Counted from the stretch's first letter, positions 1 through 64,000 are shown. The stretch is 64,000 nucleotides of DNA from an uncultured delta proteobacterium (GCA_963766715.1 CAVYBH010000001.1:224001-288000), one strand, 5' to 3'. Numbers and translations are program-made. The notes: generated from the sequence alone by a model not told the origin.

Positions 1-16
1 GTGCTAAGGGACCCGG

Positions 17-832
17 GTGGCTGCACGCGACCAGGCCCGGGGCGACGGCGCCCCGTTCGACCTCCCCGGACGGCCGGGCGGGACGGACGCGGCCCTGCTC
101 CTGCACGGGCTCACCGGCACGCCCTTCGAGCTCCGGCCGGTGGCCGAGCGGCTCGCCCACGCCGGCGTGCGCTGCCTGGCCCCGGTGCTGCCCGGCCACG
201 AGAGCCCCGACGCGCTGGCCCGGACCTCCTGGCTCGACTGGGTGGCCGGCGGCCGCGAGGCGCTCGCCGCCCTCGGGGAGACCCGGCGCACGATGATCGT
301 CGGGTCGTCGATGGGGGCGCTCGTCGCCTGCGCGCTGGCGGCGGAGAGCCCGGGCCGGGTGGACGGCCTCGCGCTCCTCGCCCCGGCGCTCGAGCTCATG
401 CCGCTGGGGAACCTGGCCGGCTGGCTGGCCGGCCACACGCCGCTCGCCCGCCTCGTCCCGCACATCCCCAAGCGCGGCGGCTCCGACGTCTCCGACCCCG
501 CCATGCGCGCCGCCAACCCCTGCATGGACGCGGTCCCCTTCCGCGCCGTGGCCGAGCTCCAGGCCTTCCAGCGCCACGTCGACGCGCTGCTCCCGCGGGT
601 CCGCTGCCCGGCGCTCGTGGTGGCCGGCGCGCTCGACGGCACGGTGACGGTGGCCGGGGCGCGGCGCATGGCCGGCCGCCTGGGCGGGGGGGCGCGCTTC
701 GTGGTGCTCCAGCGCAGCCGCCACCTGGTGGGCATCGACGTCGAGCGGGACCGCTGCGCCGCCGACGTGTCCTCCTTCTTCGACTCCATTCCGGCGCGCG
801 GCGGCAGCCGCGTCGCCCCGACGGCGAGGTGA
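17..832 (+). CDS. alpha/beta hydrolase (carboxylesterase / monoacylglycerol lipase-like)
   Basis: LLLHGLTG oxyanion motif, GSSMG nucleophile elbow, C-terminal D...H; 3 bp upstream of glpK. Confidence 0.8.
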   Translation: MAARDQARGDGAPFDLPGRPGGTDAALLLHGLTGTPFELRPVAERLAHAGVRCLAPVLPGHESPDALARTSWLDWVAGGREALAALGETRRTMIVGSSMGALVACALAAESPGRVDGLALLAPALELMPLGNLAGWLAGHTPLARLVPHIPKRGGSDVSDPAMRAANPCMDAVPFRAVAELQAFQRHVDALLPRVRCPALVVAGALDGTVTVAGARRMAGRLGGGARFVVLQRSRHLVGIDVERDRCAADVSSFFDSIPARGGSRVAPTAR

Positions 833-835
833 CGC

Positions 836-2315
836 ATGGCGAAGTACGTCGTGGCCATCGATCAGGGCACCACCGGCACCACCGTGCTCGTGCTCGACAA
901 GAAGCTCGGCGTGAAGAGCAAGGTCACCCAGGAGTTCCCGCAGCACTTCCCGAAGCCGGGATGGGTGGAGCACGACCTCGAGGAGATTCTGGGACTCGAC
1001 CACCTCCACGCTGCGCCGCGCCCTCTCCCGCGCCGGCGTGTCCGGGCGCGACGTGGCGGCGGTCGGGCTCACCAACCAGCGCGAGACCGTGGCGCTGTGG
1101 AGCCGCCGCAGCGACGCCCCGCTCGCCCGGGCCATCGTCTGGCAGGACCGGCGCACCGCCATCGACTGCCAGCGGCTCCGCGAGGCCGGGCGGGAGCCCT
1201 GGATCCGGGAGCGCACCGGGCTCGTGCTCGACCCGTACTTCTCGGCCACCAAGCTGGCCTGGCTCCTCGACCACGTGAAGGGGGCGCGCAGCCGGGCCCG
1301 CAAGGGCGAGCTGGCCTTCGGGACCATCGACACCTTCCTGGCCTGGCGGCTCACCGGGGGGAAGGCCCACGTCACCGACCCGTCGAACGCCAGCCGCACC
1401 ATGCTGATGAACCTGCGCACGCTGGCCTGGGACCCGGAGCTGCTCGAGCTGTTCGGGATCCCGTCCGAGGTGCTGCCCGAGATCCGGATGAGCTCGGAGG
1501 TCTACGGCACGACGAAGGGGCTGCGGGTGCTCCCCGACGGCGTGCCGGTGGCGGGCATCGCCGGCGACCAGCAGGCGGCGCTCTTCGGCCAGGCCTGCTT
1601 CACCCCGGGTGACGCCAAGATCACCTACGGCACCGGCGCCTTCGTGCTCGCCAACACCGGCCCCGAGCCGGTGACCTCCCGGTTCGGGCTGCTCACCACG
1701 GTGGCCTGGTCCATCCCGGGCGAGGTGGCCTACGCGCTCGAGGGCTCGGCCTTCATCGCCGGCGCCGCCGTGCAGTGGCTCCGCGACGGGCTGGGGATCA
1801 TCCGCAGCGCCTCCGAGGTGGAGGCGCTGGCGCGCACCGTGCCCGACACCGGCGGGGTGGTCTTCGTGCCGGCCCTCACCGGCCTGGGCGCCCCCCACTG
1901 GCGCGCCGACGCCCGCGGCCTCATCTCCGGCATCGACCGGGGCACCCGCGCCGGGCACCTGGCCCGGGCGGCGCTCGAGGGCATCGCACTGGAGGTGTAC
2001 GACCTGGTCACCGCCATGCGCCAGGAGATCCCCCACCGGCCCACGGCGGCGAAGGTCGACGGCGGCGCGTGCAAGAACGACCTGCTCATGCAGCTGCAGG
2101 CCGACCTGCTCGACGTCCCGGTGGTCCGGCCGAAGATGGTGGAGACCACCTCGCTCGGCGCCGCCTTCCTGGCGGGGCTGGCGGTGGGCTACTGGAAGTC
2201 GCGCGACGAGATTGGCCGGGCCTGGAAGATGGACCGGCGCTTCAAGCCGAGGATGAGCGGGGAGGCCCGCGACCGCATGCACGAGCGCTGGAAGCGGGCG
2301 CTCGAGCGGGCCTGA
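836..2315 (+). CDS. glpK: glycerol kinase (one frameshift near 987, probably a sequencing error)
   Basis: [55 protein letters not shown] motifs split over ORFs 836..1612 and 1038..2315. Confidence 0.95.
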
Positions 2316-2356
2316 CCTCACGGGAGGGGGGAGGCGGCGAGGGCCGCCGCGGCGGA

Positions 2357-3613
2357 TCACGGCGCCGGGACGGCCCGGATCGCGTGGAGCGTCCCCGCGT
2401 AGTCCACCACGTACAGCTCGCCGTCGTTCCCCTCGGCGAACGACGAGATGGCGTGGGAGGTCGTGGCGAGGGGGATCGGCGTCCGGCTGCCGGAGGGGTC
2501 GGCCATCCAGATCCGGCCGCTGCCGAAGTCGCCGAAGACGTAGCGCCCCACCAGCCCGGGCATGGCGCTGCCCCGGTAGACGTAGCCGCCGGTGACGGCC
2601 GAGCCCTGCGAGTGGTCGTACTCGGAGACGGGGTCGACGAGCCCCGCGGTGGGGCAGCCGGTGGCCGGGTCGTAGCAGTGCGCGCCCTCGCGGAAGCGCC
2701 AGCCGTAGTCGGCGCCCCGGACGACGACGTCGATCTCCTCCCACGCGCCCTGGCCGACGTCGCCCACCCAGAGCTGCCCGGTCTGGCGGTCGAAGCTCCA
2801 GCGCCAGGGATTGCGGAAGCCCCAGGCGAAGATCTCCGGGCAGCTGGACGCGCCGCTCCCGGTGGCGCCGCAGGTCGCGTTGCCGGCGAACGGGTTCCCG
2901 GCCGCGCCGCCCGGGATCGCGTAGGGAGCGCCCCCGTCCACGTCGATGCGCAGCATCTTCCCGAGCAGCGTGGTCAGGGTCTGGCCGTTGTCGAGCGGAT
3001 CGCCGCCCGAGCCGCCGTCCCCGTACCCGGCGTAGAGGAAGCCGTCCGGGCCGAAGGCCACCTGCCCGCCCTTGTGGTTGGCGAAGGGCTGGTTCACCCG
3101 CAGCAACACCCGCTCGCTCCCCGGGTCGAGCGTGGCGCCGCCGTCCGGCGTGGTGAGCTCGGAGATGCGCGACTGGAGCGCGCCCGCCACGGTGGCGGTG
3201 TACGAGAGGTAGACGCGCGGGTTCGCCGGGAAGCGGGGGTGGAAGGCCATGCCCAGCAGGCCGGCCTCGCCTCCCGAGGTGACGCCGGGCAGCGCGACGA
3301 AGACGCTCGACGTCGCGACCCCCGGCTGGTTCGCGAAGACCCGGACCGTCCCCGCCTGCTCGACGACGAACCACCGCGACGCGTCGCGGGGCGCCTGCAG
3401 GAGCGCCACCGGGCTCGAGAAGGTGAGCCCCGGGAAGACCCGCTGGGTGGTCACCGCGGTGACGGGGACGACCGGCGGAGACGGGGGTGCCTGGGACGAT
3501 CCCCCGCAGGCGGAGAGGGCGACGAGCGTCGGACCGAGAGGGCGAGCGGCCGAGAGTCCGGGGCACGGTACCGGAGCCAATACCTGCGCCCCGGGCGCCT
3601 CCGGTCGCACCAC
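2357..3613 (-). CDS. PQQ-dependent sugar dehydrogenase family (glucose/sorbosone dehydrogenase) lipoprotein; start uncertain
   Basis: [59 protein letters not shown] lipobox. Confidence 0.85.
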
Positions 3614-3631
3614 ATGGGGGTACCGGAACGC

Positions 3632-5011
3632 TTACTCCAGCCGGTCGAGCGCCTCGGAGACCGTCTCCACGCCGATGACCTCCATGCCGGCGGGGGCCTC
3701 GACGTGCCGGGCGTTCCCGGCCGGGACCACGGCGCGCCGGAAGCCCAGCCGCGCCGCCTCCGAGAGCCGGGCCTCGCCCTGCGCGACGGCGCGCACCTCG
3801 CCCGCCAGCCCCACCTCGCCCAGCACCAGCGTCCGGGCGTCGATGACCTTGTCGCGGAAGGAGGAGGCGAGCGCCGCCACCGTGGCCAGGTCGGCGGCGG
3901 GGTCCTCGAGCGTCATGCCGCCGGCCACGTTCACGAAGAGGTCGCAGCCCAGGATGTCGAGGCCGACCTTCTTCTCGAGCACCGCGGCGAGCAGGGCCAC
4001 GCGCGCCGGGTCGAGCCCGAGCGCGGTGCGGCGGGGGGTGCCGAAGCCGGTGGGCGCCACCAGCGCCTGCACCTCGACGAGCAGGGTGCGCGTCCCGGAG
4101 AGCGCCGCGGTGACCGCGCTCCCGGCCGCGTCCTGGGGGCGCTCGGCCAGGAAGAGCGCCGACGGGTTCGCCACCTCGGAGAGGCCGCGCGACTTCATCT
4201 CGAAGACGCCGATCTCGCTGGCCGAGCCGAAGCGGTTCTTGTGGGCGCGCAGCACGCGGTACGGGTGGGCGCCGCCCCCCTCGAAGTAGAGCACCGTGTC
4301 GACGATGTGCTCGAGCACGCGCGGCCCGGCGATGGAGCCGTCCTTCGTGACGTGCCCCACCAGGAAGACCGGCGTCTCGGAGGTCTTGGCGTAGCCCATC
4401 AGGCGCGCCGCCACCTCGCGGATCTGGGTCACCGTCCCGGGCGCCGACGAGAGCTCGGGCAGGTACTGGGTCTGGATCGAGTCGACCGCCAGGATGGCCG
4501 GCTCGAGCTGGGAGGCGACGTGGAGCACGCGGGAGGCGTCGGTCTCGGCCAGCAGGTGGAGGTTCTCCGCGTCGACCCCCAGCCGGTCGGCCCGCAGCTT
4601 CACCTGCCGCGCCGACTCCTCGCCGGTCACGTAGAGCACCGGGCGGCCGGAGAGCTGCTTCGCCAGCCGGTCGAGCGCGGTGAGGAGCAGCGTGCTCTTG
4701 CCGATGCCCGGGTCGCCGCCCAGGAGCACGAGCATCCCGGGCACCACGCCGCCGCCCAGCACCCGGTCGAGCTCGCCGATGCCGGTCCGGATGCGCTCGT
4801 CCTCGCTCGCCACCACCTCGCGCAGCGGGATGGGCTTCGCCGCCGAGGCGGCCGAGGGGACGCGGGACGCACTGTGGACGTCCGGCGCGACCTCCTCGTG
4901 GAGGGTGTTCCAGCGGTGGCAGGAGGGGCACTGGCCGAGCCATTTCGGGGAGGAATGCCCACACTCCGCGCAGGCATAGACGCTTTTCTGGCGGGGGGCG
5001 GGGCGGGCCAT
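3632..5011 (-). CDS. radA: DNA repair protein RadA/Sms
   Basis: C4 zinc finger (CAECG...QCPSC), [11 protein letters not shown]alker A, KNRFG, Lon-like C-terminus. Confidence 0.97.
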
Positions 5012-5079
5012 GCGCGGACCTTGCCATGCAACCCTGACGCCGGCCTGGCGCGGCCCGGACGCCGGAGCCGGCGGCCGAG

Positions 5080-5111
5080 TCGTCAACCCTCGCGTCGCGG
5101 CGGGTTGACGA
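5080..5111. promoter_or_regulatory. BirA-type biotin operator overlapping the bioB -35 box
   Basis: Inverted repeat TCGTCAACC-N14-GGTTGACGA just upstream of bioB; matches the known BirA architecture TGT(A/C)AACC-N14/15-GGTT(T/G)ACA. Confidence 0.8.
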
Positions 5112-5132
5112 CGGTCATGGGGCGGGTATCCT
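5105..5132 (+). promoter_or_regulatory. sigma70-like promoter of bioB-bioF
   Basis: TTGACG-16 nt-TATCCT, 8 nt before the ATG at 5141. Confidence 0.6.
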
Positions 5133-5140
5133 CCGGCCCC

Positions 5141-6223
5141 ATGTGCGAGACCCGCGCCGCGCTGCCCCCCGGAATCGAGCCCATCTCCGCCGACGAGGCC
5201 CGCCGCCTCATCCGGCTCACCTCCGGCCCCGAGTTCGAGGCGCTGCTCGACCGCGCCGGCCGGATCCGGCACGCCGTCCACGGCGACGAGGTGAGCCTGT
5301 GCGGGATCACCAACGCCAAGTCGGGCCTCTGCCCGGAGGACTGCGGCTTCTGCTCCCAGTCGGCCCACTACAAGGACGCCGACGCGCCGGTCTACTCGCT
5401 CCTCACCGCCCGCGAGATGCTCGAGCAGGCCAAGGCCGCCGAGGCCGCCGGCGCCCGCGAGTTCTCCATCGTGTGCAGCGGCACGCGGGTCTCCAAGGAG
5501 GAGGAGCTCTCGGTCATCGAGGAGGCCATCCGGCTCATCAAGGCCGAGACCACCGTCGAGCCCTGCGCCTCGCTCGGCCTCATGAAGGAGGCGGACATCG
5601 CGCGCCTCAAGGCCGCCGGCCTCATGCACCTGCACCACAACCTCGAGACCGCCCCCAGCCACTTCGACCAGGTCTGCACCACCCACACCTTCCAGGAGCA
5701 GATCGACACGGTCCGCTCGGCGAAGGGGCTCGGCCTCAAGCTCTGCACCGGCGGCATCCTCGGCATGGGCGAGTCCCCGGACCAGCGGGTCGAGCTCGCC
5801 GAGGTGCTGCGCGACCTCGACGTGGACTGCGTCCCGGTGAACTTCCTGAACCCGCGCCCCGGCACGCCCATGGGCCACCTCAAGGCCATCAGCGCCGAGG
5901 AGTGCCTGGCCGCCGTCGCCGTCTTCCGGCTCATGATGCCCACCGCGCACATCTTCGTGATGGGTGGACGGGAAGTGAACCTGGGCGGCCGGCAGGACGA
6001 CATCTTCCGCGCCGGGGCGAACGGCACCATGGTGGGCAACTACCTGACCAGCGCCGGCAAGACCCCGGAGCAGGTGGTCGAGATGATCACCGGCCAGGGA
6101 ATGACGGTGCGCCCCACGCCCGACGCCGAGCACTGGGCCTTCCACGGGGACGCGCCGGCCGAGACCAACTGGAACCGCAGGGCCACCGAGCCGGGGCGCC
6201 GCTCGCTGCGGGTGGTCCGGTAA
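5141..6223 (+). CDS. bioB: biotin synthase
   Basis: Radical [11 protein letters not shown] motif, [35 protein letters not shown]. Confidence 0.97.
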
Positions 6224-6225
6224 GG

Positions 6226-7398
6226 GTGGCGGCCGACCGGCTCGACTGGATCCCCGGCGAGCTCGAGTCCCTGGAGCGCCAGGGGCTCCGCCGCCGGCTG
6301 GAGCCGATCTCCGGCCCGCAGGGCGACACCGTCGAGGTCGACGGGCGCTCGCTCGTCAACCTCTGCTCGAACGACTACCTGGGGCTCGCCACCGATCCGC
6401 GCCTCCGCCACGCCGCCATCGAGGCGGTGAAGCGGGAAGGGGCGGGGGCCGGGGCGGCGCGGCTCGTGGTGGGGGACCTCGCCATCCACCACCGGCTGGA
6501 GGAGCGGCTCGCCCGGATGAAGGGGACGGAGGCGGCGCTCCTCTTCTCCTCCGGCTACCACGTGAACGCCGGCGTGGTGGGCGCGCTGGTGGGCAGCGGC
6601 GACGCCGTCTTCTCCGACGCGTGGAACCACGCCTCCATCATCGACGGCTGCCGGCTCTCCCGGGCCGAGGTGCAGGTCTACCCGCACCGGGACGTCGACG
6701 CGCTGGCGAGCCGGCTCGCGGCCTCGAAGGCCCGCCGCAAGCTGGTGGCCACCGACGCCGTCTTCGGCATGGACGGGGACGCCGCGCCGCTCCGCGAGAT
6801 CGTCGACCTCTGCGAGCGGCACGGGGCCATGCTCTACCTCGACGAGGCCCACTCCACCGGCGTCCTGGGCGAGACCGGCGCCGGGCTGGCCGAGGCGCTC
6901 GGCGTCACCGATCGCGTCGACGTGCTCATGGGGACGCTGGGCAAGGCGCTCGGCAGCTTCGGCGCCTTCGTGGCCGGGTCGCGCCCGCTCTGCGACTGGC
7001 TGGTCTGCCGGGCCCGCACCTTCATCTTCACCACCGCGCTGCCGCCGTCCGCCTGCGGGGCGGCCCTGGCCGCCCTCGACGTGCTCGAGGGGGAGCCGGA
7101 GCGGCGCCGCCGCCTGGACGCGCTCTCCACGCGCATGAAGGCCGGGCTCGAGGCGATGGGCTTCCCCATGAAGGACGTGGTGGCCCCCATCTTCCCGGTG
7201 ATCCTGGGCGAGGAGACCCGCGCGCTCGAGGCCTCGCGGCGGCTGCGGGAGCGGGGCTACCTCGTGAAGGCCATCCGGCCGCCCACCGTGCCGCGCGGCA
7301 CGAGCCGGCTGCGGGTCTCGATCGGGGCGAGCCACGCCCCCGAGCAGGTCGACGGCTTCCTGGCCGCGCTGAAGGACGTGCTCTCTGCGCTAGGGTAG
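6226..7398 (+). CDS. bioF: 8-amino-7-oxononanoate synthase
   Basis: SNDYLGL, NHASIIDG, FGMDGD, DEAH, GTLGKALG, IRPPTVP; follows bioB. Confidence 0.95.
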   Translation: MAADRLDWIPGELESLERQGLRRRLEPISGPQGDTVEVDGRSLVNLCSNDYLGLATDPRLRHAAIEAVKREGAGAGAARLVVGDLAIHHRLEERLARMKGTEAALLFSSGYHVNAGVVGALVGSGDAVFSDAWNHASIIDGCRLSRAEVQVYPHRDVDALASRLAASKARRKLVATDAVFGMDGDAAPLREIVDLCERHGAMLYLDEAHSTGVLGETGAGLAEALGVTDRVDVLMGTLGKALGSFGAFVAGSRPLCDWLVCRARTFIFTTALPPSACGAALAALDVLEGEPERRRRLDALSTRMKAGLEAMGFPMKDVVAPIFPVILGEETRALEASRRLRERGYLVKAIRPPTVPRGTSRLRVSIGASHAPEQVDGFLAALKDVLSALG

Positions 7399-7403
7399 GG
7401 GGC

Positions 7404-8383
7404 ATGACCCCTCCCAGCGTCCACGTCGTGTTCGGTGCCGGGCAGGTCGGCCTGCCGCTCGCCCGGTTGCTCGCCTCCCGGGGCCACGAGGTCCGGCTGG
7501 TGAGCCGATCCGGGAAGCCCTTGCAGGGCGGCAACGGCGGGAATCCAGGTGGTCGGGGCCGACGCCATGGACCTCGCCGCCTGCCGGTCGGCCGTGGCCC
7601 GCGCGGCCGCGGTCTACCACTGCATGAATCCGAAGTACGAGGCGGCAGCCTGGGAGCGGGAGCTGCCCCGCATCCAGGAGAACCTGATCGCCGCCACCGG
7701 GGAGGCCGGCGCCCGCCTGGTCGTCCTCGACAACCTGTACGCGGTCGGGCGCACCGGCGGCCGGCCCATGGACGGGGACGCGCCCGACGCGCCGTGCAGC
7801 CGGAAGGGAGCGGCCCGGGCCCGCCTCGCCGCCTCCCTGCGCGAGGCCGTGCGGCGGGGCGACGTGCGCGCCGTCACCGGCCGGGCCTCCGACTTCTTCG
7901 GCCCCGGGGGCCTGCAGACCCACTTCGGGGAACGCTTCTGGACGCGGCTCCTGGCCGGCAAGGGAGCCGAGGTGCTGGGCGATCCGGACCAGCCCCACAC
8001 CTATCACTTCCTCCCCGACGTGGCGGCCGGCCTGGCGGCGCTGGGCGAGGCCACCGACGCGGCCTGCGGGGCCGCGACCGGGGCCGCCTGGATCCTCCCC
8101 TGCGCTCCGGCCGGGACCACGCGCGACCTCGTCGCCGGGTTCGCCGCCGCGCTCGGGCGTCCCGTCGAGGTGCGCCGGATGCCGCGACTCCTGGTGAAGG
8201 TGCTGGGGCTCTTCGTCGCGCCGCTCCGCGAGGTCGGACGAGATGCTCTACCAGTGGGACGAGCCCTTCGTGGCCGACGACCGGGCCATCCGGACCCGCC
8301 TCGGCGCGCTGCCCACCCCGCCGGAGGAGGCGGCGCGGCGGACCGTGGCCTGGGCCGTGGCGAACTACGGCAGGCCGGCCTAG
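7404..8383 (+). CDS. NAD(P)-dependent epimerase/dehydratase family (frameshifts near 7540 and 8238)
   Basis: VVFGAGQVG Rossmann start, DNLYA, RASDFFGPG, EMLYQWDEPF recovered across frames. Confidence 0.75.
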
Positions 8384-8386
8384 GCG

Positions 8387-9592
8387 CTACACCCGCTCGA
8401 CCTGGTACTCGCGCTCGCGCAGCGCGCCGAGGATCTCCTCGACGTGCTCGGGGCCGCGGGCCTCCAGCGTGAGGAGCAGCGTGGTGTCGCCGAACCGCTC
8501 GCTGAAGGCGCGCGAGTGGTGCACCTCGATGACGTTGGCGCGCAGGCCGGAGATGATGCCGGAGACGATGGTCAGCTGGCCGGGCTTGTCGAGCAGCCGG
8601 ATGTTGATGCGGACCAGCCGTCCGTCCTTCACCAGGCCGCGCTCGATGACCCGGGCCACCACGTTCACGTCGATGTTGCCGCCGGAGATGACCGAGCAGA
8701 CCCGCTTCCCCTCCAGCTTCGGGAGCCGGTGGTGCATGAGGGCGGCCACGCCCACCGCCCCGGCCCCCTCCACCACGGTCTTCTCCTTCTCGAGCAGGTA
8801 GAGGATCGACGAGGCGATCTCCTCCTCGGTGACCGTGACGATCTCGTCGACCAGGGCCTGCACGTGCTCGAAGGTGATCTCGCCGGCCCGCTTCACCGCG
8901 ATGCCGTCCGCCAGCGTCGAGGCCGCCGGGAGCGTCACCAGCTCGCCCGCCTCCACCGCCGCCTGCATGCAGGGCAGCACGTCGGCCTCCACGCCGATCA
9001 CCTTCACCGACGGGCACAGGGCCTTCACCGCCACCGCGACCCCGGAGACGAGCCCTCCGCCGCCCACCGGCACGAGGATGGCGTCGAGCCCGGGCACCTG
9101 CTCGACCACCTCCAGCCCCAGCGTGCCCTGGCCGGCGATGATCGCCTCGTCGTCGAAGGGGTGGACGAAGGTCAGCCCCTCCTCCCGCTCCAGGCGGCGG
9201 GCCTCCGAGTAGGCCTCGTCGTAGTTGGAGCCGGAGAGCACCACCCGCGCGCCGTGGCCGCGGGTGTTCGCCACCTTCATGATCGGGGTGGTCTCCGGCA
9301 TGACGATGGTGGCCAGCACCCCGAGGCGCCCGGCGTGGTAGGCCACGGCCTGGGCGTGGTTGCCGGCCGAGGCGGCGATGAGGCCGCGGGCCCGCTCCGA
9401 TTCACTCAGGGTGAGCAGCTTGTTGAGGGCGCCCCGCTCCTTGTAGGCGCCCGTCATCTGCAGGTTGTCGAGCTTGAGGAACGCCTGCGTGCGCGTGAGG
9501 CGCGAGAGCGTCTCGGAGCGCGCGCAGGGGGACAGGTAGAGGGCGTCGCGGACGCGTTCCCGCGCCGCCTGCACGTCTTTCAGTGTGACCAC
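8387..9592 (-). CDS. ilvA: threonine ammonia-lyase with C-terminal ACT domain
   Basis: TGAYKERGA (PLP lysine), ASAGNHAQ, VHPFDD, VGGGGL, SGGNID; ACT domain DKPGQL. Confidence 0.92.
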   Translation of the reverse strand: MVTLKDVQAARERVRDALYLSPCARSETLSRLTRTQAFLKLDNLQMTGAYKERGALNKLLTLSESERARGLIAASAGNHAQAVAYHAGRLGVLATIVMPETTPIMKVANTRGHGARVVLSGSNYDEAYSEARRLEREEGLTFVHPFDDEAIIAGQGTLGLEVVEQVPGLDAILVPVGGGGLVSGVAVAVKALCPSVKVIGVEADVLPCMQAAVEAGELVTLPAASTLADGIAVKRAGEITFEHVQALVDEIVTVTEEEIASSILYLLEKEKTVVEGAGAVGVAALMHHRLPKLEGKRVCSVISGGNIDVNVVARVIERGLVKDGRLVRINIRLLDKPGQLTIVSGIISGLRANVIEVHHSRAFSERFGDTTLLLTLEARGPEHVEEILGALREREYQVERV

Positions 9593-9601
9593 GAACGGAG
9601 G

Positions 9602-10126
9602 CTACCGGCTGGAGAGCCGGCGCGCCAGTTCGACCCGGTTTCGGACCCCGAGCTTGTCGAAGATGGTCTTCAGGTGGCTCTTCACCGTCTGCGGGGCGAT
9701 GGCCAGGCGCTCGGCGACCTCGCGGCTGCGAAGTCCGTCGGCGACCAGCAGCGCCACCTCGCGCTCGCGCTGGGTGAGGCCGTCGGAGGTGGCCTCCTCG
9801 ACCGCGGCCGGGCTCTCCACCACGCCGGGCAGGACCTCGCGCCAGAGGTGGAACTGTGTCCGGCCCTTGCCCACCGCGGTGGCCTCGACGCGGAGCCGCT
9901 CGCCGGCCTGCTCCATGATGAGCGTGCGACGCACGCCCGGAGGACCGACCTGGGCGCCGTCCGCCAGTCCGCGGAGCTCCGCGGGCATGGAGACCGAGTC
10001 TGCTGCGCTGGGCCAAAACGCCCTAAGCATCTCTTCACCTGCCCGGTCGCAGCGCAGCAACCCATCACCCTCGGATGTGGCCGAGGCGCCGCGAGGCAAC
10101 ACCCGTGCATTTGCCCGCATCATCAT
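9602..10126 (-). CDS. LuxR-family helix-turn-helix regulator
   Basis: LTQREREVALLVADGLRSREVAERLAIAPQTVKSHLKTIFDKLGV; GGAGG SD before the ATG at 10126. Confidence 0.85.
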   Translation of the reverse strand: MMMRANARVLPRGASATSEGDGLLRCDRAGEEMLRAFWPSAADSVSMPAELRGLADGAQVGPPGVRRTLIMEQAGERLRVEATAVGKGRTQFHLWREVLPGVVESPAAVEEATSDGLTQREREVALLVADGLRSREVAERLAIAPQTVKSHLKTIFDKLGVRNRVELARRLSSR

Positions 10127-10263
10127 GGCTTCGTCCCCTCCCCCTGCTGCAATCTCTCGCAGTAGAGTCAGTCTAGCACCTACACACACTCACGGGGGGG
10201 GTCGCTACCCTGAACGAGGTACACTCCCTGATGGGTGCAGGTTCAACTTATTATCTACCCCCA

Positions 10264-11462
10264 ATGTCCATTTCAGCGCCGCCAGAGCCTTCAACCCCCG
10301 GAGATCCGGGGCAGGGGCAAATCGCCCCCGGGCTGGTGCTGCTGCTCGCTTTCACGGCCGCGGCCACGGTCGCGAACCTCTACTACGCCCAGCCGCTCCT
10401 CCCGGAGATGGCCCGCTCCCTCGGGGTGAACGCGCGGACCGTCGGTTGGGTTCCCGTCCTGACGCAGGTGGGCTACGCAGTTGGGCTATTCCTCTTCATC
10501 CCGCTCGGAGATGCGGTCGAGCGGCGCCGGCTCATCCTGACCCTGGTGCTGGCCTCCGCGGCCGCGCTGGCCGGGGCCGCCGCCGCTCCGGGCATGGCCT
10601 GGCTCGCGGTCGCCAGCCTGGCGGTGGGGGGCTTCACGGTGGTGCCCCACGTGGCGGTGCCGCTCGCCGCCCACCTGGCCGCTCCCAGCCAGCGGGGCCG
10701 GGTCATCGGATTCATCATGAGCGGGGTGCTGGCGGGGATCCTGCTCGCCCGGACCTTCTCCGGCCTGGTGGGGGGCGCGCTGGGCTGGCGGACCGTCTAC
10801 GCCATCGCCGCGGCCGGGATGGTGGCGCTCGCCATCGCGCTCGCCCGCCTGCTCCCGCACGCGCCGCCCGAGCGCGCCGTGCGCTACCCGGAGCTGCTCG
10901 CGTCGCTCTGGACGCTCGTCCGTCGCGAGAGGGAGCTGCGCCAGGCCTCGCTCGTCGGCGCCGCCGTCTTCGGGGCCTTCAGCGTCTTCTGGACCACGCT
11001 CGCCTTCTTCCTCGAGACGCCGCCCTACCACTGGGGCGCCGAGGGAGCCGGCCTCTTCGGCCTGGTGGGGCTGGCCGGCGCGCTCACCGCGCCCATGGTG
11101 GGCCGGGTGGCCGACCGGCGCGGGGCGCGCTTCGCCACCGGCCTGGCGCTCGCCGTGGCGCTCTCCTCCTTCGCGCTCTTCGCGCTCGGGGGAAGGAACC
11201 TGGCCGGCCTCGTCCTGGGCGTCGTGCTGCTCGACGTGGGGATCCAGTCGGCCCACGTCTGCAACCTGGCCCGCGTCCACGCCCTCGACCCGGGCGCGCG
11301 CAGCCGGCGCAACACCGTCTACATGGTGTCGTACTTCGCCGGAGGGGCGCTCGGGACCTGGCTCGGCGTGCGGGCCTGGGTGCGGTTCGGCTGGATGGGC
11401 GTGTGCGCGGCCGGCGCGGCCTTCCTGCTCGCCGCGCTGCTCGCCTGGTGGCCGAAGGGGCG

Positions 11463-11466
<4 letters not shown>
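10264..11466 (+). CDS. MFS transporter (YnfM-like); no stop codon at the expected end, so the ORF runs on to 12045
   Basis: ANLYYAQPLL, PLGDAVERRR, GILLARTFSG, NTVYMVSYFAGGALG; about 12 hydrophobic segments. Confidence 0.85.
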
Positions 11467-15063
<3,597 letters not shown>

Positions 15064-15149
15064 GGTGCGGCACCCCCTGGGGGCTGCTTAGATAGCACCC
15101 GGGTCTGACCGCTTCCACCCGTGCTCCCCCCTTCCTGGAAGGTGCCGCG

Positions 15150-15689
15150 ATGCTGAAGAAAATCCTGATCGCCGTGGTCGCCATCGTCGCCGTCTTCGCC
15201 GTCTACGTGTCCACCCGGCCGGCCACCTACCGCGTCGAGCGGACCCTGGTGGTGAAGGCGCCGGCCGAGGCCCTCTACGGCCAGGTCGTCGACTTCCGGA
15301 AGTGGCCCGCCTGGAGCCCCTGGGCGAACCTCGACCCCGCCATGAAGACCGACTTCACCGGCCCCGACGCCGCGCCGGGCTCCGTCTACCACTGGAAGGG
15401 CAACGACAAGGTGGGCGAGGGGCGCATGACCATCACCGGCGTGAAGCCCGACCAGGTCGTCGACATCAAGCTCGAGTTCATCAAGCCCTGGGAGCAGGTC
15501 AGCCAGACCGAGTTCACCTTCGTGCCCGACGGCGCAGGGACCCGGGTGACCTGGTCGATGTCCGGGGACCAGGACTTCGTGGGCAAGCTCTTCAGCGTCT
15601 TCATGAACATGGACAAGATGGTCGGGCCCGACTTCGAGAAGGGGCTGGCCTCGCTCCAGCGCATCGCCGAGGGGAAGCCGGCGCCCTGA
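15150..15689 (+). CDS. SRPBCC/START-like (polyketide cyclase family) membrane-anchored protein
   Basis: N-terminal TM helix, WSPW..LDP, VGEGRMTI, MDKMVGPDFEKGL. Confidence 0.85.
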   Translation: MLKKILIAVVAIVAVFAVYVSTRPATYRVERTLVVKAPAEALYGQVVDFRKWPAWSPWANLDPAMKTDFTGPDAAPGSVYHWKGNDKVGEGRMTITGVKPDQVVDIKLEFIKPWEQVSQTEFTFVPDGAGTRVTWSMSGDQDFVGKLFSVFMNMDKMVGPDFEKGLASLQRIAEGKPAP

Positions 15690-15701
15690 CCGGTCCGTGA
15701 C

Positions 15702-15737
15702 CCAGGCCGCGGCTCAGGCCGCGACTCAGGCCGCGAC
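15702..15737. repeat. 3 x 12-bp tandem repeat (YCAGGCCGCGRC) duplicating the GT4 stop region
   Basis: ccaggccgcggc-tcaggccgcgac-tcaggccgcgac read directly from the sequence. Confidence 0.7.
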
Positions 15738-16835
15738 GACGCCGTCGCCGTAGGCCGCGAGCGTCTTCCGCGCCATCGACTCCAGCGAGAACCCCGCGCG
15801 AACCCGCGCCTGCCCGGCCGCGCCGAGCCGGGCGGCGAGCGCCGGGTCGGAGAGCAGCGCGACGACGGCCGCGGCGAACGCGCCGGGATCGCCCGACTCG
15901 AAGAGCAGCCCCGACTCGCCGTGGACGACCAGCTCCGGGATGCCGCCCACGCGCGCGGCCACCACCGGGACGCCGGCGGCCATGGCCTCGGCGAGGGCGA
16001 GGCCGAGCGCCTCCTGCCGGGAGGGGAGGGTGGCGACGGTGAGGTCGGGGACGAGCCGGGCGGGGTCGTCGCGGTGGCCGAGGAAGTGGACCGAGCCGGC
16101 GATGCCCAGCGAGCGGGCCTGCGCCTCGAGGGCCGCCGTGGTCTTGCCGGCGTCGGCGTCGCCGCCGAGGAACACGAAGCGCGTCGACGGGTGGCTCGCC
16201 AGGATCGCCGGCGCGGCGCGGAGCAGGAGCTCCTGCCCCTTCGCGCCGCTGAGCCGCCCCGACAGGCCGACGAGCGGCACGCCGGCGTCGACGCCCAGCT
16301 CGCTCCGCAGGACGCCGCGCGGCGCCGAGGCGAACCGCTCCACGTCGATGCCGTTGTGCACCACGGCGACGAGCTCCGGAGGGACCTTGCCGGCGAGCTC
16401 GGCGGCGACGGCTCCGGAGACCGCGATGATCCGGTGCAGCCCGCGCGCCACCCAGCGCTTCCAGGGATTCGACCCGCGAGCCTTGGCGAGGTGGCGGGTG
16501 ACCACGACCCGGACGCCCGGGAGGCCCGAGGCGGCGAGGCGGCCCGTCGACCAGTCCTGGACCTGGTGGCCGTGGAGGACGTCGACGTGCTCGGCCAGGC
16601 AGAAGGCGCGCAGCTTCCAGGCGGCGCGCGGCTGGATCGTCCCGCTGGAGAGGACCGGGAGCACGTCGAACCCCTCCGCGGCGGCCGCGCGCGCGAGCGG
16701 CGAGTCGGGGCGGCAGGCGATGGTGATGCGGCAGCCGCTCTGGACGAGCGCGTGGGACAGGCCGAGGACGTGCACCTCTCCGCCGCCCCAGCCCTTGGCC
16801 GAGCTCACCTGGAGGACGTGCAGGGCGCGGGGCAC
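15726..16835 (-). CDS. glycosyltransferase family 4
   Basis: GGGEVHV, VHNGID, EALGLALAEAMAAGVPVVA..VGGIPE. Confidence 0.9.
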   Translation of the reverse strand: MPRALHVLQVSSAKGWGGGEVHVLGLSHALVQSGCRITIACRPDSPLARAAAAEGFDVLPVLSSGTIQPRAAWKLRAFCLAEHVDVLHGHQVQDWSTGRLAASGLPGVRVVVTRHLAKARGSNPWKRWVARGLHRIIAVSGAVAAELAGKVPPELVAVVHNGIDVERFASAPRGVLRSELGVDAGVPLVGLSGRLSGAKGQELLLRAAPAILASHPSTRFVFLGGDADAGKTTAALEAQARSLGIAGSVHFLGHRDDPARLVPDLTVATLPSRQEALGLALAEAMAAGVPVVAARVGGIPELVVHGESGLLFESGDPGAFAAAVVALLSDPALAARLGAAGQARVRAGFSLESMARKTLAAYGDGVVAA

Positions 16836-16845
16836 GAGGCGCCGG

Positions 16846-17229
16846 TCAGTGCTTCAGGGACGCCGGGTGCGCCTCCTCCTCGAAGCCGTGGGCCACGAGG
16901 AAGTGGTAGACCGCCGAGGGGTCGCTGGCGCCGCCCACCACCTCGAAGAGGAAGTGGCGCTCCCCTTCCTCCTCCGCCTCGAGGGTGGACTGCACGTAGA
17001 TCGCCTCGCGGACGTCGAGGACGATCTCGGCGATGATCTGCTTGCCCCGGACCAGCTGCACCGACGGGTTGCGGTCCGGGTCCTCCTCCAGGTGCCAGTG
17101 GAGGTCGTCCTGATCGTACAGCCAGACGTCGGGGGTGCCCGCCCGCAGGATGCAGTTGGGGTGGTGCTTCAACCACTTCCAGAAGCGTTCGAACGGGAGC
17201 GTGGCGCCCGACTGGACGGTGAGGGACAT
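16846..17229 (-). CDS. hypothetical protein (127 aa)
   Basis: Clean GC3-biased frame MSLTVQSGATLPFERFWKWLKHHPNC...; TATAGT -10-like box 9 nt upstream. Confidence 0.7.
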   Translation of the reverse strand: MSLTVQSGATLPFERFWKWLKHHPNCILRAGTPDVWLYDQDDLHWHLEEDPDRNPSVQLVRGKQIIAEIVLDVREAIYVQSTLEAEEEGERHFLFEVVGGASDPSAVYHFLVAHGFEEEAHPASLKH

Positions 17230-17258
17230 GTGCGCGGGACTATAACCCCGCGGTGGCG

Positions 17259-17472
17259 TCAGGCGCTGGCCTGGGGCGGGTAGGCGACGGCGACCTGGCC
17301 GTTCGCCTCCCAGACGAACGGGCGCGGAGATCCAGCCGCAGCGGGCGCAGTAGCCGCGCATCGTGCCGGGCGTCGCCCGCACGCTCATGGGCCCCTCGCA
17401 CACGGCGCAGCCGCCGGAGACGGTGAATTCCCGGGACTCGGGGGCGGGGGTGGTGTCGCGGTCGGGATGCAT
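17259..17472 (-). CDS. small CxxC...CxxC zinc-ribbon-like protein (about 70 aa; one frameshift near 17317)
   Basis: CAVC...CARC; removing one base restores ...PVVWEANGQVAVAYPPQASA-stop; own promoter-like TTGCCA-16-TACCTT. Confidence 0.55.
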
Positions 17473-17479
17473 GTCGTCG

Positions 17480-17507
17480 AAGGTAACCACGCCCCGGGAG
17501 GTGGCAA
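17480..17507 (-). promoter_or_regulatory. sigma70-like leaderless promoter
   Basis: Minus strand TTGCCA-16 nt-TACCTT-7 nt-ATG(17472). Confidence 0.5.
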
Positions 17508-17539
17508 GCGGTCCGTCGCGCCGGCAGCCGCCGCGGCGC

Positions 17540-18535
17540 TCAGCCGCGCGCCAGCCGGGGGAGCAGGTACCCGAGAGACCGGTCGTATCGGTAGTTCACG
17601 TCCCGGTGCCCGTCGTCGAACTCCTCGTGGACGGCCTCGACGCCGCCTTCGCGGAGCGACGCGGCGACCATGCGGGCGCCCCAGCGGAGGTTGAACTCGT
17701 CCCGCGTGCCGCAGTCGAGGAACACGCTCGAGAGCCGGCGGAAGGCGTCGAGCGACGCGGGGACGAAGCGGACCGGGTCGTGGGCGAGCCAGCGCTCCCA
17801 GACCTCGGGGCGGAGGCGCGCGGTCTCCGGGTCGAAGGGAAGCTCCAGGCCGGCCGGGGCGCCGGCCTTCGGGGAGTAGGCGGCGGCCATGGCCAGGATG
17901 TTGAGCGGTGCGTGGTCGTCGCCGCGCATCTTCGTCTCGAGGGCCCGGCGCCGGAGGTCCTCGAGCCAGGTACCGGGGTCCGTGCCGAGCAGCGCGCCCG
18001 CGGTGCGCGGGAAGTCGGGCAGGTAGCAGTACTCGAACGCGGCGTCCCCGGCGTGGGAGCCGACGTGGCCGAAGACGTCCGGGTGGTGGCGACCCATCAC
18101 GAGCGCGCCGTAGCCGCCGGACGACTTGCCCACCACCGCCCGGGCCGAGGGGTGGGGGAGGGTGCCCAGCTTCGCGTCGACGAAGGACACGACGTCCCGG
18201 GCCACGTAGTCGCGGTAGTCGCCGATGGCCGGGCTGTTCACCCACTGGCTGCCGCCGAACGCCGTCCAGCCGTCGATGAAGACCCCCACCGTGGGCGGGA
18301 CCTTGCCGGACGCGACGAGCCGGTCGAGCCGCTCCGGCACGGTGAGGCCGAAGCCCGGGAAGCCGGTCCAGGAGTGGGCACTGCCCGTGAACCCGTGGAG
18401 GAAGTAGACGGCCGGCAGGCCGGGGCGGAAGCCGGGCGGGCGGTACAGGTAGACGGGTCGGCGCGACGGGTCGCCGAGCGGGTTGCCGCGCAGCGCGGGT
18501 GCGTCGATCTCGTCCAGGTCCAGACGACCTTCCAT
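17540..18535 (-). CDS. putative esterase (enterochelin-esterase-like alpha/beta hydrolase)
   Basis: NPLGDP, YFLHGFTG, GKSSGGYG nucleophile motif, DCGTRDEF, FDDGH; SD GGAGGGAG. Confidence 0.85.
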   Translation of the reverse strand: MEGRLDLDEIDAPALRGNPLGDPSRRPVYLYRPPGFRPGLPAVYFLHGFTGSAHSWTGFPGFGLTVPERLDRLVASGKVPPTVGVFIDGWTAFGGSQWVNSPAIGDYRDYVARDVVSFVDAKLGTLPHPSARAVVGKSSGGYGALVMGRHHPDVFGHVGSHAGDAAFEYCYLPDFPRTAGALLGTDPGTWLEDLRRRALETKMRGDDHAPLNILAMAAAYSPKAGAPAGLELPFDPETARLRPEVWERWLAHDPVRFVPASLDAFRRLSSVFLDCGTRDEFNLRWGARMVAASLREGGVEAVHEEFDDGHRDVNYRYDRSLGYLLPRLARG

Positions 18536-18578
18536 GGGTCTCTCCCTCCGGTGGGTTACCGGATAGGATAGCCCGCTC

Positions 18579-19181
18579 ATGCCCTCCGGACTCGTCGAGA
18601 GCTTCGGCCACGCCCTGCGCGGACTCGTCGAGGTCACGGCGCGCGAGCGGAACATGAAGATCCACGTGCTGGCCGGCACCGGGGTCGGTCTCCTGGCCGC
18701 CGAGGTGGCGCTTCCGCTCCCGGCGCGCCTCGCGCTCGTGCTGGCCGTGATGCTGGTGGTGGCCGCCGAGATGGGCAACAGCGCGCTCGAGGCGCTCGTC
18801 GACCTGCACACGAAGGAGTTTCGCGAGGAGGCCCGCCGCGTGAAGGATGCCGCGGCCGGCGGCGTCCTCGTCCTCGCGATCGGTGCGGTGCTGCTCGCCC
18901 TCGCCGTCGCGGTGGGGAACTCGGACGCCGTCCGGGTGGCGTTCGAGCGGCGCGGCGTGCACCTCGTCCTCGCCGCCGGCGTGCTCCTGCTCGAGGGCTT
19001 CCTCCTCTTCGGCCGGGGCCGCTCCGCGCTCCTCGACGGCATCGCCATCGCGGTCGGGGCCGTGCTCGCGAGCTTCCTCGGATACGGCAGCCAGAGCGGC
19101 GCGCTGTCCCTCACCGCCATCTTCCTCTTCGCGCTCGCGGGATCGTCGGCGCTCTTCGCACGGTCCACGGAGAAGGCATGA
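18579..19181 (+). CDS. dgkA: diacylglycerol/undecaprenol kinase family with extra C-terminal TM helices
   Basis: ERNMKIH, AEMGNSALEALVD, KDAAAGGV motifs. Confidence 0.8.
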   Translation: MPSGLVESFGHALRGLVEVTARERNMKIHVLAGTGVGLLAAEVALPLPARLALVLAVMLVVAAEMGNSALEALVDLHTKEFREEARRVKDAAAGGVLVLAIGAVLLALAVAVGNSDAVRVAFERRGVHLVLAAGVLLLEGFLLFGRGRSALLDGIAIAVGAVLASFLGYGSQSGALSLTAIFLFALAGSSALFARSTEKA

Positions 19182-20716
19182 GACTGCCGCGGTTCCTCGC
19201 CCTCCTCCTCGCCATCCATTCACCTTGCGTCGCGTTGCTGACGGTATCGCTGGCCGTCGCCAGGCCCTCCATCGCCGCCGCCGCGGAGGCGCTTCCGAAG
19301 TACGGCGTCTCCCCGCTCCTCCCGCCCGAGCACTGGGCGGTCCGCGCCGCGGCGCGCCTCGACGGCGTGGGGCTCGTCACCGGCTACCTGCCCGCCAACC
19401 AGGCCGCGCCCATGTACATGGTCTGGGCGGCGCTCGAGGAGGGGGCCCGCCGCGCGGAGAAGGAGCGGCCGGCCATGGCCGCGCTCGCCAGGGGCTGGAA
19501 GGAGAAGTTCCAGGCCGAGTGGCGCGGCATCGACGAGAAGGGGCTCCTCCGCTTCCTGGGCGGACAGGCGTCCATCGGCTACGAGTGGGACGGCGTCTCG
19601 CCGGAGCCCGCTGCGGTGCCGCCGGCCGCGTGGTCCCTCACCCCGCCGCACGACCCGACGCCGGTCCTGGCGGTCGAGGCCGCCGGCGCCCTCGACGACT
19701 ACCTGGCGCTGCTCGTCGCCCCGGTGGGCACGGCCTGGCAGCTGCGCTGGGCCGGCGAGCTCGTGGCCGGCATCGGCCCGGTGTCGCTGTCGGCCGGCCG
19801 CGCGCCCGCGCAGACCGGATTCGCGTCGCCCGGAGGCGGAGTGGTCTTCGGCGGAGAGTCCCTGCGCGACCGGGTGGCCTTCCAGATCTACCGGCCCGTG
19901 GACATCTACATCGGGCTCCTCACGCTCGACGTGTCGCTGGCGCGGCTGGGGTCGCCGCACCACGCCCCGAACACGCTTCTCTGGGAGTGGTCGCTCCAGT
20001 ACCAGCCGGTGCCGCGCCTCACCTTCGGCGTGCAGAGCGGGATCATGATGGGCGGCTCCACCTGGGAGACGCTGACCGGCGCGCCCTTCACCTTCAGCGA
20101 CTTCATGCACGTCATCACCTACCGGGGGAACGGATCCGAGAACAACCTCTTCTCGATCTCCGGGCGATGGCGGCTGCCCACCGAGGACTGGGTGCCCATC
20201 ACCATCTACGGCGAGTGGGGCGCCGACGACAACGGCGGGGCCTGGTACCAGGCCCCGGGCCTGGACGCCGGGATTCTCGTCCCCAGCCTGCCCTTCGCCC
20301 CCGAGGTCTCGGTCGGCCTCGAGTGGAGCTTCTTCGGCACGGTCTGCCAGCCAGGCGCGCCCGACGGCGGGCTCTGCCGCCCGCCCGACTTCCCGCTCAA
20401 CTGGTACACGCACGCCTACAGCTGGACGCAGTTCGACCAGCCGCTCGGCCACCGGATGGGCGGCAACGGCCGCGAGCTCTTCCTGTACGCCGCCGCCGAC
20501 CTGCTCGACGCGCGGCTCCTCGTGCGCGGCGACGTCTTCCTGCGCGACCGCTTCTCCGCCAACCTCTACGCGCCGTACACCGGCCGGAGCGGCGGCTTCG
20601 ACCTGCAGGCCACCTGGCGCATCGGGATCGGCGAGCTGGGCGTGAACGGCGGGCTGGAGGCCGGCAGCGGCTGGACCTCGGGCGGCGCCGGCGCGCGCGC
20701 GACCGTGTTCTTCTAG
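19178..20716 (+). CDS. wzi: capsule assembly Wzi-family outer-membrane beta-barrel
   Basis: Signal peptide, P.EHWA..A..RL, YGEWGADD, WYTH, PLGHRMGGNG, C-terminal aromatic FF. Confidence 0.65.
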   Translation: MRLPRFLALLLAIHSPCVALLTVSLAVARPSIAAAAEALPKYGVSPLLPPEHWAVRAAARLDGVGLVTGYLPANQAAPMYMVWAALEEGARRAEKERPAMAALARGWKEKFQAEWRGIDEKGLLRFLGGQASIGYEWDGVSPEPAAVPPAAWSLTPPHDPTPVLAVEAAGALDDYLALLVAPVGTAWQLRWAGELVAGIGPVSLSAGRAPAQTGFASPGGGVVFGGESLRDRVAFQIYRPVDIYIGLLTLDVSLARLGSPHHAPNTLLWEWSLQYQPVPRLTFGVQSGIMMGGSTWETLTGAPFTFSDFMHVITYRGNGSENNLFSISGRWRLPTEDWVPITIYGEWGADDNGGAWYQAPGLDAGILVPSLPFAPEVSVGLEWSFFGTVCQPGAPDGGLCRPPDFPLNWYTHAYSWTQFDQPLGHRMGGNGRELFLYAAADLLDARLLVRGDVFLRDRFSANLYAPYTGRSGGFDLQATWRIGIGELGVNGGLEAGSGWTSGGAGARATVFF

Positions 20717-20726
20717 GCTCCGCGTC

Positions 20727-21782
20727 CTAGAAGGTCGCGTTCTGGCCTGGCGGCTCGTGGACGTTCGCGTCACGGCCCGTGGCGCCATGTGGGCCGCGCC
20801 CCGGACGCGTGTGCCGTCGGTGAACCGGTCCATCCAGTCGTCGCCGAAGGCCTGCCGGGCCGCGAGCTGGTTGTGGAACCGGCAGACGAGCCGGCAGTTC
20901 TCGACCGTCGAAGGACCGCCGCGGGCCCGCGGGATCACGTGGTCGATCTCCAGGCAGAGCTTCGAGTCGCAGGTGCCGCCGCCCTCGACCGGCCACTGGC
21001 ACCGGCCCTTGTCCCTCGCCCAGACGGCGCGCTTCACCGCGGGTGGCACCTGGCGCCGCCGCTTCTCCTGCTGCGCCAGGAGGAGGTCCAGCGCGGCATC
21101 CAGGACATGCTCCGCGGTCGCCCCGGGCTGGACGTGTGCCTGGCCTGCGCGCGCCCGCTCGAGCTTCTCGAGCAACTGCTTCGAGACGGTGACGTGGAGG
21201 CGGCGGAGGTCGGGGTGAGGCCACGGCCACGGAGCGGGACTACGGAAGGGGCACCGGACCGGAGGCTAAGCGGCGGCGGGAGCGCGGACCCTTTCGCGGT
21301 CGGGTCGGGTCCAGTTCAACCGGTTGAACTGGGAGTCGGGGGCGGCTGGCGGCGTCCGCGACGCGTCCGTCACGACCACCCGCCGCGGCACGAGCTCGGC
21401 CGGCCGGATCTCGACGGCCGTCGCCTGCGCCTCCCGCCTCGACAGGTGGAAGAAGCGCGGGAGCACGTCGGCCCGGTTCTCCGGGGTGATGACGCGGGCC
21501 AGCTCGATCACGCTGGTGATGCACAGCCTGCCGTCGCGGAGGGGCTCGACCACCTCCGGGTAGGCCTGCAGCAGCGTTGCTGCGACCTTGCGGTAGTGGG
21601 CGGACCCTCGGGAGAGCTGCAGCTCCCGGTGCAGGTAGTCGAACAGGCTCGCGTGGCCCAGCTCGACCCAGAGCCGTTGCCGGTCGAAGTCTGGCGAGCG
21701 CGACGAGGAAGTCGGCCATGGCGTCGTGCTCGCGGCGGAGGAGCTCGGTGAGGCGGAGGGAGGACTCGTGTGCGTGGTTCAT
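20727..21782 (-). CDS. HNH endonuclease with DUF222-like N-terminus (several frameshifts)
   Basis: LLRREHDAMADFLVALA N-terminus; VWARDKGRCQW...C...LEIDHVIPRARGGPSTVENCRLVCRFHN HNH domain. Confidence 0.85.
21311..21332. repeat. perfect 22-bp palindrome inside the HNH gene linker
   Basis: CCAGTTCAACCGGTTGAACTGG equals its own reverse complement. Confidence 0.9.
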
Positions 21783-21796
21783 GGGCGCGAGGGGCT

Positions 21797-21812
21797 TGCA
21801 GGTTCAGGGCCA
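21797..21812 (-). promoter_or_regulatory. possible sigma54 promoter for the HNH gene
   Basis: Minus strand TGGCCCTGAACCTGCA has GG-N10-GC spacing, 14 nt before the ATG. Confidence 0.35.
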
Positions 21813-21926
21813 CGGGCGGATCGAGCCGTGCAAGCGCCCTGGAGGGGCGAAATCGACACCCAGGCCGATGCAGCCTCGTTCTTCCCCGAGGTATCCGGTC
21901 GGCTGCTGGTAGACTCCCGGCCACTC

Positions 21927-23121
21927 ATGCGCTGCCGAATTCCTACCTTTCTCGCCCGCCCGACATCCCGGACGAGGGCATCCGTGCGGTCGAGGAGCTC
22001 CTCCGCTCCGACTGGCCCACCACCGGAGCCCGCGCCCGCCAGTTCGAGGAGGAGTTCGCGGCCTACGTGGGGTCGACGGCCGCGCTCGCGGTGAGCTCCG
22101 GGACGGCGGCGATGCAGGTCTCGCTGGCGGCTTTCGGCGTCCGCGCCGGCGACCGGGTCGCCACCACGCCGCTGACCTTCTGCGCGACCGCCCACGTGAT
22201 CGAGCACATGGGCGCGAGGCCCGTGTTCGTCGACGTGGACCCGGAGACGCTCGACATCTCCCCGGCCGAGCTCGAGCGGGCGCTCTCCGCGCGAGAAGTT
22301 CGCCGCGATCATGCCCGTGCACCTCTACGGGCACCCGTGCGACATGGATCCCATCCTCGCGCTGGCGAGGAGCCACGGCTGCGTGGTCGTCGAGGACGCC
22401 GCCCATGCGTTCCCGGCCACCTACCGGGGCGGCCACGTGGGCTCGCTCGCCGAGCGGGCCGGCGTGCCGGGCTCCGCGTGCTTCTCCTTCTACGCCACGA
22501 AGAACATCACCACCGTCGAGGGCGGGATGGTCACCGGCGACGCCGACTTCATCGCCGAGGCGCGCCTCTGGAGCCTGCACGGCATCGATCGGGACACCTG
22601 GGCGCGGCAGCACGGCGGCAGCTCCTGGGGCTACGAGGTGGTGCGCCCCGGGATTCAAGTGCAACATGCCCGACATCTCGGCCGTCCTCGGGCTCGCGCA
22701 GCTCCAGCGCGTGCGTGCCATGCAGCGGCGCCGCCGGGAGATCGTCGCGCGGTACAACCAGGCCTTCGCCCAGGTGCCCGGGCTGCAGCTCCCCGCCAAC
22801 CGGCCGGAGGTCGGGCACGCCTGGCAACTCTACGCGCTCCGCCTGGATCCGGCGGCCTTCCGCTGGGAAGCCGGGGACTGCCAGACGGGCTTCATCGAGG
22901 CCCTCAAGGACCGGAACATCGGGGCCTCGGTGCACTTCGTCCCGCTGCACCTGCAGCCCTACTACCGCGACCGCTACGGTCTCCGGCCCGAAGACTTCCC
23001 GGTCGCCGACCGGGAGTCGCGGCGCCTGGTCAGCCTTCCCCTCTTCACGCGGATGACCGACGTGGACGTCCAGGACGTCATCGAGGCCGTCGTCGACGTG
23101 GTGACCCGAAACCGCCGATGA
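21927..23121 (+). CDS. DegT/DnrJ/EryC1/StrS PLP aminotransferase (frameshifted)
   Basis: VSSGTAA, PVHLYG, EDAAHA, FSFYATKNITT.EGG, SVHFVPLH. Confidence 0.9.
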
Positions 23122-23171
23122 ACCCCGACGAGCCGCGAGCCCCGAGCGAGTCGAGGACCCGAGGAGGTCGA

Positions 23172-23872
23172 ATGACCGAGACCGGAAAGGCGGCCCGGGA
23201 GGCCGAGCGGATCCGGCAGGTGTACGCCGAGTACGACGCCAGCCCGGACGCCCAGAGGCGATGGACCCCGCCCAGCCGGGCAACGCCGCGAACCGCGCCC
23301 GACTGAAGGACGGGCTGGCCGCCCTGCTGCCCGGCATCGCGGGGATGGACGTGCTCGAGATCGGTTGCGGCCCCGGCGACGTCCTGGAGCTCATGAAGGA
23401 GATCGGCGCCCGGGAGGAGCGGCTCACCGGCGTCGACCTGCGAGAGGGTGCGATCCGCCAGGCAGCAGCGCGACTCCCGCGCGCCACGCTTCGCGTCGAG
23501 AACGCGGAGCGGCTCCCCTTCGCCGACGCGTCCTTCGACGCCGTGCTGCTCTTCACCGTGCTGAGCTCCGTCCTGAACGGCGAGTCCCAGGAAGCCATCG
23601 CCGCCGAGGCGGCGCGCGTGCTCCGTCCGGGGGGCGTCGTCGTCTGGTACGAGATGCGCCTGCCCAACCCCTGGAACCGGCACGTGCGCCCCGTCTCCCG
23701 GCGCGACGTGGCCAGGCTCTTCCCGGGCCTGGAGCCCGACCTGAGCGGCGCGACGCTCGTCCCCCAGCTGGCCCGGATGCTGGGACCGCTGACCGGCGCG
23801 ATGTTCCCGCTGCTCCACGCGTTCCCCGTGCTCCGCTCCCACTGGCTGGGGCTGCTCCGGAAGCGTGCGTGA
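23172..23872 (+). CDS. class I SAM-dependent methyltransferase (one frameshift near 23265)
   Basis: VLEIGCGPG, LPFADASFDAV, RVLRPGG; SD GAGGAGG. Confidence 0.85.
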
Positions 23873-24447
23873 CGCGCCTGCTCGACATCGTCGGCGCCGC
23901 GCTCCTCCTGCTCCTCTTCTCTCCCGTCCTCCTGGTGGCAGGGATCCTCGTCGCATGGGATTCGCCGGGCGGCGTCCTCTTCGGGCAGGAGCGGATCGGG
24001 CAGGGGATGAGGCCGTTTCGCATCCACAAGCTGCGAACCATGTCGGTGGCGCCCGGCGTTCCGGACTTCGACCTCACGTCCACGCGGATCACGCGCGTGG
24101 GTCGCTGGCTGCGGCGCTGGAAGCTGGACGAGCTGCCGCAGCTCTGGAACGTGCTCGTGGGAGAGATGAGCTTCGTCGGCCCGCGTCCCGAGCTTCGCCG
24201 CTACGTGGAGCTCTTCCGGAGCGACTACGAGGTGCTCCTCCGGCGCCGCCCGGGCCTGACCGACCCGGCGTCGATCGCGTACCGCCACGAGGCCGAGATG
24301 CTGGCCCGGGACCCGGACCCCGAGGCGGCCTACGTGGGGAGGATCCTTCCCGACAAGCTGCGGCTTTCCCGGGAGTACGCCGGGAGCCGGACGCTGCTCA
24401 CCGACCTCGGCGTCGTCCTTCGGACCGTCGGCTCCCTGTTCGGCTGA
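23869..24447 (+). CDS. bacterial sugar (phosphoglycosyl) transferase
   Basis: RLLDIVGA, KLRTM, RITRVGRWLR..KLDELPQLWNVL.GEMSFVGPRPE, RPGLTD. Confidence 0.92.
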   Translation: MTRLLDIVGAALLLLLFSPVLLVAGILVAWDSPGGVLFGQERIGQGMRPFRIHKLRTMSVAPGVPDFDLTSTRITRVGRWLRRWKLDELPQLWNVLVGEMSFVGPRPELRRYVELFRSDYEVLLRRRPGLTDPASIAYRHEAEMLARDPDPEAAYVGRILPDKLRLSREYAGSRTLLTDLGVVLRTVGSLFG

Positions 24448-24497
24448 AGCGCCCCCGAGCGCCCGGTACCGCCGGCGCGCGGCCGCCGCGCTCCCAG

Positions 24498-26542
<2,045 letters not shown>

Positions 26543-26611
26543 CGAGCGACCGCGAGCCCCGCCCCCGCGGGAATGGACTCCGGGCGGCGATCCGCGCTAG
26601 TCACTCCCTCC

Positions 26612-27502
26612 ATGCCATCCGCACGGAAGGGGATCATCCTGGCCGGGGGGTCGGGAACGCGGCTCTACCCGGCCACGCTGTCGGTCTCGAAGCAGCTGCT
26701 CCCCATCTACGACAAGCCGATGATCTACTACCCGATGTCGGCCCTCATGCTGGCCGGCATCCGGGAGATCCTGGTCATCTCCACGCCCCAGGACACCCCG
26801 CGCTTCGCGCAGCTCCTCGGCGACGGCAGCGCCTGGGGCATGCGCATCGCGTACACGGTCCAGCCCAGCCCGGACGGGCTCGCCCAGGCCTTCATCCTGG
26901 GGGCCGACTTCGTCCGCGGCGGGCCGTCGGCGCTCGTGCTCGGCGACAACATCTTCTACGGCCACGACTTCCACCAGCTGCTCCAGGGCGCCGACGCGCG
27001 GAAGGAAGGGGCGACCGTCTTCGCCTACGCCGTCACCGACCCGGAGCGCTACGGCGTGGTCGAGTTCGACGCCAGGAAGCGGGCCATCTCCATCGAGGAG
27101 AAGCCCCAGAAGCCCAAGTCGCGCTACGCCGTCACCGGCCTCTACTTCTACGACGAGCAGGTGGTCGACTACGCACGCAGCGTGAAGCCGTCGGCCCGCG
27201 GCGAGCTGGAGATCACCGACCTCAACCGCATCTACCTCGAGGCCGGCACGCTCGACGTGGAGATCATGGGGCGCGGCTACGCCTGGCTCGACACCGGCAC
27301 GCACGAGTCGCTGCTCGAGGCCGGCCAGTTCATCTCCACCATCGAGAAGCGGCAGGGGCTCAAGGTGGCCTGCCCGGAGGAGGTGGCCTGGCGCCAGGGC
27401 TGGATCGACGACGCCCAGCTCGCCGCCTGCGCGAAGGCGCTCGGCAAGTCGAGCTACGGCCAGTACCTGCGCGGCCTGCTCGAGCAGAAGGTCTTCACGT
27501 GA
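26612..27502 (+). CDS. rfbA: glucose-1-phosphate thymidylyltransferase
   Basis: [41 protein letters not shown]. Confidence 0.97.
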
Positions 27503-28066
27503 AGATCACCCCCACCTCGATCCCGGACGTCGTGGTGATCGAGCCGCAGGTCTTCGGCGACGCGCGCGGCTTCTTCTTCGAGAGCTTCAACCAGAAGAAG
27601 CTGGAGGCGGCGCTGGGGCGCCCCATGGGCTTCGTGCAGGACAACCACAGCCGCTCGGCCCGCGGCGTGCTGCGCGGGCTGCACTACCAGCTGCCCTTCC
27701 CGCAGGGGAAGCTGGTGCGGGTGATCCAGGGCGAGATCCTGGACGTGGCCGTGGACATCCGGCGCGGGTCCCCCACCTTCGGGAAGTGGGAGAGCGACGT
27801 CCTCACCGCCGAGAACAAGCGGCAGCTCTGGGTGCCGGAAGGCTTCGCCCACGGCTTCCTGGTGCTCTCGGAGGTGGCCGAGGTGCTCTACAAGACCACC
27901 GGCTACTACCACCCGGAGCACGAGCAGTGCATCCGCTGGGACGACCCCGCCATCGGGATCGCCTGGCCGCTCTCCGGCGCGCACGCCGAGGCTCTCGGCG
28001 AAGGACGCGGCGGGGAAGCCGCTCTCGGAAGCCCGCGTCTTCGAACAGGGGGATCTCTCGCGATGA
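27499..28066 (+). CDS. rfbC: dTDP-4-dehydrorhamnose 3,5-epimerase (late frameshift)
   Basis: [34 protein letters not shown]. Confidence 0.95.
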
Positions 28067-29073
28067 ACGTGCTCCTCACCGGCGGTAGCGGCTTCATCGG
28101 CTCCAACCTGGTCCGGCTGCTGCTGGCCGAGCGCCCCGACTGGCGCATCGTCAACCTCGACAAGCTCACCTACGCCGGCAACGCCGAGAACCTGGCCGAC
28201 CTGGCCGGCAACCCGCGCTACCGGTTCGTGCGCGGCGACATCTGCAACGGCGAGCTCATCGCCGACGTCTTCCGCACCGAGAAGATCGAGGCGGTGATGC
28301 ACCTGGCCGCCGAGAGCCACGTCGACCGCTCGATCCTGGCGCCGTCCATCTTCATCGAGACCAACGTGCGCGGCACCCAGGTGCTCCTCGAGGCCGCCCG
28401 CGAGTTCGGCGTGAAGCGCTTCCTGCACGTCTCCACCGACGAGGTCTACGGCTCGCTCGGCCCCACCGGCCTCTTCACCGAGAAGACCCCGCTCGACCCG
28501 TCGTCGCCGTACTCGGCGTCGAAGGCCTCCTCCGACCTGCTGGCGCTGGCCTACGCGCACACCTTCCACCTCCCGGTGGTGGTGACCCGCTGCTCCAACA
28601 ACTACGGCCCGTTCCAGTTCCCGGAGAAGCTCATCCCGCTCATGATCGCGAACGCCATCCGCGACCTGCCGCTGCCGGTGTACGGCGACGGGATGAACGT
28701 GCGCGACTGGATCCACGTCGAGGACCACGGCCGCGGGCTGCTCGCCGCGCTGGAGAAGGGGAAGGACGGCGAGGTCTACAACTTCGGCGCCTCCTCGGAG
28801 CGGCACAACATCGACATCGTGAAGCAGGTGCTGCGGCTGGTGGGCAAGCCCGAGTCGCTCATCCAGTACGTGAAGGACCGGCTCGGCCACGATCGCCGCT
28901 ACGCCATCGACTCGACGAAGGCCCAGGAGAAGCTCTCCTGGGCGCCGCGCCACAAGTTCGAGGACGCGCTCGCCGCCACGGTGCGCTGGTACGTGGAGCA
29001 CCGCCCCTGGTGGGAGCGGATCATCTCGGGCGAGTACCTCAAGTACTACGAGAAGCAGTACGGAGGCCGGTAG
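28063..29073 (+). CDS. rfbB: dTDP-glucose 4,6-dehydratase
   Basis: DKLTYAGN, AAESHVDRSI, STDEVYG, PYSASKA, CSNNYGP, GHDRRY. Confidence 0.97.
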   Translation: MNVLLTGGSGFIGSNLVRLLLAERPDWRIVNLDKLTYAGNAENLADLAGNPRYRFVRGDICNGELIADVFRTEKIEAVMHLAAESHVDRSILAPSIFIETNVRGTQVLLEAAREFGVKRFLHVSTDEVYGSLGPTGLFTEKTPLDPSSPYSASKASSDLLALAYAHTFHLPVVVTRCSNNYGPFQFPEKLIPLMIANAIRDLPLPVYGDGMNVRDWIHVEDHGRGLLAALEKGKDGEVYNFGASSERHNIDIVKQVLRLVGKPESLIQYVKDRLGHDRRYAIDSTKAQEKLSWAPRHKFEDALAATVRWYVEHRPWWERIISGEYLKYYEKQYGGR

Positions 29074-29972
29074 TGAAGGTCGCGGTCACGGGCGCGAACG
29101 GGATGCTGGGCGGCGAGGCGGTGGCCCAGCTGGCCGGCCGCCACGAGGTGCTGGCGCTGGGGCTCGGCCCCGGACGCCCGCCCGAGGGGACCTACCACTG
29201 GGTGGAGGCCGACCTCGGGGACGGACGCTCGGTGGAGGCGGCGCTCCTCGAGTTCGGCGCGCAGGCGGTGCTCCACGCCGGCGCGGTGACCGACGTGGAC
29301 GGCTGCGAGAAGGAGCCGGACGCGGCCTGGCGGGTCAACACCGGCGGCACGCAGCAAGTGGCTCGCGCCTGCCGCGCGCTCGGCGCCCGGCTGGTGGCGG
29401 TCTCCACCGACTACGTCTTCGACGGCGCGTGCGGCCCGTACGGCGAGGACGACCTCCCGAACCCCCGCGGCGTCTACGCCCAGAGCAAGCTGGCCGGGGA
29501 GTGGGCCGCGCTCTCCATCGCCCCCGACAGCGCGGTGGCCCGGGTGGCGGTGGTCTACAGCGGGCGGTCCACGGCGCGTCCGACCTTCGCCACCCAGGTG
29601 GTCGACAAGCTCCGCCGCGGCGAGGTCGTGAAGGCCTTCGACGACCAGTTCACCTCCACGACGCTGGCGGCGAGCGGCGCGGCCATGTGCCTGGAGCTGC
29701 TCCTCGAGCACGCCTACCGGGGCGTGCTCCACGTGAGCGACGAGACGGTGCTCGACCGGGTGGAGTTCGCCCGGAAGGTGGCGGCCCGCTTCGGCCTCCA
29801 GGGCGAGATCGTCCCGGTGAAGACCGCCGACGTGAAGCTGCTCGCCCCCCGGCCGTTGCGGGGTGGACTGCGGGTGGACCGGGCCGCCGCGATGCTCCGG
29901 AACAAGCCCCTGGCGGTCGACGCCGCCCTGGACCGGTTCCACGAGGAGTGGACGCGACGCAACCCCCCGTGA
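29073..29972 (+). CDS. rfbD: dTDP-4-dehydrorhamnose reductase
   Basis: VTGANGMLG, TDVDGCE, STDYVFDG, YAQSKLAGE. Confidence 0.9.
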   Translation: MKVAVTGANGMLGGEAVAQLAGRHEVLALGLGPGRPPEGTYHWVEADLGDGRSVEAALLEFGAQAVLHAGAVTDVDGCEKEPDAAWRVNTGGTQQVARACRALGARLVAVSTDYVFDGACGPYGEDDLPNPRGVYAQSKLAGEWAALSIAPDSAVARVAVVYSGRSTARPTFATQVVDKLRRGEVVKAFDDQFTSTTLAASGAAMCLELLLEHAYRGVLHVSDETVLDRVEFARKVAARFGLQGEIVPVKTADVKLLAPRPLRGGLRVDRAAAMLRNKPLAVDAALDRFHEEWTRRNPP

Positions 29973-29989
29973 CGTGGTAGGAAAAGCGG

Positions 29990-31755
29990 ATGCTGCGCTC
30001 GCCACGACTCCCGTTCACGCGGGCCCTCGCCCTCTTCCTCTGCGCCCAGCCCGTCCTCTGGATGAGCAACGTGGCGCTCGCGCAGACGCTCGATCAGCAG
30101 GCAGGCGGCGCAGCAGGCCGAGCAGCAGCGTGCGGCAGGGGCAGCAGGTCCAGCCGCTGCCGGGCGAGCCGCAGCAGCCACGGGCCCGCTGGCGCCGGGC
30201 AGCCGGGGCTCCGGGCTGCCAGGAGGCGGGCGCATTCCCCGCAGGGCCGCCGGGCACCCCGGCGCCCTTCTCGGCCACGCCGGGCGAGGCGGAGGGCGCC
30301 CGCGCCGACCGCCAGGCCGCCCCGTCCTGCACGGGCGACGCCGGTGGACGAGCCGCTCGACCCCGACCGCTACGTGCTCGGGTCCGGGCGACGTGCTGGA
30401 GCTCCACTTCTGGGGCGTCGAGAACTTCCGGTTCCGCGTGACGGTCGACCTGGAGGGGCGCGCCTTCGTGCCCAAGGTCGGCTACCTCGTCGCTGCGCGG
30501 GAAGACGCTCACCGAGGCGCAGGGCATGCTGGAGAAGGCCGTGGCCCGCTTCTATCCCGAAGCTGGGCTTCGGGGTGAACCTGGCCGAGCCGCGCACCTT
30601 CCTCGTGCAGGTGGTCGACGACGTGGTCCGCCCGGGCCGCAGCAGGCCAAGGCCCTCGACCGCGTGGCCACGGTGATCCGCCGGGCCGGCGGGCTGGGGC
30701 CCAACGCCTCGCAGCGGCGCATCGAGGTGAAGCGGCGCGACGGGACGGTGCTCACCGCCGACCTGCTCCTCTACGCCCTCACCGGCGACGTGAAGCACAA
30801 CCCGTACGTCCTCGACGGCGACGTGTCCGCGTGCCGTTCCAGACGGTCGTCGCGACCATCTGCCGGCGCCGTGAACCGGCCGGGCAGCTACGAGCTGGTC
30901 GGCACCGCCGACCTCGCGGAGCTGGTGAGCCTGGCCGGCGGGCTCTCCCCGGGCGCCACCCGCGACCTGCCCGTCACGGTCGTCCGGCGGGTCCGGGAGG
31001 GCAAGCTCTCGCGGTCCACGTACGACTTCGCCGCCGACGGGCAGCTCCCGCCGGTCGCCGCTCTCGAGCGAGGACAGCGTCTGGGTGCCGTCCTTCTCCG
31101 AGCTGCAGCAGTCGGTCACCATCACCGGCGCGCTCGCCGGCGTCGGCCGCCAGCGGCACCGCGGGACGACACGACGGCACCGGGACCGCGGCCGCCGGAC
31201 GCGGGACGGTGGCCCGCGACGAGGCCGCGGCGACGCGCCGGCTCGCCTTCGCGCAGGGCGACACGGTCCGCTCGATCCTGGAGCGGGCCGGGGGCCCCGG
31301 GCCGCTCGCCGACCTCAAGGGCTCCTACATCCTCCGCGACATGCGTGGCCGTGCCCGTCGACCTCTACGCGGTGGTGATGCTCCGCGACCTCAGCGCCGA
31401 CCGCCCGGTCGAGCTCGGCGACACCATCGTCGTGCCCTTCCGCCGGCAGAGCGTGCTGGTCGAGGGCGCCGTCTTCAGGCCCGGCCCCTATCCCTACAAC
31501 CCGACTACGGCGTGGAGCAGTACGTGGCGCTGGCCGGCGGCCTGAACCGCTTCGCGCAGGCGATGGACGACGTCTACGTGGTCACGCCGAACGGCGAGAT
31601 GAAGGAGTTCGCCCCGGATCTGAAGATCGATCCCGGCGCGTCGCTGGTCGTGCCCGAGCGCAACTTCTCCCGCAGCGAGGTCGTGTCCCTCATCCTGGCC
31701 GGGCGCCGGGCTGCTCCTCAGCGCGGCCACCATCTTCATCTCCCTGCGCAAATGA
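29990..31755 (+). CDS. polysaccharide export OPX protein with multiple SLBB domains (many frameshifts)
   Basis: Signal peptide, Y.LG.GD.LEL.FWG Poly_export motif, GAVNRPG and EGAVFRPG SLBB repeats, C-terminal amphipathic helix. Confidence 0.75.
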
Positions 31756-32879
31756 CCAGGACCTTCCGTACACCTCGATCTCCCCTTCCTGCGGCGACGC
31801 GAGGTGCAGGTGCGCGTCGCCGTCACGTCGTCTTCGCGCTGGCGGGCTTCGTCTACGGCGCGTTCGCGCCAAGAGTACCGGCCGACGCTGACCGTCGTGC
31901 CGGTCGGCGCCCAGAAGCTGGGCATCGCCAGCCTGCTCGGGGCGGAGATCGGCGGGATCGCCGCCGGATGGCGGCCTCGGCGGCGGGCGCCGACGCCGCG
32001 CGCATCGTGGCCGTCCTCCAGAGCACCTCGGTGACCGACGCGGCCATCGAGAAGTACGACCTCAAGAAGCGCTCCGGCCAGGAGGTCCGGGAGCGGCGCG
32101 CGAAGGGTTCTGGCGCCGCTGCAGCGTGAAGATCCTCCCCAAGCCCAACCTGGTCCAGGTGTCCTGCGAGGACGGGGATCCGGCGTTCGCCCAGCGATGC
32201 TGGTCACGCCTGGCCGAGCACGGGAACCAGTCTTCCGCCGCGTGAGCCGGCGCCTCCGAGGAGAGGTGCGCTTCCTCGAGCGGCGCGGCCGAGCTCCGCC
32301 AGCAGGCCGACGAGGGGCGGCCCGAAGATGAGGGAGTTCCAGGAGACCCACCGGATCGTCGACCTGGACGCCCAGGCCCGGGCGGTCGTTCGCAGGTGGC
32401 CGCCCTCACGGCCAGCGCATCGCAAGCAGATGGAGCTCGACTACGCGCGGACCTACGCGTCCCCGGACGAGCCCACCACGAGGCAGCTCGAGTCGCAGCT
32501 GTCGGTGATGGACGAGAAGCTCCGCGACCTGGAGGAGCCCGCCGCGCAAAGGCCGGGCTCCCGGGCCGCGGCGGGGCGGGCCCGGGGCGACCGGCGCGGG
32601 ATGTTCCCGGCCGCCCTCGCGGTGCCCAGGCTCCGCGCCGAGTACGAGAAGCTCTACCGGGACCGGAAGGTGGCCGAGGCCACGCTGGTCTACGCCCTCG
32701 AGCGGCTCGAGGGCGCCCGGGCCACCGAGGCGCGGGACGTCTCCACCTTCCAGGTGCTCGACCCCCCCACGCTGCCGGAGCGCCATTCGTCGCCGCAGCG
32801 CGGGCTGCTCGTCATTCAGCTGGCGATGCTGGGTTTCGTCGGCGGAATCGCTTTCGAGTGGTTCCGGCGTCGCAAGTGA
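31752..32879 (+). CDS. polysaccharide co-polymerase (Wzz/KpsE-like, no kinase domain; frameshifted)
   Basis: N- and C-terminal TM segments, coiled coil, QVLDPPTLPE..S.P.R motif. Confidence 0.7.
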
Positions 32880-32983
32880 CGGAAAGCGGTCCCGGAAGGC
32901 GCGCCGGACGAGCGACGGGACCGGCGCCCGATGGCGGCTCGCGGCGTCGAAGTCATGAGCACGTTCGGACGGGGAGATCACCA

Positions 32984-33691
32984 ATGCTCGCAAGGCTGAG
33001 GAACCGTCTTCGGCAGCGCCTGAATAATCAATCGGCCCGTGACGTTTTCGTTCACGAGCAGATCTCCCGGCTCCCGGCCGGAACCAAGCTGCTGGATGCC
33101 GGGTGCGGGAGCCAGCGCTACCGCGCCAGGTGCGCCCATCTCGACTACCGCGCCCAGGATTTTGGCGGGTACGTGCGGGACGACAAGCCGATGATCGGAG
33201 CAGCCGCCGAGGGTGATTATCCGTACGGCCCGCTCGACTACGTCGGGAACATCTGGGCCGTCGACGAGCGCGACGCGACGTTCGATGCCGTGCTGTGCAC
33301 CGAGGTCTTCGAGCACATCCCGTATCCGGCGGAGACGTTGAGAGAATTCCGTCGTCTGCTCAAGCCCGGCGGGGTGCTGATTCTCACGGCGCCGAGCAAC
33401 TGCCTGCGGCACTTCGACCCCTTCTTCTTCTTCAGTGGCTTCAGCGATCGGTGGTTCGAGCGGTTCCTTCCTGAAGCCGGCTTCACGGTCGAGAGCCTCG
33501 AGCCAGTCGGTGACTATTACAGCTGGATGGCGGTGGAACTGGCGCGGACCGCCGCCACACACTCCCTCGCGGCAAAACTGGCGGTGCTCCCCGGATTCCT
33601 CTACTACGCCGCGAAGGGAAGGACCGACGTGTCCGTCAACTCGCTCTGCATGGGTTACCACGTCGTCGCACGTGGCACGGGCGGTGCGTGA
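32984..33691 (+). CDS. class I SAM-dependent methyltransferase
   Basis: LLDAGCG, FDAVLCTEVFEHIP, LLKPGG. Confidence 0.88.
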   Translation: MLARLRNRLRQRLNNQSARDVFVHEQISRLPAGTKLLDAGCGSQRYRARCAHLDYRAQDFGGYVRDDKPMIGAAAEGDYPYGPLDYVGNIWAVDERDATFDAVLCTEVFEHIPYPAETLREFRRLLKPGGVLILTAPSNCLRHFDPFFFFSGFSDRWFERFLPEAGFTVESLEPVGDYYSWMAVELARTAATHSLAAKLAVLPGFLYYAAKGRTDVSVNSLCMGYHVVARGTGGA

Positions 33692-33798
33692 CAGCGAGCA
33701 CTCGAGCCGGTCACCCAGGCGGACCCGCCAGGCGTCGCGCCCCGCGCGACCTGGTGCACGGGCATGCGGTCGACGGTCGGGCGCCGCAATGCTGTCGC

Positions 33799-35090
33799 TC
33801 ATGGAGAGCGAAGCGGCACGAGGCCAGGTCGCCTGGAAAGCGCGGCCATCCAGGCCAGGTACACCGCGGCGGCGATTCCAGCCGCGGCGACGAGGCCCGT
33901 CGTCCCTAGCCAGTAGGCCCCGCCGACGTTCAGCAGGACTCCCAGGAGTGCCGTGATGACCTTCGGCGCGATCAAGGCCCTGGTCTTCATCTGGCTCATC
34001 AGGCTGAGCGACATCGCCTGGCCCGCAGCGAATGCCCCTCCGGCGAGCATCATCCAGGGCAAGAGGTGGGACACGGATCGGTATCTCGGCGCGACGAGCA
34101 GGCGGAACACCTGCGCATGAAAGAGGAGCGCAAGGCATACGGCCACGGCGGTGGTGCCCAGGGCGAGCCCACTCATCTGCCAGCTCAGCCTGTGGACGTT
34201 GGTCGTACGGTCGACGTCCGTGCCATCTCCCGCCCTCTGGAAGAAGATGGGGGCCAGGAACTGGGTCGCCATCCCGGTGGCGAGAGAGATGGGGTAGTAC
34301 CCCAGCTGGTAGAGCACAGCGAAGCGTCCCACCTCTTCCGCGTTCGAGAAGGCCTCCAGCGCCCAGCGATCGGAGGCCAACTGCAGCCACGTGAAGAGCC
34401 CCCACGCGGCAAACGGCCAAGAATACCGGAAGATTCCCATTGCCATCGTTCCTCGTCGCTCCGCGAGGACCGGGGCCGAGGGACGATTCGCCTGAAGAAG
34501 ACGAACTGGGACGCAAGCACGGGGACGACTCCCAGTGCGTAACCCACCATCGCCGTGGTGCTGGCGCCCCCGACGAACGTGACCAGTGCCGCCGCGAGCA
34601 GGAACCGGGCCCAGGGCTCGACCGCCTGATGCAGGGCCACGATGGAACGCTGGCGGGCAGCCATCTGGACGCTGCTGAGGACCGAGTTGCTGCCGCTGAC
34701 GAGCGCGAAGAGAAAGGCCGCGGCGGCGAGTCCCGTCCACCCGGATCGCCCGGCGGCATGCAGGCATACGACGGTGCCAAGGATTGCCAGGGCGATGAGG
34801 CCGGTCTCCCACATCATCAGGCGCCGGACCCCACCGAGATAGCTACCGAGTTGCCCCTTCTCCACTGCGGGCGCGTAGAAGCGCGCGACCCCGTTGCTCA
34901 GCGGTCCGACCAGTGTCTGGCCCACGAGCGCGGGAATCGTCAAGGCCAGAGCAAGTTCACCGTAAGCGGATGGCTCGAGGAGCGTCGTCATGAGGCGGAC
35001 ACCGACGAACGAGCCCACCACGACCGCGACCTGGCTGGAAACAATCCACAGGGCCTCCCTAGAGAGGCGACGGAAGCGTTCCGATCTCAT
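33799..35090 (-). CDS. wzx: Wzx-type oligosaccharide flippase (one frameshift near 34480)
   Basis: Multi-TM protein; L.PSAYG, YSWPF, SDRWAL, VGRFAVLYQLG motifs of the MOP/polysaccharide transporter family. Confidence 0.8.
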
Positions 35091-35172
35091 GACAGGGGGT
35101 GAGGGCTCATGGGGAAGGCCGTGGCGACACTACCATTCCAGGTGGTAGGGTGCGTGCGTCGAGACCCAGTTC

Positions 35173-36219
35173 ATGAACGACGACGCCCTGTTGACCATCG
35201 CCATCCCGACGCGAAACCGCTGCGAGGCCCTGGGCAGGGTACTCGCCGAGACGTGCGAGCGGATTGGCGAGGAGGCCGTCCAGGGGAAGGTCCGGGTGCT
35301 GGTCTTCGACGACTGCTCGACGGATGAAACGGAAGCGCGCATCGGGCCCCTGGCGCGCCAGCATGGGATGGTGGAATACGTCCGCAGCGACGCGCGGGTC
35401 GGCTACGACGTGGGATTGCTGCGCTGCCTGCAGCTGGCTTCCACCAAGTACGTCTGGACGATGAATGATCACAGTTCCATCCTCCCCGGCGTCCTGCCCG
35501 CGATCTTGCGGGAGCTGAGCGACGATCTCCTGTACGTCTACGCGCCGCAGAAGGGAGAGCTGGGGATGTCCCAGGGGGTGCATTCCGTCTCGAGGGAAGC
35601 CCTTGGGTTCGTCAACATGTCCATCAACACGAACATCTACAACAGGGCACGGCTCATCCCCTACTATCAAAAGCACCTGCCGGCCTACGACGGGTCCTGG
35701 CTGGTCTTCCACGTGGCGAACCTGGACCTCCTGTACGAGACCCCGCAGCCGGAGGTTCGCCTCCTGCCCTTCGAATGCAGCGAGTACGGAAGGCACATGG
35801 GCAAGGAGCGGGCGAGGAACAGCTGGAGCACCAACCGCGAGCAGTACGTGCGGACCGGCTACCTCGGGGCGAAAATCCTGGCGGAGATGAAGACGAGGCA
35901 TTCCATCAGCGACGAGGTGTACGAGCGCGTCTTCGATCGCCGGGACTGGGGGCTCGACGCCTGCATCGCGCACTATCGTCTCAGGACACGAGACACGTCC
36001 GGCAGGCGATTCGATTCCGGCGTGATCGAGGCGGTGGCGACGCACCCCACGTACAATCCGGTGGAGCGATCGCTGATTCGAGGCTGCCTCGGCGGGCCGA
36101 GCTGGCAGATCCCTTGCTACGCCGTGGCACTGGCGGCCTACACGCTACTCGCCGACCCCCGGCGGGTGGTAGGCGCCCTGCGGCGCCTCGCCGCCCCACG
36201 GCCGGCTGCGAAGGCATGA
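35173..36219 (+). CDS. glycosyltransferase family 2
   Basis: LTIAIPTRNR, VFDDCSTD. Confidence 0.8.
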   Translation: MNDDALLTIAIPTRNRCEALGRVLAETCERIGEEAVQGKVRVLVFDDCSTDETEARIGPLARQHGMVEYVRSDARVGYDVGLLRCLQLASTKYVWTMNDHSSILPGVLPAILRELSDDLLYVYAPQKGELGMSQGVHSVSREALGFVNMSINTNIYNRARLIPYYQKHLPAYDGSWLVFHVANLDLLYETPQPEVRLLPFECSEYGRHMGKERARNSWSTNREQYVRTGYLGAKILAEMKTRHSISDEVYERVFDRRDWGLDACIAHYRLRTRDTSGRRFDSGVIEAVATHPTYNPVERSLIRGCLGGPSWQIPCYAVALAAYTLLADPRRVVGALRRLAAPRPAAKA

Positions 36220-36271
36220 CGGAGGCGGGTCGCCGCGTTTCGCCTCCCGGAGACGATCGAGCGCTTCCCCG

Positions 36272-37652
36272 ATGATCGAATACCTCTTCACCTCCTGTGC
36301 ACTGATCCTGCTGAGCACCGCCATGCTGGGTGTGGCCTACCTCGCCTGGCAGGACGCGAGGTCCACGTTCCCGGTGCCGGTCGTGGCGGATCTCGTCTTC
36401 TACTTCGTCTTCACGAAGATCGCGCTCTACTACCTGCTCCCGGGGGCGATGCGGATTGGAAGCAACTTCCAGTTCGAGCGCGAGGACGGCGTCGCCCTCC
36501 TCGATGTCGCGAGGGTGTACCTCATCGAGCTGCGTGTCCTGGGCCGTCTGGGCGATCGTGTTGACCCGGATGTTCGCCATCCTCGGCAAGCAAAGGCCGA
36601 AGCTGCCCCTGGAGGAGTTCTTGCGCTTCCGGAAGGGAGAAACGAAGGCGCTCGCCCTCGTGATCGCGTGCGGATTCATCTTGAACCAGTTCTACCTGGT
36701 CACGCTTACGGAACCCGGAATGCTGTTCGCAGCCTTTCAGCCGCTCTTCTTCTACGCGGGCCTGGCGACGGGCCCGTTCCTGATGGTCCTGTCGCTCCGG
36801 TACTACGGCAAGGCCTACTTCGCGGCTGGCCTGTTCGCCTCCATGTTCAGCCTGGTCTCGCTGTCGACCCGCGGGGCAATCGTCTACCTGCTCCTGCTGT
36901 GCCTCTTTCTGGTCTGGGTCGTCCTGCGGGACCGGAGGTCGAAGGTCATCGTGGTCGGGGCAGCAGGTGGCCTTGCGCTGGGATACTTCGCACTCGGCGG
37001 TCTGGTCTCCGGATTGGTGGTCGTCGACGATTCGGGCAGCATGGCCATCGACGCCGGCGTGGGGGTGGACAAGAGCGGTACCCGCACCGCGCTCGAGGAG
37101 ATCGAGTGGCGGTTCGGTGCCTCCACCCGAATCGGCACCGCCTTCCTCGGACTTCACGACCGGGGAGAGGCGGCGGGCATCAATCCAATCAAGCACTCGC
37201 TCATGGGATTCCTGCCCCGATCGATCGCTCCGGACAAGCCCATTCCCAGCACGCTGGATCCGGATGACATCTACTCGATGGGAATGTACGTCATCTCCCG
37301 GGAGATCTACGGATACGACACCTTCTCGATGGTCGAGTTCCCCACGGGCGCACACTTCTACTGGGAATTCGGGGTGCTGGGCGTGATCCTGCTGAGTGCC
37401 GTGTCCGGGCTGTACGTCGCCGTCTGCGCGCAGGCGTTCTCGAAGCTCGGGATGATTGCCCTTCCGCTCCTGGTGGCGATCTTCAAGCCGTGGGGATATG
37501 TGGATCCCAAGATCTGGGTCTCCGACATTGCGCTGCAGCTCTACCAGGTCATCTTGCCGCTCATTCTCCTGCTGCTCATCACGGGGGCCGTGCGATACGT
37601 GGCGAAGAACGTGAGAGTGACGTTCAACGGCGACGCGGGTGCGCTGAAGTGA
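36272..37652 (+). CDS. putative Wzy O-antigen/capsule polymerase (one frameshift near 36530)
   Basis: About 10-11 TM segments, STRG motif, periplasmic loop FLPRSIAPDKP, YWEFG..G. Confidence 0.6.
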
Positions 37653-38620
37653 GTCGGCAAGAGGTCGTCGTGCGAATCGCTGGAGGGCTGGGGAACCAGC
37701 TCTTCCAGTACGCGATGGGGCGCGCCCTCTCGATTCGAACTGGGATCCCGCTGGTCCTGGACCACCTGTCGGGATTTCCGCGCGACATCTTCAGGCGAAC
37801 GTTCCTCCTCGACAGGTTCCAGGTGCAGTGCGATTACGTGCCGGCCTCCGCGAGCTTCGCGACGCTATCGGGAAGGCTGCGACGCCGCGCGCGCCTGCTG
37901 GCGAACCGGGCACTCCCGCTGGACCGGAGGACCTACCTGCTGGAGCCGGACAGCCTGCGGATGTATCCGGAGATTGCAGCCTTGCGGCCAGGGCGAACCG
38001 TGTACCTCGAGGGGTACTGGCAGTTCGAGGACTACTTCCGGGATGTCGCGCCGCAGATCAGGAAGGACGTCAGGCTGCGCGTCGAGCACGACCCCTTGAA
38101 CGTCGAGTGGGCCAGCCGGATCAGGGACGTGAACGCCGTTTGCCTGCACGTTCGACGACTGCGTGGCGTCCCGAGGGTCCAGGCGCATCCCCTGGCGGAG
38201 AGCAGCCCCGAGTTGCGCGTGGACGATTCCTATTACCAGAGGGCGCTCCAAAGGATTGCGGAACGAGTCGAGAAGCCGCACTTCTTCGTGTTCGCGGACC
38301 ATCCGGACTGGGCCCGAGACAACATCCGTTCCCCATTTCCCCTGGAGTTCGTCACGCACAACGGAGCGGCCAAGGACTACGAGGACCTCTGGCTGATGAG
38401 CCAGTGCAGGCACTTCATCATCGCAAACAGCTCCTTCAGCTGGTGGGGAGCCTGGCTCGGGGAGCACCCCGGCAAGGTGGTCGTGGCGCCGAGGAACGTG
38501 GTGGGGCTGACGAGCGTGCCGAGTGAGTGGGAATCGATCTCAGGAGCGCGGACCGGACGCCAGGTCACGCGAGCGTGTCGCCCGGGAGGCGACGGGGCTG
38601 CTCACCGGAGGGGAGGATGA
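37649..38620 (+). CDS. alpha-1,2-fucosyltransferase (GT11)
   Basis: GGLGNQLFQYA, YLEGYWQ, LHVRR, CRHFIIANSSFSWWGAWL. Confidence 0.92.
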   Translation: MSRQEVVVRIAGGLGNQLFQYAMGRALSIRTGIPLVLDHLSGFPRDIFRRTFLLDRFQVQCDYVPASASFATLSGRLRRRARLLANRALPLDRRTYLLEPDSLRMYPEIAALRPGRTVYLEGYWQFEDYFRDVAPQIRKDVRLRVEHDPLNVEWASRIRDVNAVCLHVRRLRGVPRVQAHPLAESSPELRVDDSYYQRALQRIAERVEKPHFFVFADHPDWARDNIRSPFPLEFVTHNGAAKDYEDLWLMSQCRHFIIANSSFSWWGAWLGEHPGKVVVAPRNVVGLTSVPSEWESISGARTGRQVTRACRPGGDGAAHRRGG

Positions 38621-38624
38621 AATC

Positions 38625-39593
38625 TTGGCAATTCTAGTCACCGGGGCCGCCGGCTTCATCGGGTCCAATCTCTCGAGAATCGTTCCTGGGTCAGGGCAAG
38701 AGGGTCGTGGGACTCGACGACCTTTCCCTCGGTCGCCTCTCGAATCTCGGCGACGTGCTTGGCCACGCCGGATTCGACTTCGCGCAGGTGGACCTCTCCA
38801 ATCCCGGAGCCTTCAGGGAAGCGCTGACGGCGGCCACCAGAGTGGAACCCCATCACCGAGGTCTGGCACATGGCGGCGAACTCGGACATCCAGGCCGGGG
38901 TCGTCGACCCGCAGGTCGACCTGCGCAACACCTTCCTGACGACCTTTCACACGCTCCAGATGATGAAGGAGCTGGGCATCGGCGTGCTCGCCTTTGCGTC
39001 CTCGTCCGCCATATATGGAAACCACGGAACCGCCACGCTGTCCGAGGACACCGGGCCGCTATTCCCCATATCGAGCTACGGCGCCATGAAGCTCGCGTCG
39101 GAGGCGACGATAAGCGCTGCGGTCGAGAGCTTCCTCGACCGCGCCTACATCTTCCGCTTTCCGAACGTGATCGGCGTGCCGGCGACGCATGGCGTGATGC
39201 TGGACTTCGTCCGGAAGCTGAAGGCCACCCCTGGGAGGCTCGAGGTCCTGGGCGACGGCACCCAGCGCAAGAGCTACCTTCACGTCGAGGAGCTCATCGA
39301 CGCGATGTTCTTCGTGCGCGAGAAGGCCTGCGACGAGATCAACTGCTTCAACATCGGCGCCGACGACGACGGCGTGACGGTACGCGAAATCGCCGAGAGG
39401 GTCGTGCGTGAAGTCGTCGCCTTCCGCCTCGATCGCCTACGGCCAGGGCAACAAAGGCTGGGTGGGGGACGTGCCGACGTTCAAGTATTCCCTGGAGAAG
39501 CTGAGAAGGCTGGGGTGGCAGCCCAGGCTCGGCTCGGCAGAGGCCATCGGCCGGGCCGTGAAGCAGATCGCGGCACAGGAGTCGGAGAAGTGA
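38625..39593 (+). CDS. NAD-dependent epimerase/dehydratase (frameshifted)
   Basis: ILVTGAAGFIGS, HMAANSDI, YGAMK, LGDGTQRKSY, GWVGDVP. Confidence 0.88.
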
Positions 39594-41557
39594 AGCAGGC
39601 CGTGATCCTCGCCGGCGGGAAGGGAACCCGCCTGCGGGAGAGGCTGGGCGACCTTCCGAAGCCCCTGGTCGACATCGGTGGGAAGCCCTTGCTCCAGCGA
39701 CAGCTCGAGCTCCTGAGGAAGCACGGCTACACCCACGCGGTGCTGCTCGTGAGCCACTCCTACGAGAAGATCGTCGACTTCTGCGCCGCGCGTCGAGATG
39801 CCTGGGGCCTCTCCGTCGATTGTCTGAGGGACGATCAGCCGCTCGGTACCGCCGGAGCGGTCCTGGCCCAGCTGGAGCGTCTGGACGACGAGTTCCTCGT
39901 GATCTACGGGGACACCATGATGGACGTCGACCTGGGGCGATTCGAGGCGTTCCACCAATCCGAGGGCGGACGTCGCGGCAACCCTGTTCCTCCACCCGAA
40001 CGATCACCCCGACGACTCCGACCTCGTGGAGATGGACGACCAAGGGAGGATCTCCGCCTTCCACCCCCATCCCCGCGACCCCGTGCGGTACTACGCCAAC
40101 CTCGTCAACGCGGCGCTGTACGCGGTCAACCGCAGGGAGCTGGAGCCGTGGCGCCACCCGAAGGGCCCCGTCGACTTCGGCAAGGACCTCTTTCCGGCCA
40201 TGCTCGACCGTGGGCGGATCCTGCTCGGCTATCCCAGCCCGGAGTACATCAAGGACTGCGGGACGCCTGGGCGGCTCGACAAGGTCCGTGCGCGACTTCA
40301 CGTCCGGCCGCGGTGGCGCGCGCCAGCCTCGACGCTCCGCAGCAGAAGGCCGTCTTCCTCGATCGCGACGGCACGCTCAACCGTGAGGTGGGGCACCTCT
40401 CCCGGCACGACCAGTTCGAGCTGCTGCCAGGCGCGGACGAAGCCATCAAGCGGCTGAACGGATCGGACTACAGCGACGATCGTCGTCACCAACCAGCCGG
40501 TCCTGGCACGAGGGGAGTGCACTCCCGGCGATGTGCAGGCAGGTCCACGCAAAGATGGACACGTTGCTCGGACGCGCGAGGTGCGTACGTCGACCGCCTC
40601 TATTACTGCCCTCACCATCCCGATCGAGGCTTCGTGGGCGAGGTGCCGGAACTCAAGATGCGACTGCGACTGCCGCAAGCCCCGTACCGGCATGGTGGAC
40701 AGGGCCGCCAGGGATTTCAACCTCAACATTCGCGACTCCTGGCTCATCGGCGATTCGTCCGTGGACGTGCTGACGGCGAGCCGCGCGGGCCTGCGCTCCG
40801 TTCTCGTCCAGACCGGAAGCGCGGGCCTCGACGGCCGTCACCGGGTCGCACCCGACTTCGTCGCACCCGGACTTCTCGCCGCGGTGCAGTTCATCCTCGA
40901 CGACCATCCCCGGTTGCTTGCCGAGTGCGCGCGGCTGGGCGCCGGAATCGGCGAGGGCGAGTTCGTGTTCGTGGGAGGGCTCTCGCGCAGCGGCAAGAGC
41001 ACCTTCGCCCACTGCCTGCGCGACGCGCTCCGCGGCAGGGACCGGCCAGCCGTGATACTGTCCCTCGATCGCTGGATCCTGAGCGCGACCGAGCGAACGG
41101 AGACCGTCCTGGGCCGGTATGCCCAGAGCGAGATCCGGGCAATCCTGGCCAGGCTGGCCGCGAGAATCGAGCCCCGTGACCCTTGACCTGCCCTTCTACG
41201 ATCAGAAGAATCGCATCCGCATGGAGAGCACGGAAAAGCCTGATCGTCCACCAGGACGACGTGGTCATCGTCGACGGAACCATCGCCCTGTCCTTGCTCG
41301 ACGCCGGTGCCGTCCCACCTCGCTCGAGGCTGGTTCGTCGACATCGACGAGGACGAGCGCCACGCACGGGTGGTGGAGGAGTACAGGTTGCGGGGCTACA
41401 GCGCGTGACCAGGCGGAAGCCGTCTACCTGGAGAGGCAGCGGGACGAGATCGCCGATCATCCAATCCTCGTCCAGGCTCGCGTCGGAGCGAATCCGCCTC
41501 GAGATGGGGCATGCCCGGCCGCCAGGATCACACCCGACGGCCGGGAGCGCCTCGTGA
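39590..41557 (+). CDS. fused nucleotidyltransferase (HddC-like) / heptose bisphosphate phosphatase (GmhB-like) / P-loop kinase (frameshifted)
   Basis: ILAGGKGTRL..PKPL; FLDRDGTLN, TNQ, CPHHP, CDCRKP, IGDS; then GGLSRSGKST Walker A. Confidence 0.8.
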
Positions 41558-42564
41558 TCATCAGCCGTACGCCGCTCCGCATGAGCTTCGCCGGGGGCGG
41601 CAGCGACCTGCCCGTGCTTCTACCGCGAGCACGGCGGCGCCGTGGTCAGCACCGCCGATCGACAAGTACGTGTACGTCAACGTCAACCGGAAGTTCGACG
41701 ACGGCATCCGGGTGGCCTACTCGCAAGAACGAGGAGGTCGCCAGCGTCCGCGAGATCGAGCACCGGCTGGTCCGCGCGGCGACTGGAGTACCTGCGGCAT
41801 CGACGGCGGGATCGAGATCACGACGATCGCGGACATCCCGTCCAAGGGCACCGGGCTCGGATCCTCCAGCTCGTTCACGGTCGGCCTCCTGAACGCGCTT
41901 GATGCGCTTACATGGGGCGCTACGTGTCCGCAGGAGCAGCTCGGGCAGGGACAGCTGCCGGATCGAGATGGAGATCTGCGGCGAGCCGATCGGCAAGCAG
42001 GACCAGTACGCAGCCGCGTTCGGCGGCTTCAACCTCATCCAGTTCCAGCCCGACGACTCGGTCGTCGTCTCGCCCGATCATCTGCCGTCGAGAGCACGCT
42101 CCGGCAGGTCGAGCGCCAGACCCTGATGCTCTACACCGGCATCACCCGCAGCGCGTCTGGCCTGCTGAAGGCAGCAGTCGGACGAGGTCGGCGCACAGGG
42201 CGGGAAGCAGCGACATCCTGAAGCGGATGGTGGAGCTGACGTACACCCTTGCGCGACGAGCTTCGCCGGGACAACGCCGACGCGATGGGACGAAATCCTC
42301 CACGAGAACTGGGAGCTCAAGAAGAGCATCACCAGCGGGATCAGCACCCCGGAGATCGACGAGTGGTACGCGAAGGCCCGGCGCGCCGGCGCCACGGGCG
42401 GCAAGATCCTCGGGGCCGGGGCCGGCGGGTTCCTCATGCTCTATGCGCCCGAGCAGTCGCACGAGGGCATCAAGAAGGCGCTTCCCGGCTTGCGCCCAAT
42501 CCCCATCAGCTTCGAGCCGCTCGGCAGCCGCATCATCTTCGTCACCGAGACCGGAAGGAATTGA
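41554..42564 (+). CDS. hddA: D-glycero-alpha-D-manno-heptose 7-phosphate kinase (GHMP; frameshifted)
   Basis: [46 protein letters not shown]. Confidence 0.9.
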
Positions 42565-42566
42565 CC

Positions 42567-43137
42567 ATGGAGTCCTTCTCCGGAAGTTCGTCCGCCTATT
42601 TCGCCCGACTGGGGGCCACGATCCAGGCGCTCGATTACCAGAGCCTCGACAGGGCGGTCGCGCTCGTCGCGAAGGCATGGCGCGACGGCCGGCAGGTGAT
42701 CACGCTGGGGAACGGGGGCAGCTCCTTGACAGCCCTGCATTTCGTCAACGACTGGAACAAGAGCGTGGCTGCGCGGGGAGGGCGCCCATTTCGAGGGCGG
42801 AGCCTGGTCGACAACGTCGGCCTGATCATGGCGTATGCGAACGACGTCAGCTTCCAGGACGTGTTCATCGAGCAACTCAAGAACATCCTGACACCCGGGG
42901 ACCTCGTCATCGCAATCTCCGGGGAGCGGCAACTCGGAGAACGTGATCCGGGCGGTGGAGTACGCGAACTCCGCGGGCGCGGTCACGCTGGGATTGTGCG
43001 GCTACGACGGCGGCAGGCTGAAGGAGCGCGCGCATCACCAGGTGTGGGTGAACGTCCACGACATGCAACTCGCCGAGGACGTGCACGCCATGTTCGGCCA
43101 CGTCGTCATGCAGGCCCTGTGCGGGGCGGTACCCTAG
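42567..43137 (+). CDS. gmhA: sedoheptulose 7-phosphate isomerase (SIS domain; frameshifted)
   Basis: GNGGS, ANDVSFQDVF, ISGSGNSENV (across frameshift), GYDGG, EDVH. Confidence 0.88.
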
Positions 43138-43150
43138 CGTCTCGGTGGGC

Positions 43151-44122
43151 CTAGGTCGCGGCAGGACGACGGAGCGCCCTCAGCTTCAGCCTGAGGCCGT
43201 AGCTCAGCGCGATGGCACGACGCGCCATGGCTTGCAGGACGTCGCCGAGGAACCGGCGTGGGCCGACCCTCCGATACAGGCGCCCGGCGTTCGAGAACCT
43301 CAGCCCGAGCGCCAGGTCCAGGAAGACGAAATTGGCGGCAGCCATCGCGTCGGCGTCGGACAGGACGTCCTGGCCCATCACCTCGTCGAAGCACTGCTGG
43401 AGGAACACGCGGTTGTCGCGAAAGACGGAGTCGATCAGGAGCCGATTCTGGCTCCGGATCAGCAGTTGCTTCTGGCGGGAGATGGAAGATCCGTGGACGC
43501 GATACTTGAGCAGTACCTCGTCGACGTTGACGGCCCTCGACCCGGAAAAGATCATCCGGGCCCACAAATCGAGGTCCTCGATCGCCTGGTACAGACCGTC
43601 CCCGTAGCGAAGCGAGCGGGTCCTCAGCGAGGCCGCCCTCATCGTGGTGCCCGAATGCGGGAACGGGGACCCCACGCAGAAGAAGAGGGCAATGGCGTGG
43701 TGAGTCCTGGGGACGGCCGAGAATCGAATCACGCGCTCCTGGGGGTCGACCTGCGCGAAGTGGGAGCCGCAGATGTCGGCGCGCTCGGCCTCCATCAGCG
43801 CCACCTGCCGGGCGAGCCGTTCCGGCAAGGAGACGTCGTCCGCGTCCATCCGCGCGAGAAAGGTCCCCTTCGCCGCCTCGACCCCCTCGTTCAGTGCACC
43901 GATCAGCGTGCCGCGTCGTCCCTTCAGGACCCGGATCCGGGGATCGCGCGCCTGGTAGCGCTCGATGATGGCAAGGGAGTCATCGGTGGAGTCGTCGTAG
44001 ACGATGAGGAACTCGAAATCCTGGACCGTCTGCCCCAATACGCTCTCGATGGCTTCGCCCAGGAAGGCCGCGCCGTTGTAGACGGGCATGATGACCGATA
44101 CCAGTGGCGCCTGAGCCCGCAA
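43151..44122 (-). CDS. glycosyltransferase family 2
   Basis: VSVIMPVYN, DDSTD, ARMDADD, EDLDLW. Confidence 0.9.
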   Translation of the reverse strand: MRAQAPLVSVIMPVYNGAAFLGEAIESVLGQTVQDFEFLIVYDDSTDDSLAIIERYQARDPRIRVLKGRRGTLIGALNEGVEAAKGTFLARMDADDVSLPERLARQVALMEAERADICGSHFAQVDPQERVIRFSAVPRTHHAIALFFCVGSPFPHSGTTMRAASLRTRSLRYGDGLYQAIEDLDLWARMIFSGSRAVNVDEVLLKYRVHGSSISRQKQLLIRSQNRLLIDSVFRDNRVFLQQCFDEVMGQDVLSDADAMAAANFVFLDLALGLRFSNAGRLYRRVGPRRFLGDVLQAMARRAIALSYGLRLKLRALRRPAAT

Positions 44123-44225
44123 GGTGGCTACTTTCGTAGTGGATCGCGGGGGGCGAGTCCAGAGCGGACTGGCCGAGTCTCGCCGTGCGCCAGCCGGACG
44201 AAGATGCTATCTACGGCAGATTCGC

Positions 44226-45089
44226 ATGCGAATCCTCGTGGTGGGCGGCGACGGGATGCTCGGCCACCAGCTCGTGGAGAGCTGGGGCGGCCGGCACGAG
44301 GTCTGGGTCACGCTCCGCAAGGACGCAGTCGGCCTACGCGCGGGAGCCGCTCCGCGCCCCTCCTCGGGGTCGACGTCCGGCGGCTGGGCGGCGTCGTCGA
44401 CGCGGTCGCCGCGGTTCGCCCGGAGGCCGTGGTGAACGCGGTGGGGATCGTCAAGCAGCGCCCCACGGCGAAGGAGTACGTCCCCAGCATCGAGGTGAAC
44501 GCGCTCTTCCCGCACCAGCTCGCCCGCATCACCGCGGCGGCCGGCGCCCGGATGGTCCACCTCGAGCACCGACTGCGTCTTCTCCGGCGAGAAGGGCGCG
44601 CTACGTGGAGTGCGACCGGCCCGACCCGGTGGACCTCTACGGCCGACCAAGCTCCTCGGCGAGGTGTCCGAGGCGCCGAACTGCCTGACGCTCCGGACTT
44701 CCATCATCGGGCTGGAGCTCGGGACCGGGGCGGGCTCGTCGAGTGGTTCCTCGCCCAGCGCGGCCCGTCCAGGGCTTCCGCCGGGCCATCTACAGCGGCC
44801 TCACCACCGCCGAGATGGCCCGGGCCATCGAGCACTTCCTCGTCCACGACCCGGACCTGGCCGGCGTCTGGCACCTGGCCTCCGCGCCCATCGACAAGTT
44901 CACGCTGCTCGTGGGCTCCTGGCCCGGCTGCCCCGCGAGGCGTGGAGATCGCTCCCGACGACACCTTCACCTGCGACCGCAGCCTCGATCGGCGCGGCCT
45001 GCGGGCGCGGACCACCTACCGGGTGGCTCCTGGGACGCCATGCTGGACGAGCTGGCGAGTCCGTCCGTCGAAGGGAGAGAGAGACGTGA
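44226..45089 (+). CDS. RmlD-like SDR reductase (QnlA/WbvR type; frameshifted)
   Basis: GGDGMLG, VVNAVGIVKQ, VNALFPHQLA, STDCVFSG, LRTSIIG. Confidence 0.8.
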
Positions 45090-46154
45090 TCCTCCAAGGC
45101 AAGCGGGTCCTGGTCACCGGCGGAACGGGGTCCATGGGCAAGAAGCTGGTCCGGAGGCTCCTCTCCGGGGAGATCGGCACGCCGGCCAAGGTCATCATCC
45201 TCTCGCGCGACGAGGCGAAGCAGCACGTCATGCGGCTCGCCTACATGAACCGCAGGCCACGACCGACGAGGTCATCTACGACAACTTCCAGCGCACCATC
45301 TCGTTCCGCATCGGCGACGTGCGCAGCTACGCCGACGTCTGCGGGGCCATGCGCGAGGCCGACATGGTGATCAACGCCGCCGCCATGAAGCAGGTGCCCA
45401 CCTGCGAGTACTTCCCCGAGCAGGCCATCGCCACGAACTGCATCGGGCCCGGCCAACATCGTCCAGGCGCTGCGCGATCACGACTACCCGGTCGAGACCG
45501 TGGTGGGCGTCAGCACCGACAAGGCCTGCAAGCCGGTCAACGCCATGGGCATGAGCAAGGCGATCCAGGAGCGCATCTTCATCGCGGCGAACATCGCCGT
45601 CCCGAAGACCCGCTTCATCTGCGTCCGCTACGGAAACGTGCTGGCCTCGCGCGGGTCGGTCATCCCGCTCTTCCTCGACCAGATCGCCCGCGGCGGCCCG
45701 GTGACGGTGACCGTGCCGGAGATGACCCGCTTCCTGCTCAGCCTCGACGTGGCGGTGGACACGGTCTTCGCCGCGCTGCGCACGGCCCGGGCCGGCGAGA
45801 CGATCGTCCCGCGCGCCCCGGCGGCCACGGTGATGAACGTGGCCCGGGCCATGGTGGGCGACCGCGCCGTTCCCATCGAGGTCACAGGGATGCGCCCCGG
45901 CGAGAAGATGGACGAGATCATGGTCTCCGACGAGGAGGCGCGACGGACCATCGCGCGCGGGGACTACTTCGCCATCCTGCCCATGCTCCCGGAGCTGATC
46001 CTGCACGAGGACCAGCGGGGCCTCGGTGCTCTCGAAGGAGTTCAGCTCCGGGGACGAGGTGCTCGATCTGGAGGGCACCCGGGCGCTCCTCCGCAAGCAC
46101 GGCCTCATGCCCGACCAGGCGGCCGCGCTGGACGCCGGGGAGATCCTGGCGTGA
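45086..46154 (+). CDS. UDP-GlcNAc 4,6-dehydratase/epimerase (FnlA/WbjB/WbvB type; frameshifted)
   Basis: VTGGTGSMG, SRDEAKQ, AAMKQVPTCE, STDKACKPVNAMGMSKA, RYGNVLASRGSV. Confidence 0.88.
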
Positions 46155-47303
46155 CGGGGCCGCCGGCGGCGGGAACGCCTCAAGGTGATGACCATCGTGG
46201 GCACCCGCCCGGAGGTCATCAAGCTCAGCCGGGTCATCGCCGCGCTCGATCGCCACACCGACCACGTCCTCGTCCACTCCGGCCAGAACTTCGACCCGAG
46301 CTGAACGAGGTCTTCTTCAGCGAGCTGGAGATCCCCCGGCCGCGCCACTACCTCGGCGTGGCGGCGGAGCGTCGCCGAGATGATCGCGCAGGTGATCGTG
46401 AAGAGCGACGAGGTCCTGGCCGCCGAGAGGCCCGACGCGCTGCTCCTCTACGGCGACACCAACACCTGCCTCGGCGTGCTCGCGGCCAAGCGGCGGAAGA
46501 TCCCGGTGTTCCACATGGAGGCGGGCAACCGCTGCTTCGACCAGCGGGTGCCCGAGGAGATGAACCGCAAGATCGTGGACCACCTGAGCGACATCAACAT
46601 GCCGCTCACCGAGCACGCCCGCCGCTACCTGCTCGCTGAGGGGCTGCGGCCGGAGACGGTCATCAAGACCGGCTCGACGATGCGCGAGGTGCTCGACCAC
46701 TACGCGCCCGGGATCGCCGCGTCGCGGTCCTCGAGGAGCTGGGGCTCGCGCCGGGGGATACCTCCTCGTGAGCGTACACCGCGAGGAGAACGTGGACGAC
46801 CCGGCCCGCTGGCCGGGATCCTGGAGACGCTGCAGCCGTCGCCCGGCGGTACGCCGGCGGGTGGTGGTCTCGACCCACCCCGCACCCGTATGCGGCTGGA
46901 GCGGCTGGCCGAGCGCACGAGGACCTCGAGGCCGAGGGGTGACGTTCCTGAAGCCGTTCGGGTTCTTCGACTACGCCAGCTCCAGCAGCGCGCCTTCTGC
47001 GTGATCTCCGACAGCGGCACCATCACCGAGGAGTCCGCCCTGCTCGGATTCCCCGCCGTCACCCTGCGCGAGGCGCACGAGCGCCCCGAGGGCATGGACG
47101 CGGGAACGCTGGTGATGAGCGGACTCGCGACCGAGAGGGTGTTGCAGGCCATCGACCTCGTGACGTCGCGGGCCGGGCGACGCGCCGGGATCCCGCCCGA
47201 CTACCTGGAGCGCAACGTCTCCCGGAAGGTCGTCCAGATCATCCAGAGCTATACGGACTACGTGAACCGGACCGTATGGCGGAAGACCGCGTCGGAAGCC
47301 TAG
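46151..47303 (+). CDS. non-hydrolysing UDP-N-acetylhexosamine 2-epimerase (FnlC/WbjD/QnlB type; frameshifted)
   Basis: IVGTRPE.IKL, GDTNT, HMEAGNRCFDQRVPEE, SDSGTITEE, HERPEGMD. Confidence 0.9.
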
Positions 47304-47322
47304 GCCGGGCCCGCCGGCGCCC

Positions 47323-48481
47323 TCAGGCGCGGCGCAGGCATCGCTCGAACATCTCCACGTTCCGGCGCTCCGGCGCCAATCGCTCCACGAAGGCCAGCGC
47401 CGTGGCCCGGGCGCGATCGGCCATGGCCGCATGCGCATCCGGGCCCATGTCCACGCACGCCTGGAGGGCCGCCGTCCACCGGGCAGGATCCTCGAGGGGG
47501 AGGGTGAATCCAGCCCCCTCGAGCCCCAGGTCCGGCCAGGCGGTGCGGTCGCTCAGCACGACGGGGCAGCGGGCCACGAGCGACTCGAAGATCACGTGAC
47601 CGAAGTTCTCCCCGAGCGTGGGCAGGACGAAGAAGTCGTGGGCCGCGAACGCCTCCATGACCCGGTCCGGAGGAAGCTCGCCTCGGTACTGCATGGCGAC
47701 GTGGGACGGCAGCCGGGCCGCCTCGGCCTGGCACTCGTGCCAGTACGACGCGTCGTCGGTGGTTCCGAAGACGTCCAGGGTCACGTCCCCCCGGAGACCG
47801 GAGAGCGCACGCAGGGCGAAGTGGAGGTTCTTCATGCGGGCGACGCGGGAGATGAAGACGAACCGGGCGCGGCCGGGGATCTTGGGCGCTCTCGTCACTT
47901 CGACCCGGGGGGCCTCGCCAATCAGGTCCGGGCCGATCACGACGTCCGAGGCGGCCACCCAGGGAAGCGCGCGAAGGATGTCGTCGCGCTCCCGCCCGGT
48001 GGAGGCCTGCCAGAGCGCGCCCCGGTGGAGGCCCACCGTCCGTCCGAGCCGAAGGAAGGCGCGCTTCCGGAACCTCCGGATCCCGAGCGCTCCGGGCGAG
48101 CACTCCCCGCGGGGAGCGATGAGGAGGGGAAGGGACGGGGCGATGCCCAGGCGCCTGGCGAGCAGGAAGCGGATGGTCATCCGCGAGAAGAGGCTGTTCG
48201 CGTAGACGAGAATCGGCACCCACCTCCCGGACGATGGCCCCGAGCCGGCGGACCGTTTCCTCGCCCGGCGGAAGGTAGAGCACGCGCGCCCGCCCCACAT
48301 CCGTCCAGCGGAGCACCGGGACGTCGGGGTAGGGCGTGCTGGACGCGTGGTCCCGGTTCCGCGTGACGATCCAGAAGTCGATGCCAGGAGGGAGGCTTGC
48401 CACCAGGTTCTGAACGGCCCGAAGTTGCCCGCCACCCCGGGTGCCGGGGAGGAAGTGGTCGACGAGCGTCAGGATCCTCAC
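47323..48481 (-). CDS. glycosyltransferase family 4 (frameshift near 48215)
   Basis: APRGE, FISRVARMKNL, PTLGENFGHVIFESL. Confidence 0.85.
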
Positions 48482-48497
48482 GCCGACCCCCAGGTGC

Positions 48498-49724
48498 TCA
48501 TGCGTGGCCTCGACCGGCCAGGCGGCGGAGGTCTGCCTCGATGCCGTCGATGCACACGTCCCGGGCAAAGTGGGCGCGGCAGTACGCGCGTCCTCGCTCC
48601 CCGAGCCGTGCCCGCTCGTCGGGCGGCATGCGGATCATCTTGCGCACGTTCGCCGCCAGGCCGGCGGCGTCTCCCGCACGAGAGGCCAGGCCCGCCCCCG
48701 ATTCGGCGATGACGCGCGAGGCCTCCCCGTCGATGGAGCCCAGCACCGGGCGGCCGGCGGCGAGGTAGGTCTGCAGCTTCGACGGGATGGTGAGCGAGAG
48801 CACCTCGTCCGGCACCAGGCTGACGAGCATCGCGCCGGCCTTCGCGAAGAGTCCGGGCATGTCGGAGAGCGGACGCCGGCCGACGAGGTGCACGCGGTCC
48901 GAAAGCCCCCGCCGACGGGACTCCTCGGCGAGCCACGGCTCGAGGGAGCCGTCGCCCACGAGTACCCACCGCACGTCGGGCTCGTCGCGGAGGAGGTCGG
49001 CGGCGGCGAGGACCGTCTCCAATCCCTGGACGCGACCCAGGTTGCCCGCGAACATGATCGGGAACCCACCCTCCCAGGCCTCCCGGACGTCTGGAAGCGC
49101 GACGGGCCGATCGAAGATGTCCTCGGCCCAGTTGGGAAGGTAGCCCGTCCGCTCCGGTCGCGCGCCGAGCGCCTGCAATCTCGGCAGGAACCCCTGGCTG
49201 GAGCCGAGCAGCAGGTCGGCACGCAGGTAGAGCCAGCGGGAGAGTGCACGAATGGGGGCGACGAGCGCGGGCGATCGCACCAGCCCCGAGGCGGTCACGC
49301 TCTCGGGCCAGAGGTCCTGGACCCAGACGACGAAGGGGACGCGGGCGAGGCCTTTCAGGACCACGGCCGGCACGATCGAGGTGATCGGGCTACCCCCGAA
49401 GACGAATGCCACGTCCCACCGGCCGCGGCGCAGGCCCACGACCCGGAGCGACGCGAGGAAGGCGTAGGACGCGTAGTTGAGGACCAGATTCCAGGCCCGC
49501 TTCCGGCCGCGCGGGACGAGGGGAACCCTGTGCACGGGAATCCCATGGTAGTCCTCTCGAAGTGGCGAGGTGGGGCGATATCCGTCGAAGTACCGGCCGG
49601 AAGGGTAGTTGGGCATCCCGGTGAGCACCTCAACGGAATGTCCACGCGCCTGCAATCCGAGCGCGAGGTCGTTCACCTTGAAGGACTCCGGCCAGAAGTA
49701 TTGCGAGATGATGAGGATTCGCAC
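48498..49724 (-). CDS. WbuB-like glycosyltransferase family 4 (L-FucNAc/L-QuiNAc transferase type)
   Basis: SQYFWPE, TGMPNYP, WVQDLWPES, FAGNLG, IPSKLQTYLAAG. Confidence 0.88.
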   Translation of the reverse strand: MRILIISQYFWPESFKVNDLALGLQARGHSVEVLTGMPNYPSGRYFDGYRPTSPLREDYHGIPVHRVPLVPRGRKRAWNLVLNYASYAFLASLRVVGLRRGRWDVAFVFGGSPITSIVPAVVLKGLARVPFVVWVQDLWPESVTASGLVRSPALVAPIRALSRWLYLRADLLLGSSQGFLPRLQALGARPERTGYLPNWAEDIFDRPVALPDVREAWEGGFPIMFAGNLGRVQGLETVLAAADLLRDEPDVRWVLVGDGSLEPWLAEESRRRGLSDRVHLVGRRPLSDMPGLFAKAGAMLVSLVPDEVLSLTIPSKLQTYLAAGRPVLGSIDGEASRVIAESGAGLASRAGDAAGLAANVRKMIRMPPDERARLGERGRAYCRAHFARDVCIDGIEADLRRLAGRGHA

Positions 49725-49813
49725 GTGGAGCTCCGGAAAGGGAGTGACGTAACCATGTTTCCGAGGCGCAGTCATCCCAGAGAATCGCGCCTCGGGGAGG
49801 TTCCGCGAGGTCG

Positions 49814-50846
49814 ATGAACCTTCCCGGCATCGCGCTCGTGGGTGGCGGCAGCCTCCTCGCTTCCCTCCTGCTGGTCCGCGCCGTTCGCGATTTTGCGAGC
49901 CGGCGCGCGCTGCTCGACCGGCCCAACGAGCGAAGTTCCCACGAGGTCCCGAAGCCTGCGCCTCGGCGGGATTGGCGTCGTCCTGCCGCTCCTCTGCACC
50001 GGGGCCGTGCTGGTGGGGGCCGGCCTCGCCCCTGGCGCGCTCCTCGTTCCCCTGGCGGCCACGGCGCTCATCGCGCTGCTCGGACTCGCGGACGACGTCC
50101 GCCCGCTGCCGGCCCGGGTCCGCTTCGGCGTGCAGGTGGGGCTCGCCTCGCTGGTGGTCGCGTCGTCGTACGGCCGGTTGCCGGTCGCGGCAGGTCTCCT
50201 CGGCGCGTGGATCCCCTCTCCGGCGCTGGCCGTGCTGGCCGTGCTGTGGATCGTCTGGCTCACGAACCTCTACAACTTCATGGACGGCATCGACGGGCTC
50301 GCCGGCGTCCAGGCCCTCACCGCCTCGGCAGGGCTGGCGGTGGTCGCGCTGGCGGTGGGGGCGGGCGCGTCGGCGTGGCTGCTCCTCGCGCTCGGCGGGG
50401 CGAGCCTGGGCTTCCTCGTCTTCAACTTCCCGCCGTCCTCGATCTTCATGGGGGATGTCGGCTCCACCGCGGTGGGCTTCTTCTTCGGCTGCCTTCCGCT
50501 GTTTCCCGAGGCGCATCCCGTACCGGTTGCCCCCGTGGCCCTGGCGCTCTCGCTCTTCGTTCTGGACGCCACGGTGACCCTGCTGCGGCGGGTCGCGAGA
50601 GGGGAACGGTGGTACGCGCCCCACCGCACCCACCTCTACCAGCGACCGGTGGTCCTGGGCGTCGGCCACCGGGCCGTCCTCGTCGCCGCCGGCGCCGGAA
50701 TGGCCGCGGTCGCCGCCTGCGCCGTGGCATGGCCACTCACGGGTACCTCCGGAAGGGTCATGGCCGCCATGATGCCGTTCTTCCTGTTTTTTCTGGCGAC
50801 GATCGTCGTCCGGCGACTCGAAAGCGGCAGGAAATCGAGCCCATGA
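49814..50846 (+). CDS. MraY/WecA/WbpL-family undecaprenyl-phosphate phospho-sugar transferase (one frameshift)
   Basis: DRPNERSSH, GLADD, NLYNFMDGIDGLA, IFMGDVGS, HRTHLYQR. Confidence 0.92.
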
Positions 50847-50942
50847 ACAGGTATTGGTTTCCCCCGAGTGTACTTTTCCTGTCATTCTCAAGGGTTCGTA
50901 CAGTCTTTGTAGAATCACGGGGTTAGCCGGGAGGGGAGATAG

Positions 50943-52831
50943 ATGGCGTACGTCCAGGGGCGGGAGACGGGCCGCTTCGCGGCGTTGCTGGCGTTCGACG
51001 CCATGGCCACGACGGCGGCGCTCTTCCTCGCGGCGGCGCTCCGCTTCGACGGCAACACGCCTCCCGAATGGGCGCACGTCCTGTTCGACGCCCTGCCGGT
51101 CCTCATCGGGGCGCGGCTCGCGACCTTGTGGCTCGCCCGGATGCACCGCTGGTCGTTCTACCTGTCGGGACTCGAGGAAGGGCTTCGCCTGGGCGCGGCC
51201 ACCCTGGGCGGAACGCTGGTCTTCTCCGTAGTCTGGTACGCGGGCCTCCGGAGCTGGCTGCCGGTCTCCATCGTCATCCTCGAGCTCTTCATCACCTCGT
51301 TCTTCCTTGCCGCGGTCCGGTACGTCCCGCGGATCGCCACCACCACCATCCGCGAGCGCTTCGACGAGGGGTACCAGCGGACGCTCATCGTGGGAGCGGG
51401 CAGCGCTGGCGACCTGCTTCTCCGCGACCTGCGCCGCTCCCCGGAGCAAGAAGATCCGCGTGATCGGCTTCGTCGACGACAATCCGCGCAAGCACAGGAT
51501 GACGCTGGGAGGGAAGCCGATCCTGGGAAACATCGAGCAGCTGCCCGGAGCTCATCCAGGAGCTACCGCAGGTCTCCCTCGTCATGCTCGCCATCATGGA
51601 GCTGCCCGCCGAGCGGGTCCGGCACATCCTCGACACCTGCGCGGCCTCACAAGGCGAAGTTCAAGATCATCCCGGCCTCCTTCACGCAGATGCGACCAGC
51701 GGCTCCGGCCGCCATCCTCCAGGAGCTGCAGCCCCAGTACCCGCTCCCCGCGGCGCGGTCAGTCGAGGCCGGCGAGGCGCCTCGCCCTCGAGGGGCCGCC
51801 GCATCCGGTGACGCGCCGCCGGCTCCATCGGCCGCGAGATCGCCTGCAGCGCCTCAGCCGGCGCGGACCAGCTGGTGCTGGGTGGACATGAACGAGAACG
51901 GCTGAACCTCCTCGCGCGACCGTTACGCGGCATTTACCGGAGCCTCGCTCCGGACCGAGGTCCCCGACGTCCGCGAGCGGGAGCCGCATCCCGCGCCTTC
52001 GTGTCGCCGTACCGGCCCCAGATCGTCTTCCACGCCGCCGCCCACAAGCACGTGCCGCTCATGGAGACGCCCCGTCGAGGCGGTGAAGAACAACGTCTTC
52101 GGCACGAAAACGTGGCGCTGGCCGACGCACGCGTGGAGCGCTTCGTCCTGATCTCCACGGACAAGGCGGTCAGCCGACACGGTGATGGGCGCGTCCAAGC
52201 GGGTCGCCGAGATGCTCGTCCGCGACCTGGGCCGGGCAGCGCCGCAACGGCATCCTGCGCCGTGCGCTTCGGCAACGTGCTGGGCTCAGCCGGCACCGTC
52301 GTCCCGCTGTTCCGCAGCAGATCGGCAGGCGGCCCGTGACCGTCACGCACCCCGATATGCACCGGTACTTCATGACCATCCCCGAGGCGGTTGGCCTCGT
52401 CCTCTCACGGCCGCCGGCGACTAGGGCGAGCTGTGCGTGCTGGACATGGGCGAGCGGGTCCGCATCGGGACCTGGCCGACCAATGATCACCATGGCCGGC
52501 TACGTCCCGGGCGTGGACATCGAGATCGCCTTCACGGCCTGCGCGCCGGCGAGAAGCTCTTCGAGGAGCTCCTGACCGAGCACGAGGAGCGCACCCGCCA
52601 GGGTGCGCGAACCGCATCCTCTCGGCAGAGAGCCCACCCCCTCCGCCCGACCTGCGCGAGCGCCTGGCGGAGCTGCGTCGCCTCGCCGAAGCGGGGGACG
52701 TCGATGGTCTCCTTCGCGCCATGCGAGTGCTCGTCCCCTCCTTCGAGCCCCAGGGGCTCCACGGACGCGGCCAGGAGGCCGAGCGGCGCGAGGTCTCCGA
52801 GATCTTCCCGGTGCCGCCAGCCCGGGCCTAG
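50943..52831 (+). CDS. CapD/WbpM/PglF-type membrane-bound nucleotide-sugar dehydratase (heavily frameshifted)
   Basis: N-terminal TMs, [52 protein letters not shown]. Confidence 0.88.
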
Positions 52832-52889
52832 GCGCTCCCATCCCAGGCAGTCCTTTACTCCGGCCGGTGGACGGGATTACTTGTTGGCG

Positions 52890-53669
52890 ATGAAGGCCGT
52901 CATCCTCTGCGGTGGCCAGGGCACCCGCATCCGCGACGCCAGCGAGGCGATCCCCAAGCCGATGCTCCCGATCGGCGGCAAGCCGATCGTCTGGCACATC
53001 ATGAAGTCCTACGCGCGCACGGCGTGAAGGAGTTCGTGCTCTGCCTGGGCTACAAGAGCTGGCTCATCAAGGAGTTCTTCCTCCACTACCGCCCCATGAC
53101 GACCGACGTGACGGTCACGCTCGGCCGCCACGACCGGTCGAGTTCCACGGCCGGCACGGCGAGGAGGACTGGCGGGTGACACTCGCCGAGACCGGGGAGG
53201 ACACCATGACCGGCGGCCGGGTCGCGGCGGTCCGCCGGTACGTCGAGGGCGACGAGCCCTTCCTGCTCACCTACGGTGACGGCGTCTCCGACGTGGACAT
53301 CGCGCAACTCGTCGCTGTTCCACCGCGCCCACGGCAAGGTCGCCACGGTGACCGCGGTGCGCCCGCCGGGGCGCTTCGGCGAGATGCGCATCGACGGCGG
53401 GCGCGTCACGGAGTTCAACGAGAAGCCGCAGGCCAGCGAGGGATTCATCAACGGGGGCTTCTTCGTCCTCGACGGCCGACGGATCTGGGACTACATGGGC
53501 ACGAGCCCCGGACGGTGCTCGAGCGGGAGCCCATGCGGCGGCTCGCGGCGGACGGGCAGCTCGTCGCCTTCCGGCACACCGGCTTCTGGCAGCCCATGGA
53601 CACCTGCGCGAGTACACGCTCCTGAACGACCTGTGGGCGAGCGGGAAGGCGCCCTGGAAGACCTGGTGA
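52890..53669 (+). CDS. rfbF: glucose-1-phosphate cytidylyltransferase (frameshifted)
   Basis: [41 protein letters not shown]. Confidence 0.93.
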
Positions 53670-54769
53670 TGGCGGCGCCCACCCGCCAGGACCTCGCCCG
53701 CGCCTACGCGGGCAAGCGGGTGTTCCTGACCGGGCACACCGGGTTCAAGGGAGGCTGGCTCGCGCTCTGGCTCCGCGACCTGGGGGCCGAGGTCCACGGG
53801 TACGCGCTGGCGCCCGACCCCGACCCGGTCCTCTTCCGGGCCGCCGGCGTCGAGGAGGCGGTCCACCACCGGGTCGGCGACGTGCGGGACCCCGCCGCGC
53901 TCCGGGCCGCGCTCGAGGAGGCCCGCCCCGACTTCGTCTTCCACCTCGCCGCCCAGCCACTCGTCCGGGAGAGCTACGCCGCGCCGGTGGCGACCGTCGA
54001 GACGAACGTCCTCGGGACGGTGCACCTGCTCGAGGCCATCCGGCTGGCGCGGCGCCCCTGCGCGGTGGTGGTCGTGACGAGCGACAAGGCCTACGAGAAC
54101 CGGGAGCGGCACGAGGGGTACCGGCGAGGACGAGGCCATGGGCGGCCACGACCTCTACTCGGCGTCGAAGGGGGCCGCCGAGATCCTCACCTCGGCCTAC
54201 CGGCGCAGCTTCTTCCTCCCGCGCGCCTCGCCGACCACGGCGTGGCGCTCGCCACCGCCCGGGCCGGAAACGTGGTGGGCGGAGGCGACTGGGCGAAGGA
54301 TCGGATCGTCCCGGACGCGGTCGCGCGCTCGCGGCGGGCCGGCCGATCCCGGTCCGAAACCCGCGCCGTGCGCCCCTGGCAGCACGTGCTCGAGCCGCTC
54401 GGCGGCTACCTGCTGCTGGGCGCCCGCCTGGCCGGGCGGGCGGCGCCGCCTTCGCGGAGGGCTGGAACTTCGGCCCGCGCGACGAGGACGCCGTGCCGGT
54501 TCGCGACCTGGTCGAGAACCTCATCGCGGCCTGGGGCAGCGGAACCTGGGAGGACCGGAGCGATCCCGCGCGCCCCACGAGGCGACCTTCCTGCGGCTGC
54601 GCATCGAGAAGGCCCGGGACCGGCTCGGCTGGGCGCCGCGCTGGGGCGTCGGCGAGGCGATGCGGCGCACCGCCGAGTGGTACCGGGCCTTCCACGCCGG
54701 CGCGGGCCCGCCGAGATGCGGGCGCTCACGCTGGCCCAGATCCACGACTACGAGGGAGCCGCCGCGTGA
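53669..54769 (+). CDS. rfbG: CDP-glucose 4,6-dehydratase (frameshifted)
   Basis: [49 protein letters not shown]. Confidence 0.95.
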
Positions 54770-56150
54770 CCGACCGGAAGGCAGAGGAGCGCCGGCTCAC
54801 CGGCGAGATCGTCGAGCGGATGAGGGAGCTGGCGCGCCTGCGGGCCGAGGAGGAGCAGGAGCCCTTCGTCCCCGGCAAGACCCCCGTTCGCTACGCCGGG
54901 CGGGTCTACGGCGAGGAGGAGATGGCGAACCTGGCCGAGGCGTCGGCCGAGTTCTGGCTCACCGCCGGGCGCTGGCACCGGCGGCTGGAGACGGACCTCG
55001 CCGATGGTACGGCGTGAAGCACGCACGACTCGTGAACTCCGGGCTCGTCCGCGAACCTGCTCGCGGTGGCGGCGCTCACGAGCCACCTGCTCGGCGACCG
55101 GCGGCTGCGGCCGGGCGACGAGGTGATCACCGTCGCGGCGGGGTTCCCGACCACGGTGGCGCCGATCATCCAGCACGGGCTGGTCCCGGTGTTCGTCGAC
55201 GTGACGTCCCCACCTGCAACGCCGACGTCTCGCGGCTGGAGGCGGCCCGCTCCCCGCGCACGCGCGCGGTGATGATGGCGCACACGCTGGGGAACCCGTT
55301 CGACCTCGGCGCGGTGAAGGCCTTCTGCGATCGGCACGACCTGTGGCTCGTCGAGGACAACTGCGACGCCGCGGGCTCGACTACCAGGGGAAGAAGACCG
55401 GGACCTTCGGCCACCTGGCCACGCTCTCCTTCTACCCGCCGCACCACATGACGACCGGGGAGGGCGGGGCGGTGCTCACGAGCGACGGCCAGCTCCTGCG
55501 CGCGCGTGGAGAGCCTCCGCGACTGGGGGCGCGACTGCTGGTGCCAGTCGGGCGTGGACAACACCTGCGGCAAGCGCTTCGAGTGGCAGCTGGGCGAGCT
55601 CCCGAGCGGCTACGACCACAAGTACGTGTACAGCCACCTCGGCTACAACCTGAAGATGACCGACCTGCAGGCGGCGGTCGGCGTGGCCCAGCTGGCGCGG
55701 CTCGACGGATTCGGGGCCGCGCGGCGGAGGAACTGGGCCTTCTACCGCGAGGCGCTCGACGACCTGCAGGACGTGCTCGTGCTCCCCGAGGCGACGCCCG
55801 GCTCCGACCCGAGCTGGTTCGGCTTCCTGGTGACGGTGCGCCCGGGAGCCCCTTCACCCGCGACGACCTGGTTCGCAAGCTGGAGGCAGCGGAAGATCCA
55901 GACCCGGATGCTCTTCGCCGGCAACCTCGTCCGGCAGCCCGCGATGACGGTGCTCGCCGCGCAGGCAGCGCGGGCCGGCGACCGCGCCGTACCGCGGCGT
56001 CTGGCAGAGCTCGAGAACACCGACGTCGTCATGAACCGGTCGCTGTGGGTGGGGGTCTATCCGGGGCTCACCGAGGCGATGCGCGACTGGGTCGCCCGAT
56101 CGTTCCGGGAAATATGCAGGACTGGAAAGAGGGGAGCGGCCGCAAGATGA
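54766..56150 (+). CDS. rfbH: CDP-4-keto-6-deoxyglucose 3-dehydratase E1 (frameshifted)
   Basis: [37 protein letters not shown] (His replaces the PLP Lys), [13 protein letters not shown] Fe-S motif, YDHKY. Confidence 0.95.
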
Positions 56151-56822
56151 GGGGACGAACTGCACTTGTCACAGGGGGCGCACGCGGAATTGGGCAGGCA
56201 ATCGTCGAGCTGCTTCGAAGGGAGGAGGGGGGGTTCGTCCTGGCCCCGACCCGGCAGGAAATGGACCTGACCTCGGTCGGAGTCGATCGAGCGGTGCTGC
56301 GGGACCTGCAACTGCCCGTCGACATCCTGGTGAACAACGCGGGGATCAACCCCCTGGGGTCGGCGGGCAGACTTCACCGATTTCACGACCTTGCCGCCAC
56401 CATCCAGGTCAACCTGGTCGCCCCCATGCTGCTCGCGCGGGCGCTGGCCCCCGCCATGGCGCAGCGCGGCTTCGGGAGTACGTCAACGTCAGCTCCATCT
56501 GGAGTGCCGTGTCGCAATCCAGGCGTTTCGTGTACTCGACCACCAAGGCGGGGTTGAACGGCATGACACGGGCGCTCGCGGTCGAGGTCTACGGAATCGG
56601 CGTGTTCGTGAACTCCGTCGCACCGGGATACGTGAACACCGAGATGACGAAGAAGAACAATGCGCCCGACGAGTTGCGGCGCATCGCCGGGACCATCCCA
56701 GCCGGCCGCCTCGCCGAGCCCCCGGAGATCGCGGCGGTCGTGGGCTTTCTCTGCTCGGCGCGGAACAGCTGCTCGTGACCGGGCAGACCCTCTTCGTCGA
56801 CGGCGGCTTCACCATCGTATGA
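56147..56822 (+). CDS. short-chain dehydrogenase/reductase (frameshifted)
   Basis: [32 protein letters not shown]. Confidence 0.85.
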
Positions 56823-57988
56823 GGCTCGACAGGCTCCCGCAGAGGATTGCCGGAAGGATTCGCCGGGAGGTCTCGTCCACGGCCCAGATTTGGCGCAAGA
56901 GCCGCGAGCTCGCGGGCGACCCGGACTACGATCTGGGCCGGGTGGACGAGGGATTCGCCGACCGCAGGGAGCCGCCCGCGGACGACTCGGAGATCCTGAC
57001 CCGCATCTGCGTGGCCTACGGCAAGGCCAAGGCGATCCAGAAGGACGCCTCGCCCGTCTACCGGCCGAGCAACGAGTGGCTGCCCGTCTACGAGGCGCCG
57101 CTCAAGCCCGTCATGGCGGCGCTGTCCAGCCACGACCTCCCCTCGCTCCGGAGGATGTACGGCAACTTCTGGAGGGACCCCTGCAGCACGGGGCTCCTGG
57201 GCTGGCCGCTCGACATGCAGACGGCCTTCTTCGGGAGGCGCATCAGCCGGCGCCACCGGATGCTGATGCTGAACGACGTGATTCACCGGCACCGGCTGTG
57301 GCGGAGCCTGCTCGGCAACACGCACGGCGTGAAGGACCTGGAAGCGCCCGCCATCGGCAATCCCTTCGGGTTCTTCGTCGACGGCACGTTCCTGAACTGC
57401 GGATGCGACTACCAGCACTACTACGCCACGCTCATCGGCCGGCTGCTCCGGACGGAGTCGACTCCCTGCGTGGTGGAGCTGGGCGGCGGGTTCGGGGGAA
57501 TGGCGTACTACCTGATCCGCGACAACCCGGGCGCCGCCTACGTCGACCTGGACCTCCCGGAGAACGCCGCGCTCACCGCCTACCACCTCCTGAAGGCATT
57601 TCCCGGGAGGCGGATCCGCCTGTTCGGCGAGGCCGGATCGATTGAGGCGTCCATCCGGGACCGGGAGATCCAGATCCTGCCCAGCTTCGAGGCCGGGAAC
57701 CTCCCGGACCAGTGCGCCGGCGTCGCCTTCAACTCCTACAGCCTGGCGGAGATGTCCCGGGAGACCATCACGTCCTTCATCCAGGACATCAGCCGGGTGG
57801 TTCACCCGAAGGGATATTTCCTCCACGTGAACCACAACAAGAACAGCCTGGTCACCGCCGACGAGTTCGGCGTGGATCCCGCGCGCTTCGACCTGCTCTA
57901 CAAGGTCCCGGCCATGTGGAACCTGGGGATCAATCCCCGGATGGACGAGTTCGAGTACCTGTACAAGAAGAGGGCCTCGGCGGCCTGA
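56819..57988 (+). CDS. putative sugar O-methyltransferase
   Basis: IGNPFG, VELGGGFGG, DLPEN, NSYSLAEM: pattern of polysaccharide-locus O-methyltransferases; intact ORF. Confidence 0.75.
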   Translation: MRLDRLPQRIAGRIRREVSSTAQIWRKSRELAGDPDYDLGRVDEGFADRREPPADDSEILTRICVAYGKAKAIQKDASPVYRPSNEWLPVYEAPLKPVMAALSSHDLPSLRRMYGNFWRDPCSTGLLGWPLDMQTAFFGRRISRRHRMLMLNDVIHRHRLWRSLLGNTHGVKDLEAPAIGNPFGFFVDGTFLNCGCDYQHYYATLIGRLLRTESTPCVVELGGGFGGMAYYLIRDNPGAAYVDLDLPENAALTAYHLLKAFPGRRIRLFGEAGSIEASIRDREIQILPSFEAGNLPDQCAGVAFNSYSLAEMSRETITSFIQDISRVVHPKGYFLHVNHNKNSLVTADEFGVDPARFDLLYKVPAMWNLGINPRMDEFEYLYKKRASAA

Positions 57989-58012
57989 GGGCCGGGCCCG
58001 CCGCGGGGCGGC

Positions 58013-59102
58013 CTACAGCCCGCGCAGCTCGATCCGCGCGGAGCTCCTCGTCGTAGGCGTACGGGCTGTCGACACGTCGATCATGATCGGCTTGTCCGCC
58101 TCCACCGGCTCAGCAGCACCTCGCCGCGCATCAGCTCGCGGCAGGAGATCTGCCCCTTCTGCAGCGGGATGGCGAGATAGACGTCCCTCGTGCCTCGCGT
58201 GAGCACGTGGCCGGCCGGCAGGTCGCGCTCGCGCGTAGACGCCGCGGACAGGGCGTCGAGGTACGTCGATCTCCTTGTCGCATCGGCCGCTTCTGCTCGA
58301 TGCCGGGCGCGCCGCACATCTCCTGCGCCTTCTTGAAGGCCTTGAACCAGTTGTCGATCTGCTGGGGCAGCGAGCAGTACGGGGAGACGCCACGCCGTCG
58401 GCGTCGATGTCGATGTGGCGCTCGAAGGTGCGCGCGCCCTTGGCGTAGGCGATCAGCGATCGACGCGGTCCAGTCGTGGTACTCGTGCGTCGAGAAGCCG
58501 ATGACGTGGTCCGGGTAGCGGTTCGCGCAGGAAGTCGATCTGGTTGAGCTCGAGCTCGTGGTCCTCGGTCGGGTAGAGCGAGACGCAGTGGTTGATGGCC
58601 AGCGGGATGTTGCGGTTCTCGAAGAAGGTGACGAGGTCGTCCATGTCCTTCAGCGACGAGCCGCCGGTGGACACGATGACCGGCTTGCCGTGGTCCGCGA
58701 TCTTCTCGATCAGGATCCAGTCGTTGATGTCGGAGCTGGCGATCTTGATGATCGGCAGGCCGAGCTCCACGCACAGGTCGACGGACTCCTCGTCGAACGG
58801 CGTGGCCATCGGGATGCAGCCGCTCTCGCGGATCGCCTCCACCAGCGTGGCGTAGTCGTCGTTCGGCAGCTGGGTGTCGAGACGTCTCTTGATGTAGCGG
58901 ATGTCGGTGCGGTCGCCGGAAGTCCTTGTGGATGAAGCTCTCGACGTCGCGGAACTGGAGCTTGATCGCGGCCCGGACGTTGTTGAAGCGGACGATGCGC
59001 GAGAACTCTAGATGATCTTCAGGCCGCGCTCGAGCTTGCCCGGTGGTTGTTGGCCATCTCCAGGACGAAGAGGTCCTCGAAGATGTCGCGGTTCATGATC
59101 AT
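58013..59102 (-). CDS. NeuB-like PEP-dependent synthase with C-terminal SAF domain (frameshifted)
   Basis: LFVLEMANNH, IKLQFRD, TPFDE.SVD, IKIASSD, STGG, HCVSLYP, G.STHE, FERHID, RGVYA. Confidence 0.88.
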
Positions 59103-60301
59103 GCGGTTCCTTTCTCAAGTGCTGGCGCGCCGTTGGAGCGCTCCGCCATGGACTGCACGATCTCGCGCAGCTCCCCGGCGAACCGCTCGTTGTTCTCCAC
59201 GCCGAGGAAGGCGAGCCGCCCCACCTCGGTCATCACCACCAGGTTCAACGTCGAGCCGGTGTTCTTCTTGTCCCGGGACAGGGCCTCGCGCAGCTGCCCC
59301 AGGTCGAGCGCGCCCAGCGCCGCCCGGCAGCGGTCGTCGACGATCAGGTCGATCACGCCAGCACCCGGCGTGTGGGGACGGCCGGCCTCGATCATGCCGC
59401 GGTTGGCCGCCACCCGGTTGACGATGGCCATGCCCAGCCCGATGGCCTGCCCGTGCGGGATGGCGAACCCCGAGAGGTTCTCGATGGCGTGGCCGATGGT
59501 GTGGCCGTAGTTGAGGGCCCGCCGCTGGTCCAGCTCGAACTCGTCCCGCTCGATCACCGCGCGCTTCACCACCAGCGAGTCCCAGGTGAGGGCGCGCAGC
59601 GCCTGCAACGACGGCAGCCCGCCGCCGGCGGCGTCGAACGCGGCGGCGAAGCGGTCGGCGAAGAGGGCCCGCCGGTGAGGTGGAGCTTGAGGATTCCGCC
59701 CAGGCCGGAGCGCAAGATCCAGCGGGGCGCCAGCGTGGCCAGGAAGCCGGGGTCGATCACCACCTGGCGCGGCGCCGCGAAGAGCGCCAGCTGGTTCTTG
59801 TACTTGCCGTGGTTCACGCCGGCCTTGGCGCCGATGCAGCTGTCGCACTGCGACAGCAGCGTGGTGGAAGAAGGTCGAGGGGAGGCCCCGCTTGAAGAGG
59901 TGGGCCGCGAAGCCGCCCACGTCCTGGACGATGCCCCCACCCACCACCACCAGGGTATTGGTCTGCGTCAGCCCCGCCTCGGCCAGCCAGTCGAGCACCG
60001 GGATGACGCCGCCGGCGGGCGACTTGACCGCCTCGCTGGCGGTGAGCTCGAGCACGCGGCCCCCCGGGTCCACGGCCACGCCGGCCAGGTGGAGGGCCCG
60101 GACCTTGCCGTCCACCAGCAGGCGCGCCCGCGGGTGCTTGGCCAGCAAGGTTCCGCCAGCCACTCGGCGGCGGCCGCGCCGGGGGCCTGCCGCACGGTGT
60201 AGGTCCTGGGGACCGACCGGATTTCCAGCTCCCGGGGCGGCCAGATTGGCCGCGTCGACGCGGTAGGTCTCGTCCTGGATCCTGAAGGCGAGCTGGTTCA
60301 T
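59099..60301 (-). CDS. 3-dehydroquinate synthase / sugar-phosphate cyclase superfamily protein (AroB-related; frameshifted)
   Basis: VVGGGIVQD, TTLLSQCDSCIGAKAGVN, KNQL, RALNYGHTIGHAIE, HGQAI, DKKN. Confidence 0.85.
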   Translation of the reverse strand: MNQLAFRIQDETYRVDAANLAAPGAGNPVGPQDLHRAAGPRRGRRRVAGGTLLAKHPRARLLVDGKVRALHLAGVAVDPGGRVLELTASEAVKSPAGGVIPVLDWLAEAGLTQTNTLVVVGGGIVQDVGGFAAHLFKRGLPSTFFHHAAVAVRQLHRRQGRREPRQVQEPAGALRGAAPGGDRPRLPGHAGAPLDLALRPGRNPQAPPHRRALFADRFAAAFDAAGGGLPSLQALRALTWDSLVVKRAVIERDEFELDQRRALNYGHTIGHAIENLSGFAIPHGQAIGLGMAIVNRVAANRGMIEAGRPHTPGAGVIDLIVDDRCRAALGALDLGQLREALSRDKKNTGSTLNLVVMTEVGRLAFLGVENNERFAGELREIVQSMAERSNGAPALEKGTA

Positions 60302-60970
60302 CCGGCCTGGAATCCCCCGGCGGTGTAGCCGCCGTCGGCCACCACGTTCTGCCCCGTCAGGTAGCGGTTGGCCTCGCTGCAGAGGAACCAGGCCAGCTCG
60401 GCGATGTCGGCGGGCTGCCCGAGCCGGCGCAGCGGGACCGCCGCCTCCAGGGACCGGATGGTGGCCTCGTCGTTGTTGCGCCGGGTCATGGCGGTGTCGA
60501 TGAAGCCGGGCGAGAGGGCGTTGACCAGCACGCCGTCCCGCCCCAGCTCCAGGGCCAGCGAGCGGACCGCGCCGATGAGGGCGTGCTTGGAGGTGGCGTA
60601 GGCCAGCCGCTTCTCGCGGGCGATGACGCCGTAGATTGAGGAGATGGCCAGCACCCGGCCGCTGCCGCGGGCGCGGAAGCCGGGCGCCAGCAGCTGGCAT
60701 AGCCGCACGAAGGACACGGTGTTGACGCGCAGGGAGCGCTCCAGCTCCTCGAGGGGGATCTGCTCGAAGGGCTTGGGCGTGTTGAACCCGGCGCAGTGGA
60801 CGAAGGCGTCGAAGGGGGTCTGGGCGGCCACGAAGGGGGCCAGCCCGGGCGTCGGCCGAGAGATTCAGCTCCCGGCTGCGCGGCGCCACCACCTCGAACC
60901 CGGCCCGGGCGAAGCGGTCGCCGATGGCGGCGCCGATCTCGCCGTGGCCGCCTGTGAGCAGGAGCCGCAC
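60298..60970 (-). CDS. short-chain dehydrogenase/reductase (one frameshift)
   Basis: LTGGHGEIG, ISSIYG, YATSK, LSPGFIDT, LTGQNVVADGG. Confidence 0.88.
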
Positions 60971-60973
60971 CGG

Positions 60974-62768
60974 TCAGCCGTCCCGGCGGGACGAGCAGGT
61001 TCTCGGCTAGTTCGTCCCGGTCGAGGAAGGGCGCGAGGTCCTCGAGCGGCGAGGAGACCATCGCCCGTCTCGAGCCGGCGGAGGCGAGCTTCGGCGCGAA
61101 CGGCTGGCGAGGTCGAGCATCACCTCGCAGAGCACCGGCGCCCGGCGGCGCGAGGACGTCGCCCAGGTCCCCGGCAGGTCCGCGTGGGCCGCGACTGCGG
61201 TAGGGGAGGCCGTAGGCCGCGGCCAGCCTGCCGAAGTCGGGGAAGCTGAGCCCGGTCTCGAGGCTGCAGCACCACGTTGCCGGGAAGAAGGCCTCCTGGG
61301 TCTGGCGGATCGAGTGGTAGCCGGCGTTGTCCAGGACGAAGAGCTTGAGCGGCAGCCGGTGGTGCGGACCGTCTGCAGCTCCTGCAGGTTCATCTGGAGG
61401 CTGCCGTCGCCGGCGAGGCAGACGACCGCTTGCCGCCGGTCGCGAAGCGGCGCCGATGGCGGCCGGGAGGTCGTACCCCATCGCGGCGCAGCCGGAGTTG
61501 GTGAAGAGGCGCTGGCCCGTCCTAGATGGGCCGCCTGGAAGGTGCGACGCAGGCGGTGCCGTCGCCCGCCACCACGTGGCGTCCCTCCGGGAGGCGCTCG
61601 CAGAGCGCCTGGACGAAGCAGTACGGGTTCACGTCGCCGCTCTCCAGTACTCCGGCAGCACGACCGGGTAGCGCTCGCGCCGCGCGCGGCACCAGTCGCG
61701 CCAGCCCGGTCCGCCGGGTGCGGCGCGCCGGCGGCGGGATCCGCGAGCAGCGGCGTCGAGGAAGCGCCGAGCGTCGGCGTGCACGGGCAGGTCGAGCGTG
61801 ACCGTGGGCTTCTCCAGCTCGGCGGCGTCGATGTCGACCACGGTCTTGAAGGCGGCGCGGGCGAAGGCCTGCCAGAAGTAGCTGACCTGCCGGATGTTGA
61901 GCCGGCTGCCGAGCACGAGCAGGAAGTCGGCGTTCTGCACGGCGAAGTTCCCGGCGCGGTCGCCGATGGTCCCGGGGCGGCCGACGTAGAGCGGGTGGTC
62001 GCCGCGAGCAGGTCGTGGGCGTTGCAGGCGGTCACCACCGGGATCCCCAGCCCCTCGGCGAAGCGCCGGAGCGCTCGCGGCGCGCCGCGCGAGTGCGGAT
62101 GCCCGGGCCGGCGAGGACGACCGGCCGCTCGGCGCGCGCGAGCCGCCGAGCAGCCTCGCGCAGCGCCGGCGAGCGCGCGCCCGTCGAGCGAGCGGCGCGC
62201 TCCGCCGCCGGCGGATCGTAGCCGGCGAGCGCCGCCTCGTCGACCTGCGCCCCCTGCACGTTCATCGGGACGTCGATCCAGACCGGGCCCGGGCGGCCCG
62301 ACCGTCGCGAGGTGGAGCGCCTTCTCGAGGTGGTAGCGGATCGGCGCGGGTCGGTGACCATCACGGCGTACTTGGTGATCGGCGCGACCAGCGGACGATG
62401 TCGATCTCCTGGTCGCCGAGCTGGCGCAGCGGCGACCGGGCGTGCGCCGAGCAGGTCTCCTGCTTCACCTGCCCGGAGACGAAGAAGCAGGGCCGGAGTC
62501 GACGTAGGCCCCGAAGACGCCGGTGATGGCGTTGGTCCCGCCGGGGCCGGTGGTCACGTTGACCGCCGCGAGGCGGCCGGTGACGCGGGAGTAGCTCTCC
62601 GCGGCCATGGCGCAGGCCTGCTCGTGGTGGCAGGAGACGTACTCGAGCCCCTTGCGCGGCCGAAGGCGTCGTTGAGGTGCATCGCGCCGCCGCCGGTCAC
62701 CAGGAAGACGTGGCGGAACCCCGGGCGGCGAGGGTCTGGGCGATGTAGTCGGCGACGCGGATCGACAT
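60974..62768 (-). CDS. thiamine-diphosphate-dependent carboligase (acetolactate-synthase-like, YerE type; heavily frameshifted)
   Basis: VADYIA, VTGGGAMHLND, HHEQACAMAAE, TTGPGGTNA, GRPGPVWIDVP, MGYDLPAAIGA, GDGSLQMNLQEL...NAGY ThDP motif. Confidence 0.9.
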
Positions 62769-62826
62769 TCGGACTCCACCGGAAATTCGGACTCAGGGAG
62801 GCGAAATAGTATCGTAGGGCCCCGGC

Positions 62827-63875
62827 ATGACCAAAGGGTTCTCCACCGATTTCGCGCGCTTCGAGCGGGATGCCCCGCGGCTCTGGGAGCCCTACCGAGG
62901 GGCGCGCCTGCTCGTCACCGGGGGTACGGGTTTCGTGGGCAAGTGGCTCCTGGAGGGGCTGCTCCACGGCGTCGACGCGCTCGGCCTGGACACCCGGGTG
63001 ACGGTGCTGACCCGCGACCCGGACGCCTTCCGGAGGCTGCACCCCCGGCTGGCGCGCCACCCGCGGATCACCCTCCTGCCGGGCGACGTCCTCACGCTGC
63101 GATTGCTCGCCGGGGAGTTCACCCACGTCGTCCACGGCGCCGCCTCGGCGAACGCGAAGGACTACGCGGCCGCGCCGAGGGTGATGTTCGACACCATCGT
63201 CGAGGGGACCCGGCGCCTGCTCGAGCTCTCCCGGCTCGCCGGGGCCCGTCGGTTCCTCTTCCTCAGCTCCGGGGCGGTCTACGGCCGCCAGCCCCCCGAG
63301 CTCTCCCACGTTCCCGAGTCGTTCGAGGAGCACCGACGCCGCGGCCCCGGGCACGGAGTACGGGCAGGCCAAGCGCGCCGCGGAGCAGCTCTGCACGGCC
63401 GCGGCCGGCACGGAGATGGACGCGGTGCTCGCGCGGTGCTTCGCGTTCTCTGGCCCGTACTTGCCGCTCGACGCCCACTTCGCGATCGGCAACTTCGTGC
63501 GGGACGCGATCCAAGGAGGGCCGATCGGATCAGGGCGACGGAACCCCGATGCGCTCCTACCTCTACGGCGCGGACCTGGCCGCGTGGCTCCTCACCCTGC
63601 TGGCGCGTGGGCGGGCCGGACGGGCCTACAACGTCGGTTCGGAGGCGGCCATCTCGATCGAGGACCTGGCGAAGACGGTGACGCGGGTGCTCGCGGTCGG
63701 TCCCGGGGTGGAGATCGCCGGCCAGCGCGTGCCGGGGCGGTTGCCCGAGCGGTACGTACCCTCCACGAGGCGAGCCCGGGAGGAGCTCGGGCTCGTGGAA
63801 ACCGTGAGCCTGGAGCGGGCCATCCTCCGGATGGCGGAGGAGGCACAATGGCGAAGAAGCTCATCAGCATCCTGA
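62827..63875 (+). CDS. NAD-dependent epimerase/dehydratase (extended SDR; frameshifted)
   Basis: [42 protein letters not shown]. Confidence 0.88.
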
Positions 63876-64000
63876 CCCCCTGCTACAACGAAGAGGACAA
63901 CGTCGAGGAACTGACCGGCGCGTCCGCGCCGTCATGGCAGCCGCCGGCGCTACCGGTACGAGCACATCTTCGTTGACAACGCTCCACCGACCCACCGTCG
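63848..64000 (+). CDS. glycosyltransferase family 2 (GtrB/DPM-synthase-like N-terminus), truncated by the window end
   Basis: [22 protein letters not shown]...HIFVDN. Confidence 0.75.

Follow-up and report, generated by a model that had tools for sequence, protein, structure and literature searches.

For erwiniose, caryophyllose, and gastriose, the core chemistry of long-branched sugar synthesis has been published, and comprises an aldolase, a ThDP carboligase acting onto CDP-4-keto-3,6-dideoxyglucose, and a reductase (PMC9306805). The systems brought together under this unifying scheme, namely yersiniose A (YerE/YerF), erwiniose (ErwE/F/I/J), gastriose (MyGE/F/I), and the C6-branched sugar of R. 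palustris, share the same acceptor (PMC9306805; review, PMC12247030). The scheme is silent on the making of a deoxy-terminated donor (PMC9306805), and the main texts of PMC9306805 and PMC12247030 contain no mention of dehydroquinate synthase (DHQS), NeuB, a kinase, or PEP. The caryophyllose of Mycobacterium marinum is 3,6-dideoxy-4-C-(d-altro-tetrahydroxyhexyl)-d-xylo-hexose, the branch of which is acyclic and methyl-terminated (PMC5706390). Genes MMAR_2328-2336 of this species are annotated as sugar kinase, DHQS-family protein, SDR, aldolase/citrate lyase, ThDP enzyme, GT2, RfbF, RfbH, and RfbG (PMC12395582, supplement), and mutants in MMAR_2331-2333 lack caryophyllose (PMC9306805, PMC5706390). 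Our literature search, which left most subscription journals outside, found neither a route to the terminal methyl of the side chain nor a paper in which branched sugars are connected with an enzyme of the DHQS-like or NeuB-like kind.

The window, a stretch of 64,000 nucleotides from an uncultured delta proteobacterium, ends in a locus that most likely builds a rare, caryophyllose-kind long-branched surface sugar by a route of the published type, with the side chain apparently made by relatives of NeuB and DHQS. The pathway type itself is already published; what is new here is the enzyme role proposed for the AroB-like and NeuB-like proteins. Genes on the plus strand (rfbF-rfbG-rfbH-SDR-O-methyltransferase) converge on a minus-strand block of ThDP, SDR, AroB-like, and NeuB-like genes, from which an extended SDR and a GT2 gene diverge (Table 1). 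Pfam, tblastn with intact relatives, and the sequence itself confirmed these genes and their order as originally predicted, together with the 4-bp ATGA overlaps at 60298-60301 and 59099-59102, both of which were read in the sequence. In this assembly, frameshifts interrupt nearly all genes across 30-64 kb. A same-family genome, G203, is collinear with positions 58035-63837 at 75% DNA identity, covers the ThDP-SDR-AroB-NeuB block, and carries eight of the cluster's genes without internal stops.

Table 1. Genes of the locus, in window coordinates
Feature	Position	Strand	Basis and remarks
rfbF/ddhA, glucose-1-phosphate cytidylyltransferase	52890-~53669	+	Pfam, tblastn with intact relatives; frameshifted
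rfbG/ddhB, CDP-glucose 4,6-dehydratase	~53672-54769	+	Pfam, tblastn; frameshifted, start approximate
rfbH/ddhC, E1 3-dehydrase	54766-56150	+	Pfam, tblastn; frameshifted; call supported by a relative (L009) scoring above the NF011936 RfbH cutoff
Classical SDR, AroB-partner family	56147-56822	+	Pfam, relatives; orthologous to the SDR that HpcH-type clusters carry in genomes of the same family (75% over 95 aa)
Putative sugar O-methyltransferase (TIGR04371)	56819-57988	+	Open frame; 56.5 bits, cutoff 44
NeuB-family PEP-dependent ulosonate synthase, ThDP-linked neuA-less clade	58013-59102	-	Nearest structure 3G8R
AroB-like (TIGR04425-related) putative sugar-phosphate phospholyase, glycan-locus clade	59099-60301	-	Pfam, family models, tree
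Classical SDR, AroB partner	60298-60970	-	Matches the SDR in the NeuB-type cluster of G203 at 77%
YerE-like ThDP carboligase	60974-62768	-	Pfam, tblastn; G203 orthologue closest to JanthE 8RPH
Extended (NDP-sugar) SDR	62827-~63875	+	Pfam, tblastn; candidate YerF-type reductase
GtrB/DPM-type GT2, start	63848-64000, runs on to ~64780	+	tblastn
GtrA-like gene	~64840-65190, beyond the window

The caryophyllose block of M. marinum resembles this locus in that DHQS-family, SDR, aldolase, ThDP, GT2, and RfbF/H/G genes lie adjacent, on the M. marinum side by annotation only; the placement of MMAR_2329 in the DHQS family likewise comes from annotation, not sequence. The M. marinum aldolase, however, belongs to the HpcH/citrate-lyase family, while the window has the NeuB-like gene in that slot, and no HpcH match was found in the source genome, which is 84.6% complete. 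Furthermore, the M. marinum block contains a sugar kinase that the window lacks, whereas the window alone has the O-methyltransferase and a second SDR paralogue; a methyltransferase is also present in the R. palustris cluster. The expectation that caryophyllose producers carry both NeuB-like and AroB-like genes therefore held for the DHQS-family gene and SDR of M. marinum, but not for its aldolase. The NeuB-like enzyme is a substitute for the aldolase, not the caryophyllose route itself.

Both the unifying-scheme systems and the window combine a ThDP carboligase using a functionalized 2-oxo acid with a reductase. Intact orthologues of the ThDP enzyme matched JanthE (8RPH) with E values of 1e-122 and 4e-113, compared with about 1e-68 or weaker for AHAS, and scored under every AHAS cutoff, placing them in the YerE-like group and not with AHAS. 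The enzyme is also closer to the long-donor JanthE than to 5AHK (7e-71), and its gene almost always adjoins an aldolase; here, the rfbF/G/H genes for CDP-4-keto-3,6-dideoxyglucose adjoin it as well. A long-branched sugar made via this ThDP enzyme is thus very probable, in support of the original prediction, although the ThDP/aldolase/reductase logic was not new (PMC9306805). For the reduction of the new branch ketone, a second SDR had been proposed. Both classical SDRs of the window, however, are paralogues of the AroB-partner reductase, a mosaic arrangement, so the YerF step falls more likely to the extended SDR, which is present in many NeuB-ThDP loci, AroB-positive or not, and is the better candidate by gene context.

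The NeuB-like protein shares with the nonulosonate synthases NeuB, PseI, and SpsE a TIM barrel with an AFP-like domain and the PEP and metal residues. Its clade is about 20% identical to NeuB, versus 37% to 3G8R, an uncharacterized protein of Chromobacterium violaceum. In this clade, the K-R-P motif has a hydrophobic residue in place of its Arg. Identity as a sialic acid synthase was rejected, as the protein scores under the NeuB and PseI cutoffs, lacks the Arg with which the AFP domain of NeuB holds the N-acetyl group, and has no neuA partner. In line with the original prediction, neuA was found neither in the window nor in the 8 kb that follow it before the contig ends, and the three cytidylyltransferase matches in the source genome are two kdsB-like and one glmU. 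Among 32 loci with NeuB-like genes, 26 carry the ThDP gene, and neuA occurs in none of these 26; it occurs in 4/4 loci of the sister NeuB clade. The NeuB-like enzyme would replace, without a neuA partner, the pyruvate aldolase from which the donors of the published route come, and we are fairly confident that it supplies the 2-oxo acid donor.

To judge from its sequence, the AroB-like protein is distinct from the housekeeping AroB. Its clade fails TIGR01357 (score, 234; cutoff, 305), and one branch (SH-aLRT, 96) in a quick tree of 94 rows separates 27/27 labeled sugar-context AroB-like proteins from 16/16 aro-operon AroBs. The possibility that it is the genome's sole aroB can be set aside, as a separate housekeeping gene lies within an aroC-aroK-aroB-aroQ-like run. 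TIGR04425 is the best model for the closest intact relatives (284 to 287 bits, under the curated cutoff of 400), and another member of the clade, L068, exceeds this cutoff with 409. Fold (TM of about 0.78 to AroB) and every position that DHQS uses for catalysis and metal binding (NAD, Zn, and substrate residues) are retained across the clade and are common to AroB and the sugar-phosphate cyclases EEVS, EVS, DDGS, and DOIS; the glycan-locus context is particular to the AroB-like proteins. The protein is nearer to AroB (E value, 2e-38) than to ValA (5e-29) or DOIS (1e-23), and could in principle be an EVS. Clade markers are Q/E in the glycine loop, W139, C153, and an aromatic residue at 252, and no residue marking non-cyclization was found in the clade alignment, the catalytic positions being those of true AroB. 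The enol intermediate of DHQS is said to cyclize spontaneously, which counts against a non-cyclizing enzyme. Of 8000 scored proteins, 1917 matched the AroB-like profile at an E value of 1e-60 or below, a number in which true AroBs may be included. A search for AroB fusions of greater length (771 to 2200 aa) gave none that scored among 8000 candidates, a weak negative. A plasmid search with the AroB-like and NeuB-like proteins at 1e-30 gave zero matches. An apparent AroB-NeuB protein in one frame (P0018) was dismissed as a probable sequencing artifact, having a truncated start, an off-frame stretch, and an internal start-like Met.

The AroB-like gene travels with particular partners. Among 26 NeuB+ThDP loci, the SDR is present in 3/3 AroB-positive versus 1/23 AroB-negative loci. 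The corresponding values across 61 viral NeuB+ThDP loci are 28/29 and 3/32 for the SDR, and 29/29 and 0/32 for an FGGY kinase. In 40 tabulated AroB-anchored metagenome loci, the aldolase is NeuB in 5, HpcH in 8, and HMGL-type in 6, never two together, and the layout is conserved in same-family genomes with NeuB (G203) or HpcH (G243 and G085). On this evidence of gene content, the AroB-like protein and the classical SDR, usually with the FGGY kinase, form an optional cassette that pairs with three interchangeable aldolase families. The cassette was gained or lost at least 12 times on a NeuB tree (FastTree, 72 rows), which points to an optional tailoring unit within a host pathway whose demand for a 2-oxo acid is constant. 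The source genome has no orthologue of the cassette kinase (best match, 45 bits, versus 534 to 563 for true orthologues), its only sugar-kinase-type match being a glycerol kinase, so that here the aldose must be the source of the phosphate. It also has zero matches to PF00970, the family of the E3 reductase (ddhD/rfbI). Another reductase may stand in for E3. With both the usual kinase and E3 family missing, the pathway was too strongly described as complete. Phosphatase genes are absent from 29/32 AroB-negative viral loci, so that the NeuB product may or may not be phosphorylated. Strict mutual exclusion of HAD phosphatase and AroB was rejected, since both occur in L029, L041, and L200, and our comparison found no NeuB residues separating kinase, phosphatase, and neither contexts.

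The reading we favor, with moderate confidence as a whole, is a CDP-3,6-dideoxyhexose with a long, methyl-ended 4-C branch and the caryophyllose skeleton, perhaps O-methylated. RfbF/G/H would make CDP-4-keto-3,6-dideoxyglucose, as known for these families, with a reductase for E1 from elsewhere. The NeuB-like enzyme would condense PEP with a tetrose phosphate, for which we infer erythrose 4-phosphate, to 3-deoxy-heptulosonate 7-phosphate. The AroB-like enzyme would then carry out DHQS-type oxidation, phosphate elimination, and reduction, releasing a C6 methyl ketone with the ring left open, and a classical SDR would reduce this ketone. The ThDP enzyme is predicted to decarboxylate the 2-oxo acid and add the six-carbon unit at C4, for which homologous enzymes acting on model substrates provide in vitro precedent, before the extended SDR reduces the branch ketone and GT2 with GtrA loads the sugar on a lipid carrier for addition to the surface glycan. 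A C12 skeleton is somewhat favored; chain length and branch stereochemistry are as we infer them. By our own derivation, a branch of d-altro configuration calls for a donor of D-ribo configuration (the C4 epimer of DAHP), and NeuB-type facial selectivity on erythrose 4-phosphate would yield such a donor. The AroB-like enzyme and SDR probably deoxygenate rather than cyclize, as suggested by the kinase, DHQS-family, SDR, and aldolase annotations in the M. marinum caryophyllose locus.

We lean only slightly toward action of the AroB-like enzyme and SDR on the ulosonate rather than on an aldose. In the opposite order, which is unlikely, they would convert an aldose phosphate to a 4-deoxy-tetrose for condensation with PEP or pyruvate, with the end product unchanged. 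This order would suit a cassette compatible with three unrelated aldolase families, the pyruvate and aldehyde substrates of the published aldolases (PMC9306805), and a short aldose presumably incapable of unwanted ring closure. However, the tie between kinase and AroB would be superfluous were cellular erythrose 4-phosphate the substrate, and the basic active-site residues of the NeuB-like protein are the same with or without the cassette. The Lys/Lys/Arg positions invariant in the AroB-like clade, which we take to bind the carboxylate of DAHP, also speak for the ulosonate. It is decidedly unlikely that the AroB-like enzyme is a true cyclase making, with the SDR and any kinase, a separate cyclitol or carbasugar decoration, the NeuB-like/ThDP branch then ending in a hydroxyl. 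The DHQS fold and catalytic set would accord with cyclization, as would the word "cyclizing" in the (hypothetical) name of TIGR04425, clade members in ThDP-less loci beside SIS and cytidylyltransferase genes (L060, L072, and L091), and the carbocycle caryose, which co-occurs with caryophyllose in one species (PMC9092360). Yet the M. marinum LOS, as described, has caryophyllose and no carbocycle while a DHQS-family gene lies inside its caryophyllose block, L075 is an HpcH-AroB fusion, and the tabulated loci show no additional nucleotidyltransferase accompanying the cassette.

It is quite improbable that the branch differs in length (a C7 branch built on a pentose phosphate, as in gastriose, would be one case) or in stereochemistry, giving a sugar not of the caryophyllose type. 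YerE-like enzymes take C3-C8 donors (PMC9306805), and two SDR paralogues could give opposite configurations, but a DHQS-type elimination should depend on an unblocked hydroxyl two carbons away from the phosphate, present in the pyranose form of a heptulosonate but not in that of an octulosonate, and NeuB is directly swapped for HpcH in an otherwise identical layout. It is highly improbable that the window copy is a decayed island without a product, or that the ThDP enzyme uses pyruvate to give yersiniose. Frameshifts run all through 30-64 kb, where long coding-like runs make up 5 to 11%, versus 78% of 0-15 kb, just 9/37 confident single-base indels fall in base runs, and in the AroB-like protein of this assembly the Glu that serves as Zn ligand reads Gly. 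On the other hand, breaks also affect export genes and a second cluster on contig C4, a pattern expected of an unpolished region, and the G203 orthologues are intact; assembly error is the likely cause, though decay of this copy is possible too. Against yersiniose stand the proximity of the ThDP enzyme to JanthE and the aldolase nearly always beside it.

A wider proposal, which we regard as evenly balanced, is that the AroB-like family would be a non-cyclizing phospholyase in a mobile cassette for terminal deoxygenation of ulosonic acids, and the NeuB clade a 3-deoxy-D-ribo-heptulosonate (epi-DAHP) synthase, together supplying caryophyllose-type side-chain steps in bacteria, including M. marinum, and viruses. 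If true, this would assign roles to MMAR_2328-2330-like genes, add a non-cyclizing member to the sugar-phosphate cyclase superfamily and a non-sialic product to the NeuB fold, make branch structure predictable from cassette presence, and imply that, in viruses and glycan loci, many genes now labeled "aroB," "ilvB," or "neuB" are misannotated. The four-gene block of G203, which is kinase-free, compact, and intact, provides a test system.

The part of the window between 30 and 64 kb is a large surface-polysaccharide island (GC content of the window, approximately 72%) in which most genes carry frameshifts, the majority of the indels lying outside base runs; the region from 0 to 15 kb is mostly intact. 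All genes named in the original prediction were found at the position and on the strand given for them, and the two 4-bp overlaps it claimed are real, while its interpretation was partly supported by the comparisons described here. In the same-family genome G203, eight of the cluster's genes are present without internal stops, with the extended short-chain dehydrogenase/reductase (SDR) gene followed by ThDP-SDR-AroB-NeuB-rfbF-rfbG-rfbH, and this region is collinear with the window at 75% DNA identity. The gene set is therefore real, though mostly frameshifted here. Other sugar modules and a small endonuclease gene are listed with the remaining features in the table.

Locations of features in the window and in related loci
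Feature	Location	Strand	Remarks
Segment collinear with G203	window 58035-63837
Other sugar modules of the island	window 21962-29948 and 39077-42767		DegT aminotransferase, gmd/fcl-like pair, rmlACBD; also a nucleotidyltransferase/HAD/GHMP kinase/SIS set that resembles an NDP-heptose pathway
Small HNH endonuclease	window 20813-21211	-	edge of glycan island; adjoins wzi
Second cluster, same genome	G000:C4:17083-26748 (L121:5954-15619)		rfbF-rfbG-rfbH-ThDP-NeuB-like-FkbM(-)-epimerase-GT2-GtrA
HpcH-aldolase/AroB-like fusion, 608 aa	L075:8996-10822		metagenome contig, 32% GC

A scan of GTDB genomes with the NeuB-like protein returned at least 601 candidate stretches, which gave 32 loci among the matches listed. 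A ThDP gene is present in 26 of these 32 loci, and neuA is found in none of the 26; neuA is present in all four loci of a sister NeuB clade, and two more loci, short or truncated, have neither gene (all among the matches listed). The sister-clade loci (L031 to L034) place the NeuB gene beside a neuA-like gene without ThDP, and their longer members carry a C-terminal cupin. The closest structure to the NeuB-like protein is the uncharacterised 3G8R (37% identity; TM score, 0.87), a structural-genomics "SpsE" from Chromobacterium violaceum that is usable for modelling the aldose site. The PEP and metal residues are kept. In NeuB, Arg314 of the K-R-P motif positions the N-acetyl group, according to PMC6795526; a hydrophobic residue of the NeuB-like protein aligns with this Arg, as mapped via a canonical-type homologue (from locus L072) rather than the N. 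meningitidis sequence. The cytidylyltransferases of the genome are kdsB-like and glmU. Because the K-R-P Arg is replaced and neuA is missing, the product is predicted to be neither N-acetylated nor CMP-activated, which would fit a role as donor for the ThDP enzyme.

Across loci, the AroB-like gene, a classical SDR gene, and usually an FGGY kinase gene behave as an optional cassette. Among the 26 bacterial NeuB+ThDP loci in the matches listed, a classical SDR gene accompanies 3/3 AroB-positive versus 1/23 AroB-negative loci and an FGGY kinase gene 2/3 versus 0/23, and 14 of the 23 AroB-negative loci have a HAD phosphatase; at the genome level, a high-scoring AroB-like gene occurs in 4 of those 26 genomes, which are incomplete. 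The NeuB-ThDP module is also common on viral contigs, with or without the cassette: it is present in 61 of 77 viral loci (L160 to L236), where AroB and kinase are both present in 29 and both missing in 32, many of the viruses being related. Strong branches of the NeuB tree (72 rows, a subset of loci) force at least 12 cassette changes. In an AroB-anchored survey of the best 80 of 593 metagenome matches, 40 of which were tabulated, NeuB was the neighbouring aldolase in 5, an HpcH/citrate-lyase-family enzyme in 8, and an HMGL-type enzyme in 6. The aldolase is likewise swapped within the window's own family, with NeuB in G203 and HpcH in G243 and G085 in the same surroundings. No cassette kinase was found in the genome under study or in G203, G243, G085, and G267 (best matches, 39 to 47 bits, versus 534 to 563 for true orthologues).

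The minus-strand SDR of the window is 77% identical to that of G203, and the plus-strand SDR is 75% identical, over a 95-aa piece, to that of the HpcH-type clusters of G243 and G085. Since both classical SDRs belong to the AroB-partner family, the convergent layout is an apparent join, and the cluster looks like a mosaic in which two forms of a single pathway meet. An NDP-sugar-type enzyme, the extended SDR is a better candidate than the classical SDRs for the YerF step, reduction of the branch ketone; it or a related epimerase-type gene accompanies the ThDP gene with or without AroB. The second cluster, on contig C4, has no AroB-like, SDR, HAD, or kinase gene and is an example, within the same genome, of the cassette-free form; its rfbFGH genes share 90% DNA identity with those of the window, and its product may be a version with a hydroxyl-terminated branch.

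Besides the AroB-like gene, the genome has a separate, intact aroB, which lies on contig C8 amid shikimate genes. A quick maximum-likelihood tree built from 94 proteins (51 rows without label) has a single branch (SH-aLRT, 96) that separates the 27 sugar-context rows from the 16 aro-context rows; the closest named match of the AroB-like protein is labelled Anaeromyxobacteraceae. For the closest intact relatives, the best curated model is TIGR04425 (284 to 287 bits; cut-off, 400), ahead of the aroB model (234 to 236). The TIGR04425 label, a hypothetical "AroB-related phospholyase (cyclizing)", would favour ring closure, as the original prediction had allowed. The predicted fold is that of 3-dehydroquinate synthase (DHQS; pLDDT, 96.9), and the clade keeps all catalytic and metal positions of true AroB while being marked by Q/E123, W139, C153, and F/Y/L252; the Zn-ligand Glu is Gly in the assembled sequence of the window. 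Sequence by itself does not distinguish a cyclising from a non-cyclising enzyme. The DHQS enol intermediate is reported to cyclise spontaneously, and this is the main chemical objection to the non-cyclising route. Ring closure, in turn, would destroy the 2-oxo acid that the ThDP enzyme needs.

ErwE, MMAR_2332, and MyGE are proposed, and partly demonstrated, to add functionalised 2-oxo acids, made by pyruvate aldolases, to a CDP-ketosugar (PMC9306805), a scheme reviewed in PMC12247030; the words "dehydroquinate", "NeuB", "kinase", and "phosphoenolpyruvate" are absent from the main texts of both. The natural substrates of JanthE are described as unknown in PMC12188165, as is the origin of caryose in PMC9092360; PMC4426668 lists the cyclase superfamily, and a term search of PMC13354803 returned nothing relevant. 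The structure of caryophyllose, whose branch ends in CH3, and mutant phenotypes are given in PMC5706390. In Mycobacterium marinum, a known producer, the supplement of PMC12395582 annotates MMAR_2328 as a sugar kinase, 2329 as DHQS-family, 2330 as an SDR, 2331 as an aldolase/citrate lyase, 2332 as ThDP, 2333 as GT2, and 2334 to 2336 as RfbF/H/G. By these annotations, the AroB-like/SDR pair expected of caryophyllose producers is present as in the window, whereas the NeuB-like enzyme, also expected, belongs to the window and not to M. marinum.

We infer all steps of the following mechanism. In the M. marinum block, the kinase, DHQS-like, and SDR genes would be the only ones left for making the CH3 end, and phosphorylation, elimination, and reduction would amount exactly to terminal deoxygenation. 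The AroB-like step would act on the ulosonate, for three reasons: the basic residues binding the carboxylate of DAHP do not vary, the kinase goes with AroB, and NeuB stays constant whether or not the cassette is present. Going by the sugar names, the donor would need the D-ribo configuration, epimeric to DAHP at C4; Neu5Ac shares that C4 configuration, and a NeuB-type enzyme with erythrose 4-phosphate would yield it, so that DAHP from the two DAHP synthases of the genome would not simply be used. As the window has no cassette kinase, its aldose would have to arrive already phosphorylated. We give this joint reading, a non-cyclising DHQS family with a NeuB-like epi-DAHP synthase, an even chance of being correct. 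The window adds to it a kinase-free NeuB version, a NeuB/HpcH swap inside one family, a two-SDR mosaic, and a cassette-free paralogue cluster in the same genome.

AroB-like domains also occur in other settings: fused with a D-2-hydroxyacid dehydrogenase (P0130; 687 aa), and twice in a 2,653-aa protein with a ROK kinase and a zinc dehydrogenase (P0133). Loci L060, L072, and L091 combine AroB-like and SDR genes, without ThDP, with genes for a SIS isomerase, Gfo/Idh oxidoreductases, and a cytidylyltransferase; such a set may encode a pathway for a CMP-activated deoxy-ulosonate or a cyclitol. Finally, in two Zoogloea MAGs (L020 and L022), the NeuB-ThDP cluster lies directly upstream of genes recognised by a motif as flagellin-like, a hint that a branched sugar may be attached to flagellin there.
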